Below are positions 1 through 57,996 of a DNA stretch of 57,996 nucleotides, in pieces. Source of the stretch: Anaerolineae bacterium (GTDB lineage Bacteria > Chloroflexota > Anaerolineae > B4-G1 > DUEL01); contig DAOTYX010000118.1 in NCBI GenBank assembly GCA_034434635.1, positions 1-57,996 of the forward strand. The letters run 5' to 3'. Below the pieces are notes generated by a model. That model ran no database searches. It was not told the DNA's origin and was given only the letters and a program-made list of their open reading frames with translations. How positions within the stretch are numbered: the first letter of the stretch is position 1; each line of letters begins with the position of its first letter. The translations under genes were made by a program, and so were the position numbers.

Positions 1-3000
1 GCCGGTCATCCGGGATGGGCACGCCGGCCGCGTCGCGGGCCGGGAGGCGCGGCGCAGGCCAGGTGTAAAGTCCCACTGCCAGACGATACCTTCCCGGCGG
101 GACATCGGCCAGGGAGAGCGTCACGGTCTCGCTGACCACTTCCCCTTCCGCCCACCAGGAGGTCGGATAGGCGCCGCCGCGCGGCATCGCGTCACTCTGC
201 GCCACCACCGCCTCGCTGGCCGGGTCGAACAGGTGGACGAAGACGGTGTAGTCTCCCCGCGGCGCGCGCAGGGCCTGCCACCACAGCGTCAGCCGCAACG
301 CCTCGGCGCTCTGCTCCACTTCGTACCCGGCAAGCCGAATCTCGTCCCCAAACTCGACCCCTGAGGGATGCTCCAACGGCGGCAGCACGAAGTGGCGGGG
401 CTGCGGTTGTGCCTCGAACGGGCCGGTCATGGGCAGTGTGAACTCCCCCAGCACCGTCTGCCCCAGCGGCTCCAGTGTGGCGGCCTGATAGAGCACCACC
501 TGCAGGCGGTAGCCGTCGCCAGGCGACAGGTCGTCCGGCAGCGCCAGCAGGTAGCGGTCGGTGACGAGTTCACCGGGCCGCCACATCCCCGTCGGCAGGA
601 AGCCGTATCCCGGCTGCGTGTCCAGGGAGACGCGCAACTGGCCCGCCCCGTCGAGCAGACGCAGGGAGATGGCGTAGTTGGCCGCCAGCGGGCGCACGGC
701 CGACCAGTCCAGGCGCACGGCCAGACGGTCGGGTACCGGCTGGCTCACCACGGCGGCGTGCAGGCGGATGTCCGCTCCGAACGCGGCCAGTACGGTCAGG
801 TCCGCTGGCACCGGTGGACCCTGTACCACGCGCACAGGACGGAGGTAGAGCGTGCTGTAGGTGCGGCCCTGGGGGGTGAGCGCGGGCAGTTCCCCTTCCG
901 GCCCCCAGAGGCGCAGTTGCAGCAGGTAGAGGCCGCGCGGGGTGTCGGGGGGAAAGACGAGGGCGCAGGAGCCGCCGTGCGGATCACAGGTCGCGCTGGC
1001 GAGCGGCAACACGTCGTAACGGATCGCCGCAGGAGAGACCAGGTCGAGAGTGGCATGTGTCCCGCTGCCGCGCTCCTCCCAATCCAGCGTGACGGTGAGC
1101 GGGTCGCCAGGGGCGAGCACCTCCGCCGAGAGGGTGTAGCCGCACACCCGCCCGCCAGGCCCGAAATCCACCCCGCCGGGGTTGTGGTGCAGATAGGGCA
1201 TGTGCTCGAAGTCCATCGTCAGGTCTGATGGGTCCGCGGGGACGGAGCGGGGGAGAAGCAGCATGAGCGAAAGTCCCAGGATGACGGGCAGGGAGCAGAC
1301 GAGAATGGGAAGGAGAGGGATCGGCCGCGGCCTGCGCCAGCGCCAGAGCAACCCGGCAAGCAACCCCACAGCAGCCAACAACGAGGTCGTCTCGGCGACA
1401 GCGCGCACGGGCGTGCGCCCCAGCCACAGGAGGACCGTGTGTTCGCCCGGCGGCACGGTCAGGGCCAGGTAGCCGGAGCCCGTCACTGGCTGCACCGTCA
1501 CCGGCGCGCCGTCCACCTGCGCCGCCCAGCCGGGCCAGTACAGGAGCGGAAAGGCGATGCTGCCGCCGGCGCCCGTCACGCGCCAGACCTGACGGGCAGG
1601 CTGCCGTTCCAGAAGCGTCGCCTCCAGCGCGGCCCCGTCCAGCGGGATGGCACGCGGCGGCGCGTCGGGCTCGACCAGCGCGTCGGAGGTGAAGGGACGA
1701 GGCACCACCTCCCGGTAGAGCCACTCGTAGCGGATGGTGGTGCCGATATTGCCGCTGAACAGTTCGTAGAGTTGCAGCCGCTCGACGGTCACGTCGGCAG
1801 CAGAGACAGGCAGGCGTTCGGGGTGCAGCGGCAACAGGACGGAGAGGGCCAGCAGCGCGGCGATGAGCGCGGCGGTCAGCAGGGCGACACGGGGCAGACG
1901 ACGGGGAACCAATGCCCCGGTGACCGCGGCGGCCAGAAGCGCCTGCACGGAGAGGAAGCGCCAGGGGAACTGCACCAGCGGCAGGAGCGGCAGATGATCC
2001 CACAACGGCCGGGAGAGCGGCGTGATCATCCCTGTGGCCAGCAGCAACCCCACCCCGATGAACCCCCAACGCGCATCCAGCCGTTCAGCGGGCGGACCGG
2101 GCGAAGCGCGGGGGGCTGTCGGAGGGCGCTGGCGCGCTGCGCGGACCAGCAGCACGATCATCCCCAGCACGGCGAAGAACGCCTGCGCCAACCCCATCGC
2201 AAAGGGCGAGCGGTCCCCCAGGCTCGCGGCGACGGCGTAATCGAACAGCGGCTGCCACTGCACCAGGTTCAGCGTGCGGAAGTGGCGGCTATAGTGGAAA
2301 TACCCCTCGGTGGAGGGGCCCAATTGCACCAGTCCGGTCTCCGCGATCGCCGGCAGCCAGAACCAGGCGGAGAGGAGCGCCCCCAAGGCGAAGCCCACCA
2401 GTCCATCCCGTACCGTCCGCCAGCGGCGCTCCGTCCGCCAGCACAAGGCCACCAGGTACAGCAGCGCGAAGGGGGCGAAGATGAAGGCAGAGAGGTTGTG
2501 GGTGAGCAGCAGCGCAGCGGTGCAGAGGACGATCGGCAGGATGCGGTCGAGCGTTATCCGACGCGGCTCCCGTAGCCGGTCCAGCGACCAGAGCAGGAGC
2601 GGGTAGATGGCGAACGCGGTGAACTCCGAGAGCGAGTCGCCGCGCACGTAGACGTTGACCAGATGGAACGGGGCGAAGGTGTAGGCGGCAGCGGCCAGCC
2701 ACGCGGCGCGGTCGTCGCCGGTCATCCGGCGCATCCAGCCGAACATCCCCAGCGCCGCCACGACGAAGCCCAGGGTCTGGGTCACCTTGAGCGCGGTGAG
2801 GATGTCGAAGCCCAGCAGGACGAGCGAGGCGGCCAGGTAATAGGGCAGGGCGGCGTAGTAACTGAAGAACGGGTAGCCCAGGCCGTAGGCGGCGTCGGGC
2901 ATCCAGCGCACGGGGAAGACCCCCGCCCGCAGGCTTTCCGCCATCTGCTGCGTGCGCAGGAGCAGGAAGGGACTGTCGCCGCCGCCGCGCGTGTTGACCA

Positions 3001-3088
3001 TCCCCGGCCCCCATAGCGGCATGGCGGCGAGGAAGGCGACCAGCGAGACCAACGCGACGAGAAGCGCCGGGCGAAGGTGGCGCGTCAC
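1..3088 (-). CDS. GT-C-fold integral membrane glycosyltransferase (PTPS-related/YfhO-like N-terminus) with C-terminal Ig-like domains; 3' end beyond window
   Basis: Manually read frame absent from the ORF track because it runs off the edge. GTG at 3088 overlaps the upstream stop (GTGA). Translation MTRHLRPALL...GGGDSPFLLLR...GVFPVRWMPDAAYGLGYPFFSYYAALPYYL...HLVNVYVRGDSLSEF. Many TM helices; near the window edge SWWAEGEVVSETVTLSLP motif shared with neighbours. Confidence 0.8.
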   Translation of the reverse strand, partial: MTRHLRPALLVALVSLVAFLAAMPLWGPGMVNTRGGGDSPFLLLRTQQMAESLRAGVFPVRWMPDAAYGLGYPFFSYYAALPYYLAASLVLLGFDILTALKVTQTLGFVVAALGMFGWMRRMTGDDRAAWLAAAAYTFAPFHLVNVYVRGDSLSEFTAFAIYPLLLWSLDRLREPRRITLDRILPIVLCTAALLLTHNLSAFIFAPFALLYLVALCWRTERRWRTVRDGLVGFALGALLSAWFWLPAIAETGLVQLGPSTEGYFHYSRHFRTLNLVQWQPLFDYAVAASLGDRSPFAMGLAQAFFAVLGMIVLLVRAARQRPPTAPRASPGPPAERLDARWGFIGVGLLLATGMITPLSRPLWDHLPLLPLVQFPWRFLSVQALLAAAVTGALVPRRLPRVALLTAALIAALLALSVLLPLHPERLPVSAADVTVERLQLYELFSGNIGTTIRYEWLYREVVPRPFTSDALVEPDAPPRAIPLDGAALEATLLERQPARQVWRVTGAGGSIAFPLLYWPGWAAQVDGAPVTVQPVTGSGYLALTVPPGEHTVLLWLGRTPVRAVAETTSLLAAVGLLAGLLWRWRRPRPIPLLPILVCSLPVILGLSLMLLLPRSVPADPSDLTMDFEHMPYLHHNPGGVDFGPGGRVCGYTLSAEVLAPGDPLTVTLDWEERGSGTHATLDLVSPAAIRYDVLPLASATCDPHGGSCALVFPPDTPRGLYLLQLRLWGPEGELPALTPQGRTYSTLYLRPVRVVQGPPVPADLTVLAAFGADIRLHAAVVSQPVPDRLAVRLDWSAVRPLAANYAISLRLLDGAGQLRVSLDTQPGYGFLPTGMWRPGELVTDRYLLALPDDLSPGDGYRLQVVLYQAATLEPLGQTVLGEFTLPMTGPFEAQPQPRHFVLPPLEHPSGVEFGDEIRLAGYEVEQSAEALRLTLWWQALRAPRGDYTVFVHLFDPASEAVVAQSDAMPRGGAYPTSWWAEGEVVSETVTLSLADVPPGRYRLAVGLYTWPAPRLPARDAAGVPIPDDR

Positions 3089-5115
3089 GGAGCGACCTCC
3101 TCCACGTCCACCACGATCCAGTCTCCCGCCGGATTGCCTGCCGCGTCCAGCAGGTAGAGCGTCGCGCCGCTGGCGGGGTTCCACAGGCCAAAGCGCAACG
3201 CGTCCCGGCCCGGCTGTGGCGCGCCCACACCGGTGATGATGTGGTCGTCGTTGACCACATCGCCAGGACGCCACCGGCTGGTGGGGAAGCGCCCGCCTGC
3301 TGGCAGGCTATCCCCCTGAGCGATGCGTTCCCCGTCCCGCAGGTAGTGCAGGAAGACGGTGTACTCCTGATCCAGCGGCGCGGTGGCCCGCCAGCGTAGC
3401 CGGACGCGCAACCGGTCCGTATCCAGCGAGGTGACCGTCGCGCCGAGCAGTTCGACGCCGCCGGAGAAGCGGGCCAGCGCCGGCTCCGTCGGGTCGGGTG
3501 GGCTGGCAAAGAAGGCCAGGTAGGTGGTGTAGGGAGCGGGGTCGCGGTCCCCCTGCGATAGCGCACCTTCCTCAACGGTGATCTCCGCCGGGGCCGGCAG
3601 CAGCGCCCAGACGCGCTGCCAGTCGTCGTAGGGCCAGAGGAAGAAGGCGGTTTGGAGGGTGGAGGTTGGAGGTTGGAAGTTGGAGGTTGGAGGCAGGCCG
3701 ATGGTGATGGCGGGGGAGGGGGGGACGAGGAAGCGCACCTGGGGCCATCCCTCCCACAGCACCGGGTCGAGGTAGACCTGCCTTGCTGCGCTCTGCGGCT
3801 CTCGAACCATCCGCGCGCCGTCCCAACCCGTGCCCAGGAAACCGTTGACCCGCCCGGCCAGCGCCGTCGCGCCGCGCTCGAACCAGTAGCCGGCCAACGG
3901 CGCGCGGGCGTACTCCCCGAAGTAGGCCCAGGCGGTGCTGCCCAGACCGTACAGCAGCACGACGGCGGCCGCTGCCCGACCAGGCCACAGACTCTTCTGC
4001 TCCGCTCTTTGCCCGATCAGCGCGTCCAACCCCAACGCTGGCAGGAGAGCGGCCATCGGCAGCACGCCGACGGCGCGCAGGAAGTGGGGTGTGTCCTCAG
4101 CCAGGATCGTCGGCAGGAGCATCACTCCCGTCCAGATGATCAGGAGTCCGGCCGCCGGCTCCTGGCGGGCGCGGCGCAGGGCGATCACCAGACCCAGGAC
4201 AAAGGCGGCTCCCAGCAGCGGGTCGAAAACGGGCCGCCAGGGGACGTTATGCCGCCAGATGCGGTCCCCGCGCACGAAGAACATCTCCAGCGCGCGCAGG
4301 ACCTGCCGGCCCAGAAGGCCCCACGGGTCGCCGCCGCTGATCTGGGGGTTGAACACCCACACCTGCCCGGGCCGGCCCAGCACGACGTCGGGGTGTATGA
4401 GGGTGTAGACACCCAGCGGGACAAGGGTCAACAGCACGGCAAGGAGAGCCAGGAGCAGAGAGTGCCAATGGGGGAGGTATGAGCGCTCTTTCCGGCTCAT
4501 CACCAACAGGTAGACAGCAAAGGCCAGCAGCGCCACCGGGGTGAAGCGCGCGGCGGTGTAGGTATAGAAGGACAGGCCGTAGAACACCCCCGTGGCCACC
4601 CAGTGCCATCGTCCCCTCTCCTTCTTGCGCCACGCCAGGGCCGCCTGCCACACCGTCAGGGCGATGAACAGGGGAAGCATAACGGCGCGAAAACCGACCC
4701 GGCTGAGGTGGACGTGCCACAGCGTCACCGCCAGCACCGCCGCGGCCAGCAGCCCCACCCGCCGCGAGAAGAGCGCGCGCCCTGCCGCCGCTGTCGCCGC
4801 GATGGTGAGCACCCCCACCGGGAAGGCAGCCAGCCGCACCGCCAGGGGACTCCGGCCCACCATCGCCAGGGTCGCGGCAACCAGGTAGATGAACAGCGGC
4901 TCCCGTCCGTTGTTGGCCGGAAAGTAAAGGGCGAGCCGCCCCTGCAGCAGGCCGAGCGCGTCCAGCCCGTTGAACGCCTCGTCGTGGTAGAGGCCCGGCG
5001 GAACCTGCCCGCAGGCGACCAGGCGTAGCGCGGCGGCCACGAGCAACAGGAGGATAGGGGCCCAGGCCCACAGCCATGCGACAGGCGGCCGAGACGGCGT
5101 GGGGCGACCGGTCAT
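3085..5115 (-). CDS. ArnT/PMT-like GT-C (GT39/GT83-type) glycosyltransferase with C-terminal Ig-like domain, ~676 aa
   Basis: Start taken at ATG 5115 (ATGA overlap with upstream stop), not 5802. PPGLYHDEAFNGLDA acidic loop, WHVHLSRVGFR, multiple TM segments, C-terminal RWRPGDVVND motif. Confidence 0.85.
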   Translation of the reverse strand: MTGRPTPSRPPVAWLWAWAPILLLLVAAALRLVACGQVPPGLYHDEAFNGLDALGLLQGRLALYFPANNGREPLFIYLVAATLAMVGRSPLAVRLAAFPVGVLTIAATAAAGRALFSRRVGLLAAAVLAVTLWHVHLSRVGFRAVMLPLFIALTVWQAALAWRKKERGRWHWVATGVFYGLSFYTYTAARFTPVALLAFAVYLLVMSRKERSYLPHWHSLLLALLAVLLTLVPLGVYTLIHPDVVLGRPGQVWVFNPQISGGDPWGLLGRQVLRALEMFFVRGDRIWRHNVPWRPVFDPLLGAAFVLGLVIALRRARQEPAAGLLIIWTGVMLLPTILAEDTPHFLRAVGVLPMAALLPALGLDALIGQRAEQKSLWPGRAAAAVVLLYGLGSTAWAYFGEYARAPLAGYWFERGATALAGRVNGFLGTGWDGARMVREPQSAARQVYLDPVLWEGWPQVRFLVPPSPAITIGLPPTSNFQPPTSTLQTAFFLWPYDDWQRVWALLPAPAEITVEEGALSQGDRDPAPYTTYLAFFASPPDPTEPALARFSGGVELLGATVTSLDTDRLRVRLRWRATAPLDQEYTVFLHYLRDGERIAQGDSLPAGGRFPTSRWRPGDVVNDDHIITGVGAPQPGRDALRFGLWNPASGATLYLLDAAGNPAGDWIVVDVEEVAP
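3652..3693. repeat. Six-unit heptamer tandem repeat (TTGGAGG)n inside a CDS
   Basis: ttggagg gtggagg ttggagg ttggaag ttggagg ttggagg; 42 bp keeps the frame and encodes approximately PPTSNFQPPTSTLQ. Confidence 0.9.
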
Positions 5116-7967
5116 GGCCTCTCCTCCAGCGGGACGGGCCAGCGGTCCTCGGGCAGCCGTTGCCCATCCCGGAAAGCCGGCAGGCGGTCGCCGCTCAGCG
5201 CGTCGTAGAGGCCGGTGACCAGCAGGTAGGGGCCGGGCGGCGCGTCGGCGGGAATGACCATCGTGTAGGTGTCCTCGATATACTCCCCAGGCTGCCACTG
5301 GGTGGTGAGCATGCGCCCGCCCTGCGGCCAGCCGTCGGCCTGGGTCACCGGCTGACCATCGGCGGTGAGCAGGTGGTTGAAGACCGCATAGATGGCGGCG
5401 GGCCGGGAGCGGGCGTGCCAGACGTAGTCCAGGCGCAGCGTGCCGCCAGGCCGTGCCTCCCCTTCCACACGATAGCCGCGCAGGCTGATCTCCGCGCCGA
5501 AGTCCACCTGCGTCGGGGTGTACCCCCGTGGCATCCGCCGCAGCACCGGTCGCGGCTCGACGGTCAGGTCGAATAGCGGAAGGCGCGTCAGGCCGTCCGT
5601 CGTCGCCCAGGACACACCGTCGGACCCCAGCACCTCCAGCGTGACGCGGGCCGGGCCGGTGCGCGCGTCGGGCGGCAGGCTGATCGAGGTGACGAGCGTG
5701 ACCAGCCGCCCAGGGAACCACTGCGGAGCCGGGTAGCCGGGTATGATGGACTGGGTCTTGCTGACGATGAGGGTGGCCTGCAGGCCGGGCAGGGCGAGCC
5801 ACGGGCGATGTTCGACCCTCAGTCGAAGCGAGAGTTCTGGCAGTGGCGTGGTCGGCGACCGCCAGTGCAGGCGCAGGGGGATGGGGTAGCCCGGCTGGAA
5901 GCGCCGACCCCCTGGCTCGACCGCGGCCAGGGTGACGCAGGGCGCGCCGCTCGGCGCGCAGAAGGCCGTCATGCCGGGGGCGGGGGCTGCGGCCGTCTGG
6001 CCATCCCCCGCCGTCTCAACCGCCACCAGGGGCAGGTAGAGCAGGTTGGCCATGCCTGCAGAGGGAGCGCCGGGCAGGGGATCGGACAGCGAGACCGAGA
6101 ACAGGTCCGCCGCCGTGCCGTCGCCCACGGGCAGCGCTTCCCCGGTGGCGACGTCCGTCACGGCCAGGCGCAGGGTGTACTCCCCTGGGGGCGCGCCGGG
6201 CGGGACCATCAGCCCCTCGTAGTCGGTAACCGTCTCGTCCGGTTGCCAGTGGGAGGGGGGGTAGGCCCACGCACCGGGCAGCGGCTCCGCCTGCAGCCAG
6301 ACGTATCCCCTGGCATCCACCCACTGCAGGGCCAGGCGGACATCGCCCTCGAGGGGGCGCAGCGGGCGCCAGTAGAGGGTCACGCGCAACGGCTCGCCCG
6401 CCGTGGGCTGCGGCTCCCAGGCCACCCGCTCCAGCCGCAGCCGCTCGCCGAACGTGATCCCCACGGCGCGGGCGGGGGCGTCAGCGGGCAGTGGCGGCAG
6501 GTAGAGCGAGAAATCCACCGTGTCCCACACCGCGTGAGCGTGGGTGCGCAGCCAGCCTTCGGCGAAGTGCGCGGGGTCCACGCTGTCCACCGCGGCGGGC
6601 AGCACCCAGAGCCGCCCGTAGCGGGCCAACAGGCCTTCCAGCACCGGGCGGGCCTCGTCGGGCGAAAGGAGCGGCGGAGCCTGCGGCGGCAGGAGGGTGA
6701 TCGGCGGCAAGCCGCCGGGGTCGTAGTACTGGAAGGGGATCCACTGCCACGGGCCGTAGAAGAGGATGGCGTCACCGGGGCGAGAGTATGCCCGTACCGT
6801 CTCCAGCGTCCGCCCGTAGTGGGAGCGGTCGAAGGTCACCGTGGGCCACAGTCCCCCCGCAGCAAGCAACCCGGCCATGCCCACGGCGAGGAGCAGGGAC
6901 ACAATCCTGCCGCACCCCCATCGCAGCGGGAACGTGACCAGCCCTCCCAGAGCCAGGACGATGAGCGGGGCCATGAAGAGCAGGTACCGTTCCGCCGGCG
7001 GCTGGGGCAACTGGAAGGCGAGGAGGAATGGCACCAGCAGGGCCAGCAACAGCCAGAGGGCCGCCACCTGTCGGCGCAGCAGACCGATGAGGAGACCGAG
7101 GCCGGCCAGGGTCAGCAGGACGTAGAGCAGGCGGAACCAGACCCGCATCGCCGGTCCGAAGAGCACCTTGCCCAGCAGGTGAAAAGCCTGAAAGCGCGTT
7201 GGCAGGGTGAGGGCGATGTCCCGCCACAGACCGGCGGTCGTCGCCTGCAGGCCGCTGGCCAGGTAGAACCAGACCAGGCCGCCCAACGCCGGCACCAGAT
7301 GGACCGCCAGCCAGGCCGCCAGTGGCCGCCAGCGGCGGCACACCAGCAGCGCCAGCGGCTGCACCAGGATGGGCAGGAGGAGGTAGTAATGGGTCAGGAG
7401 GGCCAGCAGGTGGACGGCGGGCAGGGCGACAAGGGCCGCGCGGCCTGGCCAGCGATTGGCCGGCAGCCAGTCGCGCAGGAACAGACCCGCCGAGAGCAAC
7501 ACCCAGGCCATGGTCAGCGGGTACATGCGCGCGTCGCGGGCGAAATAGGCCATCCCCGGCGTGGCGGCCAGCAGCAGCGCCGGGATCAGGCCGCTCAACG
7601 GACGGCGGCCTACGACTGCGCCCTGAGCCTGCCAGAGGCCACACCGCGCCACCCAACCGATCAGCACCAGAACGACCAGTCCGCAGCCCACGGAGAAGAA
7701 CCGCAGGCTGAACTCGCTGCGGCCGGCAACCGCCATCCAGCCGTGGATCAGCACGTAATAGAGGGGCGGGTGCTCGCGGGAGGCCTGCGTCAGGTAGGAC
7801 AGCATCTCACCCAGCGGCCGGCGGGCGACGAAATCGGTGGCGGACTCGTCGAAGGTCAGATCGCTGGCGTCCAGTTGATAGAGCCACAGACCCCAGGCAG
7901 CCAGCAGGAGGGCTGTCCAGGCGAGGAGGCAGAGTCGGCATCCACGGCTGATGCGAGCGGTCTTCAT
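5112..7967 (-). CDS. GT-C (GT39/PMT_2-like) glycosyltransferase with two C-terminal Ig-like domains, 951 aa
   Basis: DLTFDESATDF loop, HPPLYYVL, ARDARMYPL, TM-rich N-half; repeated WxPxExxxD...PPGxYxL motifs. Confidence 0.85.
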   Translation of the reverse strand: MKTARISRGCRLCLLAWTALLLAAWGLWLYQLDASDLTFDESATDFVARRPLGEMLSYLTQASREHPPLYYVLIHGWMAVAGRSEFSLRFFSVGCGLVVLVLIGWVARCGLWQAQGAVVGRRPLSGLIPALLLAATPGMAYFARDARMYPLTMAWVLLSAGLFLRDWLPANRWPGRAALVALPAVHLLALLTHYYLLLPILVQPLALLVCRRWRPLAAWLAVHLVPALGGLVWFYLASGLQATTAGLWRDIALTLPTRFQAFHLLGKVLFGPAMRVWFRLLYVLLTLAGLGLLIGLLRRQVAALWLLLALLVPFLLAFQLPQPPAERYLLFMAPLIVLALGGLVTFPLRWGCGRIVSLLLAVGMAGLLAAGGLWPTVTFDRSHYGRTLETVRAYSRPGDAILFYGPWQWIPFQYYDPGGLPPITLLPPQAPPLLSPDEARPVLEGLLARYGRLWVLPAAVDSVDPAHFAEGWLRTHAHAVWDTVDFSLYLPPLPADAPARAVGITFGERLRLERVAWEPQPTAGEPLRVTLYWRPLRPLEGDVRLALQWVDARGYVWLQAEPLPGAWAYPPSHWQPDETVTDYEGLMVPPGAPPGEYTLRLAVTDVATGEALPVGDGTAADLFSVSLSDPLPGAPSAGMANLLYLPLVAVETAGDGQTAAAPAPGMTAFCAPSGAPCVTLAAVEPGGRRFQPGYPIPLRLHWRSPTTPLPELSLRLRVEHRPWLALPGLQATLIVSKTQSIIPGYPAPQWFPGRLVTLVTSISLPPDARTGPARVTLEVLGSDGVSWATTDGLTRLPLFDLTVEPRPVLRRMPRGYTPTQVDFGAEISLRGYRVEGEARPGGTLRLDYVWHARSRPAAIYAVFNHLLTADGQPVTQADGWPQGGRMLTTQWQPGEYIEDTYTMVIPADAPPGPYLLVTGLYDALSGDRLPAFRDGQRLPEDRWPVPLEERP

Positions 7968-7973
7968 GTCTTC

Positions 7974-10205
7974 TCAGCGCACCCGCACGCGGGTCAGGAC
8001 CACGTGATCCTCTAACTGCGCCCCTGTCGCCGAGATGAGGGGCAGGCGGACGATCTCCTCACCGCGCAGGACGTAGACCGTCACCCGGAGGTCATAGGAG
8101 CCGGGCGGGGCGTCGGGATAGACGGTGAGCGCGCGCTGTTCCACCACCTGCTGGCCGGTTTGCCAGGAGGCGGTCGGCGCGGCCCCCTCCAGTGGCCAGG
8201 AGTCGTGTTGCGCTGCCTTGCGCTGGGCGTCGTCCACCAACTGTGCGGAGACGGTGTAGTTGGTGTCCATCGGCCGCTCTCCACGCCAGTAGAGGGTCAG
8301 CGTGACCGTCTCGCCCGGGCGCACGGCCAGCGCGCTCAGGTCGTACCCCACCAGCGCCATCTGCCCGCCGAAGTCAAGGGTGATGGGGTTAGGCACGTCA
8401 TCGGGGCGGGGGCGCAATTCCACCCGCCCGAAGCGCAGGCTGTCCCCGCCGTCCGCCAGGGGCAGGCGCACGCCGCTGACGGGGTCGTACAACCCCACCT
8501 CTACCTGGGTCACATCCGGGGCGTAGGCGGTGGCGGGCAGCCGCAGCACCGTGCGGTCGGCCCAACGGAAGCCCGGCGTCAGGCGAGTGGCGGAGAGCCG
8601 CCCCAGGCCAGGGAGGGTATCGCGCTGCGCCACCAGACGCTCCTCCAGGCCCAGCAGGTGGACGAAGACCGCCGTCTCCTGACCGGCAGGGGCCAGCGCC
8701 TCCCAGTACAGCGTCACCGCCACCTCGCTGCCCGGCCCGGCGGCCCCGGTTTCCAGGTCATATCCCAGCAGCCGCATCACCCCGCCGAAATCGGCCTGCA
8801 GGGGATGAGGGATGGCAGCGACCTCCTCGTCGGACAGCGGCGCGGGAGGGGCGTAGGCCGGGGCGATCCAGGCTGGCAGCGCCGCCGTCGAGAGGCCCAG
8901 CAGGAGGAGCGCGCAGGTTGCCAGCGGCCACCCTTCCCAGCGGCGCGGCAGCCATCCCGCCAGCCCCAGCGCCAGCCCCAGTGACCAGACCGGGATGGCG
9001 GGGAAGACCAGCCGCCCCTGCGATGACCAGGTCACCTGCGCCCATCTGAACCAGCCAAAGACCACCGCTCCCGCCCACAGCAGGAGAATCAAGAGTGAAA
9101 AGGCCCCCTGAACCCCTCCCGCAGGCTTCGGCATCCTCTTTCTGAGCAGCCCGATGGCCAGGCCGGCCACGGCGACGACCAGCAGCCCGTTGAGGAGGGT
9201 GTAAGCCCAAGGGGGCATCGGCACGTTCAGGCCGCCGAAGTTGCCCCAGTAGCCGGCCAGGAAACTGTACCGCTCCCGCCACAACTGCGCCAGGTCTGCC
9301 GGCACATCCCGCTGGCCGAGAATCTCGATGAACGCGCTCCAGCCCAGCAGGTCACCGTACAGGTGCAGGTTGCGCAGGTACCACCAGCCAGCGACGGCCA
9401 GGACGGGAAGGAGCACGCCGAGGGAGAGGCGAAGGACAGCCAGGATGCGCTGGGACATTCGGGCGCCCGGCGCCTGCGCCCAGCCACGCACGGCGACGGC
9501 CAGCAGCGCCAGCGGGAGCAGTCCCAGCGCGCTCTCCTTCGTCAGCGCGGCCAGGCCGACGAGCAGGCCCAGGAAGAGGGCGTCGCGAATGCGGAAGGAC
9601 GGGCGCATCATCCCCAGCAGCGCCATGCTGCACAGCGGCACCACCAGGTTGTCGTTGTTCACCGAGCCGCTGATGAAGATGAACATCGGCGTGAAGGCGT
9701 GGATCGCCGCGGCACCCAGCGCCAGCGTTGGGTGGTGGGGAAAGAGCGTGCGGACCAGCCGGTAGGTCAGGTAGACCGCCGCCGCGCCCATCCCGACGGA
9801 GAGCAGACGAATGAGATGCACGGCCAACACCGTCCCGCGCCAGGGGAAGGCCTCCCGCGCCGGGTCGTGGACCACCAGGTTGACGTTCCCGTCAGGAGTG
9901 GCGACGCCGAGGTCCGCCTGGGGGTTGAGGTAGCGCACCTGCGGCATATCCGACGTGTCGATCCAGGACGTGATCGCCGCGGCCAGCGCATAGTAGAGCG
10001 GCGGCTGGCTGCCCTCCTGTCGCCACGGTCCCACGTTGGCCGGGTCCTGCACGGGCAGCGCCCAGTGGGTGGCGATGAACTGCACCATCGGATAGTGCCA
10101 CAGTTCGTCGGAAGCCTCGAAGGGGGGCACGACGACGCTGTAGGCCGCCCCCAGGAGCACGAAGAGGGCCAGGATCAGCAGGAGATAGGTGTCAGGGGGT
10201 CTCAT
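7974..10205 (-). CDS. GT-C membrane glycosyltransferase (DUF2142/ArnT-like) with Ig-like domains, 743 aa
   Basis: VPPFEASDELWHY, QPPLYY, SVNNDNL, LTKES motifs; C-terminal Ig-like repeats. Confidence 0.85.
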   Translation of the reverse strand: MRPPDTYLLLILALFVLLGAAYSVVVPPFEASDELWHYPMVQFIATHWALPVQDPANVGPWRQEGSQPPLYYALAAAITSWIDTSDMPQVRYLNPQADLGVATPDGNVNLVVHDPAREAFPWRGTVLAVHLIRLLSVGMGAAAVYLTYRLVRTLFPHHPTLALGAAAIHAFTPMFIFISGSVNNDNLVVPLCSMALLGMMRPSFRIRDALFLGLLVGLAALTKESALGLLPLALLAVAVRGWAQAPGARMSQRILAVLRLSLGVLLPVLAVAGWWYLRNLHLYGDLLGWSAFIEILGQRDVPADLAQLWRERYSFLAGYWGNFGGLNVPMPPWAYTLLNGLLVVAVAGLAIGLLRKRMPKPAGGVQGAFSLLILLLWAGAVVFGWFRWAQVTWSSQGRLVFPAIPVWSLGLALGLAGWLPRRWEGWPLATCALLLLGLSTAALPAWIAPAYAPPAPLSDEEVAAIPHPLQADFGGVMRLLGYDLETGAAGPGSEVAVTLYWEALAPAGQETAVFVHLLGLEERLVAQRDTLPGLGRLSATRLTPGFRWADRTVLRLPATAYAPDVTQVEVGLYDPVSGVRLPLADGGDSLRFGRVELRPRPDDVPNPITLDFGGQMALVGYDLSALAVRPGETVTLTLYWRGERPMDTNYTVSAQLVDDAQRKAAQHDSWPLEGAAPTASWQTGQQVVEQRALTVYPDAPPGSYDLRVTVYVLRGEEIVRLPLISATGAQLEDHVVLTRVRVR

Positions 10206-10210
10206 AAGTG

Positions 10211-10350
10211 GTGGTCATTGGTATGTTGGTACATTGGTACGTTGGTACATTGGTACATTGGTACGTTGGTACATTGGTACATTGGTCATTGGTTCATTGG
10301 TACATTGGTTCATTGGTCATTGGTACATTGGTCATTGGTTATTGGTCATT
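10211..10350. repeat. ~18-unit 7/8-bp tandem array (TTGGTACA/TTGGTCA/TTGGTTCA) filling a gene junction
   Basis: Directly readable. Runs from the last codons of the upstream gene (MTNNQ*) to just before ATG 10205. Confidence 0.95.
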
Positions 10351-13097
10351 CCGCCCAGTATTATAGCATCCTCTCCGGCCAGCGGACAGTCGGCCCCGCG
10401 GACGGGCAGACGGGCCATGCTCGTCAGGTCATACAGGCCGGCCAGGAGGCGGTACTCGCCAGGGGGCGCGCCCTCGGGCAGGGAGAGCCGGTAGCGGTCG
10501 GGGACCACTTCGCCCGGCAGCCAGTGGTTGGTGGGGTGGCGCCCCGCCTGCGGCTGCGCATCGGCCTGGTCGTAGACCTGCCCGTCTGGCCCTACCAGGT
10601 GGAGAAAGACGGTGTAGGCGCGGTCGGTGAACGCCAGCGCCTGCCAGTAGAGCGTCACCTCGATGGCACCCTCTTCGGGTGAGACCTCGGCGCCGGCCAG
10701 GGCCAGGCTCTCCCCCAACCGGCAGCCGAGTGGGGAAACGCCGGTCGGCAGGGTGAAGGTGCGCGTCACGTCCACCTGCACCGAGCCGACCGAGAGCCGG
10801 CCGTCCGCCGAGGCAGCCCAGACCGTCGTCGGCCCGCCGGCAGCGTAGGGGGAGACCGGCACACGGCGGATGGTGCGATAGCGGTCGCCGGCGGCCCAGG
10901 CAGATGTCGCGCCGGGCTCAGGGAGCAGCGACACCGCCTCCCCGTCGCCCACGCTCAGACGCGGCTCCTCAAAGGGGCCAGTCACCCGCCAGATCGCCTC
11001 AACCTGCACCTCCTCGCCCGGCGGGACCACCGTGGGACGGATGGCGGCGGCCTCCAGCACCAGCCCGCCCAGGCTGGCGGAGACCACCTGCCCGGCGGCC
11101 AGGGTAGCGGTGAAGGGATGAGCCGGCGGGGAGATGGTCAACGGTCCGACCGTTGCCGCGCCGTGAGGGGGCCCGCCGGGCTCGTACACCACCAGCCGCA
11201 GGCGGTAGAAGTCGCCAGGCGGCGTTCCGGGGAAGGGGAAGAGAGCGTAGCGGCCCAGCACCGGCTCGTCCAGGGGCCAGCGGCCCGCTACCAGATAGGG
11301 GCCGCTGATCATGCCGTCAGCGCGGCCCCACTCCACGCCGTCTGTGTCCTCCAGGCGAGCCGAGACAGCCAGATGGAGGGGCAGCGACGCACGCGCCTGC
11401 CAGTAGCATGCGGCCAGCACCGCCTCGTCGCCTGGAGTCAGCGGCAGAACACAGCCCAACGGGTCCAACGGCAGGTCCAGGTTGGTCTCGAGGGATGGAG
11501 TGAGATCCGGACCACAGACAGCGGACGGCAGCGGTCCGTGGTCCGTGGTCCGTGGTCCATCGTCCGGCAACGGCAGACACTCCGGGAAGAGTCGGTAATG
11601 ACGGAGCCGCAGGCCGGTCGGCTGCTCCGTCAACGGCACCTCCTCGCCCACCTGCTCCAACAGCGCCGCGACCACGCCGGTGGGGTCCACCATCTGCGGC
11701 TCCCACTCCACGAGCCACGCCCCGGAACGCCCGGCGAGCAGGTCGTTGAGCAGCGCGGCGGTGTTGCGGTAATGGAGCACGTGGTTGACGTTGAGGATGG
11801 GGTCATCAGGCAGGGCTGCCCAGCCGTCTGGCCCGGCGTAGTACTGCCAGGCGGGGAAGATCGGCCCGGGGACGAGCAACACGATCTCGTCATCGGCCAT
11901 CTGTGTCTGGACCAGGCGGGCGGCGGTGCGGAAGTCGCTGCGGGCGAAGGCGGGGTCGAAGTAGAGGTGACGTAACCCCAGGCCGGCGGTGGCGACCAGG
12001 GCGGCCAGCAGGAGCACCGCCGTCGCCGCGCAGACGGCGCGCCAGCGGCCTGCCCGCTTCAGCAGGCCGTCCACGGCCATCGCCGGCAGGAGGAAGAGCG
12101 GCGGGGCGGCCAGGATCAGGTAGCGTGGGGAGAACTTGGGGACGTGGCGGAAGAGCCAGGCCATCAGCGCCACCGGCACGACGAAGTGGGCCAGGAGCAG
12201 CAGCGATGTCCACCAGCCTCCCTTCCGCCACGAGAACAGCAGCGTTATCAGGCCAGCCAGGCAACCCGCGCCCCACACTACCAGCGCTGCTGTCTCCTCG
12301 GCGGCGGTCATCATCTCCCCGGTGACGAAGCCGCGCACGGCCCCGGCGAGCACGAAGCGCCAGTCGAGCAGGCCTGGCCAATAGCCTGCGTTCTCTCCCC
12401 AGAAGCGCAGGGCATAGACAGCCCACGGCAGCCAGAGGAGCAGCGCCGCGCCCAGTGCCAGCCCACCGCGCAGAAGCCTCTGGGATTCCGCGGACTTCCG
12501 AAGTCTGAAAAGAAGGAGCGCGGCGTGGAAGGCAAACAGGAACAGGCTGGTGGTCTGCGTGTACAGCATCAACCCGTCCAGGAGCGTGAGGCCCACCCAG
12601 TACTGCCAGCAGCGCGGGTGGCGGAGCGCGCGGAGGAGGAGCATCGTCGCCAGCAGGCCGAGGAGTGCCTGGAGGATGTACATCCGCACGTTCTGGCTGT
12701 GCCAGATGTACAGCGGAGAGAGCGCCGCCAGCAACCCCGCCAGCAACCCTGCCCGCCAGGAGCGCAGGTCGGCGCCCAGGCGGACGAAGCCAGCCACCAG
12801 CAGCGTGCCGGCCCAGACGGACAGGAAACGCGCGGCGAACTCCGTCTGCCCGGCGACGGGCAGCCACACCGCGAGCAGTTCGCCGTGCAGCGGGGGGACC
12901 AGGTCGCGGGAGGACCAGAAGAACGCCTGCGCCGGCCCCAGCCCGGCGGTATAGACGGCGTACCCCTCGTCGTACCAGAAACTCTGGCCGTCCAGCCGAT
13001 ACAGACGCAGCGCCCAGGTCAGGAGCAGCAGGATGAGGACGAGGAAACCCAGTCGCCGGTAGGGGGCAAAGGGTTGCGACGAGGTCTGAGCGTGCAT
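10332..13097 (-). CDS. GT-C (GT39/PMT_2-like) glycosyltransferase with Ig-like domains, ~921 aa
   Basis: Start taken at ATG 13097 (MHAQTSSQ), 7 nt after the GT4 stop. QSFWYDEGYAVY, VPPLH, SQNVRMY motifs; C-terminal HWLPGEVVPDRYRL...PPGEYRL. Confidence 0.85.
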   Translation of the reverse strand: MHAQTSSQPFAPYRRLGFLVLILLLLTWALRLYRLDGQSFWYDEGYAVYTAGLGPAQAFFWSSRDLVPPLHGELLAVWLPVAGQTEFAARFLSVWAGTLLVAGFVRLGADLRSWRAGLLAGLLAALSPLYIWHSQNVRMYILQALLGLLATMLLLRALRHPRCWQYWVGLTLLDGLMLYTQTTSLFLFAFHAALLLFRLRKSAESQRLLRGGLALGAALLLWLPWAVYALRFWGENAGYWPGLLDWRFVLAGAVRGFVTGEMMTAAEETAALVVWGAGCLAGLITLLFSWRKGGWWTSLLLLAHFVVPVALMAWLFRHVPKFSPRYLILAAPPLFLLPAMAVDGLLKRAGRWRAVCAATAVLLLAALVATAGLGLRHLYFDPAFARSDFRTAARLVQTQMADDEIVLLVPGPIFPAWQYYAGPDGWAALPDDPILNVNHVLHYRNTAALLNDLLAGRSGAWLVEWEPQMVDPTGVVAALLEQVGEEVPLTEQPTGLRLRHYRLFPECLPLPDDGPRTTDHGPLPSAVCGPDLTPSLETNLDLPLDPLGCVLPLTPGDEAVLAACYWQARASLPLHLAVSARLEDTDGVEWGRADGMISGPYLVAGRWPLDEPVLGRYALFPFPGTPPGDFYRLRLVVYEPGGPPHGAATVGPLTISPPAHPFTATLAAGQVVSASLGGLVLEAAAIRPTVVPPGEEVQVEAIWRVTGPFEEPRLSVGDGEAVSLLPEPGATSAWAAGDRYRTIRRVPVSPYAAGGPTTVWAASADGRLSVGSVQVDVTRTFTLPTGVSPLGCRLGESLALAGAEVSPEEGAIEVTLYWQALAFTDRAYTVFLHLVGPDGQVYDQADAQPQAGRHPTNHWLPGEVVPDRYRLSLPEGAPPGEYRLLAGLYDLTSMARLPVRGADCPLAGEDAIILGGMTNNQ
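10360..10368 (-). promoter_or_regulatory. Extended -10 element (TGcTATAAT), internal promoter candidate
   Basis: Minus strand GCTATAATACTG lies in the 3' end of the upstream CDS using GC-genome-rare ATA ATA codons. Function is inferred. Confidence 0.45.
11509..11567. repeat. Heptamer repeats in two opposite orientations inside a CDS
   Basis: ggaccac agacagc ggacggc followed by (ggtccgt)x3 ggtccat cgtccgg; encodes DDGPRTTDHGPLPSAVCGP. Confidence 0.7.
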
Positions 13098-13104
13098 CAA
13101 CCGC

Positions 13105-14286
13105 TCAGCCTCCCGCGCCGGCGGCCTGCGGGAGGCTCCGTCCCAGGAAGGACGCGGTCTGTCGGGCAATGCGCTCCCAGGTGAACTGCGCCGCCAGCGC
13201 CGTCGCGCCCGCCTCCAGCCGTGCGCGCAGCGCCGGATTGGCGGCCAGGCCCGCCACCGTCTCTGCCAGCGCCTCGGGGTCGCGCGGGGGGACCAGCAAC
13301 ATGTTCTCCCCGTCGCGAACCTCCGGCAGGGGCACCGTCGGGTGGGTGGTGACGACCGCCCGGCCGTGGGTCAGGCAGGCGTGCAGGGTCCCCCGGCGGA
13401 AGGAGACCCCATCCCGGTAAGGGAGTACGCACACGTCCGTGGCAACGAGGCCGGCGGAGACCTCCTGGGGGCTCGTGTAGCCGGTCCAGTGCACGCGCTC
13501 CTGCAGCCCCAGTTGGGCGATCAGGCCTTCGACGCGGGCGGCGTCGGCACGGTTGGTGGGGTCGGAACTGCCCACCCGCCCGCCGACCATCAGCAGGTGG
13601 GCCGGGAGGCCGCGGGCGACCAGCAAGGCGAGCGCGCGGATCAGTTCTACGACCCCTTTGCTCTCGTTCAGGAAACCGAAGTAGCCCAGCAACAGATCAT
13701 CGGGGGAGAGGCCCCAGCGGGCGCGCGCGCCATCCCGGTCATAGTCCGGCGGGAGGGCGAGGGGAATGTTGCTGCCGATGGGGATGAGGCTAAGGCGGCT
13801 AGAGGGCACAGCCCCCTCGAGCCGCAGGTAGTCCTCCTGGTTGGTGGTGATGACGCCGTCACAGCGGCGCATCAGCAGGCGCAACGCCTGCCAGCGCAAC
13901 GGGCCAGCCTTGGGGAACAGGTAGGGCACCCGCAGGTCGTGGAAGGTGACCATGGCTGGCGGTCGTTCGGCGCGATGTGGCGCGAAGTGGATCGCCGGGT
14001 GCATGCGGTAAGCAGCGGCCTGGTACTGGATGTCCAGCACGTCCAGGCGTTCCTGCCGGGCCACGTCGAGCACCTCGCGCCAGCAGCCCCAGCGCCAGCC
14101 GCTCACCACACGGTGCACGACGAGGTCGGTGTCTGGCGCGCCCTCGCCCGCGGTGGTCACGACGTGCACCTGATGGCCCAGGCGGACCAGCGCACGCCCC
14201 AACTGCTGGGTGAAGTCCCCTACGCCGCCCTGGTCAGGCGGGTACTCGCCGGTGACCAGTCCCACGCGCATCGGCTGCGGCTCCAT
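13105..14286 (-). CDS. Glycosyltransferase family 4 (GT-B)
   Basis: RVGLVTGEYPPDQGGVGDF N-terminal motif; FGFLNESKG; LPYRDGVSFRRGTLHACLTHG. Confidence 0.9.
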   Translation of the reverse strand: MEPQPMRVGLVTGEYPPDQGGVGDFTQQLGRALVRLGHQVHVVTTAGEGAPDTDLVVHRVVSGWRWGCWREVLDVARQERLDVLDIQYQAAAYRMHPAIHFAPHRAERPPAMVTFHDLRVPYLFPKAGPLRWQALRLLMRRCDGVITTNQEDYLRLEGAVPSSRLSLIPIGSNIPLALPPDYDRDGARARWGLSPDDLLLGYFGFLNESKGVVELIRALALLVARGLPAHLLMVGGRVGSSDPTNRADAARVEGLIAQLGLQERVHWTGYTSPQEVSAGLVATDVCVLPYRDGVSFRRGTLHACLTHGRAVVTTHPTVPLPEVRDGENMLLVPPRDPEALAETVAGLAANPALRARLEAGATALAAQFTWERIARQTASFLGRSLPQAAGAGG

Positions 14287-17200
14287 TTAGCGGGCCAGCA
14301 GCGCGTGGACGCGCGGGCAGTTCAGGAAGGAGGCGCGGAGGCCCTCGGGGAGGTCGTCGGCAATGGCCTGCACGGCGGCGCAGGCCGCCTGATGGGCCTG
14401 CGGCTCGTCTGCCAGCGCTTCACCCGCCTCCCAGGTCAGGGGCAGGCATCCCAGTTCTACACCGGTCTCCAGTGCGCGCTTGATGTCCTCCCGCACGCCA
14501 CGGGCCAGACCGCGCCACAGGTATCCCCAACCGGCAAGTTCGGCATACCCACCCGGGATAGCCAGGGATAACAGTTCATCTGCCCGTTGGCCTGCCTGGT
14601 TGGGTTGGCCGAGGAGAAGACAGGCCCGCGCAAGGTCCCGCAGTGCCTGTGCGTGGAACCACTGCAGGCCGCCGTAGGCGGCCAGGGAGACCGCGCTCTC
14701 CAGCGAGTTGAGCGCTGCCTCCGTCTGGCCCAGGCCCAGGTGGGCCATACCGATGCCGCGTATGGCGGAAATGGTGACGACGTGGGTCAGTCCGGCCACC
14801 TCCAGCGCCTGCTGGTAGGCCGTCAATGCGGACGCGGCCAGTTGCAGGCTGGCGTAGGCATCCCCCTGAGCCACCAGAGCGATGACGCGCGCGTCCCGAA
14901 AGCCCTCCTGGTTGAGGGTGGCGAAATCGGTCAGGCGCAGCACCGTGCCATAGTGGCCCATCATCGCGTGAACCCAGGCGGAGCAGGCCTTGCAGACGTA
15001 GGCGATCAGCGGTGATTCGGCCTGCTGGGCTGTTTGGAAGCCCTGTTCCGCGTGGGTGATCGCAGCGTCATACCGGCCCCGGTAGCCCAGCACCAGGCCG
15101 GTGAAGCCCTGGCTTGCGCCGACGTAGACCTGTTCGCCAGCGCGGGCGGCCATTTCCCGGGCCTGGGCGAAGTACCGCAGGGCTTCTTCCAGGTTGCCCT
15201 TGAGCATCGCGACCAGGCCGGCGTTGTGGAAGGCCTCACCGCGCGGGTCATAGCCCGGCCAGTGGCGGGTGTCTCCCACCAGGCGCAGCCCTTCGGCGAT
15301 ACTCGCCTGCGCGGCGTCCAGTTGCCCGGCTTTGGCCTGCCCCTGCGCCAGAGCGAGCAACGCCACGCCACGGCTCCAGTCGGCCCCGGCGGCCTCGAGT
15401 TCGCGGCAGGCGGCCAGAGAGTTCTCAATCATCGCGGAGATGTCGCCGCGGTGGGCGGAGACCACCGCAGCGCTCTGGAGCGCGTGACCGCGCAGGAGCG
15501 GGTCCTGCGTCCGATTACCCATCTCCATCAGCCGCTGCCAGACCGTGTTGGCGGCGTCGAAGTTGCCGAGCATGGTGTGAGCGGTCGCACACTCGTGATA
15601 GAGGTCGGCCAGGCGTTGTCGCTCGAGACGGATGTTATGTTGCTGGATGATCTCCATCGCCTGTTCGTAGTAGTGCACCGCCTCACGCAGCGCCCAGGAA
15701 CCTTTGGCCCGGTCGCCGGCCCGGTGGAGGTAATGAACTGCTTTTTCCCACATCTCGCCGCCGCAGGCGTGGTAGGCCAGTGCGCTGCTGTGCTCCTCCA
15801 GGCGCCCACTATAGATCTCCTCCATCGCTGCCAACACACGCCGGTGGATGTTCAGCCGGCGGGTCATCAGGATCGCCTCGTAAGCCACTTCACGGATCAG
15901 GGAGTGGCTGAAGGTATAGGCGCGTCCTTCTTCCCCTTCCAGAGCGTAGTAGCGGATGAGGTTATTCTCCAGGAGCGTCCGCAGGTGTTGGTCCAGCAGG
16001 CTTTCATCCAGGGTGACTCTGGCCAGCAGTCGGCGGGTGAATATCCGGCCGATGACCGCAGCCTGGTAGAGCGTCTCCTTCACTAACGGGGGAAGATGGT
16101 CCACGCGGCTGGTCAGGAGGATGCGCAGGGTGTCGGGGATCTCGATCTGCTGCAAGGGGTGTGTTGCTCTCCACTGACCGTTCTGTTCGATCAGGATCCC
16201 CTTCTGGATCAGGGAACGCAGAGTCTCCTCGACGAAGAGCGGATTCCCTTCAGCGTGTTCCAGGATCTGCCTCTGGATATCGTGGGGGACCACGCCGCCT
16301 TGCAGCAGGTTCCGGGTCAATGTGATCGTCTCGTCTGGGGAGAGCGGTATCAGGGAGATGTCGCTCCAGTCCACTTCGCCCGGCTCCAGAGGCTCCTGCC
16401 CCAGCGCTTCGCGGATCGGCTGACGGGAGAGCAGGATGAAGAAGCAGGGGACTTCCGTGGTGAGCGGCAGGAGGCGGCGCAACATCTCCATCGTGCTGGG
16501 GTCGGCCCACTGGAGGTCCTCCAGGACGACGACGGTGGGGCGCTGACGGGCCAACCCGGCGAAGAAGAGGCGCAGGGTCGTCAGGGTATGTCCGCGTACC
16601 CCTTCCGCGGAGAGGGCGTCCAGCACCTCTGCCGATTCAGGGTCTGGTCGCACCTGAAGGAGGTTCAGGATGAAGGGATAGATCTCCCGGGCGGAGTCGG
16701 GCAGCAGCAGTTTCAGTACCTCCAGGACCTGACGTCGTATTTCCTCCTCGGTCTGTTCCTTCACGCCAGCCCAACGCCACAGCAGGTCCTGAAAGGGCAG
16801 GAGTGGCTGGTGGTTGTTGTAAGAGAAAGCGTGTCCTTCCAGCCACTGCAGGTCGGGATAACGAGAGCGCACTTCCTCCACCAGGCGGGACTTGCCCAGG
16901 CCGGCCTCACCGGTGATGGCGATGACCCCGCCGCGTCCTGCACGCAGGCGGGCCAGGCCGCTTTCCAGAGTGTGCAGTTCTTCCACGCGGCCCACCAGCG
17001 GCGAGGTAAGCGTGGCCATCGGCCAGCCGCTGACGTGCTCTTCCCGTCCTCCCACCAGCAGGTAGATCGGCATCGCATCCATCCGCCCGCGCACACGCAA
17101 TGGGGGGAGCGGGAGGAAATCGAACCGCGGATGGGCCTGGCGGTAGGTGCTCTCGCCCACAAGAATCTGCCCCGGTTCGGCCAGGTGCGCCAGGCGGTTG

Positions 17201-17706
17201 GCCAGATTGACCGCATCGCCCATCACCGAATAGGCCGCCAGGCCGACCTCGCCGGCAAAGACGTGGCCGGTGTTCACGCCGCAGCCGAAGGTCAGCGGTT
17301 GCGGCAGGTGACGCCCTTCGGTCTCGTTGAAACGCTTCAGGGCACTGGCCATCTCCAGGGTTGTGCGCAGCGCCCGCACGGTGTCGTCTTCATGGGTCTC
17401 CGGAGCGCCGAAAACGACCATGATCTCCTGCCCGACAAACTTGTCCAGCGTGCCGCCGTATTTGTAGATAGGGGCAGCCAGACTCTCCAGGCAGGAGTTG
17501 ATCAGTCGCCGTGCGTCTTCCAGGGGAAGATGCTCGGAGAGGGCCGGGAGGCCAGGAAGACAGGCGAACAGGACCGTCACCAGACGGCGCTCGCCGGTCA
17601 CGGGGTAGATGGGAGTGGAGACGCCATCTCGGGAGATTCGCTGGCCGCACTGGCCGCAGAAGGAGAACAGGTCAGGGTTCTCGAACCCACAACGAGGGCA
17701 CTTCAC
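14287..17706 (-). CDS. Zn-ribbon + degenerate class III nucleotide cyclase + STAND AAA ATPase + TPR protein, 1139 aa
   Basis: CPRCGFENPDLFSFCGQCG; cyclase fold motifs (GDAVNLANRL); Walker A GEAGLGKS; Walker B VVLEDLQWAD; GNPLFVEE; TPR tail. Confidence 0.9.
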   Translation of the reverse strand: MKCPRCGFENPDLFSFCGQCGQRISRDGVSTPIYPVTGERRLVTVLFACLPGLPALSEHLPLEDARRLINSCLESLAAPIYKYGGTLDKFVGQEIMVVFGAPETHEDDTVRALRTTLEMASALKRFNETEGRHLPQPLTFGCGVNTGHVFAGEVGLAAYSVMGDAVNLANRLAHLAEPGQILVGESTYRQAHPRFDFLPLPPLRVRGRMDAMPIYLLVGGREEHVSGWPMATLTSPLVGRVEELHTLESGLARLRAGRGGVIAITGEAGLGKSRLVEEVRSRYPDLQWLEGHAFSYNNHQPLLPFQDLLWRWAGVKEQTEEEIRRQVLEVLKLLLPDSAREIYPFILNLLQVRPDPESAEVLDALSAEGVRGHTLTTLRLFFAGLARQRPTVVVLEDLQWADPSTMEMLRRLLPLTTEVPCFFILLSRQPIREALGQEPLEPGEVDWSDISLIPLSPDETITLTRNLLQGGVVPHDIQRQILEHAEGNPLFVEETLRSLIQKGILIEQNGQWRATHPLQQIEIPDTLRILLTSRVDHLPPLVKETLYQAAVIGRIFTRRLLARVTLDESLLDQHLRTLLENNLIRYYALEGEEGRAYTFSHSLIREVAYEAILMTRRLNIHRRVLAAMEEIYSGRLEEHSSALAYHACGGEMWEKAVHYLHRAGDRAKGSWALREAVHYYEQAMEIIQQHNIRLERQRLADLYHECATAHTMLGNFDAANTVWQRLMEMGNRTQDPLLRGHALQSAAVVSAHRGDISAMIENSLAACRELEAAGADWSRGVALLALAQGQAKAGQLDAAQASIAEGLRLVGDTRHWPGYDPRGEAFHNAGLVAMLKGNLEEALRYFAQAREMAARAGEQVYVGASQGFTGLVLGYRGRYDAAITHAEQGFQTAQQAESPLIAYVCKACSAWVHAMMGHYGTVLRLTDFATLNQEGFRDARVIALVAQGDAYASLQLAASALTAYQQALEVAGLTHVVTISAIRGIGMAHLGLGQTEAALNSLESAVSLAAYGGLQWFHAQALRDLARACLLLGQPNQAGQRADELLSLAIPGGYAELAGWGYLWRGLARGVREDIKRALETGVELGCLPLTWEAGEALADEPQAHQAACAAVQAIADDLPEGLRASFLNCPRVHALLAR

Positions 17707-17867
17707 CCGGCGGCTCCTTTTCGATGTGAGTTGGACAGACAGGTTCTGGTATCAATCGGGTTCAATCGTGTGACGCGAGCCAGCGAAGCGATGTCGGCTA
17801 TGTAGAGGGAGTGTCACCGACGATACATCTCCGATGCCGGAGCGACGGCCAGGAGCACCGGCAGGCG

Positions 17868-18866
17868 CTACCACCAGGGTCGGAAGGAGGTGCTTGTCGT
17901 TGCTGTTATGCCCTGATGTTCAACCTGCACTTCGACGATGACCCTCCGCCCCATCGGGGAGGGTTGGAGGGGGAAGCTGACCTGAGAGGTGCCTCGCGCG
18001 TCAGTTTCTGGCAGGGCATAGGCGACATCCTGATTGGCGTAGTGCACCACGATGGTCGGATGCGCTCCGCTCACCGGTTGCCTCTGCTCATCGGTTACGT
18101 AGACGTAGACTGTCTGTGGATTTCCGGGGCTGGCGAGGGCATAGCGCACCGCTGCGGAGAGGCGGAGAGAGCGCGCCACAGGCGTCGCCACCGTTCGTCC
18201 TGGCGAGATGATCGGAGGGGCCGGTTGCCGCATGCGCACCTCAGGGGGGATGTTGAAGCGATAGATCGCTTCCAGGCCCAGCGAACCCACCGTGACCCGG
18301 TCGTCAGGGGGGCGTTCAGGGCGCCATTCCATACGCATGCGCTGGAAGTACTGCACCAGGTACGGCCCTTCCGACAGCGGCTCGGAGATGGGGTAGCCGA
18401 AGACATCCAGCCCCCCACGCCGGTTAAAGAGGTCAAGAAAAGCGTAGGAAACGATGTGGCCCGTCTCCGGGAAGACCCGGTGCAGGCGGCCATTGGCTGG
18501 CCATTGTTCGCGCGGCACGGGAGGTTGGTGGTAACCCATCTCCTCACCCAGCAACCCCAACTGCACCTCATAGGGTGGAGGGTTCTCTGGATGCCATTCC
18601 ATTCGTGCATTGTCGAAATACTGCACCCAACGTCCGCCGAGGCGTATTTCCTGGAAAACCTCGGTCTCCGGGTAGCCGAAGGTAGCCAGGCCTCCGTGGG
18701 CATTGAAGAACTCGAGGAAAGGGCCGCAGATGTAATGACCAGAACTGAAGTATTGGCACTCGTCCTGCGGGAAGGTCTGCTGGGACTGCTGAGCAGCCAG
18801 GAGCGGCGAGACGGACAACCCGGCGAGCAAGAGCACGATGAACCATACCATCCAGCGGGCGCGCAT
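17868..18866 (-). CDS. Secreted protein with two FPETGH-type repeats and C-terminal Ig-like domain, ~332 aa
   Basis: Signal-peptide-like MRARWMVWFIVLLLAGLSVSPLLA (ATG 18866); repeats GHYICGPFLEFF..GG...FGYPETE and PETGHIVSYAFLDLF..GG...FGYPISE..VQYFQRMRME. Confidence 0.8.
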   Translation of the reverse strand: MRARWMVWFIVLLLAGLSVSPLLAAQQSQQTFPQDECQYFSSGHYICGPFLEFFNAHGGLATFGYPETEVFQEIRLGGRWVQYFDNARMEWHPENPPPYEVQLGLLGEEMGYHQPPVPREQWPANGRLHRVFPETGHIVSYAFLDLFNRRGGLDVFGYPISEPLSEGPYLVQYFQRMRMEWRPERPPDDRVTVGSLGLEAIYRFNIPPEVRMRQPAPPIISPGRTVATPVARSLRLSAAVRYALASPGNPQTVYVYVTDEQRQPVSGAHPTIVVHYANQDVAYALPETDARGTSQVSFPLQPSPMGRRVIVEVQVEHQGITATTSTSFRPWW

Positions 18867-19070
18867 TTTGTGACTCCTCTCAAGCCAGGTCGAAACTCGA
18901 CAAAATCGACCCACAACCCTCCGAACAACCCCCTGGCCGACGTACCCCGCGTCGGCAGGCGGCATTGGGATGCTGCCCTGCGGTTAGTCGGACAAGCACC
19001 CAGTAGTACATTTTACAACAATCTCTCTATTTTTGCAATAGGTTTAGAAGTTACGCAGTTGATCTTTATT

Positions 19071-19141
19071 GCCACGAATTGCACGAATTTCACGGATGGA
19101 GAGAAACGAAAAAAATCGTGTCCATTCGTGAAATTCGTGGC
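19071..19141. repeat. Imperfect palindrome built from CACGAATT units (possible bidirectional terminator)
   Basis: gccacgaatt gcacgaatt tcacggatgga ... tccattcgtgaaattcgtggc, in an AT-rich spacer downstream of guaA. Confidence 0.7.
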
Positions 19142-19197
19142 GAATTTCAAAGGTTTATCCGCCAACTGTGCAAGTCCTAAGGTTATTCAGGACACAA

Positions 19198-20742
19198 TTA
19201 CTCCCACTCGATGGTCGCCGGGGGTTTGGGGGTGACATCATAGACCACGCGGTTGATCCCCGGAACCTCGTTGACGATGCGGTTGCTGATGCGCGCCAGC
19301 AGGTCGAGATCCAACCGCGCCCAATCAGCGGTCATGAAGTCATCGGTAGTGACCACGCGCAGGGCGATCACCTGGTCGTAACTGCGACCGTCCCCCATCA
19401 CGCCCACGCTACGCACCGGCAGGAGCACGGCGAAGGCCTGCTGGGTGGCGGCGCGCAGTAATCCCGCAAGTCGGAGTTCTTCCAGCAGGATGGCGTCGGC
19501 GGCGCGCAGGGTCTCCAGCCGTTCCCACGTCACCTCGCCCAGCACGCGCACGGCCAACCCCGGCCCGGGGAAGGGCTGCCGCCAGACGATCTCGTCCGGC
19601 AGGCCCAACACCTCCCCCACTGCCCGTACCTCGTCCTTGAACAGGTAACGCAGCGGCTCAATCAACTGGAGGCGCATGTGCTCCGGCAGGCCGCCGACGT
19701 TGTGGTGGGTCTTGATCCGCCGGGCAGTGGGCCGGTCGGGCGCCGCTGACTCGATCACGTCTGGGTAGAGCGTCCCCTGCGCCAGGAAGTCCACCTGCCC
19801 CAACCGCTCCGCCTGGCGCTCGAAGACGCGGATGAATCGCTCGCCGATGCGCTTGCGCTTCTGCTCAGGGTCGGTGACCCCCTCCAGGACAGCCAGGAAC
19901 TCCTCCGTCGCGTCCACTGCCACCAGGGGCATCCCCAACCTGTCGCGGAAGGTGTGCACGACCTGCTCCGGCTCGTCACGACGGAGCAGGCCGGTGTTGA
20001 CGAAGATGCAGGTCAGCCGCTCGCCGACCGCCCGATGCACGAGCGTGGCGGTGACGGCTGAGTCCACCCCCCCGCTGAGTCCGCAGACGACCTTTCCATC
20101 GCCCACCCGGTCGCGAATGGCCGCCACGGCCTCGTCAATGAACGTGGTGGGGGTCCAGGTGGGCGCGCAGACGCAGACCTCGATGGCGAAACGTCGCAGG
20201 ATGTCCGCGCCGGCGGGGGTGTGGACCACCTCGGGGTGGAACTGCACCCCGTAGTACTGGCGCGTTGGGTCGCCCATCGCGGCGATGGGGGAGTTGTCAC
20301 TACAGGCCAGAACCTGAAAACCGGGCGGCAGCCGCTCGACGCGGTCGCCGTGGCTCATCCAGACCTGCGGCGCGCCCCGCAGCGGGGCCAGGAGAGGGGT
20401 GTCTGCACCGACCAGTCTGACCTGCACCGGGCCGTACTCTCGCCGGGCGGCTGGCGTGACCTTTCCGCCCAACCGGTGGGCCAGGAGTTGCATCCCGTAG
20501 CAGATGCCCAGGACCGGGAGGCCGGTTTCCAGGACATAGGGGGGCAGGGTCGGCGCGTCGGGGTCGTAGACGCTGGCCGGCCCCCCGGAGAGGATGAAGC
20601 CGCGCGGGCGCAAAGCCAGTACCTTCCCGGCGGGCGCGTCCCAGGGGAAGAGTTCGCAGTAGACGTGCGCTTCGCGCACCCGCCGGGCGATCAACTGGCT
20701 GGTCTGCGAGCCGAAGTCCAGGACGGCCAGCGCGTCGTGCAT
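19198..20742 (-). CDS. guaA: GMP synthase (glutamine-hydrolysing)
   Basis: [55 protein letters not shown]. Confidence 0.99.
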
Positions 20743-20743
20743 C

Positions 20744-21316
20744 TCAGTCGGCCAGGATGATCCGGCCGTCGCGCATCTCGGCGATCGTCACCAGCGCCTC
20801 GATGGGCACGCCCAGGGAGGCCAGCACCTCTCGTCCTCCCTCGAAGCGCTTTTCGATCAGCACGCCGATGCCGGCCAGTTCCGCGCCAGCCTTCTGCACC
20901 AGGCGGACGAGTGCGGCGATGGTGTAGCCGGTGGCCAGGAAGTCGTCAATCACCAGCACGCGGTCGCCCGCATACAGGTATTCCGGCGAGACCATCAACA
21001 GCACCTCGACGCCTTTGGTATGGGAGGGGGCGCTTTCCACGTAGACCGGCTCAGCCATCGTGATCGGTTTGGTCTTGCGGGCGTAGAGGACAGGGACGCC
21101 GAGGACTTCGCCGGTGGCCAGCGCCGGGGCAATGCCGGAGATCTCGGCGGTGAGCACCTTGGTCACGCCTGCCCCGGCAAAGCGGCGTGCCAGTTCCTCG
21201 CCAGCGTGGCGGAGGAGGAGCGGGTCAATCTGGTGGTTGATGAAACCATCCACTTTGAGAATGCCGTGCCCCAGGTCCTTGCCCTCTTCCAGGATACGGC
21301 GCTTCAGTTCCTCCAT
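20744..21316 (-). CDS. xpt: Xanthine phosphoribosyltransferase
   Basis: [35 protein letters not shown] loop; AGGAGG SD. Confidence 0.95.
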
Positions 21317-21466
21317 AGGCCCTCCTGACCGGGTTGGCAGCGCTCAACGGTGACGGCGAACCGTCAGCCGACCCGTCCTCAACGCAAGCAGCGGGCGACG
21401 CCAGAGGTGGAAAGGGGTGCCCGGTAAACGGAGGAGGGGCGCGACACAGTCACGCCCCTCTGGAAG

Positions 21467-21541
21467 TACCCCCGGCAGGATTCGAACCTGCGACCTTTTG
21501 GTCCGCAACCAAACGCTCTATCCAGCCTGAGCCACGGGGGC
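21467..21541 (-). tRNA. tRNA-Arg(GCG)
   Basis: GCCCCCG/CGGGGGT acceptor; anticodon arm TTTGG-TTGCGGA-CCAAA; GGTTCGAATCC T-arm; CCA not encoded. Confidence 0.95.
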
Positions 21542-21556
21542 ACGGTCACGCTACGC

Positions 21557-21648
21557 TGGCGGGGAGGCAGGGATTCGAACCCTGGGTCGAGTTTTACCCC
21601 GACAACCGCTTAGCAGGCGGCCCCGATCGTCCACTCCGGCACCTCCCC
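21557..21648 (-). tRNA. tRNA-Ser(GCT)
   Basis: GGGGAGG/CCTCCCC acceptor, G73 plus encoded CCA; anticodon loop CTGCTAA; long variable arm. Confidence 0.97.
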
Positions 21649-21671
21649 CTTACGGCTATGCTTTTGTTGAG

Positions 21672-21758
21672 CGGAGGCAGAGGGATTCGAACCCCCGGTG
21701 ACCTCACGGCCACAACGGTTTTCAAGACCGCCGCCATCGTCCACTCGGCCATCCCTCC
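21672..21758 (-). tRNA. tRNA-Ser(TGA)
   Basis: GGAGGGATGGCCGAGTGG; anticodon loop CTTGAAA; long variable arm; G6:G67 acceptor mismatch; CCA not encoded. Confidence 0.93.
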
Positions 21759-21820
21759 CGGAGGAGGGAGGAGGGCTCCCCCCTGCGACGCCCACATTCT
21801 ACCACGCTATGCGGCGGCTG

Positions 21821-23098
21821 TCAATCTGCGCCGATGACGGTGATCCCCCCCATCCATGGGCGCAGCACCTCTGGCACGACCACCGACCCGTCGGCGCGCT
21901 GGTAGTTTTCCAGCACGGCGATCATCACCCGCGGCAGGGCCAGGCCGGAGCCGTTGAGGGTGTGTACCAGGCGCGGACGTTCTCCGGGCTCAGGGCGGTA
22001 GCGGATATTGGCCCGGCGCGCCTGGAAGTCCCCGCAATTGCTCAGGCTACTCACCTCCAGCCACTCCGCGCAGCCCGGCGCCCACATCTCGATGTCGTAC
22101 GAGCGGGCGGCGGCGAAGCTCAGGTCGCCCGTGCAGATCTGCACCAGCCGGTGGGGGATTTCCAGCCGGCGGCAGATGTCGAGGGCGTGCTCGATCATCT
22201 GATCCAGGGTGTCATCACTCGTTTCGGGGGTGGTGAACTGGTACATCTCCACTTTGTCGAACTGATGGCCCCGTTTGATGCCGCGCACGTCCCGTCCGGC
22301 GCTCATCCGCTCGCGGCGGAAGCACGGGGTGTAGGCGACGTAGCGCAGCGGCAGGGCCTCGGCGGGGAGGATCTCGTCGCGGTGGAGGTTGGTGATGGGA
22401 ATCTCCGCCGTGCCCACCAGCCAGATGTCATCCTCGGCGTCGTGGTAGATGTTGTCGCGCAGTTTGGGCAGTTGCCCGGCCCCCCACATGCACTGTTCTT
22501 TGACCACGAAGGGCAGGTAGACCTCGCGGTAGCCGTGCTCGCGGGTGTGCACGTCGAGCATCCAGGCGATCAGCGCCCGCTGCAGCCGCGCTCCCGCTCC
22601 CTGCAGGACGTAGAAGCGGCTCCCCGCCAGTTTCACCCCGCGCTCGAAGTCGAGGATGCCCAGTTCGGGCCCCAGGTCCCAGTGGGGCAGCGGTTCGAAG
22701 TCGAACTCCGGCGGCGTCCCCCAACTGCGCAGGATAACGTTGTGGGACTCGTCGGGTCCCACAGGCACCGACGGCTGGGGGATGTTGGGCAGGCTCAGCA
22801 GCATCTGTTCCCGCTCCTGCTCCGCCTGACGCACCTCTTCTTCCAACGCGGCGATGCGGTCGCCCACGGCGCGCATGCGCTCGATGAGCGGCTCGCGCCC
22901 GGCAGGGTCTTTCATGCGGCCGATCTCTTTGGAGACGCGGTTGCGCTCGGCGCGCTGCTCCTCCACCTGGGCCAACAGGTTGCGCCACCGTTCATCGGCC
23001 GCCAGGACGCGGTCCACGATCTCGGGAGACTCGTTGCGGGCAGCCAGCGCCGCGCGGACGGTTTCTGGCTCTTTGCGGATCAGACCGATGTCAAGCAT
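21821..23098 (-). CDS. serS: Seryl-tRNA synthetase
   Basis: N-terminal coiled-coil arm, LVGTAEIP, FRRE, HQFDKVE, LEVSSLSNCGDFQARR, HTLNGSGLA. Confidence 0.99.
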   Translation of the reverse strand: MLDIGLIRKEPETVRAALAARNESPEIVDRVLAADERWRNLLAQVEEQRAERNRVSKEIGRMKDPAGREPLIERMRAVGDRIAALEEEVRQAEQEREQMLLSLPNIPQPSVPVGPDESHNVILRSWGTPPEFDFEPLPHWDLGPELGILDFERGVKLAGSRFYVLQGAGARLQRALIAWMLDVHTREHGYREVYLPFVVKEQCMWGAGQLPKLRDNIYHDAEDDIWLVGTAEIPITNLHRDEILPAEALPLRYVAYTPCFRRERMSAGRDVRGIKRGHQFDKVEMYQFTTPETSDDTLDQMIEHALDICRRLEIPHRLVQICTGDLSFAAARSYDIEMWAPGCAEWLEVSSLSNCGDFQARRANIRYRPEPGERPRLVHTLNGSGLALPRVMIAVLENYQRADGSVVVPEVLRPWMGGITVIGAD

Positions 23099-24626
23099 CT
23101 TGCGCCTCCTGGTGTGGCTGTCCTTCCGCCTCCCGCGACCGCAGGTGCGGGAAGAGGATCACCTCGCGGATGGAAGCGCGGTCGGTGAAGAGCATGACCA
23201 GCCGGTCCACGCCCAGGCCGAAGCCGCCGTTAGGGGGCATGCCGTACATCATCGCCCGGATGTAGTCCTCATCCAACGGATGGGCCTCCTCGTCGTCAGC
23301 CCCATACAGCCGCCCCATCTCCAGGAAGCGCTGCTCCTGGTCGAAGGGGTCGTTCAGTTCGCTGAAGGCATTGCCCATCTCGATCCCGCCGATGAAGAAC
23401 TCGAACCGCTCGACGTGGGTGGGGTCGTCCGGCTTGGCCTTGGCCAGCGGGGAGATGTCCCGCGGGTAGTCGTAGACGATAGTAGGCTGGATCAGGCGCG
23501 GCTCGACGATGCTGCCCAACAGGCTCTTGTCAATCATCTTCCCCCAGGTTGCGCCGGGGTCGGGCTGACGGCCGGCCGCCCGCAACGCCTGGCGCAGCGC
23601 TTCGGCGGTGGGATAGGCCAGGTAGTCAATGCCACAGGCCTCCAGGATCGCCTGACGCAACGTCACGCGCCGCCAGGGAGGCGTCAGGTCCACGGTGTGA
23701 CCCTGGTAGGTGATCTTCATCGTTCCCAGCACCTCCTGGGCCACGGTGGAGATCATCTGCTCCGCCAGTTCCATAACGTCCCGGTAATCGAGGTAGGCGG
23801 CGTAGAACTCCAGCTGGGTGAACTCGGGGTTGTGCTTGAAGGAGACGCCCTCGTTGCGGAAGTCGCGGCCGATCTCGTAGACGCGGTCGAAGCCGCCGAC
23901 CAACAGACGCTTGAGGTAGAGTTCGAAGGAGATACGCAGGTAGAGGTCCTGGTTGAGTTGGTTGTGGTGGGTGGTGAAGGGACGGGCTGCCGCGCCGCCG
24001 TAGATGGGATGCAGAATCGGTGTCTCCACTTCCATAAAGCCGCGTCCATCCAGGAAGCGGCGCAGCGCAGCGACGGTGCGGGTGCGGACGCGGAAGAGTT
24101 CGCGCACCTCCGGGTGGACCGCCAGGTCGGCGTACCGCTGGCGGTAGCGCTCTTCGACGTCGCTCAGGGCGGAGTAGCGGACGATCTGCTCGCCGACCCG
24201 CTGCTCCTTGCCCCACGGCAGGGGGGTGATGCTCTTGGCCAGCATGCGCAGCCGCTGCACGTGGACGGTGATCTCGCCAGTGCGGGTGCGGAACATCCTC
24301 CCCTGCGCCTCGATGAAGTCCCCCAGATCGAAGTCCTGCTTGAGCGTCTGGTAGGTCTCCTCGCCCAGTTCGTTCACGCGCAGCATGAGTTGCAGTTTGC
24401 CGCTCTCGTCCTCGATATGGGCGAAGGAGGCCTTGCCCATCACGCGCAGGCTGCGCAGTCGTCCGGCGACGGTGACCTCCACGCCCTCGCCCGCGGTCTC
24501 GAAGGCGGCCAGGGCCTGGGCCAGGGTGTGGGTGCGCCCGGCGCGCGCCGGGTAGGGGTCCCACCCCTTTTCTCGTAGTCGTTCCAGATTTTGCAGGCGT
24601 TGCCGTTCCAGGTCATTCAATTCCAT
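23091..24626 (-). CDS. lysS: Lysyl-tRNA synthetase (class II)
   Basis: OB-fold, RYRQRYADL, YGGAAARPF, FRNEG, HNPEFTQLE, YGMPPNGGFGLGVDRL. Confidence 0.99.
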   Translation of the reverse strand: MELNDLERQRLQNLERLREKGWDPYPARAGRTHTLAQALAAFETAGEGVEVTVAGRLRSLRVMGKASFAHIEDESGKLQLMLRVNELGEETYQTLKQDFDLGDFIEAQGRMFRTRTGEITVHVQRLRMLAKSITPLPWGKEQRVGEQIVRYSALSDVEERYRQRYADLAVHPEVRELFRVRTRTVAALRRFLDGRGFMEVETPILHPIYGGAAARPFTTHHNQLNQDLYLRISFELYLKRLLVGGFDRVYEIGRDFRNEGVSFKHNPEFTQLEFYAAYLDYRDVMELAEQMISTVAQEVLGTMKITYQGHTVDLTPPWRRVTLRQAILEACGIDYLAYPTAEALRQALRAAGRQPDPGATWGKMIDKSLLGSIVEPRLIQPTIVYDYPRDISPLAKAKPDDPTHVERFEFFIGGIEMGNAFSELNDPFDQEQRFLEMGRLYGADDEEAHPLDEDYIRAMMYGMPPNGGFGLGVDRLVMLFTDRASIREVILFPHLRSREAEGQPHQEAQDA

Positions 24627-24732
24627 AGCAGCCTGCCTCCTGTCACAAAAGCGATATGAAAAACGCCCGCGCTGCCAGGTGGGCGGGCGTTCGTGCGGTG
24701 GGGCGATTGGCCCACCCCGATGCGCCTTTCGT

Positions 24733-25200
24733 TCAGTGGATCCCGACGATGCGGAAGGTCAGCATGCCCGCAGGGGCCTGGACCTGCACCTCATCTCCCA
24801 CTTTGTGGCCCATGAGCGCCTTGCCCAGGGGAGACTCGTAGGAGATCTTGCCTACAGACGGGTCTGTCTCCGCCGAGCCGACGATGTGGTAGGTCTCTGG
24901 TGCGCCGTCCTTTTCCACTATCGTCACCCGGCTGCCCAGGCGGACCGTCTCTTTCCCCCCTTCTTCCTGGATGATCTGCGAGCTGCGCAGGAGACCCTCC
25001 AGTTCCAGGATGCGCCCCTCGACGAAGGCCTGCTCGTTGCGCGCGGCCTCCAGTTCGGCGTTCTCCAGGAGTTCCCCTTCTGCCAACGCCTCATGCAGGC
25101 GGCGAGCCACCTCCTGCCGGCGCACCGTGCGCAGGTAGTTCAGTTCGGCCTCCAGCTTTTCGTATCCCTCGCGGGTCAGGTAAACCAGATGTTCGCCCAT
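24733..25200 (-). CDS. greA: Transcription elongation factor GreA
   Basis: LTREGYEKLEAEL, EGELLENAELEAA, GKISYESPLGKALMG. Confidence 0.95.
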   Translation of the reverse strand: MGEHLVYLTREGYEKLEAELNYLRTVRRQEVARRLHEALAEGELLENAELEAARNEQAFVEGRILELEGLLRSSQIIQEEGGKETVRLGSRVTIVEKDGAPETYHIVGSAETDPSVGKISYESPLGKALMGHKVGDEVQVQAPAGMLTFRIVGIH

Positions 25201-25262
25201 AGCCCCCTATGAGTGACCCTTATGATGACGCAACAGTTCTGAACCGTCACTGGATAACAATG

Positions 25263-25326
25263 AAAACCCGCTATCGCACTCCGCCCGCCCATGCAGGGCG
25301 GGTGGAGTGACGGTAGCGCGGGTTTT
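25263..25326 (-). terminator. Long GC hairpin with 4-U tails in both directions, in the greA leader
   Basis: aaaacccgctatcgcactccgcccgccc ... gggcgggtggagtgacggtagcgcgggtttt. Confidence 0.65.
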
Positions 25327-25424
25327 GGCTGATCCGCTGCAGGGTGACTGCTCCTTGAGTGCGGCGGATCAAGACACGTCACGATGGAGCAAGAAGAAGC
25401 CCCCTATTGAGGGAATGGCGTCTT

Positions 25425-25453
25425 ATTATACCTCAGACTGCTTTTTTTGTAAA
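25425..25453 (-). promoter_or_regulatory. Sigma70-type promoter for greA-lysS-serS
   Basis: TTTACA (25453-25448), 17 bp spacer, TATAAT (25430-25425). Confidence 0.75.
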
Positions 25454-25471
25454 GCAGCATGCCCGGGTAGA

Positions 25472-25525
25472 TGTGTCCCAATTTGTAGGACAACTGCGAG
25501 CAGTTGTCCTACAAATTGGGACACA
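25472..25525. repeat. REP-like perfect palindrome, copy A (GTAG type)
   Basis: tgtgtcccaatttgtaggacaactgc-ga-gcagttgtcctacaaattgggacaca: perfect 26-bp inverted repeat. Confidence 0.9.
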
Positions 25526-25542
25526 CCTGCCTGGGTCCTGCG

Positions 25543-26907
25543 CTATCCCTCGATCTCTTCCAGTTCGGCCCGCAGCCGGGCGTGGCTGGCCTTGGTCACC
25601 GGATACCAGATCAGCAACGGCAGGCTGAGGATGAGGATGATCGAGGGAATCAGGCCGAAGAAGAGCCGAATCCCCAGCAGGGCTATGTCGGTCTGCGGAA
25701 CCCCGGCCACGTAGCCGAACAGGGCCAGCGCCCAGCCGCTGACCGCTACCCCCAGCGCGTTGGTGAATTTGCTGAGCAGGGCCCACACTCCGTAGTACGT
25801 GCCTTCCCGCCGCTCGCGCGTTTCTTTCTGGTCGTACTCGACCACGTCGGGCAGCATGCTCCAGGGGAAGACCCACTGGGCGGAGAAGCCGAAGCCGGCA
25901 ACAAAGGCGATGACGTAGATGATCGGCGTGGGGCGGTGCGGCAGGAAGAAGGTGCAGATGACGGCCACGGAGGCCACAAACAGCCCCAGGGCGTAGGCGG
26001 GCCCCTTGTTGATCCGATCGGAGATCACCTTCCAGGGGAACAAGAAAAGCCCCACGCTCCCCAGCATGATCAGGAGGATGAGCGAGACCTGGGCTTCCAT
26101 GTTCAAGTGATAGGTCACGTAGTACGGAACCAGGCTGGTCATCAACGTGAAACTGAAGCTGCTGATGAAGAAGGCTGCCATCAGGCGGAGGAAGGGGCGG
26201 TTGCGCAGCGTCTGTACCAGCGCGGAGAGGGGAGGTAAGCGGGAGGAACGCACGCCCTCTGCGGTCCGCTCACGGACACCCAGCCCCGTAGTGAGGACGG
26301 TAGCGGCGGCGATGAGGCCCAAAACGCCGCCCATGCCGCTATAGGCTGCCCGTTCCGGCCAGCCCAGCAGGTCCCGAAACAGCCCTGCGATGACCGGCGT
26401 GGCCGCTGCGCCGAGGATGTAGCCGACGACGCTGAACACCATCCGCACAGCGGTGAGGCTGGTGCGCTCCTCGTAGTCGTGTGTGAGTTCCGGCGTCAGG
26501 GCGTAGTAGGGGACGCTCACGAGGGTGTGCAGCGTGTCGAACAGCAGGAAGGAGAGCAGGACGGCGAAGAAGGCCGTGGCACCGGTAAGGCCGCCGGGTA
26601 TGGAGAACAGCAGCCAGGTGACCAGGCCCAGCGGCACGGCGCCGAACAGCAGGTAGGGGCGGCGCCGTCCCAGCCGCGTGCGTGTCCGGTCGGAGTAGTA
26701 GCCGAAGAGGGGGTCATTGACAGCATCCCAGGTGAGTTTGCCCACCATCAGGGCCAACCCCGTCAGCGCCGGATCGAAGCCCAACACGTCGGTGTAGAAA
26801 AAGAGCAGGAAGAACTGTAGGGACGCGGTCAGCATGGCAATGCCGCTGTCGGCCACGCCGTAGAGGACCTTGGAGCGAGCGGATAGCCTCTCCGTGAGAG
26901 CGTTCAT
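25543..26907 (-). CDS. MFS transporter, glycoside-pentoside-hexuronide (MelB-like) family
   Basis: WDAVNDPLFGYYSDRTRTRLGRRRPY, VPYYALTPELT, MLPDVVEY; about 12 TM. Confidence 0.92.
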   Translation of the reverse strand: MNALTERLSARSKVLYGVADSGIAMLTASLQFFLLFFYTDVLGFDPALTGLALMVGKLTWDAVNDPLFGYYSDRTRTRLGRRRPYLLFGAVPLGLVTWLLFSIPGGLTGATAFFAVLLSFLLFDTLHTLVSVPYYALTPELTHDYEERTSLTAVRMVFSVVGYILGAAATPVIAGLFRDLLGWPERAAYSGMGGVLGLIAAATVLTTGLGVRERTAEGVRSSRLPPLSALVQTLRNRPFLRLMAAFFISSFSFTLMTSLVPYYVTYHLNMEAQVSLILLIMLGSVGLFLFPWKVISDRINKGPAYALGLFVASVAVICTFFLPHRPTPIIYVIAFVAGFGFSAQWVFPWSMLPDVVEYDQKETRERREGTYYGVWALLSKFTNALGVAVSGWALALFGYVAGVPQTDIALLGIRLFFGLIPSIILILSLPLLIWYPVTKASHARLRAELEEIEG

Positions 26908-26960
26908 CAGCCTCGAGCCTCCTTTCCTTGCGTCTGCTCACCTTCTCGTCGTTGCGGGCC

Positions 26961-27000
26961 GCCCTGAGCGGAGCGAGCACAGCGAGCGGAGTCGAAGGGC
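26961..27000. repeat. Short extragenic repeat of the GCCCTGAGCGGAG...GTCGAAGGGC type
   Basis: gccctgagcggagcgagcacagcgagcggagtcgaagggc; gccct/agggc ends pair. Single copy in the window. Confidence 0.45.
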
Positions 27001-27031
27001 GACCCGCAGTGCACCAAACGGCCTGCGGAGG

Positions 27032-28102
27032 TCATCCGACCTCATCCGGCCGCACCTCCCGGCCGCTGCAGGCCGAGACGTGAGCCGCAAGGGTGAACTG
27101 AAGCACCGCTTTCCCGGTCAGCCCATCGAGGACGGGCTGCCCGCCGCTCGTCAGCGCCTGGATCAGATGACGGGTGCAGTCAATGAAACTGTCGTGCCAT
27201 TCCACCCGCTCGACCGGGATGGGGGTCGTCTTCCCGTCGCGGAACAGCATCAGCGGCGGAAGGTCCACCGTTCGGGCCGTGCAGCGGTTGACGAAGAGGA
27301 TGCCGCGATCCCCAATGACCTCCACACGGTCGTCGTCGGCGTAGTAGAGCGAGTCCATGACCATGTTCGGGGTGTGGGCAAAGTCCATCACCCCGTAACG
27401 GCGGGGGGTCTTGAACTGGAACATGATCACCGCCGGGGCGTCCAGGTACTTGGTGGGCACCACGCGCGTGTGGTCGATCCAGGCGGTGACCCGCTCTACC
27501 GGGCCCATCAGGTGGTAGGCCAGCGAGAAGATGTGGTAGCCGTGGTCGAAGACCAGAGGGCCCCCGCCGCAGCGCTGCTCGTCGAAGCGCCAGACCCAGG
27601 CGCTGATGGGGACTTTCCATCCCGTCGCGCTCTTGCCGGTGTTCACGTGCAGGCGGATCATCTGGGGCTCGCCGATCTCGCCAGCCTCGATCATCTCTTT
27701 GGCGCGCACGTGCGGCGGGTAGAAGACGAAGTTCTCATAGACCCGCAGCACCACGCCGGCCTGCCGCGCCGCCGCGATCATCTGGTCCGCTTCACCCGCG
27801 GTGAGCGCCATCGGCTTCTGCACCGAGACGTGCTTCCCGGCCTGGCAGGCGGCGACGGTCATCGGGCAGTGCAGGTCGTGAGGTACCAGCAACTCCACCA
27901 GGTCGACCTCGGGATCCTCCAATACCTGCCGGTAGTCCGTGTAGACCCGCTCCACGCCCCAGGCGCGGGCTTTTGCCTGGGCGCGTCGCCGGTTGGTGTC
28001 GCACACCGCGATGATACGCGCCTCCTCCAGCCCCTGGTAGCCCAACTGATGCAGGTCAGAGATGCGGCCGCAGCCGACAATCGCGACGCGAACAGGAACC
28101 AT
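27032..28102 (-). CDS. Gfo/Idh/MocA family oxidoreductase
   Basis: VGCGRIS Rossmann motif, VQKPMA, GGGPLVFDHGYH. Confidence 0.92.
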   Translation of the reverse strand: MVPVRVAIVGCGRISDLHQLGYQGLEEARIIAVCDTNRRRAQAKARAWGVERVYTDYRQVLEDPEVDLVELLVPHDLHCPMTVAACQAGKHVSVQKPMALTAGEADQMIAAARQAGVVLRVYENFVFYPPHVRAKEMIEAGEIGEPQMIRLHVNTGKSATGWKVPISAWVWRFDEQRCGGGPLVFDHGYHIFSLAYHLMGPVERVTAWIDHTRVVPTKYLDAPAVIMFQFKTPRRYGVMDFAHTPNMVMDSLYYADDDRVEVIGDRGILFVNRCTARTVDLPPLMLFRDGKTTPIPVERVEWHDSFIDCTRHLIQALTSGGQPVLDGLTGKAVLQFTLAAHVSACSGREVRPDEVG

Positions 28103-28177
28103 TCTCTCCTCCCGAGACCTGAGATGACCTCGCCGCCCTTCAACTGCACTCGCTCCGCTCGGGGCGGCCGGCAGCGC

Positions 28178-29974
28178 CTACTGCTCCTCCGCCCGTTCCC
28201 GCTCATACCGCGCCCGAGGCTCCGCAAGGTAGGCAGGCACAGGCACGTCCCACCAGCCCACCGCTGGGCTGCCGGAGAGGGGGTAATCCCGCTCGACCAT
28301 GACCTCCACGACGGCAGGACGGCCAGAGGCGAAAGCCCGCTCGAGCGCAGGGCGGATTTCATCAGGGGCGGAGATCCGCTCGGCATAACAGCCAAAAGCG
28401 CGGGCCAGCGCGGCGAGATCAGGCGAGATGGGTCTGCCGTCCTTCAGGAACTCGGCGCCCATGGCGCGCTCCTGACCGTAGACCGCCGCTTGCAGGTCGC
28501 GGATGGCGATCCAGCCTGCGTTGTTGGCCACTACGTAGACGACGGGGAGATCGTACTGTACCGCCGTCGCCAGTTCCTGAGCCGTCATCAGGAAATCCCC
28601 GTCCCCCACCAACCCCACCACCTGCCGGTGTGGGACGGCCAGTTTCACACCCAGCGCAGCCGGAACCGCCCAACCCATCGTGCTGAAGCCGCCTGTCGTC
28701 AGGTTGGTCTTCGGTTCGTAGACCATCGCTTCCTGGAACCACTGGGCCTGGGTGTTGCCGGAGGAGGTCAGCACGATAGCGTCCCGGTCGAGGAAAGCGC
28801 GCACCTCGGCGATGAGGCGGGAGATGGTGACAGGGGAATGGTCCGATGTGGCAAGCCCGCGCACGTGGGCCAGCCATTCTTCCCGTAGATGCTGTATCTC
28901 GGCGAAGTAGTCACTCGTCCGATCGTCGCGCGGGGCGGTGTGGGCCTGTAGCCATTCCAGAAGAGCCGCCAGCGCGGCCCTGGCGTCCGCCACGATGCCC
29001 ACCTCCACCGGGTAGTTCTTGCCAATCTCGGCAGGGTCCAGGTCAATGTGGATCAGGCGGGTGGGCGGGATAGCGTAGGTCGCACCCTGGCGATACGAGG
29101 AGGTGGACTCGTCGGCGAAGCGCATCCCCACCGCCAGCAGCACGTCGGCGCGGGAGGTGAGGGCGTTGCCGCAGGTGGTGCCCTTGGACCCGCCGTGCAG
29201 GCCAGAAAGCGGGTGGTCCTCCGGGAAGGCTCCCTTGCCCATCATCGTGGTGACGACCGGCGCGCCGAGGAACTCGGCCAGGGCGCGCAGTTCCTCCCAC
29301 GCCTGGGCAGCGATCACCCCACCACCAGCGACCAGCACCGGACGTCTGGCATCGGCCAGCAGCCGTCCGGCCCGCTCGACGAGGGCCGGGTCGGGCAGGA
29401 CGCGGGCGACTGGCTGGCTGCTGTCCAGGCTTTCGACGTCCACCTCGGCAGCGTCGCACTGGACATCCATGGGCAGGTCAATAGCCACGGGGCCCCGCCG
29501 GCCGGCGAGCATCTCGATGAAAGCCCGTCGGAGGATGCGCGGCAGTTGGTCCACCCGCGTCGCCCGCCAGGTGCGCCTGGTGACCGGCTCGAACAGGCTG
29601 AGGCTGTCCGCATCCCGCTTGCGCTCGATCTCCTGCAGGACGCCCCGCCCCGCCATGTGGGTGTGGCTGTTGCCGGTCAGCACGAGGACGGGGATGGAAT
29701 CCACATAGCAGGAAGCCACACCGATGAGGGTGTTCATCGCGCCGGGGCCGATGGAGGTGAAGACCGCCAGGGGGGTGCCGGTCACGCGATAGTAGCCGTC
29801 GGCCAGATGGACCGCACTCTGTTCGTGTCGCACCTGCAACATCCGAACCCGGCCTTCGTAGCGCAAGAGGGCGTCAACCAGGCCCAGGCACCCATGCCCT
29901 GGGATGCCGACCAGGTAGGGGACCTGATGTCGGATGAGGGACTCCAGGACGATCTCTCCGCCAGTCAGTCTCAT
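28178..29974 (-). CDS. Thiamine-diphosphate-dependent enzyme (acetolactate synthase-like superfamily)
   Basis: VRHEQSA, SIGPGAMN, GDGDFLM...VVANNAG ThDP motif. Confidence 0.9.
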   Translation of the reverse strand: MRLTGGEIVLESLIRHQVPYLVGIPGHGCLGLVDALLRYEGRVRMLQVRHEQSAVHLADGYYRVTGTPLAVFTSIGPGAMNTLIGVASCYVDSIPVLVLTGNSHTHMAGRGVLQEIERKRDADSLSLFEPVTRRTWRATRVDQLPRILRRAFIEMLAGRRGPVAIDLPMDVQCDAAEVDVESLDSSQPVARVLPDPALVERAGRLLADARRPVLVAGGGVIAAQAWEELRALAEFLGAPVVTTMMGKGAFPEDHPLSGLHGGSKGTTCGNALTSRADVLLAVGMRFADESTSSYRQGATYAIPPTRLIHIDLDPAEIGKNYPVEVGIVADARAALAALLEWLQAHTAPRDDRTSDYFAEIQHLREEWLAHVRGLATSDHSPVTISRLIAEVRAFLDRDAIVLTSSGNTQAQWFQEAMVYEPKTNLTTGGFSTMGWAVPAALGVKLAVPHRQVVGLVGDGDFLMTAQELATAVQYDLPVVYVVANNAGWIAIRDLQAAVYGQERAMGAEFLKDGRPISPDLAALARAFGCYAERISAPDEIRPALERAFASGRPAVVEVMVERDYPLSGSPAVGWWDVPVPAYLAEPRARYERERAEEQ

Positions 29975-29986
29975 CAGGGGTCTCCT

Positions 29987-30117
29987 TTTTGCGCCTTTCG
30001 CGCCTTTCGCGTCTTTCGCGTCCTTTCGCGCCTTTCGCGTCTTTCGTGCCCTTTCGCGTCTTTCGTGCCCTTTCGCGCCTTTCGCGTCTTTCGCGTCCTT
30101 TCGCGTCCTTTCGTGGT
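29987..30117. repeat. ~14-unit 9/10-bp tandem array (TTTCGCGTC/TTTCGCGCC)
   Basis: Occupies essentially the whole spacer between the uvrC stop (30118) and the SD of the next gene. Confidence 0.95.
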
Positions 30118-31968
30118 CTATAGCTGCTCTTTGATCGCCTCGGCCAGGGCGCGGGAGATGCCCGGCACGGTGGTCAACTCCTCCACGCTGGCGGCGCGGA
30201 TGCGCTCCAGCGAACCGAAGGCCCGCAGCAACGCCCGCCGACGCACCGGCCCAACGCCGGGGATGCTGTCCAGTTCCGAGGCCATGCTCGCGCGCTCCCG
30301 CCGCATGCGGTGGTGGCTCACCGCGAAGCGGTGGGCCTCGTCGCGGACACGCTGGAGGAGGAACAGCCCCTGCGATCCGGCCGGCAGGCGCACCGGCTCG
30401 GCCTGTTCTGGGAGGTAGATCTCCTCCTCCCGTTTGGCCAGTGCGGCCAGGGGCACCCGCTCGCGCAGGCCGAACGTGTCCAACACCTCCAGCGCGACCC
30501 CCAACTGCCCCTTCCCGCCGTCCACCATCAGCAGGTCGGGCAGCAGGGCCCAGGTCTGCATGCCGCGCGCCCCTTTCGTCTCCCCGGAGGTGGCCGTCCG
30601 CCAGCGCTCGAAGCGGCGCGTCAACACCTCGCGCATGCTGGCCGTGTCATCCGGCCCGCTAACGGTCCGCACGTTGAAGCGCCGGTAGTCGGACTTATGC
30701 GGCACGCCCTGGACGAAGACGACCATGCTGCCGGTCGGCTCGGTGCCCTGGGTGTTGGAGATGTCATAGCACTCGATGCGCGCCGGTCGCGCCGGCAGCC
30801 CCAAAGCGGCCTGCAACTCGTCCAGCGCCTGTTCCTGCTTGTGAGCGTCGCTCTCCCACTGGGCGCGCACCGTGGCCAGCATCTGCACGGCGTTCTCGGT
30901 GGCCATGCGCACCAGTTCCCGCTTGCGTCCACGGCGTGGCACCTGCAGGGTTACCCTGGCCCCGCGCTTGCGGCGCAGCCACTCCTCGATCACCAGCGCC
31001 TCGTCCACGGCGTCGGGGAGGATCACCTCCGGCGGCACGTAGGCGGCCTCCTCGTAGAACTGCTTGACGAAGGCGGCGACCACCGCCCGGTCTTCTTCCT
31101 CTTCGGCCCCTTCCAGCAGGAAGTACTCCCGGCCCAGCAGCCGGCCGCCGCGGATGAAGAAGACCTGGACGCAGGCGTTGCCGTCGTCGCGGGCGAAGGC
31201 GATCACGTCCTGGTCGCTGCCGGCGGCGGCGACGATCTTCTGTCGCTCCACCACCCGCCGCACCGACTGGAGTTGGTCGCGCAGGAGCGCCGCGCGCTCG
31301 AAGTCCAGCCCGTCCGCCGCCACGCGCATGCGCCTCTCCAGGTCGGCGATCACCTCTTCGCTGCGTCCCTCCAGGAAGCGCACCAGGCTGGCGATCATCT
31401 CCCGGTACTCCTCCTGCGTCACTGCGCCGATGCATGGGCCCAGGCAGAGTTTGAGGTCGTAATAGAGACAGGCCCGCCGGTCCTTCCCGCTGATCTCCCG
31501 GTCACAGGTCAGGTAGGGGAAGGAGCGGCGCAACAGGCTGAGCGTCTGGTGGACCGCGCCGGCGGAGGTGTACGGCCCGAAGTAGCGGTTGCCATCCCGC
31601 TCCACGCGCCGCGTCACCAGGACACGCGGGAAGGGCTCGGCCCAGGTGACTTTGATGTAGGGGTAGCGCTTATCGTCGCGCAGGCGGACGTTGAAGCGGG
31701 GGCGATGGGTCTTGATGAGGTTGGCCTCGAGGATCAGCGCCTCCAGTTCGCTGTCGGTGACGATGAACTCCAGGTCGGCGATCTCGCCCACCAACCGCCG
31801 CACCTTGGAGTCCTCCTGGGCAGACGGCGTGAAGTAGGAGCGGACACGGTGGCGCAGGCTGATCGCTTTGCCCACGTAGATGACCCGCCCCTGGGCGTCG
31901 CGCATCAGGTAGACGCCGGGGAGGGCGGGAAGGGACTGCAGCGTGGCTTCGATCGGCTCAGGGATCAT
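30118..31968 (-). CDS. uvrC: Excinuclease ABC subunit C
   Basis: GIY-YIG (GVYLM, IYVGKA), UVR domain, IECYDISN, VDGGKGQL, RDEAHRFA, HhH. Confidence 0.99.
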   Translation of the reverse strand: MIPEPIEATLQSLPALPGVYLMRDAQGRVIYVGKAISLRHRVRSYFTPSAQEDSKVRRLVGEIADLEFIVTDSELEALILEANLIKTHRPRFNVRLRDDKRYPYIKVTWAEPFPRVLVTRRVERDGNRYFGPYTSAGAVHQTLSLLRRSFPYLTCDREISGKDRRACLYYDLKLCLGPCIGAVTQEEYREMIASLVRFLEGRSEEVIADLERRMRVAADGLDFERAALLRDQLQSVRRVVERQKIVAAAGSDQDVIAFARDDGNACVQVFFIRGGRLLGREYFLLEGAEEEEDRAVVAAFVKQFYEEAAYVPPEVILPDAVDEALVIEEWLRRKRGARVTLQVPRRGRKRELVRMATENAVQMLATVRAQWESDAHKQEQALDELQAALGLPARPARIECYDISNTQGTEPTGSMVVFVQGVPHKSDYRRFNVRTVSGPDDTASMREVLTRRFERWRTATSGETKGARGMQTWALLPDLLMVDGGKGQLGVALEVLDTFGLRERVPLAALAKREEEIYLPEQAEPVRLPAGSQGLFLLQRVRDEAHRFAVSHHRMRRERASMASELDSIPGVGPVRRRALLRAFGSLERIRAASVEELTTVPGISRALAEAIKEQL

Positions 31969-31981
31969 CAGCGCTCACCCC

Positions 31982-32036
31982 AGAGACGGGGAGGCGCGGG
32001 GACGGCGAGACGCGGAGATTCCGCCGTCCCCGCGTC
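31982..32036. repeat. Octamer-period repeat/hairpin (GGAGACGC-like); inverted partner at ~32414-32437
   Basis: agagacgg ggaggcgc ggggacgg cgagacgc ggagattc; gagacgcggaga is the reverse complement of tctccgcgtctc at ~32414. Confidence 0.55.
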
Positions 32037-32085
32037 GAGGCGAGGTTGGCTCAGGACAGGCGGGGAAACGACACAAGGTGAGACG

Positions 32086-32283
32086 TCAGAACTGAAAACC
32101 GCCGGACTGTGAGATGTAATAGCCGGCAACGGCAATCACGGTCGCGCAGCAACAGCATAAGATGAGCACGCCGATGACGATGCCGATGATCAGGCCGGTT
32201 TTGCTCTTCTTCTCCTGGGCGGGCAGCGCTTCAATCGGCTGCCCCTCTGAACCGTAAGAAGGTGGTGTGTATGCCTCTCCCAT
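32086..32283 (-). CDS. Small single-pass membrane protein with Cys4 tract, 65 aa
   Basis: MGEAYTPP...KKSKTGLIIGIVIGVLILCCCCATVIAVAGYY; ATG 32283 preceded by AGGAGAACAGGAAA. Confidence 0.75.
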   Translation of the reverse strand: MGEAYTPPSYGSEGQPIEALPAQEKKSKTGLIIGIVIGVLILCCCCATVIAVAGYYISQSGGFQF

Positions 32284-32434
32284 TTTCCTGTTCTCCTGTT
32301 TGGTCTGGGTTTTACCCGCACCGCGAAGCGGTGTCAAGGGTCCTGATACAGAGACCTGGCCGGGAGTCATAGACCTTGGCGGACGCAACCCGGCGGACTC
32401 CCAGGCGCGGATTTCTCCGCGTCTCCGTCTCTCC

Positions 32435-32695
32435 TCACCGCCCCCACACTGCCATCAGGCCCGACAGCAGTTGTGTCAGCGCCAGGATCAGCCCCACCCC
32501 GGCCACGGCCAGTGCGGCGATGATCTGCCAGCCCCAACGGCCCGTCCGTCGAACCACCAGCCAGGACAGCCCCAAGGCCGCCAGGCTGCCCAGCCCCGGC
32601 AGCAGCGGGACGCAGGGCATCAACCCCAGGCTGGTCAGAGCCAGTCCCAGAGCGAAGAGGGCCGGGTTGGGCTGGCGAAGCCTAATAGTTGCCAC
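32435..32695 (-). CDS. Small hypothetical membrane protein, 86 aa
   Basis: Hydrophobic, about 3 TM; overlaps the DUF4190 stop by 14 nt; GTG start with poorly spaced SD. Confidence 0.5.
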   Translation of the reverse strand: MATIRLRQPNPALFALGLALTSLGLMPCVPLLPGLGSLAALGLSWLVVRRTGRWGWQIIAALAVAGVGLILALTQLLSGLMAVWGR

Positions 32696-33038
32696 TCCCC
32701 TGCAGGAACGGAACCGAGCAGAGGCTGCAGGCTGTCAACCCGCCGAAACCCAGCACTGGCAGGATCACGCCAACCAGCAGGGCAATGCAGCCGCTCAGGA
32801 GCAACAGGCCCAGGGTGATCCAGCCGATGATGATCCCGGCCTTGGCCATCCCTTCGCCGCCGAGCATCCCCTGGCTCTGGCGAATGTCATTCATAGCCTT
32901 GTAACCGAAGATAAGTCCCAGGATTGGCCCCAACACCGGGACAACCTGTACCAGCCCCAGCAGGCTGAGCACCAGCGAGGCGATCGCCATCCCGCTAGTC
33001 GGGCGGGCCGGTGGGTATGCATACGGCGTTTGTGACAT
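32682..33038 (-). CDS. DUF4190-domain membrane protein
   Basis: TSGMAIASLVLSLLG...GLIFGYKAMNDI...GEGMAKAGIIIGWI. Confidence 0.85.
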   Translation of the reverse strand: MSQTPYAYPPARPTSGMAIASLVLSLLGLVQVVPVLGPILGLIFGYKAMNDIRQSQGMLGGEGMAKAGIIIGWITLGLLLLSGCIALLVGVILPVLGFGGLTACSLCSVPFLQGSGNY

Positions 33039-33049
33039 GATGGGCTCCT

Positions 33050-33778
33050 TTACAGTAGATGTGCACCCAACTCGCTATCCTGCCGGCCAACCTGCCCCAG
33101 CAGGTGACCCTGTACCAGCATCGTCCACACCGAAATCGGCAGCGACGCCAGGCTCAGTCCCGCGCCGATCAGCCAGCCGATGAAGGGAATCCAGCCGATC
33201 ATCCCGCCCACCGCGCTCACGACCAGACCAGCGGCGAGGCTGAGGCCGAAGATGATGAGCAGGATGAGGATGATCTGCCCGATATTGCGAATCAGGAGTC
33301 GAAGCACGTCCCCCACGCGCAGGCAGGCGCCGAGGCTGCCATGGGCGGCGTACTGCAGGAGCAACGCCGGCGTCACCAGCGACAGCAGGAGTGCGTATAA
33401 CACCAACAGGCAGACCCCACCGGCGCTGAGCAGCCCCGCCAGGCCGGTCAGCATCCCCTGCACGTCCTGGTTCTGCCCACCCAACACAGGCAGCAGCCAG
33501 ACCAGACCGACGGGGCAGGCCAGGATAATGGCTGGCAGGGCGTAGATCACGCCAGCGAGCCACACCATCAGCCCGTCCACGAAGTTCCGCCCCAGGTCGC
33601 TCCATTCCGGCAGCGGCCTCGGCTGGCCAGCCATCACGTTGCGGACGGTGGCGATGACGTAGCCCGAGATGGCCAGCGGGCCAAAGAACGGAATCAGCAA
33701 GATCAGCGCCCCCAGGAGTATCTTGCTGATCCAATTCTCATCCTCGAACACGAAACTGATCGCTCGACCGATGTCCAT
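33050..33778 (-). CDS. DUF4013-domain membrane protein
   Basis: MDIGRAISFVFEDENWISKILLG...GYVIATVRNV...LPEWSD. Confidence 0.85.
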   Translation of the reverse strand: MDIGRAISFVFEDENWISKILLGALILLIPFFGPLAISGYVIATVRNVMAGQPRPLPEWSDLGRNFVDGLMVWLAGVIYALPAIILACPVGLVWLLPVLGGQNQDVQGMLTGLAGLLSAGGVCLLVLYALLLSLVTPALLLQYAAHGSLGACLRVGDVLRLLIRNIGQIILILLIIFGLSLAAGLVVSAVGGMIGWIPFIGWLIGAGLSLASLPISVWTMLVQGHLLGQVGRQDSELGAHLL

Positions 33779-33826
33779 AAGGCAGTCTCCTTCGGCACAG
33801 ACACTCCGTCAGACTTCACCCAAACC

Positions 33827-33888
33827 TGACCACTGACGACAGACCGCTGGTCACGCCTCGGCGATCGTCCGCCATCAATCGTCAGCGA
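33827..33888. repeat. Degenerate heptamer repeats in opposite orientations
   Basis: tgaccac tgacgac agaccgc tggtcac ... atcgtcc gccatca atcgtca. Confidence 0.45.
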
Positions 33889-34464
33889 TCATGAGGCTCG
33901 CCGCCGATGTCGCCGGTAGAGCACCCACCAGGTGATGAACGCAGCGATGAGCAGAAGCAGCGCCAGCACCAGATAGGGAGCAATCACCGAGAGAAAAGAG
34001 AGAATCGTGGAGATGATGTCCTCAATGGCACTGACGACAGGTGTGCCGGCGCCGCCAGTGGCCGCGGCCAGCACCGGCCGTCCGCCCGACTTCGCCACGT
34101 GCACCCCGCCGGCCAGGATGACGCCGCAGATGGCGGCCAACACCGGGTGCAGGCCGATGGCCCGCGTGCTGGCGGCGAAGAGGATCGCCCCCGCCGCCGG
34201 GCGGATGACGGTGTGGATGATATTGTTCACCGTGTCGGCTGCGGGCACCTTGTCCACCAGGATCTCGACAATCAACAGCACCGCCAACACGCCGATCGTC
34301 CACCAACTGCTCAGCCAGGTCCACGGCCCCTGCAGGTCAATCAGACCGTTCGTCAGCCGGTCCACCAGGGCGATGACCAGCAGCGGGATGTAGGCGTTCA
34401 GCCCGGCCGACGTGGATAGGCCAAAGGCCATGGAAAGGCTCAGGAACGCCTGTACGACCTGCAT
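33889..34464 (-). CDS. DUF4126-domain membrane protein
   Basis: GLSTSAGLNAYIPLL, EILVDKVPAAD, RPAAGAILF, VSAIEDI. Confidence 0.88.
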   Translation of the reverse strand: MQVVQAFLSLSMAFGLSTSAGLNAYIPLLVIALVDRLTNGLIDLQGPWTWLSSWWTIGVLAVLLIVEILVDKVPAADTVNNIIHTVIRPAAGAILFAASTRAIGLHPVLAAICGVILAGGVHVAKSGGRPVLAAATGGAGTPVVSAIEDIISTILSFLSVIAPYLVLALLLLIAAFITWWVLYRRHRRRAS

Positions 34465-34497
34465 ATCTTACCCTCCGTCGCGGAATGGGACGACTCC

Positions 34498-34503
34498 ATT
34501 ATA
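34498..34503 (-). promoter_or_regulatory. -10 element (TATAAT) for the DUF4126 operon
   Basis: Minus-strand GGCTATAATGG about 35 nt upstream of ATG 34464. Confidence 0.55.
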
Positions 34504-34540
34504 GCCGAACTGCGCCAGGTGGCAACTGCAGACCCGTGGC

Positions 34541-34645
34541 GGGTGTTTCCCAAAACTGTCGGGTGGGCCAGGCCGTAAATTTGTGGGACAACTGCGAGCA
34601 GTTGTCCCACAAAATGACCAGCCCGACGAAATTGGGACACACCCC
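34541..34645. repeat. REP-like nested palindrome, copy B (GTGG variant)
   Basis: Core tttgtgggacaactgc-ga-gcagttgtcccacaaa (34580-34613); outer arms gggtgtttcccaa...ttgggacacaccc. Confidence 0.9.
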
Positions 34646-34673
34646 CCGTGACCATGACCGGTACGCAGACAGG

Positions 34674-34701
34674 TTGCGGCGTCGCCGCCCCGTGCTATAA
34701 T
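34674..34701 (+). promoter_or_regulatory. Sigma70 promoter with extended -10; probable leaderless transcript
   Basis: TTGCGG, 16 bp spacer, TGcTATAAT; GTG start 8 nt after the -10 with no SD. Confidence 0.7.
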
Positions 34702-34709
34702 CCACCGGC

Positions 34710-34907
34710 GTGATCACCAAACGACAACTGGGGATCTTCCTGGCGTTGGTGGGCCTGCTCGGCGCGATCGGCGTGGTCGCGGTGGACCTGCTGGGCGCAG
34801 GCGAATGGAGCGGCTTCGGGCCGCTGCAGCGACTGGGAGTGGGGGCAGGGGTTGGACTGATCGCCGTAGGTATCGCCCTCATCGCTGTAGGGAACCGTCC
34901 GGCATGA
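34710..34907 (+). CDS. Small two-TM membrane protein, 65 aa
   Basis: MITKRQLGIFLALVG...GEWSGFGPLQRLG...; stop overlaps the next ATG (ATGA). Confidence 0.75.
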   Translation: MITKRQLGIFLALVGLLGAIGVVAVDLLGAGEWSGFGPLQRLGVGAGVGLIAVGIALIAVGNRPA

Positions 34908-36529
34908 CCGTGTGCTCTGTGAGCGAGACCCCCGCGCCGCCGAAGTCGGGCCCCCGACTCCTGAAGGGAGTGGCGGCAACCCTCATCGTGTTGGCGCTCA
35001 TCGCCTTCATCGGCTATCTGGCCATTTATACCACCTACGCCGCAGCGTTGTTCCGCTGGCCGTACGACTACGACCAGGGAGAGGGGTTCGAACTGTACGA
35101 CGCCATCCTCTACCGCCAGGGGGAGTGGCCCTACCGCGACAACGACATTTTCCCCTACTACGCCTCCAACTACCCGCCGCTGTTCCACCTGCTGATCGTC
35201 CCGCTGCTCCCGCTCTTCGGGGAGCGGCTGGTTGCCGGACGGGTGCTCTCCTTCGTCGCCACGCTGGTCACTGCCGCGGCGATCGGGTTGGCGGTGAAGA
35301 GGGACGCGATGGAATCACGCCTCCGCAGGGCGTGGGTGACGCCAGCGCTGTGCGGGCTGGCCTACCTGGCGGCGAACATCATCTACCAGATCGGCCCGCT
35401 CTGCCGGCTCCATCCGACGATGGTGATGTTCGAGACGCTGGCGGTGACCACCATTGCCGGCTTCCAGCACCCCCGCCATGGCCGACGGAACCTGCTGCTG
35501 GGGCTGTTCTTCCTCCTCTGCGCCGGTTACACCAAACAACTCGCTGTCTTCACCGTCGCTGCGGCCCTCGGCTTCGTCTTCCTGCGGGATGTCAGGAAGG
35601 GTCTGCTGGCCGGCCTGGGACTGGCGCTGGTGGCCGGGGTGTTGTTCCTCCTCATTGACCGCGCCACTGCCGGCCAATGGATGCTCAACGTCATTCACGC
35701 CAACGTCAACGAGTTCGGTTACCTTCAGACCCTGGCCCTGCTACGCCAGTGGTTCGTCCTGCATCCGGTGTTGATTCTCCTCTCGACCGGGCTACTGGCC
35801 TACGAGTTATTCTGGGGCCGCCTCTCGGTCTACGCATTGTGGTTCGTCGCGGCGGTGGGGATGGGGCTGTTGAGCGGCAAGTGGGGGGCCGGGCCGGGCT
35901 ACTTCAGCACCTCCATCGCCGCCGCCTGCATCATGAGCGGGCGAGCGCTGGCTCACCTGGAGACGCTCCTGGCCCGCCGCTGGCCGCAGGTCGGCGCGAC
36001 CGTCGCCTCGCTGCTGGCCGCGCTGGCCTTCCTGGCGCAGGCCGTCTTCAACCTGCACATGCCAACCGCCGGGCCGGTCTTCGGCCCGCTGGCCCGCATC
36101 CTGGGCGTGGCCGACCGGACGGTGCAGGGGGACTGCACGACCTTCGCCTACACCGACAGCGGCGGCTACACGCAACTGGGCCATCTCCTGACCCCGGAGG
36201 ACTACGCCGCCGGGGAGCGCATCATGCAGTACGTCCGCGCCGCCGACGGCCCGGTCTTCAGCGAGGAGGCGGCCTTTACCCTGCTTGCGGGCAAGCCGGT
36301 GGTGACCAATCCCACGCAACTGCTCAACCTGTACCACAATGGCCTGCTCGACACTTCCGACCTGGTGGCGCGCATCAACCGTCAGGAGTTCGGCCTGGTC
36401 ATCTTCCGCGCCCAGTTCTACCCCCAACCGGTGCTGGAGGCGATCGGCCAGAACTACCGGCCCGTGGAGCACATCTGCATGAACGGCTTCTACTACCACA
36501 TCCTGCTGCCGGATCGGTTGCTGGAGTGA
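34904..36529 (+). CDS. GT-C-fold membrane glycosyltransferase, ~541 aa
   Basis: PYDYDQGEGFEL, SNYPPLF, YTKQ motifs; many TM; ATG 34904 coupled to the small upstream gene. Confidence 0.8.
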   Translation: MTVCSVSETPAPPKSGPRLLKGVAATLIVLALIAFIGYLAIYTTYAAALFRWPYDYDQGEGFELYDAILYRQGEWPYRDNDIFPYYASNYPPLFHLLIVPLLPLFGERLVAGRVLSFVATLVTAAAIGLAVKRDAMESRLRRAWVTPALCGLAYLAANIIYQIGPLCRLHPTMVMFETLAVTTIAGFQHPRHGRRNLLLGLFFLLCAGYTKQLAVFTVAAALGFVFLRDVRKGLLAGLGLALVAGVLFLLIDRATAGQWMLNVIHANVNEFGYLQTLALLRQWFVLHPVLILLSTGLLAYELFWGRLSVYALWFVAAVGMGLLSGKWGAGPGYFSTSIAAACIMSGRALAHLETLLARRWPQVGATVASLLAALAFLAQAVFNLHMPTAGPVFGPLARILGVADRTVQGDCTTFAYTDSGGYTQLGHLLTPEDYAAGERIMQYVRAADGPVFSEEAAFTLLAGKPVVTNPTQLLNLYHNGLLDTSDLVARINRQEFGLVIFRAQFYPQPVLEAIGQNYRPVEHICMNGFYYHILLPDRLLE

Positions 36530-36604
36530 CGACGGACGACGGACCACGCAACACGTAACACGTAAAACGTAACACGTAACACGTAAAACGTAAAACGTAA
36601 AACG
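36528..36604. repeat. Eleven-unit heptamer array drifting GACGACG to TAAAACG
   Basis: GACGACG GACGACG GACCACG CAACACG TAACACG TAAAACG TAACACG TAACACG TAAAACG TAAAACG TAAAACG, starting within the stop codon. Confidence 0.92.
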
Positions 36605-36621
36605 CCCTATTGGTGAGTGGC

Positions 36622-37380
36622 ATGACCCGACATACCCATCTCAATCCTGCCCCCTTCTACCTGGAGGGGGGTCCCACTGGCATCCTGCTGATCCACGGCT
36701 TCACCGGTTCCCCGCCGGAGATGCGCTGGATCGGCGAGTACCTCAACCGGAACGGCCTCACCGTCGCCGCGCCGCTCCTGCCCGGCCACGGCACAACGGT
36801 GGAGGACATGAACCGCTGCCGCTGGCGGGACTGGACTGGCTGCGTGGAAACGGCGCTGGCCGACCTGCGCAGCCGCTGCGACCGGGTCTTCGTCGCCGGG
36901 CTTTCGATGGGCGCGTTGCTCACCCTCTACCTGGCGGCGCGCCACCCCGACCTGCCCGGAGTCGTGCTCTACTCCCCGGCGACCCGTGTGGCCGACTGGC
37001 GCATCCTCCTCACCCCGCTGGCGCGCTTCTTTGTACACACACTGCCCAAGAGCGAGGAGAGCGACCTGACCGACCCCGAGGCGGAGCAGCGGCTGTGGAG
37101 TTACGAGGAGTACCCCGTCCCCGCCGCGGCGGAACTGCTCCAACTGAGCCTGTGGGTGCGCCGTCACCTGCGCCAGGTGACCTGTCCGCTGCTCCTGGTC
37201 TACAGCACGCGCGACCTGTCCATCCACCCGCAGAGCGGCCCCTTCACCTACGAGCATGTGGCTTCGTCGGACAAGGAGATGCTGGTGCTGCGCAACTCCG
37301 GCCACGCGCTGACGGTGGACAGCGAGTGGGAGATGGTGGCCGAGAGGACGCTCCGTTTTATCACCCGCCTGGGAACCTGA
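36622..37380 (+). CDS. Carboxylesterase (alpha/beta hydrolase, Est30/YvaK-like)
   Basis: LIHGFTGSP, LPGHGT, GLSMG nucleophile elbow, RD...SGH; ATG 36622 chosen over TTG 36610. Confidence 0.9.
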   Translation: MTRHTHLNPAPFYLEGGPTGILLIHGFTGSPPEMRWIGEYLNRNGLTVAAPLLPGHGTTVEDMNRCRWRDWTGCVETALADLRSRCDRVFVAGLSMGALLTLYLAARHPDLPGVVLYSPATRVADWRILLTPLARFFVHTLPKSEESDLTDPEAEQRLWSYEEYPVPAAAELLQLSLWVRRHLRQVTCPLLLVYSTRDLSIHPQSGPFTYEHVASSDKEMLVLRNSGHALTVDSEWEMVAERTLRFITRLGT

Positions 37381-37384
37381 TCCG

Positions 37385-38056
37385 ATGAGCGACCTCTTCG
37401 CTGCGCTGCCTGCGCTGCGCGCCTGCGGGCATCCGCTGTTGGCCGGACGGCGCTTGAGCCTGATCGGCGTCTCGGCCATCCTGCGGGACGAGACGGGGTA
37501 CTACTTCGAGGTGAACAAGCCCGCCTACTGGGGCCGCCGTCAGGATGGCACGCGCTCGGTGGGCATCGGCGGCATCGGCGGAGGCGTCCGCGAGGGGGAG
37601 GGAGTGCTGGCCTGTCTGCGTCGTGAGGTACAGGAGGAGGTGGGCACCGGCTTCCGGCTGGAGGCTCCCGCGCGCACGGCGCTGCTCGAAGACTGGCGGG
37701 TGGCGGGCTGGCTGGAACTCTCCGCCGGGCGTGACCAGCCAACGCCCTACTGTGTCAGCCTCTTCCCGCCGCAGTTGGGGGGCGCGGAGATGCCCGACGC
37801 GCTGGCCATCGTCACCCTGCTGGGACGGCCCAAAGGCCAGCCGCGCCGCGGCGACCTGTTCGGCCTGCTGACCGTGGCCCCGTCGGCCGTGCGGGAGTTC
37901 CTGGGACGCCCAGAGTGGCCGCTGGCGGAGGCGCTGGCCCACCCCGGCCTCGCCTTCGACCTGGCGGAGGAGTTGCCGCCGGATTGTCGCCTGCGCCCCG
38001 TGCTCACCGCTCGCGCCTTCGGGGCGCTGTTGGAGGCAGGCTCACCCCTCCCCTAG
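37385..38056 (+). CDS. Nudix hydrolase
   Basis: Complete Nudix box GGVREGEGVLACLRREVQEEVG (GX5EX7REUXEEXG). Confidence 0.8.
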   Translation: MSDLFAALPALRACGHPLLAGRRLSLIGVSAILRDETGYYFEVNKPAYWGRRQDGTRSVGIGGIGGGVREGEGVLACLRREVQEEVGTGFRLEAPARTALLEDWRVAGWLELSAGRDQPTPYCVSLFPPQLGGAEMPDALAIVTLLGRPKGQPRRGDLFGLLTVAPSAVREFLGRPEWPLAEALAHPGLAFDLAEELPPDCRLRPVLTARAFGALLEAGSPLP

Positions 38057-39106
38057 CGTCTCCCTCGCCAGGTGGGCGACCACCGCGCGCAGGTCCTGTT
38101 CTTCCTCCCACACCCGCAGTTGACGGTCGGCGCTGGTCCCCTCACGCAGGATGACCCGCGCGTAGGCCAGTTCCACCTGACTGCCCAGCCGCTCAGCCAC
38201 GTCGCCCAGCCAATCCAGCAGTTCGTCCACCCATTCGGCCACGCTCTGCGGTGAGCGTCCGGCAAAGAGCAGCAGACGCGCTCGCAGGCCGTAGCGGGCC
38301 GCCTGCCACTTGCTGACCTCGACGGCGAAGCGGCGCAACGGCGGAGGCTCCGACTCCTGGGCCAGTTTGACTACCAGCGCCTGCGTCCACGCCGCCAGGC
38401 AGACCGTCTCCTCGATCCGCGTGGGCATGTCGGGGATGCGCACCTCCAGCGTGGGCACCCGGGGGTTGGGGCGAGCGTCCCACCACAGGAAACTGGGGTC
38501 GGCTACCAGACCTGCTCCGGTCAGCATCTCTACCGCCGCCTGGTAGTCGGCCCACGAGGCGAAGTAGGGCGGGATGCCGGTGCGTGGCAGGGCGGAGAAG
38601 AGCACGGTGCGGTAGGAGTGCAGGCCGGTGCGCCAGTGCTCGAAGAAGGGGGAACTGGTGGAGAGGGCCAGGAGAAGCGGCAGGAAGGGGCGCAGGCGGT
38701 TCATCACCTGGATGCGCTGATCGGGGTCGGCGATGCCGATGTGGACGTGCAGGCCGCAGGTCACCAGCCGCCGGCCCACCACCTGCAACTCATCGGCCAG
38801 GGCAATGTACCGCTCTCCCTGGGTGACTTGCTGCTGGCTCCAGGCGGAAAAGGGGTGGGTGCCGGCGGCCACCACCGCCAGCCCCAGGCTCTGCGCCAGG
38901 TCACGCGCCGCGCGGCGCATGCGCCGGACTTCGCTGCGCAGTTCCCCCGCCGTGGCGCAGATGCGCGTGCCGGTCTCCAGTTGCGATTGCAGGAACTCGG
39001 CGCGGAAATCCTGCACGCCGTCCCGACGGTCTATCTCCAGCAGCGAGTGAATGGTGGAGCGCAGTTCCCAGGTGCGCGGGTCAACGACCTGGTACTCTTC
39101 CTCCAC
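38042..39106 (-). CDS. ybdK: YbdK-family glutamate-cysteine/carboxylate-amine ligase (GCS2)
   Basis: LGVEEEYQVVDP, AAGTHPF, GLHVHIG, LLALSTSSPF, WWDARPN, TLEVRIPD. True start uncertain. Confidence 0.88.
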   Translation of the reverse strand: MEEEYQVVDPRTWELRSTIHSLLEIDRRDGVQDFRAEFLQSQLETGTRICATAGELRSEVRRMRRAARDLAQSLGLAVVAAGTHPFSAWSQQQVTQGERYIALADELQVVGRRLVTCGLHVHIGIADPDQRIQVMNRLRPFLPLLLALSTSSPFFEHWRTGLHSYRTVLFSALPRTGIPPYFASWADYQAAVEMLTGAGLVADPSFLWWDARPNPRVPTLEVRIPDMPTRIEETVCLAAWTQALVVKLAQESEPPPLRRFAVEVSKWQAARYGLRARLLLFAGRSPQSVAEWVDELLDWLGDVAERLGSQVELAYARVILREGTSADRQLRVWEEEQDLRAVVAHLARETLGEG

Positions 39107-39175
39107 GCCCAGGTCGAAAGGGCCTTCAACGTTCAGGCTGTCCCCCCACAGGTGGCGCGGCTTTCTGCCCCCGAT

Positions 39176-40243
39176 TTACAGGATGCCGACCTGGCTGTAG
39201 TCGCCCAGGTTCATCTTGAACGCCTTGGGCTTGATGGGGGAGCGGTTGAGCAGGACGTTGCGCCCGATCAGGCTGTCCTGGATGCGGGCAGGGATGTCGC
39301 GGATGACGCTGTTCTCCAGGACGATGGAGCGCTCGATCTCGCTGTTCTCCACCGTCACATCGGTGTAGATCGAGGTGAAGGGGCCGATGTAGGAGTTGAT
39401 GATGCGCGCCCGCTCGCCGATGATCGTCGGGCCGCGCACGACGCTGTTGATGATCTCCGCCCCCTTCTCCACCGTCACCCGACAGTCCACATCGGAGTCC
39501 CGGTCCACGAAGCCCTCGATCCGCGGCGTCAGTTCCTCCAGCACCATGCTGTTGGCCTCGAGCATCTCGTCGGGACGTCCGGTGTCGATCCACCAGCCGC
39601 GGTGGACGTAGGGGAAGACCTTGTAGTCGTGCTCCACCAGCCACTGGATGGCGTCGGTGATCTCCAGTTCGCCGCGCCAGGAGGGCCGAATCTCCTCCGT
39701 CGCCTGGTGGATGTGCGCGTCGAACATGTAGATGCCCACCAGGGCCAGGTCGGACGGAGGCTCTTTGGGCTTCTCCACCAGCCGCACGATGCGCCCCTCG
39801 CCGTTGAGCAGCGCCACGCCGTATTGCTCGGGGTGCTCGACGCGGGTGAGGACGATCTGCGCGTTCCAGTCGGACTGGCGGAACTGCTGGACCAGTTCGT
39901 TGATGCCACCCTGGATGACGTTGTCGCCCAGGAACATCACGAAGGGCTCATCCCCCAGGAAGTCGCGGCTGACCTTGACGGCGTGGGCCAGGCCGAGGGG
40001 TTGTGCCTGGTGGATGTAGGTGATGCGCGCGGCCCAGCGCTCCCCCTGTCCGACGGCGGCCTTGATCTCCTCGGCGGTCTCGCCGACGACGATGCCGATG
40101 TCGTCAATGCCGGCAGCGCGAATGGACTCGATGACGCGGAAGAGGATCGGTTTGTTGGCGACGGGAATGAGTTGCTTGGCGCGGGTGTACGTCAGTGGAT
40201 AGAGGCGGGTGCCTTTCCCGCCACTGAGGATCAGTCCTTTCAC
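39176..40243 (-). CDS. rmlA: Glucose-1-phosphate thymidylyltransferase (long form with beta-helix tail)
   Basis: LSGGKGTRLYPLT, KQLIPVANKP, QPLGLAHAV, LGDN, RGELEITDAI, WIDTG. Confidence 0.88.
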   Translation of the reverse strand: MKGLILSGGKGTRLYPLTYTRAKQLIPVANKPILFRVIESIRAAGIDDIGIVVGETAEEIKAAVGQGERWAARITYIHQAQPLGLAHAVKVSRDFLGDEPFVMFLGDNVIQGGINELVQQFRQSDWNAQIVLTRVEHPEQYGVALLNGEGRIVRLVEKPKEPPSDLALVGIYMFDAHIHQATEEIRPSWRGELEITDAIQWLVEHDYKVFPYVHRGWWIDTGRPDEMLEANSMVLEELTPRIEGFVDRDSDVDCRVTVEKGAEIINSVVRGPTIIGERARIINSYIGPFTSIYTDVTVENSEIERSIVLENSVIRDIPARIQDSLIGRNVLLNRSPIKPKAFKMNLGDYSQVGIL

Positions 40244-40267
40244 AGCAAGCCTCCGAGTCTTGTCTGG

Positions 40268-40927
40268 CTAATATCCGCCCAGCACGGTCCCCCGTGGGGC
40301 GTGGGTCAGCACGGCTCCCACCACACGGACGTGGGCTCGTTCCAGCAGTTCACGTGCCTGCTGGGCATGATCGCGTCGGGTGTGGCCGGAGCGGATCACC
40401 AGCAGCACCCCATCCACCTTGCTGCCGAGAACCACGCCGTCGGCAACCGAGATCAGCGGCGGGGCATCGAAGAGGATGATATCGGCGCGAGCGCGCAGGG
40501 CGGCGATGACCTTGTCCATGCGCTGTGAGCCCAACAGGTCGGCGGGGTTGGGCGGCAGCGGGCCACTGGGCAGCAGCCACAGGTTGTCCACGCCGCTGGC
40601 CTGGAGGGGCGGGTCCGCCAGCGCCTCCGGCTCGACGAACATCGTGGTCAGCCCGCGCTCGTTGGGAAGGCCGAAGATCTCATGGAGGCCCGGCCGGCGC
40701 AGGTCGGCGTCCACCAGCAGGGTGCGTCGCTCTCCCTGGGCGATGGTCACGGCCAGGTTGGCCAGGGTGAGGGATTTTCCCTCTCCAGGGGCGGCGGAAG
40801 TGACCACCAGCGTCTCGATGGGCTTGTCCAGGCCGGCGAAAGTCAGGTTGGCCCGCAGGGTGCGATAGGCCTCAGCGGCAGGGGAACGGGGGTCGGCCAC
40901 GGTGATCAGGTTGGGTACTTTGCTCAT
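40268..40927 (-). CDS. CpsD/CapB-family bacterial tyrosine kinase (cytoplasmic)
   Basis: AEAYRTLRANL, TSAAPGEGKS, LVDADLRRP, ILFDAPP. Confidence 0.92.
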   Translation of the reverse strand: MSKVPNLITVADPRSPAAEAYRTLRANLTFAGLDKPIETLVVTSAAPGEGKSLTLANLAVTIAQGERRTLLVDADLRRPGLHEIFGLPNERGLTTMFVEPEALADPPLQASGVDNLWLLPSGPLPPNPADLLGSQRMDKVIAALRARADIILFDAPPLISVADGVVLGSKVDGVLLVIRSGHTRRDHAQQARELLERAHVRVVGAVLTHAPRGTVLGGY

Positions 40928-40952
40928 GCATATGCCTCCGTAAGTTACGCCC

Positions 40953-41621
40953 CTACGAATCCCGGGAATCGGTGGGTGGGATGGCGCCTAAGACGGTGAC
41001 GTTCAGCCATCGGGCGATGTCGCCGGGGGTACGCACGATGCCGGATTCTACCCATTCCAGCAGGAAGATGATGATGAGGGCGATGAGCAGTCCGAGGACG
41101 GCTCCTGCGATCAGGACGATCGGGGTGCTCGGCGGCCAGGACTGGCTGTAGGTGGGCGCGTCGCGCAGCAGGGCATAGACACGGTCCTCCTTGCGTTGCC
41201 GCTGGTTCTCGCTGTCGCGCCACTCCAGCATCAGGTTGGCCCACTCCCGGGCGATGCGGTTGGCCTGTTCCCCGTCGGTGTCCTCGATCTCGATGCGGAT
41301 GACCATCCGGTCGTCCTCCGCAGCGAAGCGGGCGTTGGAACGGAGTGTCTGCGGCTCCATATCCAGCCGCAGCCGGTTGATCACCTCCTGCGCCCAGGAG
41401 TTGGAGTCGGCCACGGTCATGTAGGAGCGCATCAGCGTCTTGGTGGACTGGGTGAGGCCCAGGTCGGCGCGGGCGGGTTGGATGACCACTTCCACCACCG
41501 ACTGGTAGACGGGGACCTGGAGGCGGCTGAAGACCAGGGCACTCAGAGCGGTCGCCACCATCGCCACCAGGATGATCCACCAGCGCTTCTGCAAGATGCG
41601 CACGTATTGAAACAACTCCAC
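40953..41621 (-). CDS. Wzz/CpsC-type polysaccharide co-polymerase / kinase activator
   Basis: YVRILQKRWWIILV, PVYQSVVEVVI, second TM near C-terminus; GTG 41621 is 8 nt after AGGAGG. Confidence 0.9.
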   Translation of the reverse strand: MELFQYVRILQKRWWIILVAMVATALSALVFSRLQVPVYQSVVEVVIQPARADLGLTQSTKTLMRSYMTVADSNSWAQEVINRLRLDMEPQTLRSNARFAAEDDRMVIRIEIEDTDGEQANRIAREWANLMLEWRDSENQRQRKEDRVYALLRDAPTYSQSWPPSTPIVLIAGAVLGLLIALIIIFLLEWVESGIVRTPGDIARWLNVTVLGAIPPTDSRDS

Positions 41622-41639
41622 AGTCATCACCTCCTGAGG

Positions 41640-41765
41640 GCCTGTCCGAACAGCCGCCGGGTGTCCGGCGGCTGAAGCCACAGGCTACGGTGGCGAAGGC
41701 CGCCTGCGCGGCCTGGCTCACCGCCTGTCCGAACGGCCGTAGGGCGGTATCCCGATGCCGCTTGC
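41640..41765. repeat. REP-like cluster: GGCTGAAGCC hairpin element between 17-bp direct repeats, plus GTAG palindrome
   Basis: gcctgtccgaacagccg (41640-41656) and gcctgtccgaacggccg (41723-41739); cagccgccgg-gtgt-ccggcggctg; gtagggcggtatcccgatgccgc. Confidence 0.6.
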
Positions 41766-41866
41766 CAGCGCAGAGGGTGCGTCGGCTGCGGGGTCGCCCG
41801 GATCAGGTTCTATGAGATTGTACCACGCCATCGTCAGGTCACAAGTGGGCTGGAGGATGTCGCGGC

Positions 41867-43012
41867 TCAGCGCCGCCGGCTCATCCAGCGGGTCAGCAGC
41901 CAGGCCAGGAGGATGGCGACCGGGATGAACAGGACGGTGAGCAGGGTGGGGGAAAGGGCAGCCGGAAGCACCCCCAGGTCCCGCAGGCCGCCAAACAACT
42001 GGTTCGCCACGCCGCTCATGCCGAAAGCGGCGGTGACGAACTGGATGAAGTTGGTCATCTTCAGCCGGTTGACCTCGCTGCGGGTGCGCACCATCGTCAC
42101 GACGTCGTCCAGCCGCGTGCGCACTGCGTCTACTCGCTCCGAGAGCGCATCGTGGGCACGGATAACCGCGCGGGCCTGGTCCAGCAGCGGACTGGAGCAC
42201 ATTGGGTAATCGCCAACCCGCTGTTCCCACCAGCGGCGTGCCACCCCGCTCAGGTTGTTGACGTTGGCGTTCATGGAGTAGAGGTCCTGGCGCAGTCCAC
42301 GGGTAATGTTGGCCAGGTCCACGTACCGGTCAGCGACCTCGTTCAGCCATTCACCCATTGGCCGGATCGTGGCCTCTTCCATCCGCTGGCAGACGCGCTC
42401 CTCGATCTCGTTGACCTGCGCGTAGACACGCGGGTAGGCTTCGTAGAAGGAGAGCACCTTGTGATAGAAGAGGTAGGCCTGGGCGACATCGTCCACCGCG
42501 CGGGAGATGAGCGCGTCGGGCACCGGTTCGACAGGGAAGAGCAGGCCGCGTGGCCCCTCCAGGTTGAGCATGAGGCGCCGGACGTAGATCAGGCTGCGGG
42601 TGAATACGCCATCATCGAAGAAGGCGCGCACTGCCTCCTCAGGGAGGCGGTCCTGGCAGGTCAGAAGGACCATCTGGAACAGCGGTGGGGTGGGCAGCAT
42701 GTCCGGCAGGCCTTGCGCCAGCGCGAGAACCGTGTCGAACGGAGCGCGCAAGTCGTCGGCGACGGGGGTGACCCAGACCTGGAGCAGGCAATAATCGTGT
42801 CCCAGGAGCAGCTTGGGGTAGATCTCGTAAGCGGTGTCGGCGGCGGGGGCATGGGCCAGTGCCATCTCTGGCGTCTGGTCGAGAATCTCTCCGCTGATCT
42901 GTTCGACGAAGGCAGCGAATCCTGCCTGCGCTTGCGCCTGGTCCAACCCTTCGTAGATGTAGCCGGTGATGCGCACGCAGGTGGGGGAGAGCGGCGGCTG
43001 GTCCTCAGCCAC
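41867..43012 (-). CDS. CorA-like/CATRA-C-like helical protein with two C-terminal TM helices, 381 aa
   Basis: AYLFYHKVLSFY, long amphipathic helices, LYSMNANVNNL, then 2 TM and RRR stop-transfer; no CorA GMN motif. Family call from memory. Confidence 0.6.
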   Translation of the reverse strand: MAEDQPPLSPTCVRITGYIYEGLDQAQAQAGFAAFVEQISGEILDQTPEMALAHAPAADTAYEIYPKLLLGHDYCLLQVWVTPVADDLRAPFDTVLALAQGLPDMLPTPPLFQMVLLTCQDRLPEEAVRAFFDDGVFTRSLIYVRRLMLNLEGPRGLLFPVEPVPDALISRAVDDVAQAYLFYHKVLSFYEAYPRVYAQVNEIEERVCQRMEEATIRPMGEWLNEVADRYVDLANITRGLRQDLYSMNANVNNLSGVARRWWEQRVGDYPMCSSPLLDQARAVIRAHDALSERVDAVRTRLDDVVTMVRTRSEVNRLKMTNFIQFVTAAFGMSGVANQLFGGLRDLGVLPAALSPTLLTVLFIPVAILLAWLLTRWMSRRR

Positions 43013-43295
43013 GTGGCATCTTCTCCAGCACCGCTTTGGTGACCTTCTCGATGCGGTTGAACTGCTCGACGGAGGTCACCGTCTTGCCCGGGGTGATGCC
43101 GCGGGTGGGTTTGCCGCTGGCGACCAGTGCCAGGAAATCCTCGATGCCCGCGTCCAGCGCCGCCGCGTCCAGCGCCGCGCAGGCGGCGGCGATGTGATTC
43201 AGCACGGCCACCCCGTCAGCGCCGTAGCGAGCCATCGTCTCAGGATTCTGCTCGACGTAGGCGATCAAGGCGGTAAACCGTTCGATGTTGTCCAT
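43005..43295 (-). CDS. Small helical protein (CATASP-like), 96 aa
   Basis: ATG 43295 with GGAGG SD; MDNIERFTALI...IAAACAALDAAALDAGIEDFLALVASGKPTRGITPG...; stop overlaps the next GTG by 8 nt. Confidence 0.7.
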   Translation of the reverse strand: MDNIERFTALIAYVEQNPETMARYGADGVAVLNHIAAACAALDAAALDAGIEDFLALVASGKPTRGITPGKTVTSVEQFNRIEKVTKAVLEKMPRG

Positions 43296-43320
43296 TGCTG
43301 TACCCTCCAATCCCTGTCTA

Positions 43321-46257
43321 TCAGCAGCCGGCTGGCGGCTGGCCTGCGGTCTCCCGTGACGGCTCCTCATCGCGGATGCGCAGCGTGGGATCGCCGTAGA
43401 GGATGAACGATGCCCACGTCACGTCGTTGGGGCGGGTCTGGCGAGTGTGAAGGCGGGCCTGACGCATGGCCTCGCCGATCATCTCGCCGCCCAGCAGGTG
43501 CTCGTAGAAGGTGACGGCGAATTCGGCGGCTCCCTCGTCGAAAATGGGCCAGAGCGTGCCGATGAAACCCAGCGCGCCGCCGAGGATGAAGGAAAGGGCT
43601 AACCCCTCCCCTTCGGAGCCGGTGTAGGTGATCTCCTCCTCTGCTGCCTCCCGGCCCGACTCACAGGCGTTGAGGAAGACCAGCGGGCGGCCGCGCAGCA
43701 TGCGCTGGATGGTGTCGGCGATGAAGACGCTGCCGTCGGCCAGCACCAACCCGCTCTCGTTCGGCGTCTCGCGGTTGTAGAAGGCGTGACCGCTGTAGTG
43801 GATGACGTCATACTCGCCGCTGCGGAACGCCTGATGGAGGCGGAGGTTGGTCACCTCTGCGCCCTTCCAGACGGTCGCCTCCACCCCCTGCAGGCGGCTC
43901 ATGATGAGGTCCACCTCCCGTTCGCTGGCCGGCAGGTCGCCAGCAGGGTTGGCGATGAACAGGAAGCGGAGCCTCTCAGCGCGCCGGTACTCGTTCCGGC
44001 GCGGGAAACGGTTCATAATCGGCATGCGGGCAACAGGGTTGCGCATGCACAGGAAATCCTCTCCGGTGTGCAGCAATTCCCACGGCAGTTCCAGGTCATC
44101 GGTGGCCAGCAGGACCGAGGTCTGGGCTTCGCGCAGATGCTCCTGGATGGGGACGGGAAGGAACAGGCCGTACATCATGTCGCCCAGGGAGGCCAGGGAT
44201 TCGATGGCGCTGCGCATCCTGAGTTGGGTGCGCGGCCCGCGCATGCCGCCTTGCGTGCCGAAGAGCAGGTTGATCACCGTAGTCAGGTCGTCAATGGCCT
44301 GGCGCAGGTCCACCCGATCCTTGTACCCCACCTTGATGTCGCCCTTGATGGAGCCGGCGTCCCCCCAGCCGCTGCCGGAGATGTTGAGGATGACGTTGTA
44401 GCGGGTGACGTCCCCTTTCTCCGGCACGCGGGCCAGGGAGAGGGTGGTCTTCAGTTGGAGCGCGGCGGCCAGGGCGATGCGTCGCTCCAGCCCTTCACGC
44501 AGTTCGGTGAGTTGTCGGCGATCGAGCGGCGAGAGGCAGGTCCAGGCTTCCTCCCAGGCCTGGCGCTGAGCAGCCTCCTGGGCCCGTTGGAGCGCTGTGC
44601 GCCACTCTTCCAAAGTGCGGCGCTCGGCCTGCACCAGCAGACCGTGCCGTTCGGCGTTCTGCAGCGCCTCTTCCAGCGTCTCCACGTCCACCTGTGCGTC
44701 GGCCAGGCGGGCAGTGATTTCCTCTTCTCCTGCGGACGGCGCGGCGGGGGCGCGGGCGCCCAGTCTGGCGGCCACACGCGCCTGCAGCCGCTCCGGCGGT
44801 TCGACCTCTGCCAGAAGCGCCTCGAGCGGCGCGGCGTCCGTGAGCCGGCGCAGCGGATCCACGCCAGCAAGGCGGGCCAGAACCTGCGTCGTCGCCTCCT
44901 GTTCGGCGGCCAGGGCCGGGTCGTTGAGCAGAGCCAGGCGGGCCTGGAGGGTAAGGTACTCCTGGCGGTAGCGCTGGAGCACGGTGAACAGTTCGTCAAT
45001 ACGATGGTCGGTCTCCTGCAGGGCAGCGACCTGACGGCGCAGGGCGGTCAGCGCCTGTTCCGCCTCGTCGAATCGCTGGCCGGCCTGGGTGTAGTCGCCG
45101 GAGCGATAGGCAGCCAGGCCGGCGCGGATCGTCGCCTCGACGGCCTGCTGGCTGGCCCGCACCCCCTTCAGTTCGACGTGGGTCAGGGCGGAGGTCTCGC
45201 TGGCGATCTGCTTCAAGGCGGCGGAGAGGCCCGCGCCGCGCTGGACAATCTCCTGTCCCAACCGTTGCCGTTCCACAGCGTCCTGGCGCAGCCGGGGGAT
45301 ATCCACCCCTTCCAGCCGGTCCAGAGCCGCCTGAACCGCGGCGAAGGTCTGTTGCGCCGCCTCCAGGTTGCCGCGCTTGCGTGCGCCCTCCCCGGCCTTC
45401 AGTCGAGCGCGGAGGTCGCTGATCTCCCTGCGGACCGACGAGAGGTCCACAGCCAGACCGGTCAGGCTCTCGTCCACGGCTTTGACCCGCGCCTCGAGTT
45501 CGCGGCGCTGTCGGTCGAGGTCATCGCGCTGCTGTTCCTTGCGCTGTTGCTCTTCCAGGAGTTCCGCCACGTGTTGGCGGAGCGCTTCCGCGTCCTCCTG
45601 GGCGAAGCGGCTGGTGAGCAGGGAACGGGCCCGCTCCAGGTCACCGGCAGCCAGGGCGCGCCGTCCGGCTTCCAGGCGGGCCTGTACGCTGTGCCGGGCG
45701 GCGGTCACCGCGGTGGGGTCCGCCAGGGGTGCCTGGCGGAGTGCCTTTTCGGCTTCCTGGAGGACGGCGACCAGGGGAGCCTCTCCCTGCTGGAGGATCT
45801 GCGCCCGCTGTTGACGGTCGGCCTGGAAGGCGGCGAGGTGCTGCTGGAGGGCGGAGACTTCTTGCTGTGGGGCAGGGCCGGTGAGGAGGGTGCGGGCACG
45901 GTTGAGGTCCTTCGCGGCCAGGGCGCGACGGCCGGCGTCGAGGCGGGCGCGCACGGCCTGCAGGCAGTTGCCGAGGGCGGCGGGGGCTGGCTGGCCCGCC
46001 TGACGCAGCGCCTGTTCCGCCGCCTGCACCGCCCCTGCAAGGAGCGCGACGGCCTGTTGCACCTCGTCTGCGGCGGCCGTCTCGGCGGTCAACGGCGCGC
46101 CGCAGTGGCGGCAGAAGCGGCGTCCTGGCGGATTGGCAGTGGCGCAGCGGGGACAGTTCAGCCCGCCCGGCGCCGCTGCGGCGGTCAGCCGCGCGCCGCA
46201 ACGGCGACAGAACCGGTTACCCTCCCGGTTCTCGGTTCCACAAGAGGGACACTTCAC
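43321..46257 (-). CDS. Double Zn-ribbon + helical repeats + CHAT (caspase-like) protease, 978 aa
   Basis: CPSC..CRRC and CPRC..CRHC; LDDLELPWE-like DDLELPWELL; catalytic IHYSGH and VFLNACESG; TLWPIFD; WASFILYGDP. Confidence 0.92.
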   Translation of the reverse strand: MKCPSCGTENREGNRFCRRCGARLTAAAAPGGLNCPRCATANPPGRRFCRHCGAPLTAETAAADEVQQAVALLAGAVQAAEQALRQAGQPAPAALGNCLQAVRARLDAGRRALAAKDLNRARTLLTGPAPQQEVSALQQHLAAFQADRQQRAQILQQGEAPLVAVLQEAEKALRQAPLADPTAVTAARHSVQARLEAGRRALAAGDLERARSLLTSRFAQEDAEALRQHVAELLEEQQRKEQQRDDLDRQRRELEARVKAVDESLTGLAVDLSSVRREISDLRARLKAGEGARKRGNLEAAQQTFAAVQAALDRLEGVDIPRLRQDAVERQRLGQEIVQRGAGLSAALKQIASETSALTHVELKGVRASQQAVEATIRAGLAAYRSGDYTQAGQRFDEAEQALTALRRQVAALQETDHRIDELFTVLQRYRQEYLTLQARLALLNDPALAAEQEATTQVLARLAGVDPLRRLTDAAPLEALLAEVEPPERLQARVAARLGARAPAAPSAGEEEITARLADAQVDVETLEEALQNAERHGLLVQAERRTLEEWRTALQRAQEAAQRQAWEEAWTCLSPLDRRQLTELREGLERRIALAAALQLKTTLSLARVPEKGDVTRYNVILNISGSGWGDAGSIKGDIKVGYKDRVDLRQAIDDLTTVINLLFGTQGGMRGPRTQLRMRSAIESLASLGDMMYGLFLPVPIQEHLREAQTSVLLATDDLELPWELLHTGEDFLCMRNPVARMPIMNRFPRRNEYRRAERLRFLFIANPAGDLPASEREVDLIMSRLQGVEATVWKGAEVTNLRLHQAFRSGEYDVIHYSGHAFYNRETPNESGLVLADGSVFIADTIQRMLRGRPLVFLNACESGREAAEEEITYTGSEGEGLALSFILGGALGFIGTLWPIFDEGAAEFAVTFYEHLLGGEMIGEAMRQARLHTRQTRPNDVTWASFILYGDPTLRIRDEEPSRETAGQPPAGC

Positions 46258-46820
46258 TGCACTGTCCAGACCACCGATCCGCTGATACTCACACCCATCT
46301 GCACGCTGATCTGATTATGGTTGCAGTCGTCTGCCCTGAGGTCATAGGAGCCAGGTGGAATGGCGGTGAATGTGCGGCTGCCGCCGGGGGGGATGGTCTC
46401 AGAGGAGCCCAGTTGGTCGCTTCCCCAGGTGGACTCAGTGGAGGGCGAGATGTAGACGTAGCAGATCGTCTGGCCGCTGGCGTTCTGGAGGGTGAGGGTG
46501 GCTCCGGACACGCCGGGCTGGGGTTGCGGTTGAGGTTGCGGTTGGGGCTGAACGATGGGCGGCTGGAAGTCGGAGCAAATCGTAAAACCGCCGACAATGG
46601 CGATACAGGCGACCACTCCTAACCCGATCAGGACCACGGCAGCCACAGCGACATAAATCCACACCTTCGAGCGGCCCTGGCGCGGCGGAGCGGGCGAGAG
46701 GTCCACCGGAGCGAATGGCGCAGGCTCGCCGGAGGGTGGAGGGATAGCCGCGCCACAGACGCCGCAGAAGCGATCTTCCTCATGTTCCAGCACGGCACCG
46801 CAATTGGGGCATGTCGCCAT
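46254..46820 (-). CDS. Zn-ribbon + single TM + (PQ)n linker + extracytoplasmic beta-sandwich protein, 188 aa
   Basis: CPNC..CGVC; TM VWIYVAVAAVVLIGLGVVACIAI; QPQPQPQPQP; GTGA overlap with the CHAT gene. Confidence 0.85.
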   Translation of the reverse strand: MATCPNCGAVLEHEEDRFCGVCGAAIPPPSGEPAPFAPVDLSPAPPRQGRSKVWIYVAVAAVVLIGLGVVACIAIVGGFTICSDFQPPIVQPQPQPQPQPQPGVSGATLTLQNASGQTICYVYISPSTESTWGSDQLGSSETIPPGGSRTFTAIPPGSYDLRADDCNHNQISVQMGVSISGSVVWTVQ

Positions 46821-47002
46821 ATCCTGACCTCCTCTCAGGCCTCCTGCGCCCTACGGCGCTTGTCGGTTGAGGGACTCAGCCAGGGCGCGGGAGCGACGGG
46901 CGGATGAGGACAGTATAGCACAGGCTGGGCGAGAAGTCAAAATGCGGTGCTGGCTGCCGACCGCACCTGTCAGGAGGCCGTCCCCCCGGCGGAGAGCCGG
47001 GG

Positions 47003-48256
47003 TCATCTCGCTACCGTGAGGGGCAGGACGAAAAGGGCCACGGTGATGACGGCGATCATCACCGTCAGCCCCCCGACCAGCCAGTTCTGCACACGCCGGT
47101 TAGCCCACTCCCCCATCACCCGCCGGTCGTTCGCCAGCACCAGTGCCAGCACCAGCAGCACCGGCAGCAGGATGGCGTTCAGCGACTGCGACAGCCACAT
47201 AATGGGGAAGAGTGGGATCCCCGGAATCAGCACCACCAGGGCGCTGAAGGCGATGATGGCGGTGTAGAGGCCGTAGAAGATCGGCGCGTCACGCAGCCTT
47301 TGGTCCAACCCGCGCTCCCAGCCGAAGGCCTCGCACACGGCGTAGGTGGTGGAGAGAGGCAGCACCGAGGCAGCCAGCAGCGACGCCCCCAGCAACCCCA
47401 CGGAGAAGAGATAACGCGCCCCGGCTCCGGCCAATGGCTCCAACGCCACCGCCGCCTGCTCTGCCGTCTCCACGGAGATGCCGTGCACATAGAGCGTCGC
47501 CGCGGTGCAGATGACGATGCAGGCAGAGACGATATTGCCCCAGGCGGCTCCGACGGCCACGTCGAGCCGGGTGTAGCGATATTCCTTCAAGTCCACCCCT
47601 TTGTCGGCCACAGAGGCCTGTATGTAGACGATTCCCCAGGGTGTGACGGTCGTGCCGATGGTGGCCAGGACAGCCAGGATGTACTGGGGATTGCTCTGGA
47701 AGGTAGGAATGACCGCCTGGCGCAGGATCTCCTCCCACGGGGGGTGCAGGATGAAGGCCGAGACCACATAGCTCAGCGCCGAGAGGCACAGCGCCAGCAG
47801 GACTTTCTCGACGTGGGTGTAGGAACCGCGCAGCACGATGAAGCCCACCAGCAACGCCGCCAGCGGGACGGCGACATAGCGGCTGAGGCCGAACATCTCG
47901 GCGCCAGCGGCGATGCCGGCAAACTGGGCCACCGTCGTGCCCAGGTTGGCCAGCAGCAGGCAGAGCATAGCGAAGGCCGTCACCCGCACACCGAAGCGCT
48001 CGCGGATCAGGTCGGCGGTCCCTTTGCCGGTCACGGCCCCCATGCGGGCTGCCATCTCTTGCACGATCACCAGGCCCACAGCCATTACCGCCAGCAGCCA
48101 GAGTAAGTGGTAGCCGTAGGTCGAGCCGGCCATCGAGTAGGTAGCGATGCCGGGCGCATCGTTGCCCGCGTTGGCAGTGATCAGGCCAGGTCCCAAGATG
48201 GCCAGGAAGAACCATATCCGCCGCAGCACGGAACCGGCACGGGATTTCAGGGTCAT
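47003..48256 (-). CDS. NRAMP-related divalent metal (probably Mg2+) transporter, ~417 aa
   Basis: LGPGLITANAGNDAPGIATYS, QEMAARMGAVTGKG, IGTTVTPWG; lacks the DPGN motif of MntH; ATG 48256. Confidence 0.85.
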   Translation of the reverse strand: MTLKSRAGSVLRRIWFFLAILGPGLITANAGNDAPGIATYSMAGSTYGYHLLWLLAVMAVGLVIVQEMAARMGAVTGKGTADLIRERFGVRVTAFAMLCLLLANLGTTVAQFAGIAAGAEMFGLSRYVAVPLAALLVGFIVLRGSYTHVEKVLLALCLSALSYVVSAFILHPPWEEILRQAVIPTFQSNPQYILAVLATIGTTVTPWGIVYIQASVADKGVDLKEYRYTRLDVAVGAAWGNIVSACIVICTAATLYVHGISVETAEQAAVALEPLAGAGARYLFSVGLLGASLLAASVLPLSTTYAVCEAFGWERGLDQRLRDAPIFYGLYTAIIAFSALVVLIPGIPLFPIMWLSQSLNAILLPVLLVLALVLANDRRVMGEWANRRVQNWLVGGLTVMIAVITVALFVLPLTVAR

Positions 48257-48275
48257 CGGAGGCCTCCTTCGCCGG

Positions 48276-49535
48276 TCAATACAGGCGCGGCAGACGCTTC
48301 TTCCACGCCGTGGGCAGGATCGTGTCCACGGCATCGTCCACAGTGACAATGCCCAGCATCTCGCCCGTCCGGCTGTCCACTACCGGGACGGCCAGCAGGT
48401 CGTACTTGGCCATCAGGTAGGCCACATCCTTCTGCGAGGCGTAGGGGTCGACGGTGACCGGCGATTCTTCGGCCTCCTCATCAAGTGGGCGGTCGGGTTG
48501 GGCCATGACCAGGTCGCGCAGACTGACCACGCCGCGCAGGCGCCGCTCGGGGTCGAGGATGTACACGTAGTACATCGCCTCGTCGTCCTGGGCATCGGGC
48601 GACCTCCGCAGGTAGTCCAGCGCTTCGGCGGCGCGCAGGCCCACCGGCACCCAGGCGAACTCGGTGGTCATGATGCCGCCAGCGGAGTCCTCGGGGTAGC
48701 CCAGCAGTGCCTGGACGTCCTCGGCGTCCTCGTCCTCCATCAGGTCTAGGAGGCGGGCGCTGGTCTCCGTCGGCAGATCGGCCAGCAGGTCGGCCGCCTC
48801 GTCCGGTCCCATCTCCTCCAGGATGTCGGCAGCCCGTTCGGGGGCCAGTTGGGAGAGGGCGGCCACCTGGACCTCGGGAGGGCTTTCCTCGAGGGTGTCG
48901 GCCAGGGTCTCATTGTCCAGCCGGGAGAGGAGGGCCTGACCGGTCCTGCGGTCCAGGTCGTTGAGGATCGCGGCGATGTCGGCGGGCGGCAGGCGGCTGA
49001 TCCTCTCGCGCGAGATGCGCAACCGCAGCGGGTCGCCGTGCTGCAGGGGGGCGACGTCCTCCCAGGGGATCACGCTCTCGGGCAGGCGGCGGCGCAGGCG
49101 GCGGGCCAGCGCGACGGCGGGCCGCTCGACTCCCAGGCGCCGCAGCAACCCCCGGCCGCCCACGTCCACGCCGGTCAGGCAGAAGTGGTCATTCACCCGC
49201 GCGATCTGCAGGTCATTGACCCGCACCACGCGCCGCCCCTCGGTGTCCACGACCTGGCGGTCCAACACCCGCTCGCCAAGCGGCAGGACCTCGCCGTGCG
49301 GCGTGTAGGGGGTGATCTCCTCCCTGGGGACTCTGAGCACGACTTCGGGGAACAGTTCGCTGATCTGCTCGGCGGGGATCAGATGGGCTGGCGCGCCGTG
49401 GTCCTTCAGCACCAGCGCCACAACGGGGGGGAACGGCTGTTCCAGGTTTCCCACCAGGATGTCGGCGCACCGCCCAACGGGGCGGCTCCAGGCATCCCAA
49501 ACCTTGCGACCTCGGACCTGGCTCAGGTACAACAT
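48276..49535 (-). CDS. PRC-barrel + MgtE N-terminal + CBS-pair protein without TM domain, 419 aa
   Basis: LDRQVVDTEGRRVVRVND, PADIAAIL, MGPDEAADLL, YPEDSAGGIMTTE, YDLLAVPVVD, GIVTVDDA; ends WKKRLPRLY with no TM. Confidence 0.9.
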   Translation of the reverse strand: MLYLSQVRGRKVWDAWSRPVGRCADILVGNLEQPFPPVVALVLKDHGAPAHLIPAEQISELFPEVVLRVPREEITPYTPHGEVLPLGERVLDRQVVDTEGRRVVRVNDLQIARVNDHFCLTGVDVGGRGLLRRLGVERPAVALARRLRRRLPESVIPWEDVAPLQHGDPLRLRISRERISRLPPADIAAILNDLDRRTGQALLSRLDNETLADTLEESPPEVQVAALSQLAPERAADILEEMGPDEAADLLADLPTETSARLLDLMEDEDAEDVQALLGYPEDSAGGIMTTEFAWVPVGLRAAEALDYLRRSPDAQDDEAMYYVYILDPERRLRGVVSLRDLVMAQPDRPLDEEAEESPVTVDPYASQKDVAYLMAKYDLLAVPVVDSRTGEMLGIVTVDDAVDTILPTAWKKRLPRLY

Positions 49536-49587
49536 GGGCTCCTCCTAAGGTGGGCTGTATCCCCGAGACGCCACCGGCCAGGCACGG

Positions 49588-49617
49588 AAAAGGGGCCGCG
49601 GAACGGAGTGCGGCCCC
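49588..49617 (-). terminator. Intrinsic-terminator-like hairpin in the leader of the Mg2+ transport operon
   Basis: GGGGCCGC-actccgttcc-GCGGCCCC-TTTT, about 50 nt before ATG 49535. Confidence 0.65.
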
Positions 49618-49650
49618 TGGCGGCTCACCACACCTCAGGAGGAAAGGCCG

Positions 49651-49749
49651 TCAGGCCGCTCCGCCGGACTCCTTTTGGGACGTGCAACGTTTTGACGGGT
49701 CTGCGGCGTCCTGCTTTGTCTCGTTAGTTTCTCTGGATGATTCAGACAT
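49651..49749 (-). CDS. Candidate 32-aa leader peptide (uORF)
   Basis: MSESSRETNETKQDAADPSKRCTSQKESGGAA*; weak SD; the stop abuts a putative antiterminator strand. Inference only. Confidence 0.3.
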   Translation of the reverse strand: MSESSRETNETKQDAADPSKRCTSQKESGGAA

Positions 49750-49812
49750 CGCGTCTCACACGGCCTCGGCACGGCGAGGCTCTCTGGGCAAACATGAGCC
49801 CACAAGGAACGT

Positions 49813-49840
49813 ATTATACCCGAGAGCGTGGGCTTGTCAA
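49813..49840 (-). promoter_or_regulatory. Consensus sigma70 promoter of the MgtE(N)-NRAMP operon
   Basis: TTGACA (49840-49835), 16 bp spacer, TATAAT (49818-49813). Confidence 0.85.
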
Positions 49841-49850
49841 TCGAAGGGTG

Positions 49851-49908
49851 GTAGGACAACTGCGAGCAGTTGTCCTACAAAGCGGCCAGTCCGAGTTGGG
49901 ACACACCC
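49851..49908. repeat. REP-like palindrome, copy C
   Basis: gtaggacaactgc-ga-gcagttgtcctac plus right outer arm ttgggacacacc; left outer arm absent. Confidence 0.88.
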
Positions 49909-49947
49909 GTGGTAACTGCTGAGGTTGGCGGCTATTGCAGTTTGGCG

Positions 49948-50105
49948 GTAATTACCTGCCCGGCTGCCCGCCACCGTGTGCCGATTGGAAATCGGCCTTT
50001 CTGGGTGCCTGCGGCGCCAGGCGTCGGCCTGCGCCGACGCGGAAACAGCGGTCGGCGCAGGCCGACCGCAGGCCGAAGGCCTGAAGCGGGCGACTTCAGT
50101 CGGCG
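49948..50105. repeat. ~160-bp composite extragenic repeat, copy 1
   Basis: 54/56 identity over the first 56 nt with copy 2; hairpins GCCGATT-GGA-AATCGGC and GTCGGC-GCAG-GCCGAC; ends ttcagtcggcg. Confidence 0.88.
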
Positions 50106-50117
50106 GCAGCGCCGCTG

Positions 50118-50702
50118 CTATCGCCGGTGGGTCCAGCGGCGCCACCACGGCTCACGCGGCGAAGGCACAGCGGATGGTTCGATCTCGGAAGCAGGGAAGG
50201 GCGACGGCCGATGTTTCGTCGTCTTCTCCAGCGCCGCGAGCCGCTGCTGCAGCGCGTCCCGCTCGGCGCGCAAAGAGGTGACCAGCGCTGTTAGCCCTGC
50301 CACCTGGGTGCGGAGGGCGCCGTCGGTCAGACAGGCGGACTGATAGGCCTTCAGGAAGTCCCAGACCCGGCGTTTCATCACCGCATACTGCATCTCCATC
50401 TGACGCATGCGGCGCACCAGAAGGTCCAGTTCGTCCCGCGCTGGCGCATCATCCTGCTGGATCAGGGCGCGCGCCTTCTCTTCCAGAAAGGCCCCCAACC
50501 CCAGGGACAGCAAAGCCACGAATGCCTCTCCCCGGGGCCATTCCTGCTCTCTGGCCACAGCCTGAATCTGCTCCACCATCTCGGCGGTCAGATCTATGGA
50601 GACACGTACCAGGCCGCCAGGGAAGTATTCTGCCTCGAAATCCGCCGCCGGTATCTGGGCGCTGATCTCATCCAGCAGGTTTTCGCGGTGACTTTCATCC
50701 AT
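50118..50702 (-). CDS. Putative ribbon-helix-helix + coiled-coil protein with Trp/Arg amphipathic tail, 194 aa
   Basis: VRVSIDL-TAEMVEQIQAVAREQE-WPRGEAFVALLSLGL pattern; heptads; C-terminal PWWRRWTHRR; AGGAGA SD. Confidence 0.7.
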   Translation of the reverse strand: MDESHRENLLDEISAQIPAADFEAEYFPGGLVRVSIDLTAEMVEQIQAVAREQEWPRGEAFVALLSLGLGAFLEEKARALIQQDDAPARDELDLLVRRMRQMEMQYAVMKRRVWDFLKAYQSACLTDGALRTQVAGLTALVTSLRAERDALQQRLAALEKTTKHRPSPFPASEIEPSAVPSPREPWWRRWTHRR

Positions 50703-50719
50703 CGGGTGTTCTGTTCTCC

Positions 50720-51496
50720 TCAGGTAAAGGCCGTACCGTCCGGTCCGCCGAAGAAGAGGGAGGCGCGCCGTGGTGCGTCTCGCTCGTCATCTGTCATTTC
50801 CTCGTGGCGGTACTGCCAGGTCTGCTTGCGAGCATATTCGCTCAGCGCCACCGAGAGCCGCTCCAGCCTGGCTTCGGTCGCGCCAACCAGAAAGCGCGCC
50901 TCGTCGGGATGGTCCGCCGTTGCCCGTTCGAGCGCCTGGCGCAGGTGGGGCAGGCAGAGGCCATCCGACGCGCCGTAAGATTCGCGGAAATCGGGGTCGG
51001 CGCAGCCCATGACCAGCCAGTGCATGTACCGTTCTTCGGCGTCGGTGCAGTGGACACACACGCGGCATGGTTCAGATGGGCTGATGCTGGTAGGTCGCCG
51101 GGCCGGCCCGGCCCATCCAAAGGCAGCCTTCAGGCGGGTCCACCCTCGCTGCCACCAGTGGGTGCACGGTTGCTGGGGGGCACGCAGGTGTGCTTCGAAA
51201 TGGCGCAGGCCACCCATCACGCGGTGAACCAGGTTCTCATAGATGATGCTGACGCCCAACCCGCTGCCGAACTGGCTGATTTCGGTGTGATAGAGTTGCC
51301 AGGTGTGCTCCGGACAGAATCCCAGGCTTCGCAGCAGGTGCACACGCGTGGTCACGTCGTTCACGTTTTCCCAGAGCAGGCGGAAGATGTAGCGATCGGC
51401 CACCCTGCGCTTGAGATGGCAAATCGGGCACCCCGGCTGGCGAAACGCCTCCCTGAGTTCGATCCAGGTCAGCATCGGGATCTCGTGATCGTTCAT
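50720..51496 (-). CDS. DUF6062-like protein B (two CxxC...CxxH units), 258 aa
   Basis: ATG 51496 (ATGA overlap); CPIC...ENVND...GFCPEH; CRVC...GLCLPH. Confidence 0.8.
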   Translation of the reverse strand: MNDHEIPMLTWIELREAFRQPGCPICHLKRRVADRYIFRLLWENVNDVTTRVHLLRSLGFCPEHTWQLYHTEISQFGSGLGVSIIYENLVHRVMGGLRHFEAHLRAPQQPCTHWWQRGWTRLKAAFGWAGPARRPTSISPSEPCRVCVHCTDAEERYMHWLVMGCADPDFRESYGASDGLCLPHLRQALERATADHPDEARFLVGATEARLERLSVALSEYARKQTWQYRHEEMTDDERDAPRRASLFFGGPDGTAFT

Positions 51497-52176
51497 CCCG
51501 TTCGGCGTTCTCCTGCCACGATGCCGGTCGCCCGTAGCCAGCTGTCTCCTTCCTGACCGAAGCCCTTGCCGATGAAGCAATAGTCGTATTTGCGGATCAG
51601 TTCCTCCAGTTCGCCTCGCAATCTTTCCAGTACTGAGCGCTGGAGGCGCAGCAACTCCTGGAGTTGGTCGGTGTTCTCGACCAGTTCCAGGGCGCGGGAG
51701 AAGTGGGGCACGCAGAGGCCGGACGTCTGCGACAGCGCGGCGATCAACGGGGCGTCGCTCAGGTACTTGAGCAGTGTGTGGATGGCGATTTCCTCCATAG
51801 CCCGCTGGTGAGCGCAGGCCGGGCACTCGGCGGTGGGGCGCAGCCGCTGAAGGACGTTCTGGGCACACTGCCGGGCGTTCTGGCCGGATGGCGTGACGCT
51901 GATGGCCTCCAGCACGGTGCCCAGCACGTCGTGTTGAATGATCGCCGTGCCCAGCACGACTCCGTGCCCCGCGGTGAACATCCAGGCATGAGTGTTGCAG
52001 AAGCCCCGGGCGTCGCGCAACGCTGTCCGCACGCCGAAGTCATTGACGCGCTCGTACATCGTGTCGTCCAGATAACTGCGCACGAATGCCAACGACAGGC
52101 GGCAGAGAGGACAGCCCGGTTTTGTGCACGCCTCGAGCAGGTCGGAGTACAGCCGGTCTTTTTTCGTCGTCTCCAT
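51493..52176 (-). CDS. DUF6062-like protein A (two CxxC...CxxH units), 227 aa
   Basis: CPLC...ERVND...GFCNTH; CPAC...GLCVPH; AGGA SD. Confidence 0.82.
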   Translation of the reverse strand: METTKKDRLYSDLLEACTKPGCPLCRLSLAFVRSYLDDTMYERVNDFGVRTALRDARGFCNTHAWMFTAGHGVVLGTAIIQHDVLGTVLEAISVTPSGQNARQCAQNVLQRLRPTAECPACAHQRAMEEIAIHTLLKYLSDAPLIAALSQTSGLCVPHFSRALELVENTDQLQELLRLQRSVLERLRGELEELIRKYDYCFIGKGFGQEGDSWLRATGIVAGERRTG

Positions 52177-52187
52177 GGACTTGTCCT

Positions 52188-52222
52188 GAAACGAAAAGCC
52201 TCTACCTGAAAAGGTAGAGGCT
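52188..52222 (-). terminator. Riboswitch expression-platform intrinsic terminator
   Basis: Perfect 11-bp stem AGCCTCTACCT-TTTC-AGGTAGAGGCT followed by TTTCGTTTC, 11 nt before ATG 52176. Confidence 0.9.
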
Positions 52223-52278
52223 ATCAGTCATCCCAGACAATTGGCAGGCCAGGCCTGCTGGCGAGCCTCATCGCCAGC
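52214..52278 (-). ncRNA. Fluoride riboswitch (crcB RNA motif)
   Basis: GCUGGCG-AUGAGGCU-CGCCAGC (P1); AAUU; GUC-UGGGAU-GAC (P2); UGAU-AGCCUC-UAC. Pseudoknot GAGGCU/AGCCUC is perfect. Matches the recalled GGCGAUG...CGCC...AAYUG...CUGAUR..CUAC consensus. Confidence 0.9.
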
Positions 52279-52283
52279 CGTGG

Positions 52284-52311
52284 ATTATAGGTTACTTTGG
52301 GCAGGTGTCAA
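52284..52311 (-). promoter_or_regulatory. Consensus sigma70 promoter driving the riboswitch leader
   Basis: TTGACA (52311-52306), 16 bp spacer, TATAAT (52289-52284); predicted TSS ~52278 coincides with the 5' end of P1. Confidence 0.88.
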
Positions 52312-52318
52312 GACGGGG

Positions 52319-53668
52319 TTATCTGACGCGCGCCCATTCCTGTGCCGCCATCTGCACCGCGTCCCACGGCGTGCTGAGCGGCGGTGTGTAACTGAGGTCT
52401 ATGTCGCTCAACGCCTCCACCGTCATCCCGTTGAACAGCGCCGCGGCGAAAAGGTCCACCCGTTTGGAGACCTCTGCCGCCCGGTGACCGACGATCTGTG
52501 CTCCCAGCAGGCGGCCCGTCCGGCGGTCACCGGTGACCCGGAGGTGGAGGGTGTGCGCGCCAGGGTAGTAGACCTTGTGATCCCAGGTCTCGACCTGCAC
52601 GGTGAGCGGGTCGAAGCCGGCCTCGCGCGCTTCGGCGTCGCGCAGTCCCGTGCGGGCGGCGACCCGATCGAACACCTTGACCACCTGCGTGCCCAGCGTC
52701 CCGGCGAAGGTGGCCTGTCCACCGACCGCGTTCTCCCCGGCCACGCGCCCCTGCTTGTGCGCCGTGGAACCCAGGGGGAGATAGACGTACCGCTCCAGCA
52801 GCCGATGGTAGGTCTCGACGCAGTCCCCGGCGGCGGTGATGTGCGGGACGTTCGTCTCCATCGCGCGGTTGACGCGGATCGCCCCCCAGCGGCCCGTCTC
52901 GATGCCAGCGGCAGCCGCGAGGCGGGCATCCGGACGCACGCCGGTGGCCACCAGCACCAGGTCGGTCTGGACCTGGAATCCCCCGGAGCCGCTCACGACC
53001 AGCCGCTGCCCCTGGCGGTCAATGGCCTGCACCGCCACGCCGGTGGCGAAGGCGATGCCATGCCGGTTCAGTTCCTCGCCTACCAGCGATCCCAGCGGCG
53101 GGTCGAGCGTGGTGAGCACGGAGGGCAGGTACTCCACCAGCGTGACCTGCAGCCCGCGGCGGGCGAGGGCCTCGGCCATCTCCAGGCCGATGTAGCCGCC
53201 ACCGACCACCAGCGCGGAGGCGGGCGAGCGCGCTACCAGATGGTCGCGCAGGGCGAAGCCATCGGCCATCGTGCGCAGGAAGAAGACGCCCGGAAGTTCC
53301 AGCCCCTGGATGGGTGGACGGGCCGGGACGGCGCCGGTGGCGATGACCAGGCTGTCGTAGGGTATGTCCTGCGACCTGCCAGCCCCGTCCATGACCGTCA
53401 CCCGCCGACCGTGAGGGTCTATGACCTGGGCGGTGTGTTCCAACAGCAGGCGGATGGAATGGGCTTCGATGTCCTCCGCCTTGCGGTGGGCCAGGTCTTG
53501 CGGGTCGGCGACCTCGCCGCCGAGCCAGAAGGGGAGGCCGCAGATGGAGTAGTTGGGGTAGCGGTCGGCGACGACGACGGTGACCTCCCAGGCAGGGCTC
53601 ACCTCCCGCGCGCGCAGCGCCGCGCTGATGCCAGCGTCACTTCCGCCGATGATCAACAGATGGGGCAT
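52319..53668 (-). CDS. CoA-disulfide reductase / NADH oxidase-family flavoprotein
   Basis: GGSDAGISAA, single redox Cys YSICGLP, GGGYIGLEMAE, AAGDC, LSYTPPLS. Confidence 0.9.
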   Translation of the reverse strand: MPHLLIIGGSDAGISAALRAREVSPAWEVTVVVADRYPNYSICGLPFWLGGEVADPQDLAHRKAEDIEAHSIRLLLEHTAQVIDPHGRRVTVMDGAGRSQDIPYDSLVIATGAVPARPPIQGLELPGVFFLRTMADGFALRDHLVARSPASALVVGGGYIGLEMAEALARRGLQVTLVEYLPSVLTTLDPPLGSLVGEELNRHGIAFATGVAVQAIDRQGQRLVVSGSGGFQVQTDLVLVATGVRPDARLAAAAGIETGRWGAIRVNRAMETNVPHITAAGDCVETYHRLLERYVYLPLGSTAHKQGRVAGENAVGGQATFAGTLGTQVVKVFDRVAARTGLRDAEAREAGFDPLTVQVETWDHKVYYPGAHTLHLRVTGDRRTGRLLGAQIVGHRAAEVSKRVDLFAAALFNGMTVEALSDIDLSYTPPLSTPWDAVQMAAQEWARVR

Positions 53669-53681
53669 TTTTCCTTACCTC

Positions 53682-53855
53682 GTAATGACCTGCCCGGCTG
53701 CCCGCCGCCGTGTGCCGATTGGAAATCGGCCTTTCTGAGCGCCTGGCGTTCCCCGCCTCCTGCGCCTGGCGTCGCCCTGCGCCGACGCCTTCACTTGCCG
53801 GTCGGCGCAGGCCGACCGCTGACCGCAGGCCCACGGAGGGCGGTTTCAGTCGGCG
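53682..53855. repeat. ~170-bp composite extragenic repeat, copy 2 (direct orientation to copy 1)
   Basis: gtaatgacctgcccggctgcccgccgccgtgtgccgattggaaatcggcctttctg ... gtcggcgcaggccgaccgc ... ttcagtcggcg. Confidence 0.88.
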
Positions 53856-53877
53856 TTTTCAGGAGGGTGACTTCCAG

Positions 53878-54810
53878 TCACCGCACGATCCACCCCTCCA
53901 CGAACGCGCTCACCTCCTCCGCCACGTGTTCGGTGACCGTGAACCAGTGGATGGTCGGGTCGCTCAGGCGGAACCAGTTGTACTGGTGGCGGATGAAGCG
54001 GCGGGTGGCGCGCTGAATCTCCGCGACCACCTCTTCCAGCGTGGCCTGCCCCTCGAAGTAGGGCCGGAATTGCCCGTAACCCAGGCCCGACATCGCCGGC
54101 AGGTGCCAGCCGTAGCCGGCGGACAGCAGCCGCCGCACCTCTTCCTCCAGCCCCGCCGCCATCATCTGCGCGATCCGCGCGTCGGCGCGGGCATAGAGCG
54201 CGCCGCGCTCCATCGTCAGGCCCACCTGCAGCGTGCGGTAGGGCGGGGGCACCCGTTCCCGCTGAGCGGAGAAGGGCCGGCCAGTGCTCAGGCAGACCTC
54301 CAACGCGCGCACCAGACGGCGCAGGTTGCGCGGGTCAATCTGCGTTGCCGCCTGCGGGTCGAGCGCCGCTAGGCGGGCCACCAGGGCCGCTGTCCCCTCA
54401 CGACGGGCCTGCTCCTCCAGTTCCGCCCGCAACGCCGGGTCGGGCGGGACGGCGGGCGGGGACCATCCTTCCACCACCGCCCGGACGTACTGGCCGGTGC
54501 CGCCGACCAGGATGGGCAGCCGTCGGCGGGCGTGGATGTCGGCGATGGCCGCCTGGGCCAGCCGCCGAAACCGCGCCAGCCCCACCGTCTGATCGGGGTC
54601 GGCGATGTCAATCAGGTGATGGGGAACGCTGGCCCGCTCGGCAGGCGTGGGCTTGGCCGTGCCGATGTCCATCCCACGGTAGAAAAGACGGGAATCGGCA
54701 GAGACGATCTCCCCGTCCAGCCAGCGGGCCAGGACGAGGGAAAGCGCGGTCTTGCCCACCGCCGTGGGGCCGACGATGACCAGCAGGGGGAGCGACTCAG
54801 AGGTCTTCAT
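53878..54810 (-). CDS. miaA: tRNA dimethylallyltransferase
   Basis: GPTAVGKT, IVSADSR, MDIGTAKP, VGGTGQY; ATG 54810. Confidence 0.97.
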   Translation of the reverse strand: MKTSESLPLLVIVGPTAVGKTALSLVLARWLDGEIVSADSRLFYRGMDIGTAKPTPAERASVPHHLIDIADPDQTVGLARFRRLAQAAIADIHARRRLPILVGGTGQYVRAVVEGWSPPAVPPDPALRAELEEQARREGTAALVARLAALDPQAATQIDPRNLRRLVRALEVCLSTGRPFSAQRERVPPPYRTLQVGLTMERGALYARADARIAQMMAAGLEEEVRRLLSAGYGWHLPAMSGLGYGQFRPYFEGQATLEEVVAEIQRATRRFIRHQYNWFRLSDPTIHWFTVTEHVAEEVSAFVEGWIVR

Positions 54811-55156
54811 ACACGTCCACCCGCAGCAGGCGACCAGCGGCATCCATCTCCACAGCGACCAGGCCCAGCCGCCAATCCACCTCGGCCGCTTCCTGCTCCG
54901 CCAGGTAGGACTCGGCCACGGCGGCCATGCGGGCCTGTTTGACCGGGGTCAGCGACTCCTCAGGAGAGCCGCACTCGGAGCCACGACGGGTGCGTACTTC
55001 GAAGAAACCCCAGGTGACGCCACGGCGGGCGATGATGTCCACCTCGCCAGCGGCGCAGCGCCAGTTACGGGCGACGATCTCATAACCACGCCGTGTCAAC
55101 TCCTGCGCGGCCAGTCTCTCTCCCTGTCGCCCCAGGCCGACACGTGCTCGTCTCAT
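54797..55156 (-). CDS. yraN: YraN (UPF0102) putative endonuclease
   Basis: LGRQGERLAA, ARNWRCAAGEVDIIA, EVRTR. Confidence 0.9.
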   Translation of the reverse strand: MRRARVGLGRQGERLAAQELTRRGYEIVARNWRCAAGEVDIIARRGVTWGFFEVRTRRGSECGSPEESLTPVKQARMAAVAESYLAEQEAAEVDWRLGLVAVEMDAAGRLLRVDVYEDL

Positions 55157-55169
55157 AGGGGTGGGTGGT

Positions 55170-56312
55170 TTACCGCCGGCGCCGATGCTTCTCGATGACC
55201 TGCTGGTAGTGTTCTACCATCAGGGCGGTGGTGTTCCGCACGTCGTACCGCTCGCTGCTGGCGCGCGCCCCGGCGGCCAGACGCGCCCGCAGATGTGGGT
55301 CGCTCGCGACGGTCCCCCAGACGCGGGCGAAGGGCTCTGCCTCGACCGGGGCCAGCAGGCCGTTGACCTGCGGCTGGACCGCGCTCCATATCCATGGCAG
55401 GTCAGGCCCGACGATGGGCAGGCCACCGGCCAGCGCTTCCAGGACCGTGAGGGGCATGACCTCGATCCGCGAGGCGGTGACGAAGAGGTCGGCCAGGGCG
55501 ATGTAGTCGGGAAGGTCCGCTGCCTCCACCTGACCGGCGAAGTGCACCCGACCGTTCAGCCCCAGTCGGGCTGCCAGCGTCTCCAGCGGCTGGCGTTCGG
55601 GTCCCTCGCCCACCAGCAGCAGGTTGCTGCGCCCCGCCTCCGGCCGGGCCAGGGCCTCCAGCAGGAAGGGGAGGTTCTTCTCCGGCTCCAACCGGCCGAT
55701 GAAGACGGACAGAGGGGCGTCTTCCGACAGCCCCAGGTCCTGGCGAGTCAGGCGACGCCGGGGGTGGCGATAGGCGGCGGTCTCGATGCCCGTGGGGACG
55801 ACCGCTATCGGGCGCGCTGCCCCCAGGTCGTACATGACCTGGGCCGCCTGCGGCGTGGGCGCGGTCAACAGATCGCACCGCCGCGTAAACCAGCCCATAT
55901 AGAGGCGCAGGACAGCGCGGAGGAAAGAGGGCGGCAGGAAGGACAGGCGGGTAGCTGCCAGCAGGTCGTAACGGGTGTGGGCGGTGCAAACGACGGGCAG
56001 GTCGTAGCGGCGACCGTACCGCAGGGCCAGCCAGCCGCTGAGCGCCGGCTGGTGGGCGTGGAGCAGGTCGAGCGTGCGCAACACCGCCTGCGCCGCCCGC
56101 GTGTAGCGCAGGCCGATGGTGTAGCCGGGCTTCAGGAACGGCATGCCGGGGCTGCGGATCACCTCCGGCTCGTCTTCGGGGTCAGGCCGGCCGCAGGTGA
56201 AAACGAAGACCTGGTGGCCCAACTCCTCCAACGCTCGTTTGTGCTGGATGATGAGGCGGATGACGCCGTTGACACCCGGCCTGTAACCGTCGGTCAGCAG
56301 CCCGATACGCAC
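55170..56312 (-). CDS. Glycosyltransferase family 4 (diacylglycerol glucosyltransferase-like)
   Basis: IGLLTDGYRPGVNGV, HAHQP, GRLEPEKN, EVMPLTVLEALAGGLP. Confidence 0.9.
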   Translation of the reverse strand: MRIGLLTDGYRPGVNGVIRLIIQHKRALEELGHQVFVFTCGRPDPEDEPEVIRSPGMPFLKPGYTIGLRYTRAAQAVLRTLDLLHAHQPALSGWLALRYGRRYDLPVVCTAHTRYDLLAATRLSFLPPSFLRAVLRLYMGWFTRRCDLLTAPTPQAAQVMYDLGAARPIAVVPTGIETAAYRHPRRRLTRQDLGLSEDAPLSVFIGRLEPEKNLPFLLEALARPEAGRSNLLLVGEGPERQPLETLAARLGLNGRVHFAGQVEAADLPDYIALADLFVTASRIEVMPLTVLEALAGGLPIVGPDLPWIWSAVQPQVNGLLAPVEAEPFARVWGTVASDPHLRARLAAGARASSERYDVRNTTALMVEHYQQVIEKHRRRR

Positions 56313-56338
56313 GCCCCACCTCCCGGATCGGCGGCTGT

Positions 56339-56848
56339 CTACGCGCGGTCGAAGTAGATGGACTTGCCGGTGGCGGAGAGGGGGATGCCCATGACGAAAT
56401 CGGCGTCAATCAGCCCCAGTTCGCGCGCCACCACCCCAGCGCGATACATGATGCGGTTGTCCACATTGAGCAGCCCGGCGGTCTTGACCGCCGAGCCGAT
56501 GGCGATGCCCATGTCGAGCAGGCGGAGGGCGCAGTTGGGGCCGCGGAACTCGCCGTCAACCGTGTTGGGCTCGATGCAGGTGGGGCTGCCACAGGCCGCG
56601 CAGTTCAGGCCCAGCGCCTTCGCGTCCTTGATGCCGATGAGTACCACCGCCGCCGAGTTCAGCACGTTCTTCCCGTCGCGGTCGAAGTTGGGCTTGCCGG
56701 TGCGCTGGCCGAAGGCGATCATCCCCTCGCCCAGCCGCCGCAGCGCCTCCCCTTCGACGATCTCCACCACCACGAAATCCTGTCCCGCCGACTTGGGCGC
56801 GGTGCGGGCGGAGATGGCCATCAGTTCGGCTACCATGCGCAGGCTCAT
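56339..56848 (-). CDS. Ferredoxin-domain-containing protein (DUF2148-like)
   Basis: AISARTAPKSAGQD, NCAACGSPTC, GPNCALRLLDMGIAIGSA, VDNRIMY. Confidence 0.8.
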   Translation of the reverse strand: MSLRMVAELMAISARTAPKSAGQDFVVVEIVEGEALRRLGEGMIAFGQRTGKPNFDRDGKNVLNSAAVVLIGIKDAKALGLNCAACGSPTCIEPNTVDGEFRGPNCALRLLDMGIAIGSAVKTAGLLNVDNRIMYRAGVVARELGLIDADFVMGIPLSATGKSIYFDRA

Positions 56849-57264
56849 ACTTCCTCCTCTATCACAAACTCGGTGGTGATCTCGGCCCCGGCGCCGATGG
56901 TGGCCCCTACCGAGCAGTACCTGGTCTTGGAGAGGGTGATGGCATCCTTGACCGCCTTCTCGCTCAGGTTCCGACCCCGCAGGCGATAGGTGAGATGGGC
57001 GCGCTGAAGCGCCCAGGGCGGCTCGCTGGCGCTCTCGCCGGTGACGACGACCTCCAGGTGAGTGAGATGCTGACGCTTCTTGCTCAGGATGTTGACCACG
57101 TCGTAGGCGGTGCAGCCGCCCAGGGCGATCAGCATCAGTTGTCCGGGGCTGATGCCAGTGCCGTTTTCATCGTCCTGGCTGGACATGACCACACTGTGTT
57201 TGTGGGCGTCGAAACCCACGAACTGCAGCCGGTTCAGCCATTCTACCCGTACCGTTGTGCTCAT
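56845..57264 (-). CDS. OsmC/YhfA-like protein
   Basis: SPGQLMLIALGGCTAYDV and RYCSV cysteines; ATG 57264 overlaps the upstream stop. Confidence 0.88.
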   Translation of the reverse strand: MSTTVRVEWLNRLQFVGFDAHKHSVVMSSQDDENGTGISPGQLMLIALGGCTAYDVVNILSKKRQHLTHLEVVVTGESASEPPWALQRAHLTYRLRGRNLSEKAVKDAITLSKTRYCSVGATIGAGAEITTEFVIEEEV

Positions 57265-57996
57265 GCTCCCTCCAGGAGTGCCCGCAACTGCCGCGCGCTG
57301 CCCACGGCCTGACCCTGCCAGTGGTTGTTCATATAGACCAGCGTGAGCGGCGCCTCGGTGTCTAACTGGCGGATTTTGGGCACCCACTCCAGCAACTCAT
57401 CGTCGCTGTAGGCGTAGTTGTACCGCTCCCAGGCCTGCTCGTGCTGCCACCACTTTGCGGCGTTGCGGCCGTGGAAACGGACGTAGGCCACCGGGCCGGT
57501 GGCGACGTGGATGGGCGGCATCAGCCCGTGCAGGCGAGGCTCATCCACGCAGCAGAAGCCCAGGTTCAGCGCCCGCAGCCGGTCGAACATCTCCGGGGAG
57601 GTCCACTCCTGGCTGCGGAACTCCACCACCACCGGCAGGTCGGCGAAGCCGTCCCGTAACCGCTGCAGGTAGGCCATGTTCTCGACGGTGGCGTGGAAGG
57701 AGTGCGGGAACTGCAGGAGGACGCAGGCGAACTTCTCCGCCTGGCGCAGCGGGAGCAGCGCTTGGATGAAGGCCTCGATGAGCGGCTCGGGGTTCTCACG
57801 TTCGTGAGTGATGCCCTGAAAGGCCTTCAGCGAGAACAGGAAGCCGCCCGGCACTTTGGCCGCCATCTTTGCCAGGGTGCGGGCGTCAGGGATGCGGTAA
57901 AAGGAGAAGTTCAGTTCGCAGGTGGGGAACTCCTGGGCGTAGAAGTGCAGCCAGTCCTCCTTCGGCAGATCGGGCGGATAGACCGATCCCACCCAG
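57261..57996 (-). CDS. DUF72 (YecE/YunF) family protein, 5' end beyond window
   Basis: WVGSVYP, CELNFSFY, FSLKA, LLQFP, VEFRS, YVRFHGRN, YNYAYS, YMNNH. Confidence 0.9.
   Translation of the reverse strand, partial: WVGSVYPPDLPKEDWLHFYAQEFPTCELNFSFYRIPDARTLAKMAAKVPGGFLFSLKAFQGITHERENPEPLIEAFIQALLPLRQAEKFACVLLQFPHSFHATVENMAYLQRLRDGFADLPVVVEFRSQEWTSPEMFDRLRALNLGFCCVDEPRLHGLMPPIHVATGPVAYVRFHGRNAAKWWQHEQAWERYNYAYSDDELLEWVPKIRQLDTEAPLTLVYMNNHWQGQAVGSARQLRALLEGA

Follow-up and report, generated by a model that had tools for sequence, protein, structure and literature searches.

Layout of the leader and the operon

The window, by which we mean the whole 57,996-nucleotide stretch of Anaerolineae DNA analysed here, carries a predicted attenuator on its minus strand, upstream of a magnesium-transporter operon. 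The features of the leader and of the operon are, in the order of transcription:

49813 to 49840, minus strand: sigma-70-type promoter (TTGACA 49840-49835, 16-nt spacer, TATAAT 49818-49813)
49651 to 49749, minus strand: uORF of 32 codons plus TGA (ATG 49749, TGA 49653-49651), encoding the peptide MSESSRETNETKQDAADPSKRCTSQKESGGAA
49696 to 49722, minus strand: DE/P-rich stretch of the uORF, codons 10-18 ETKQDAADP, ending in Asp17 (49701-49699) and Pro18 (49698-49696)
49656 to 49685, minus strand: 5' strand of the predicted antiterminator in the last third of the uORF (GCACG 49685-49681, AAAAGG 49676-49671, CCG 49667-49665, CGGAGCGG 49663-49656)
49628 to 49650, minus strand: post-stop segment with the anti-SD CCUCCUGAGGUGUGG at 49642-49628
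49588 to 49617, minus strand: intrinsic-terminator-like hairpin (5' arm GGGGCCGC 49617-49610, loop 49609-49600, 3' arm GCGGCCCC 49599-49592, UUUU 49591-49588)
49582 to 49606, minus strand: 3' partner of the predicted antiterminator (3' half of the loop, 3' arm, U tract and a conserved CGUGC at 49586-49582)
49533 to 49554, minus strand: SD strand and start codon of the first operon gene (CCCACCUUAGGAGG 49554-49541, GGAGG 49545-49541, ATG 49535-49533)
48276 to 49535, minus strand: gene 1, a soluble protein of 419 amino acids with MgtE_N and two CBS domains, without the membrane (pore) domain of MgtE
47003 to 48256, minus strand: gene 2, an Nramp-family transporter of the NRMT type (Pfam Nramp, 2.9e-95)

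The promoter matches the consensus at 12 of 12 positions, with 0.1 such sites expected in shuffled sequences, and similar promoters are found about 60-70 nt upstream of the uORFs in orthologous leaders. Transcription would start near 49806, so that about 271 nt of leader precede the ATG at 49535. The uORF is preceded by a weak SD, GAGA, 4 nt before its ATG. An in-frame TGA lies 9 nt upstream, so that ATG 49749 is the sole possible start; the last codons of the uORF are GGAGCGGCC (49662-49654). A preliminary description of this DNA had reported a perfect promoter, a leader of about 270 nt, a 32-codon uORF with a weak SD and the absence of an M-box, and it had proposed a search for known RNA families; all four observations are borne out here, and the search returned none.

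This search, run with cmscan on the leader (49536-49840) against all 4227 families of Rfam 15 at E < 10, gave chance-level miRNA and sRNA matches only; a model of the enterobacterial mgtA leader, if Rfam 15 contains one, was thereby covered. With a covariance-model match of at least 44 bits as the threshold for membership in the M-box family (ykoK, RF00380), the 96%-complete genome contained no M-box, and the leader gave no match even at E < 10; control genomes did give matches. At the gathering score, no Rfam family matched in five orthologous loci of the uORF type, and 40 orthologous loci yielded one M-box only, in the locus L073. The folding of the whole leader is unremarkable (z = -1.6, not significant), and its 5' third is unconserved in sequence among relatives. 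The 5' part ahead of the uORF (49750-49806) contains two hairpins, GGGCUC..GCCC and GCCUCG..CGAGGC, the second of which ends 9 nt before the weak uORF SD.

Upstream of the promoter, 10 nt from the -35 box, lies a 28-nt perfect palindrome (GTAGGACAACTGC-NN-GCAGTTGTCCTAC, 49851-49878), which also occurs at 25485-25512 and 34583-34610 of the window and upstream of mgtE in another genus (L014). An operator shared with the mgtE locus was considered and rejected, as the palindrome is a genome-wide, REP-like repeat with 29 sites in the genome compared with none for the reversed control. At 49984-50125, also upstream of the promoter, there is a GC-rich long inverted repeat with a weak sub-threshold match to the Caulobacter sRNA CC3513 (27.5 bits, gathering score 40).

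Orthologs of gene 1 were detected in 96 of the 401 genomes sampled from the class. The N-terminal ~180 amino acids of the protein have no match in Pfam (E <= 1). Gene 2 probably starts at ATG 48256, 19 nt after the stop of gene 1, and its translation reads DAPG (DxxG) in helix 1 and TTVT (TxxT) in helix 6. The signature of the NRMT Mg2+ clade is DxxG-TxxA/T, as opposed to the DxxN-AxxM of Mn2+/Fe2+ transporters (PMC8806188). By this site motif gene 2 belongs to NRMT/NrmT and is predicted to be a Mg2+-type transporter. The combination of an MgtE fragment with an NrmT gene has been described before, and in Clostridia such pairs are preceded by an M-box (PMC4072509). Besides the operon, the genome carries one CorA, whose gene lies so close to the contig end that only ~80 nt upstream of it are available; no MgtE pore domain was found in the genome.

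A translated uORF with a constrained peptide

We read the upstream regions of 75 orthologs of gene 1 and then of 12 more. Nearly all orthologs with an identity of at least ~50% have a small ORF of 18-60 codons between the promoter and a hairpin with a U tract; most of those below 49% identity have no such small ORF. The uORF is kept in the same place in about 50 orthologous Anaerolineae leaders. Its frame is open in the 42 curated leaders, in which the two shifted frames carry stops in 29 and 37 cases, respectively; nine further orthologous leaders were read after these 42. In a comparison of nine phylogenetically separate pairs, the uORF frame has a pN/pS of 0.39 and the shifted frames have 1.34 and 1.19, with an excess of nucleotide changes at third positions. 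L001 and L086 differ at four codons of QDAADP, each time synonymously. Judging by these substitution patterns, the uORF is translated and its peptide is under purifying selection.

The leader peptides are hydrophilic and of low complexity, have 18-60 amino acids and share only short conserved motifs. Serine is 3.4-fold enriched and small residues in general are enriched, while leucine, valine and isoleucine are depleted. At least three D/E/P residues are found at positions 2-11 in 40 of the 49 distinct peptides (mean 3.3, background 2.4), and position 2 is Asp or Glu in 27 of them. The peptide of the window has three D/E/P in residues 2-11, four in residues 10-19 and a single proline. Within its clade a core (D/E)-P-(P/S)-S-(S/T/K)-(K/R) recurs in the leader peptides, and we propose the stretch of codons 10-18 as a candidate site where ribosomes pause or abort. 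A more distant clade (L033-L049 and others) has peptides that end in Pro-Pro-stop, as is the case for 10 of the 49 distinct peptides. No codon run for one amino acid was found in the window peptide, and the downstream genes are for transport, not for amino-acid biosynthesis.

In enterobacteria, Mg2+ transporters are regulated by small proteins such as MgtR and MgtS. The purifying selection seen here could similarly reflect a small acidic protein that acts in trans, for example on the transporter or in metal handling, in which case the helices described below would be ordinary mRNA structure. We consider this very improbable: beyond short motifs little of the hydrophilic, low-complexity peptide is conserved, no family in Pfam or NCBIfam matched it, and the 3' end of the uORF is constrained by its pairing with the terminator.

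A terminator-like hairpin and a competing helix

The hairpin at 49588-49617 folds with -19.6 kcal/mol (z = -3.3), and none of 200 shuffled sequences folds as well. Its GC-rich stem of 8-9 bp is directly followed by the U tract, and it falls below the criteria of a simple terminator scan, which gave no call because the loop has 10 nt and there are only 4 U. The hairpin that the preliminary description took for a terminator is present, with its U tract. Such a hairpin with its U tract recurs at the same place in 38 curated orthologous leaders, and the tract of the relatives has 3-8 U, often 5-8. The terminator is 90% paired on the alignment A1 and was recovered by RNAalifold on the alignment A2. 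It was the sole helix that RNAalifold recovered on the MAFFT alignment, since the distance of the anti-SD varies.

The RNA of 49700-49580 has as its minimum-energy fold a different helix, in which the last third of the uORF pairs with the 3' half of the terminator loop, the 3' arm, the U tract and the CGUGC that follows it, and which is expected to act as an antiterminator. On the alignment A1, which includes 14 relatives, 75% of the cells of this helix are paired, and sliding the partner lowers the value to 37-55%. Pairing reaches 84% in the core helix, where both sides change in 6 of the 11 pairs. The covariation score is 0.294 (0.222 for shuffled alignments) and was reached by none of 500 shuffles. 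The loop and its antiterminator partner change together, as in GAACGA/UCGUUC, GAAUGA/UCAUUC and GGACAGAC/GUCUGUUC, and the GCGUG after the U tract is conserved in relatives because it pairs in the antiterminator. In the clade with the Pro-Pro-stop ending, the antiterminator strand starts directly after the stop, as in L034 with TAA-GCAGACAAAC facing the loop GUUUGUC. A first test, comparing own with swapped duplexes in all 35 leaders, gave modest separation only and was replaced by the column-wise count and a clade-restricted test.

The preliminary description had named another pairing as the antiterminator, between GGAGCGGCC and the 5' arm GGCCGC(AC)UCC of the terminator, and had suggested looking for covariation in orthologous leaders. 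The pairing is possible, with -15.8 kcal/mol. Across the relatives, however, 61% of its cells are paired compared with 60% after shuffling and there is no covariation, so we rejected it as a conserved antiterminator; the covariation is found instead in the alternative helix described above, which excludes the terminator. A register neighbouring the rejected pairing appears in the fold computed for nascent RNA that does not yet include the 3' arm, and pairing of the GGAGCGGCC type may have a transient role there.

An anti-SD sequence after the uORF stop

The anti-SD starts 9 nt after the uORF stop, within the reach or footprint of a ribosome on the stop codon. It pairs with the SD strand of the operon in the computed folds, and its flanks vary among the leaders yet stay complementary. 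In 17 relatives the duplex has an energy of -25.2 kcal/mol with the own partner and -18.2 kcal/mol with swapped partners, and the own partner ranks 1-3 in 13 of the 17, a comparison that overstates the case because the 17 relatives are related to one another. The helix between anti-SD and SD covaries and would, on these comparisons, form a second, translational layer of control, which the preliminary description did not contain. By occupying the stop codon, a ribosome on the uORF would open the anti-SD helix as well, and on the full-length mRNA this would act in the opposite direction to the logic of the terminator.

Control could be mainly translational and positive, with finishing ribosomes melting the helix between anti-SD and SD and the hairpin serving as a structural clamp. 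Apart from the covariation and the position of the anti-SD inside the footprint of a terminating ribosome, the short U tract is in line with this, and so are two leaders of full-length mgtE genes (L117 and L120) that have an SD-sequestering hairpin (CACCUCCGGG / CCCGGAGGUG) and no obvious terminator. There is also a precedent in mgtQ-mgtB of Salmonella, where a small ORF lies upstream of a Mg2+ transporter gene whose ribosome binding site is held in a helix (PMC8092293). The mgtQ ORF differs in that it has 8 codons, is located between genes and acts on translation only, whereas here a terminator/antiterminator pair is conserved as well. If translation were the main target, the covarying helix of the uORF 3' end with the terminator 3' arm and U tract would have no role. 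Against it also stands the hairpin with its U tract, often of 5-8 U, which is kept at the same place in 38 leaders. We regard mainly translational control as improbable.

Two predicted exclusive states and the position of the ribosome

In constraint folding of the full leader, the state with the antiterminator (-118.9 kcal/mol) and the state with the terminator (-118.7 kcal/mol) are equally stable. When a ribosome is masked in silico at the uORF stop the leader folds into the terminator, and with the mask at Asp17-Pro18 it folds into the antiterminator. Of the 38 leaders folded free of ribosomes, 10 have the 3' arm in the alternative helix, compared with ~2% when the upstream part is shuffled, and the stop-codon mask restores the terminator in 37 of the 38. 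The ribosome-free minimum is the terminator and not the antiterminator in 27 of 38 relatives, and the switch would therefore be partly kinetic. Before the 3' arm is transcribed, the 5' arm of the free RNA is tied up by the uORF end and the anti-SD in the computed folds, which a ribosome at the stop prevents.

A long leader with several conserved helices and two equally stable states might also be a riboswitch made of RNA alone, with an ion or metabolite as its direct ligand and the uORF incidental; the mgtA leader was formerly read in this way. Such a riboswitch would not explain why the reading frame is always open and is selected at the level of the peptide. The lack of an Rfam match and of conservation in the 5' third of the leader also speak against it, and we give this explanation very little weight. 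Since a selected uORF lies amid competing RNA helices, the ribosome, and not a magnesium riboswitch, probably controls the operon.

We thus consider it likely, from the comparative and folding analyses, that the operon leader is a translation-coupled transcription attenuator. The logic suggested in the preliminary description, in which a ribosome at the stop codon turns the operon off, is supported by the conserved and translated uORF (the description had made the proposal depend on such conservation, which is seen in the frame and, with a pN/pS of 0.39, in the peptide), by the covariation of the alternative helix and by the return of the terminator under the stop mask in silico. In the off state, ribosomes that reach the uORF stop would shield both the post-stop segment and the strand of the antiterminator. 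The terminator would form and transcription would end near 49588, and any read-through RNA would keep its SD locked by the anti-SD. In the on state, ribosomes would pause or be lost early, either in the acidic N-terminal stretch with its small residues or at Asp17-Pro18, leaving the strand free; the antiterminator would then form and the operon be transcribed, and the freed 5' arm would occupy the anti-SD so that the SD is open. The clade with the Pro-Pro-stop ending would fit the same logic if a slow stop holds the ribosome there.

Magnesium as a possible signal

The complete explanation that we favour is an attenuator with a translational lock on an operon for an MgtE-like sensor and an NRMT transporter, with the ribosome as the proposed Mg2+ sensor, and we put its probability at roughly 55%. 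For Mg2+ as the signal of the leader, taken alone, we put the odds at even or slightly less. Mg2+ is inferred because of the cargo genes, because of the peptide, which like MgtL is acidic, rich in small residues and contains proline, and because a related uORF is found before mgtE and an M-box before a distant ortholog.

As for MgtL, an N-terminus with D, E and P together with small residues is reported to favour intrinsic ribosome destabilisation, which becomes worse at low Mg2+ (bioRxiv 10.1101/2021.02.02.429294). The leader peptides share this type of composition, as they are DE/P-rich at the N-terminus, increased in small residues and poor in Leu, Val and Ile. With a single Pro and a modest acidic load, the peptide of the window is weaker in this respect than the EPDP of MgtL, and the weak SD of the uORF also counts against the Mg2+ reading. 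Slower translation of mgtL raises the transcription of mgtA (PMC6460261). By analogy with MgtL, low cytoplasmic Mg2+ would make ribosomes fail on the peptide, and the ribosome itself would be the Mg2+ sensor.

Of 30 mgtE loci in the order, only two (L117 and L120, the latter identical to L013) have a related uORF ahead of the full-length gene. It has the form MDEI..EDGPPSS.KG..RL.PAN.ID.PP.. and has RLQPA in common with the uORF of the NRMT operon of L024. The M-box of L073 scores 133 bits and lies upstream of an Anaerolineae ortholog of gene 1 with 44% identity. The upstream region of L073 (60-770) carries a promoter, the M-box at 118-287 and a terminator at ~316-357. Another terminator-like hairpin (611-650) lies about 250 nt beyond it, ahead of the gene start at 750, and this locus may be under tandem control.

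The same uORF attenuator could instead answer to another signal, such as Mn2+ demand, translation capacity, EF-P activity, prolyl-tRNA supply or polyamines. The Pro-Pro-stop motif, with which many members of the distant clade end, depends on EF-P. Salmonella mgtL itself responds to EF-P and proline besides Mg2+ (PMC6460261). Furthermore, an NrmT relative from Acidobacterium that likewise has an MgtE-like gene next to it, but lacks an M-box, acted as an importer of Mn2+ (PMC4072509), and the link of our leader to Mg2+ is indirect. On the other side, the site of the transporter is that of NRMT, DxxG-TxxT, and not the DxxN-AxxM of Mn2+ transporters, and both the M-box before the distant ortholog and the related uORF before mgtE point to Mg2+. 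We know of no ribosome-based sensing of Mn2+. Taken together, another signal is in our view rather unlikely, though it deserves more weight than the remaining explanations discussed above.

Comparison with known leaders

The closest resemblance of the proposed attenuator is to the mgtL leader of mgtA in Salmonella and E. coli, and also to mgtP and mgtM of mgtCBR. There, a short ORF is located in a leader of ~270 nt ahead of the gene for a Mg2+ importer, and where the ribosome stands on this ORF decides between alternative RNA helices and thereby sets transcription into the coding region (PMC6460261). The MgtL peptide has many D, E and P residues close to its start (bioRxiv 10.1101/2021.02.02.429294), a trait that the peptides described here may share. 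In the window, a short ORF of the leader is translated, judging by the selection on it, the NRMT motifs make gene 2 a predicted Mg2+ importer, and covariation together with mask folding indicates, computationally, exclusive helices chosen by ribosome position. By sequence the two show no relation, and there is no match in Rfam, Pfam or NCBIfam. The window uORF has 32 codons and a single Pro compared with 17-18 codons and four Pro in MgtL, and its predicted terminator is intrinsic with a U tract, whereas termination in the mgtA leader is Rho-dependent. The predicted anti-SD lock, the phylum (Chloroflexota) and the cargo of an MgtE fragment with an NRMT transporter are further differences.

The M-box occupies the same regulatory position, ahead of the gene pairs of Clostridia (PMC4072509) and in L073, and it also works through a terminator. 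It is, however, an RNA-only sensor with an aptamer of 169 positions, and nothing like it exists in the leader or the genome. In the amino-acid attenuators (trp, his, leu) a leader peptide is likewise combined with an exclusive antiterminator and terminator, and a ribosome at the stop favours termination. Those peptides differ from ours, which has no codon run tied to the pathway of the operon. Moreover, the untranslated trp leader terminates, whereas the ribosome-free RNA of the window is predicted to favour read-through.

Significance

To our knowledge, Salmonella and E. coli alone have yielded worked-out cases of Mg2+ sensing through the ribosome. In other bacteria the control of Mg2+ importers is usually ascribed to the M-box riboswitch or to gating domains. 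Our literature search, whose coverage was incomplete, found no description of a leader peptide before mgtE or NrmT outside the enterobacteria. We tentatively suggest, at somewhat less than even odds, that the Anaerolineae have an independently evolved, family-wide ribosome-based Mg2+ sensor before NRMT and MgtE importers, which replaces the M-box and combines an acidic, small-residue peptide (ending in Pro-Pro-stop in one clade) with an intrinsic terminator and an SD lock.

If this is true, Mg2+ sensing by the translating ribosome could be a general bacterial strategy and not an enterobacterial peculiarity. A covarying antiterminator and a leader peptide in Chloroflexota, before a fourth class of Mg2+ transporter, would show an independent origin. 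With 32 codons, an intrinsic terminator and no Rho, the leader would also give a compact system for the effects of nascent-chain composition and Mg2+ on ribosome stability. Finally, the comparison marks about 50 unannotated small ORFs and would help to predict which relatives of Nramp take part in Mg2+ homeostasis.

Follow-up and report, generated by a model that had tools for sequence, protein, structure and literature searches.

Genes and transcription signals of the locus

The window analysed here, i.e. the whole stretch of 57,996 nucleotides of Anaerolineae bacterium DNA, holds on its minus strand an operon of three close-set genes (ORF1-ORF2-ORF3), which code for two DUF6062 paralogs and an orphan protein of 194 aa. 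ORF1 (51493..52176; 227 aa; ATG at 52176) and ORF2 (50720..51496; 258 aa) scored 66.2 and 71.1 bits with the Pfam profile DUF6062 (PF19538; gathering cut-off 27 bits), the matches covering profile positions 17-238 and 6-235 of 243, respectively. Both lie above the cut-off, which agrees with the two DUF6062-type Cys/His products named in a first-pass annotation of this DNA. An AGGA motif is located 7 nt upstream of the ORF1 start codon, the ATG of ORF2 and the stop codon of ORF1 share bases (ATGA), pointing to translational coupling, and ORF3 (50118..50702) starts 17 nt past ORF2 behind a GGAG motif.

A sigma-70-type promoter is located at 52284..52311 on the minus strand and consists of the -35 hexamer TTGACA (52311-52306), a spacer of 16 nt and the -10 hexamer TATAAT (52289-52284). 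It agrees with the promoter annotated earlier and matches the consensus in 12 of 12 positions; shuffled versions of the region are expected to yield 0.3 promoter-like sites each. Transcription would start about 6-8 nt downstream of the -10 hexamer, at the base of helix P1 of the aptamer described below. Similar promoters at a similar distance were recognized by eye in the printed sequences ahead of most aptamers in related loci. At the other end, an intergenic repeat some 160 nt long (49948..50105) directly follows the ORF3 stop codon; it is structured, with a long hairpin but without a U-tract. This repeat, of which a second copy is present at 53682-53855, probably marks the 3′ boundary of the operon.

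None of the known fluoride-toxicity gene classes is found in the window operon. Searches by tblastn with CrcB, Na+/H+ antiporter, enolase, MutS-like, USP-CBS and ZnR-HEAT queries gave no match in the 58-kb window, and ten other long ORFs of the window, analysed with Pfam, were housekeeping genes instead, with no CLC among them. The earlier statement that the operon lacks an exporter was upheld by its gene content and by the empty CrcB search. The leader of a downstream MgtE_N-CBS/NRAMP unit matched no Rfam family.

Architecture of the leader

The leader of the operon contains a fluoride (crcB-motif) aptamer (52214..52278, minus strand) and an intrinsic terminator (52188..52222, minus strand). 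Helix P1 of the aptamer pairs 52278-52272 with 52263-52257 (at most 7 bp); an inserted hairpin competes with its outermost pairs. The P1 loop, AUGAGGCU, holds the GAUG motif and the 5′ strand of the pseudoknot, in which GAGGCU (52269-52264) and AGCCUC (52222-52217) are paired in all six positions. The linker reads CCAAUU. The second hairpin of the aptamer, named P3 in the present analysis and P2 in the first-pass annotation, has only three base pairs (GUC/GAC, 52238-52236 with 52229-52227) plus a U.U mismatch (GUC-UGGGAU-GAC); it is followed by UGAU (52226-52223), and UAC is located at 52216-52214. GAUG, CUGAU and CUAC, which are invariant or nearly so in two family alignments (A3 and A4), are all present, and every part of the crcB motif that had been listed for this leader (P1, P2, the 6-bp pseudoknot, GAUG, UGAU and CUAC) was found in its place.

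The terminator stem comprises 11 bp (52222-52212 with 52207-52197) closed by the loop UUUC and followed by the interrupted U-tract UUUCGUUU, which ends about 12 nt upstream of the ATG at 52176. The hairpin alone has a folding energy of -18.4 kcal/mol (z = -7.5). Its 5′ arm contains the 3′ strand of the pseudoknot (common positions 52222-52217), so that the claim of an 11-bp terminator sharing this strand was borne out. The same overlap exists in nearly all related leaders, and an intrinsic terminator overlapping the 3′ strand of the pseudoknot, with ON logic, is the known design of the crcB motif (PMC2864571).

For the leader of the window, a corresponding mechanism is proposed. Transcription would start a few nucleotides upstream of P1. 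When fluoride is absent, AGCCUCUACCU and its downstream complement would form the 11-bp terminator, and transcription would stop ahead of ORF1. When fluoride is present as an Mg2+-F- cluster, AGCCUCUACCU would remain bound to the P1 loop through the 6-bp pseudoknot, and the terminator would be blocked, allowing synthesis of a three-gene mRNA for the two DUF6062 paralogs and the orphan coiled-coil protein. Both fluoride binding and the ON logic are predicted properties of this leader.

Rfam score and the inserted hairpin

An Rfam scan of the whole window at the gathering threshold of RF01734 returned no match. In a local E-value search the same model scored 25.7 bits (E = 3e-5) at 52284..52208, which is below the gathering score of 34 bits, a curated score cut-off and no structural feature; the strong match predicted in the first-pass annotation was not obtained. 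Fluoride was nevertheless the best Rfam match and the only one with E < 0.1, and the alignment was full-length (model positions 1-64). In this alignment, the score falls short of the threshold because 14 nt are inserted and one pair of P3 is non-canonical. With a family covariance model (R1) that was built from homologous leaders, the window aptamer scored 61.1 bits.

The insertion corresponds to an extra hairpin of 15 nt, GCAGGC-CUG-GCCUGC (52244..52258, minus strand), which lies between P1 and the linker, outside the Rfam consensus, and has a folding energy of -8.9 kcal/mol. It is unmentioned in the first-pass annotation. Hairpins of differing sequence were found at the same position in about 15 related aptamers, and their arms covary (CAGGC/GCCUG, CGGGU/GCCCG, GGCGGU/GCCGCC, GCAG/CUGC, UGAG/CUCA and AGGAG/CUCCU). 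The window aptamer represents a lineage variant, distinguished by this additional hairpin. In comparison with the RF01734 representatives crcB of B. cereus and the aptamer of T. petrophila, it has in common a P1 with a loop of the AUGAGGCU type, a 6-bp pseudoknot between loop and tail, a short second hairpin followed by CUGAU, a 3′ CUAC and a terminator overlapping the 3′ strand of the pseudoknot, whereas it differs in the covarying 15-nt hairpin, the linker CCAAUU instead of AAACC, the P3 of three pairs and the sub-threshold score.

Conservation and covariation in related loci

For comparison, 80 species-level DUF6062 loci, mostly from Chloroflexota, were analysed together with the window, and the R1 model identified 41 sites in this set. 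A survey of how often DUF6062 loci carry the riboswitch had been suggested in the first-pass annotation; here, the aptamer with its terminator was found to head a DUF6062-containing operon in at least 31 of the 80 loci, standing directly upstream of DUF6062 in 21 loci and separated from it by co-directional genes in a further 10. About half of the aptamers found with the family model score below the Rfam threshold. Those that stand directly upstream of DUF6062 and exceed the gathering score include L062 (51.1 bits), L078 (39.0 bits), L015 (37.0 bits) and L008 (34.8 bits). L049 (42.5 bits) and L039 (37.7 bits), which pass too, are followed by an ORF3-like gene and DUF6062.

Across the family, 91.5% of the cells were paired, compared with 33-50% when the partners were slid, and double changes occurred in 10 of 16 pairs; the observed values were reached in none of 500 shuffles. 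The pseudoknot was paired in 100% of the cells, with compensatory changes in three of its six pairs (variants GAAGCU/AGCUUC, GGAGUU/AACUCC and GUGGCU/AGCCGC). Changes on both sides were detected in 4 of 7 P1 pairs (41 sequences), and all three P3 pairs covary, 95% of the cells being paired. Since aptamers of relatives pass the Rfam threshold and all helices covary, the identification as a fluoride aptamer is supported.

These data bear on whether the leader could be a decaying or inactive aptamer copy, with the operon under the sole control of its promoter and of a terminator or attenuator that acts constitutively, and not responding to fluoride. The sub-gathering Rfam score, the 3-bp P3 with its U.U mismatch and the 14-nt insertion would fit such a copy, as would the closest ORF1 homologs of the genome collection (L001-L004, 67-71% identity), which have no riboswitch and have either lost it or never had it. 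On the other hand, all conserved nucleotides are intact and the pseudoknot is a perfect 6-bp helix. Relatives with 72-74% protein identity (L087/L088 and L089/L090) have retained the aptamer together with its inserted hairpin, and the changes in the hairpin loop and in P3 preserve pairing. Aptamers with a like insertion pass the Rfam threshold elsewhere (L008, 34.8 bits; L078, 39.0 bits; L046, 36.3 bits), and a constitutive 11-bp terminator makes little sense in front of three intact, conserved genes. An inactive copy is accordingly regarded as very unlikely.

Association with fluoride genes

In the classic fluoride regulon, riboswitches control genes for CrcB/Fluc, CLC-F, enolase, pyrophosphatase, Na+/H+ antiporters, USP/CBS proteins, MutS-like proteins, HAD proteins and formate hydrogen lyase. 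In the related loci, DUF6062 likewise occurs in riboswitch-led operons together with genes for enolase, a Pyrophosphatase-domain protein, Na_H_Exchanger, Usp+CBS and MutS_V, and CrcB is encoded in adjacent riboswitch-controlled units; the window operon differs in containing only the two DUF6062 paralogs and the orphan gene. Enolase, pyrophosphatase, Na+/H+ antiporter, USP-CBS, MutS and CrcB all belong to the gene classes typically controlled by fluoride riboswitches (PMC11139923; PMC2864571). DUF6062 is absent from the gene lists of three reviews (PMC11139923, PMC7266159 and PMC2864571), the original table of Baker et al. 2012 being outside this comparison. Enolase shares a locus with DUF6062 in 17 of the 80 cases and is usually adjacent, 8 of the 17 loci being without a detectable riboswitch. 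MoxR adjoins DUF6062 in 7 of the 80 loci, and no sigma factor gene was noticed adjoining it.

Because of the shared operons with fluoride genes and the CrcB neighbours, the ligand of the riboswitch is almost certainly fluoride. A change of specificity, as known in some other riboswitch classes, would require that the hairpin-bearing variant recognizes a non-fluoride ligand. A structural subclass is indeed defined by the extra hairpin together with an Rfam score below the threshold, and the immediate output genes are uncharacterised. Variants with and without the hairpin are, however, interleaved among close relatives that have the same gene sets, including enolase, the pyrophosphatase-domain protein, the Na+/H+ antiporter and USP-CBS. 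Furthermore, the core motifs GAUG, CUGAU and CUAC are unchanged, and the hairpin falls in the linker, which in the T. petrophila structure we take to be away from the phosphates holding the Mg2+-F- cluster. A non-fluoride ligand is therefore considered extremely unlikely.

With fluoride retained as the ligand, DUF6062 might still be a passenger without a role in the fluoride response, linked to the riboswitch only because one lineage inherited both in a syntenic block. Nearly all loci do belong to one phylum, and about 60% of the DUF6062 loci have no riboswitch, which indicates that the family is not exclusively linked to fluoride. Yet the association is kept in at least five operon arrangements, in which DUF6062 either comes first or follows enolase, ORF3, ZnR-HEAT/NaH/USP-CBS or MutS-like genes, and at protein identities down to about 35%, and it includes the Methylomirabilota MAG L062. 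Such repeated reshuffling with retention of riboswitch control argues for selection, and a mere passenger is judged very unlikely.

At the genomic level, DUF6062 belongs to the fluoride regulon, and the locus combines a riboswitch of known class with output genes of a new class, which are not transporters. The leader is very probably a working fluoride (crcB-motif) riboswitch that acts as a transcriptional ON switch, with DUF6062 recurring in the fluoride regulon of Chloroflexota. With regard to the new fluoride-stress or resistance system postulated in the first-pass annotation, membership in the regulon was substantiated by the survey, and a role in resistance is putative.

DUF6062 proteins

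ORF1 contains two CxxC...CxxH sites (C22, C25, C60, H63 and C118, C121, C155, H158), and the eight Cys/His columns of DUF6062 are invariant in 29 sequences, both window paralogs included. Each paralog is predicted from these motifs to have two putative Cys3His metal sites, which probably bind structural Zn; Cys/His sites are soft-metal binders with no obvious fluoride chemistry. The AlphaFold2 (AF2) model of ORF1 (pLDDT 90.8) is all-helical, with CxxC and CxxH at helix N-termini, and its N- and C-terminal halves are homologous (hhalign probability 96%), indicating an internal duplication. The family comprises at least 5,300 sequence clusters. Its members are often paired or fused, fused double proteins of about 450-520 aa being common, and in one natural fusion (P0212) DUF6062 is attached to a SpoIIAA-like (STAS) domain.

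A Foldseek search of the ORF1 model against the PDB gave nothing with E < 1 and a profile search of PDB sequences with DUF6062 nothing with E < 0.3, so no fold-based function can be assigned. DUF6062 or PF19538 is mentioned in no paper of the literature searched, which also contained nothing relevant on fluoride riboswitches in Chloroflexi; fluoride is not treated in the RegPrecise RNA-regulon paper. Among helical zinc-binding regulatory proteins, zinc-containing anti-sigma (ZAS) domains, which carry the motif HxxxCxxC, resemble DUF6062 in being small, all-helical and cytoplasmic with Cys/His ligands at helix ends, and STAS, which is fused to one DUF6062 protein, is a partner-switching module. 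In contrast to ZAS domains, DUF6062 has a duplicated CxxC...(~34 aa)...CxxH arrangement and no PDB match, and the likeness is a resemblance only.

The ORF3 protein

ORF3 matched no Pfam or NCBIfam family. A candidate ribbon-helix-helix (RHH) N-domain spans residues ~32-83 and a long coiled-coil helix residues 86-163. The model (pLDDT 73.8, pTM 0.39) shows a strand (32-36) succeeded by two helices and a long third one of about 78 residues, as in the RHH-coiled-coil proteins MatP, CdbA and CopG/Arc; it differs from this group in that all matches are non-significant, at moderate model confidence. RHH_1 scored 11.9 bits (E = 0.23), below the Pfam gathering cut-off of 20.5. Foldseek returned nothing significant, the best RHH-type matches having E = 1.4-5.2 and all matches E > 0.5, with weak resemblance to the RHH proteins CdbA, TCP and MatP. 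Of the earlier label RHH-coiled-coil protein, the coiled-coil helix is supported by the model and RHH is only suggestive; because Foldseek gave no significant match, the RHH assignment was not adopted.

Homologs of ORF3 form 25 clusters only, all unnamed. By blastp clustering they were found in the same riboswitch operons in 9 of the 80 loci (L008, L027, L031, L033, L035, L039, L042, L049 and L073) and by tblastn in 3, and translation revealed them also in the riboswitch operons of L087/L088. An apparent DUF6062-ORF3 fusion in L062, a possible Rosetta-stone link, was rejected, as its C-terminal coiled coil is non-homologous to the ORF3 family (hhalign 10%).

Possible function of the operon

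As a tentative but plausible reading, a DUF6062 hetero-pair or fused double protein (four Cys3His sites) together with an ORF3-family protein would constitute a previously unrecognised non-export arm of fluoride defence. In a proposal that draws on neighbourhood and motifs only and is held with low confidence, the two paralogs, fused into one polypeptide elsewhere, would form a hetero-pair that acts with the ORF3 protein as a cytoplasmic adaptor or regulatory factor. By protecting or re-tuning fluoride-sensitive central metabolism, with enolase, a classic fluoride target, as the likeliest partner or target, the factor would give the operon a protective function. Within such an arm, the factor may bind, protect or regulate enolase or other Mg-dependent phosphoryl-transfer enzymes; it may also be a riboswitch-induced regulator reaching genes without riboswitches.

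This second option, when spelled out, describes DUF6062 and ORF3 as a second-tier transcription-regulatory module, in which a zinc-containing anti-sigma-like or partner-switching protein and an RHH DNA binder extend the fluoride response to riboswitch-less genes and do not act directly on enolase or other proteins. It would account for the beta-alpha-alpha N-terminal topology and coiled coil of the ORF3 model, the weak similarities to RHH_1, CdbA, TCP and MatP, the STAS fusion and the small, helical, Cys/His-rich nature of DUF6062, which has no enzyme-like relatives. None of the RHH evidence is significant, however, ORF3 homologs occur in some DUF6062 operons only, the STAS fusion is a single case, and the adjacency to enolase and MoxR suits a role at the protein level at least equally. 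Purely transcriptional action of this kind is thus seen as somewhat unlikely.

Implications for fluoride biology

Fluoride riboswitches have been the main route of discovery in this field, leading to the exporters Fluc and CLC-F and to compensation for the inhibition of enolase and pyrophosphatase. As the Rfam threshold misses about half of the aptamers in the Chloroflexota loci, i.e. those with an inserted hairpin, fluoride regulons are probably under-annotated there. With DUF6062, fluoride biology gains a protein family without known function, solved relative or literature. Among Chloroflexota genes, none is coupled more tightly to the riboswitch than DUF6062, which is often found beside enolase, and this coupling makes testable the idea of fluoride protection by means other than export and enzyme over-production. 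If true, the non-export arm proposed here would bring a new protein fold and a new mechanism into fluoride biology.

Architecture of the leader

The sigma-70 promoter of the DUF6062 operon (TTGACA, 16 nt, TATAAT; 52311..52284, minus strand; 12/12 match) lies directly behind the end of a CoA-disulfide-reductase-like gene (53668..52319, minus strand), and 0.3 promoter-like sites per shuffle of the region were expected by chance. Potential leader structures begin six nt 3′ of the -10 hexamer. On the minus strand, P1 was read from the sequence as 52278-52272 paired with 52263-52257, with the loop AUGAGGCU, and is followed by an inserted 6-bp hairpin (GCAGGC-CUG-GCCUGC, 52258-52244), the linker CCAAUU and a second, short hairpin (GUC-UGGGAU-GAC, 52238-52227), which is minimal in this aptamer and precedes UGAU. 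The pseudoknot 3′ strand AGCCUC (52222-52217), followed by UAC, is the exact complement of GAGGCU in the P1 loop. The 11-bp terminator hairpin (52222-52197) with the 5′ arm AGCCUCUACCU is followed by UUUCGUUU and gave -18.4 kcal/mol (z = -7.5) when folded alone. The sequence AGGA is located 7 nt upstream of the ORF1 ATG at 52176. Promoter, aptamer parts, terminator and three ORFs, all on the minus strand, had been read correctly in the first-pass annotation.

Assignment to the fluoride riboswitch class

The Rfam scan of the whole window at gathering thresholds returned three tRNAs only and no Fluoride match. In a local Rfam scan the top match was RF01734 (Fluoride), which was aligned over its full length (model positions 1-64). 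In this alignment 14 nt are inserted behind P1, and one pair of the second hairpin is non-canonical. The family expected in the first-pass annotation was the best match, but its score of 25.7 bits (E = 3e-5) is under the gathering score of 34, so that by this score alone the identity of the aptamer is suggestive.

For the comparative analysis one genome per GTDB species was scanned, which yielded 401 loci encoding an ORF1 relative, and the 80 most similar loci were examined; ORF1 homologs are almost exclusively found in Chloroflexota MAGs. Aptamers were searched with a regular-expression scan and then with the covariance model R1, built from 30 homologous leaders (alignment A3). With R1, 41 aptamer sites were found in the 80 loci and the window, and the window aptamer scored 61.1 bits. 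Several homologous leaders exceed the Rfam threshold, with the aptamer either directly before DUF6062 (L062 from a Methylomirabilota MAG, 51.1 bits; L078, 39.0; L015, 37.0; L008, 34.8) or before an ORF3-like gene and DUF6062 (L049, 42.5 bits; L039, 37.7). In the 14 loci scanned by both models, 10 of the 21 R1 sites were recovered at the Rfam threshold.

Base pairs of P1, the second hairpin and the pseudoknot were counted on the 41-sequence model alignment. Standard pairs occupy 91.5% of the cells, compared with 84.1 ± 0.8% after column shuffles and 33-50% when the partners were slid, and both-sided changes occur in 10 of 16 pairs; the observed values were reached by none of 500 shuffles. All pseudoknot cells (100%) are paired, with compensatory variants including GAAGCU/AGCUUC, GGAGUU/AACUCC and GUGGCU/AGCCGC, and the pseudoknot 3′ strand forms the terminator 5′ arm in nearly all leaders. 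Most leaders, read by eye, also carry TTGAC-N17-TATAAT-like promoters a few nt before P1.

The inserted hairpin is present in about 15 aptamers with unrelated arm sequences (CAGGC/GCCUG, CGGGU/GCCCG, GGCGGU/GCCGCC, GGCAGC/GCUGCC, GCAG/CUGC, UGAG/CUCA, GCGA/UCGC, AGGAG/CUCCU and GUUUC/GAAAC among them), and a canonical linker of 5 nt (AAACC-type) is seen in others. Because the arms are unrelated yet paired, and other aptamers keep the canonical linker, the hairpin is considered real, selected and optional. The same inserted hairpin occurs in the aptamers of metagenomic relatives closer to the window (L087/L088 and L089/L090; 72-74% identity). The extreme of this optional insertion is the aptamer at L079:2688-2820, where about 60 nt with a long extra hairpin are inserted in the P1-P3 region.

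Backbone phosphates near GAUG and CUGAU reportedly hold the Mg2+-F- cluster in the T. petrophila structure of Ren et al. from 2012. The genes behind the related aptamers encode enolase, a pyrophosphatase-domain protein, a Na+/H+ exchanger, USP-CBS and MutS domain V proteins, and in L022 and L046 neighbouring riboswitch units encode CrcB. Since enolase, pyrophosphatase, Na+/H+ exchanger, USP-CBS, MutS and CrcB are classes long tied to fluoride riboswitches (PMC11139923; PMC2864571), the ligand is taken to be fluoride. Due to the overlap of the terminator with the pseudoknot strand the leader is predicted to act as an ON switch, the mode proposed for fluoride riboswitches in general (PMC2864571). 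The observation of the first-pass annotation was confirmed, and its interpretation as a fluoride riboswitch is supported by homologous leaders over the Rfam threshold, covariation and fluoride-type gene sets; as judged from sequence, the window RNA belongs to the known fluoride riboswitch class and carries a lineage-specific inserted hairpin. No tblastn match to CrcB was found in the 58-kb window, and no CLC among the window ORFs tested.

Distribution of the aptamer among DUF6062 loci

In 21 of the 80 loci the aptamer immediately precedes the DUF6062 gene, and in 10 more it heads a co-directional operon with DUF6062 after other genes. In the latter, DUF6062 follows enolase (L022, L066), a Zn-ribbon/HEAT protein (L027, L031, L033 and L050, three of the four also with Na+/H+ exchanger and USP-CBS), an ORF3 homolog (L039, L049, L073) or MutS-like genes (L079). 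The aptamer-led fraction is at least 31 of 76-80, since the upstream sequence of four loci is too short for a call. The riboswitch is absent from about 60% of the DUF6062 loci and the family is therefore not restricted to fluoride control.

Proteins encoded by the operon

ORF1 (52176..51493, 227 aa) and ORF2 (51496..50720, 258 aa) overlap at ATGA, and both passed the Pfam cut-off for DUF6062; NCBIfam has no model for either. Across 29 diverse members eight Cys/His residues are invariant (C22-x2-C25 ... C60-x2-H63, C118-x2-C121 ... C155-x2-H158). The AF2 model of ORF1 (pLDDT 90.8) is all-helical with every CxxC/CxxH at a helix N-terminus, a geometry typical of metal sites, and these are putative sites in the model. 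The two halves of DUF6062 are homologous (hhalign probability 96%, E = 4e-9), so that the domain arose by tandem duplication of a helical Cys3His module, about 90 aa in length. Neither the fold search nor the sequence-profile search returned a relative in the PDB. The family comprises 5,308 representatives (50% identity, E <= 1e-3), and many top members are proteins of 450-520 aa with two DUF6062 stretches, i.e. natural fusions of an ORF1/ORF2-type pair, so that ORF1 and ORF2 probably act jointly. A fusion with a SpoIIAA-like (STAS) domain is seen in one member.

In the 72%-identical relative L087 the ORF2 paralog is shrunk to a 61-aa remnant joining N- and C-terminal ends (6675-6860), and the operon continues with c5, an ORF3 homolog, enolase and a P-type ATPase. 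At L079:6734-8869 an ORF2-like DUF6062 frame enters enolase without a stop codon; this 711-aa ORF may be a true fusion, or an ORF-calling artefact in G+C-rich DNA, since the enolase has its own Met.

ORF3 (50702..50118, 194 aa) starts 17 nt after ORF2 behind GGAG and has no Pfam family; its own family is a small orphan one of 25 clusters, none of them named. Regarding its earlier label as an RHH-coiled-coil protein, the model (pLDDT 73.8) shows strand-helix-helix and then a helix of about 78 residues, and the RHH part is suggestive only. ORF3 homologs, placed before or after DUF6062, were found in riboswitch operons by blastp clustering (L008, L027, L031, L033, L035, L039, L042, L049, L073) and by translation (L087/L088). 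The c5 family (about 125-160 aa, no Pfam match) is found repeatedly in operons with a fluoride riboswitch, next to enolase, MoxR and DUF6062 (L008 at 9875-10342, L009, L046, L065, L087/L088), and is another orphan family that may belong to the fluoride regulon.

Other features of the window

No canonical terminator follows ORF3; a structured repeat is found there instead, and partial read-through may occur into the MgtE_N-CBS/NRAMP unit. This intergenic repeat of about 160 nt has only two copies in the window (49948-50105 and 53682-53855), which are direct, 82-94% identical, contain a hairpin of about 20 bp and flank a 3.7-kb block with the CoA-disulfide-reductase-like gene, the riboswitch and the DUF6062 operon. 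A similar repeat lies upstream of a riboswitch-less DUF6062 gene in L001. The repeat could be a REP/MITE-like element or a cassette boundary.

A second perfect promoter (TTGACA-16-TATAAT, 49840..49813, minus strand) with a leader of about 275 nt precedes genes for a soluble MgtE_N+CBS protein (48276-49535) and an NRAMP transporter (47003-48349), both on the minus strand. As listed these ORFs overlap; with the NRAMP start called in the identical locus L081 they are separated by 19 nt. The leader matched no Rfam family. In L089/L090 the pair immediately precedes the riboswitch and DUF6062. It may form a regulated unit for Mg2+/Mn2+ uptake, a possibility of interest given that fluoride exerts its action via Mg2+ complexes.

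Additionally, the minus strand carries three clustered tRNA genes (21467-21758; Rfam 65.9, 51.8 and 49.7 bits), two with long variable arms, and a gene for a 978-aa protein (43321-46257). This protein has zinc ribbons at its N-terminus, then a long stretch of coiled coil/repeats, and a caspase-like CHAT domain at its C-terminus; a zinc-ribbon membrane protein of 188 aa is encoded before it.

Genomic neighbourhood and significance

Enolase occurs in 17 of the 80 DUF6062 loci, mostly adjacent, and in 8 of these 17 no riboswitch was detected. In 7 loci, the closest riboswitch-less homologs included, DUF6062 is followed by a MoxR AAA+ ATPase together with DUF58 and DUF4129 proteins, and the Zn-ribbon/HEAT protein was found in 9 loci. 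The MgtE_N-CBS and NRAMP pair flanks DUF6062 downstream in the window and upstream in L089/L090. Rather than transport, this neighbourhood suggests a role in the cytoplasm, at the protein level or in regulation, with ties to enolase and divalent-metal physiology; it gives no mechanism.

MoxR is encoded directly 3′ of DUF6062 in L001, L004/L091, L006, L008, L013 and L015, with DUF58 and DUF4129 next where annotated (L091). The set is under a fluoride aptamer in L015, L013 and L008; in L004/L091 it has no aptamer and is preceded by cobW/HypB-like and HypC genes.

Full-text searches, the Baker et al. 2012 gene tables not included, found no DUF6062-fluoride link in the literature. The data support the output as the new element, namely DUF6062, mostly as a pair and accompanied by an orphan coiled-coil protein, as a recurrent and uncharacterised component of the fluoride regulon in Chloroflexota. 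The DUF6062 link is not a new kind of system; for a niche field it provides a lead that is solid and testable.
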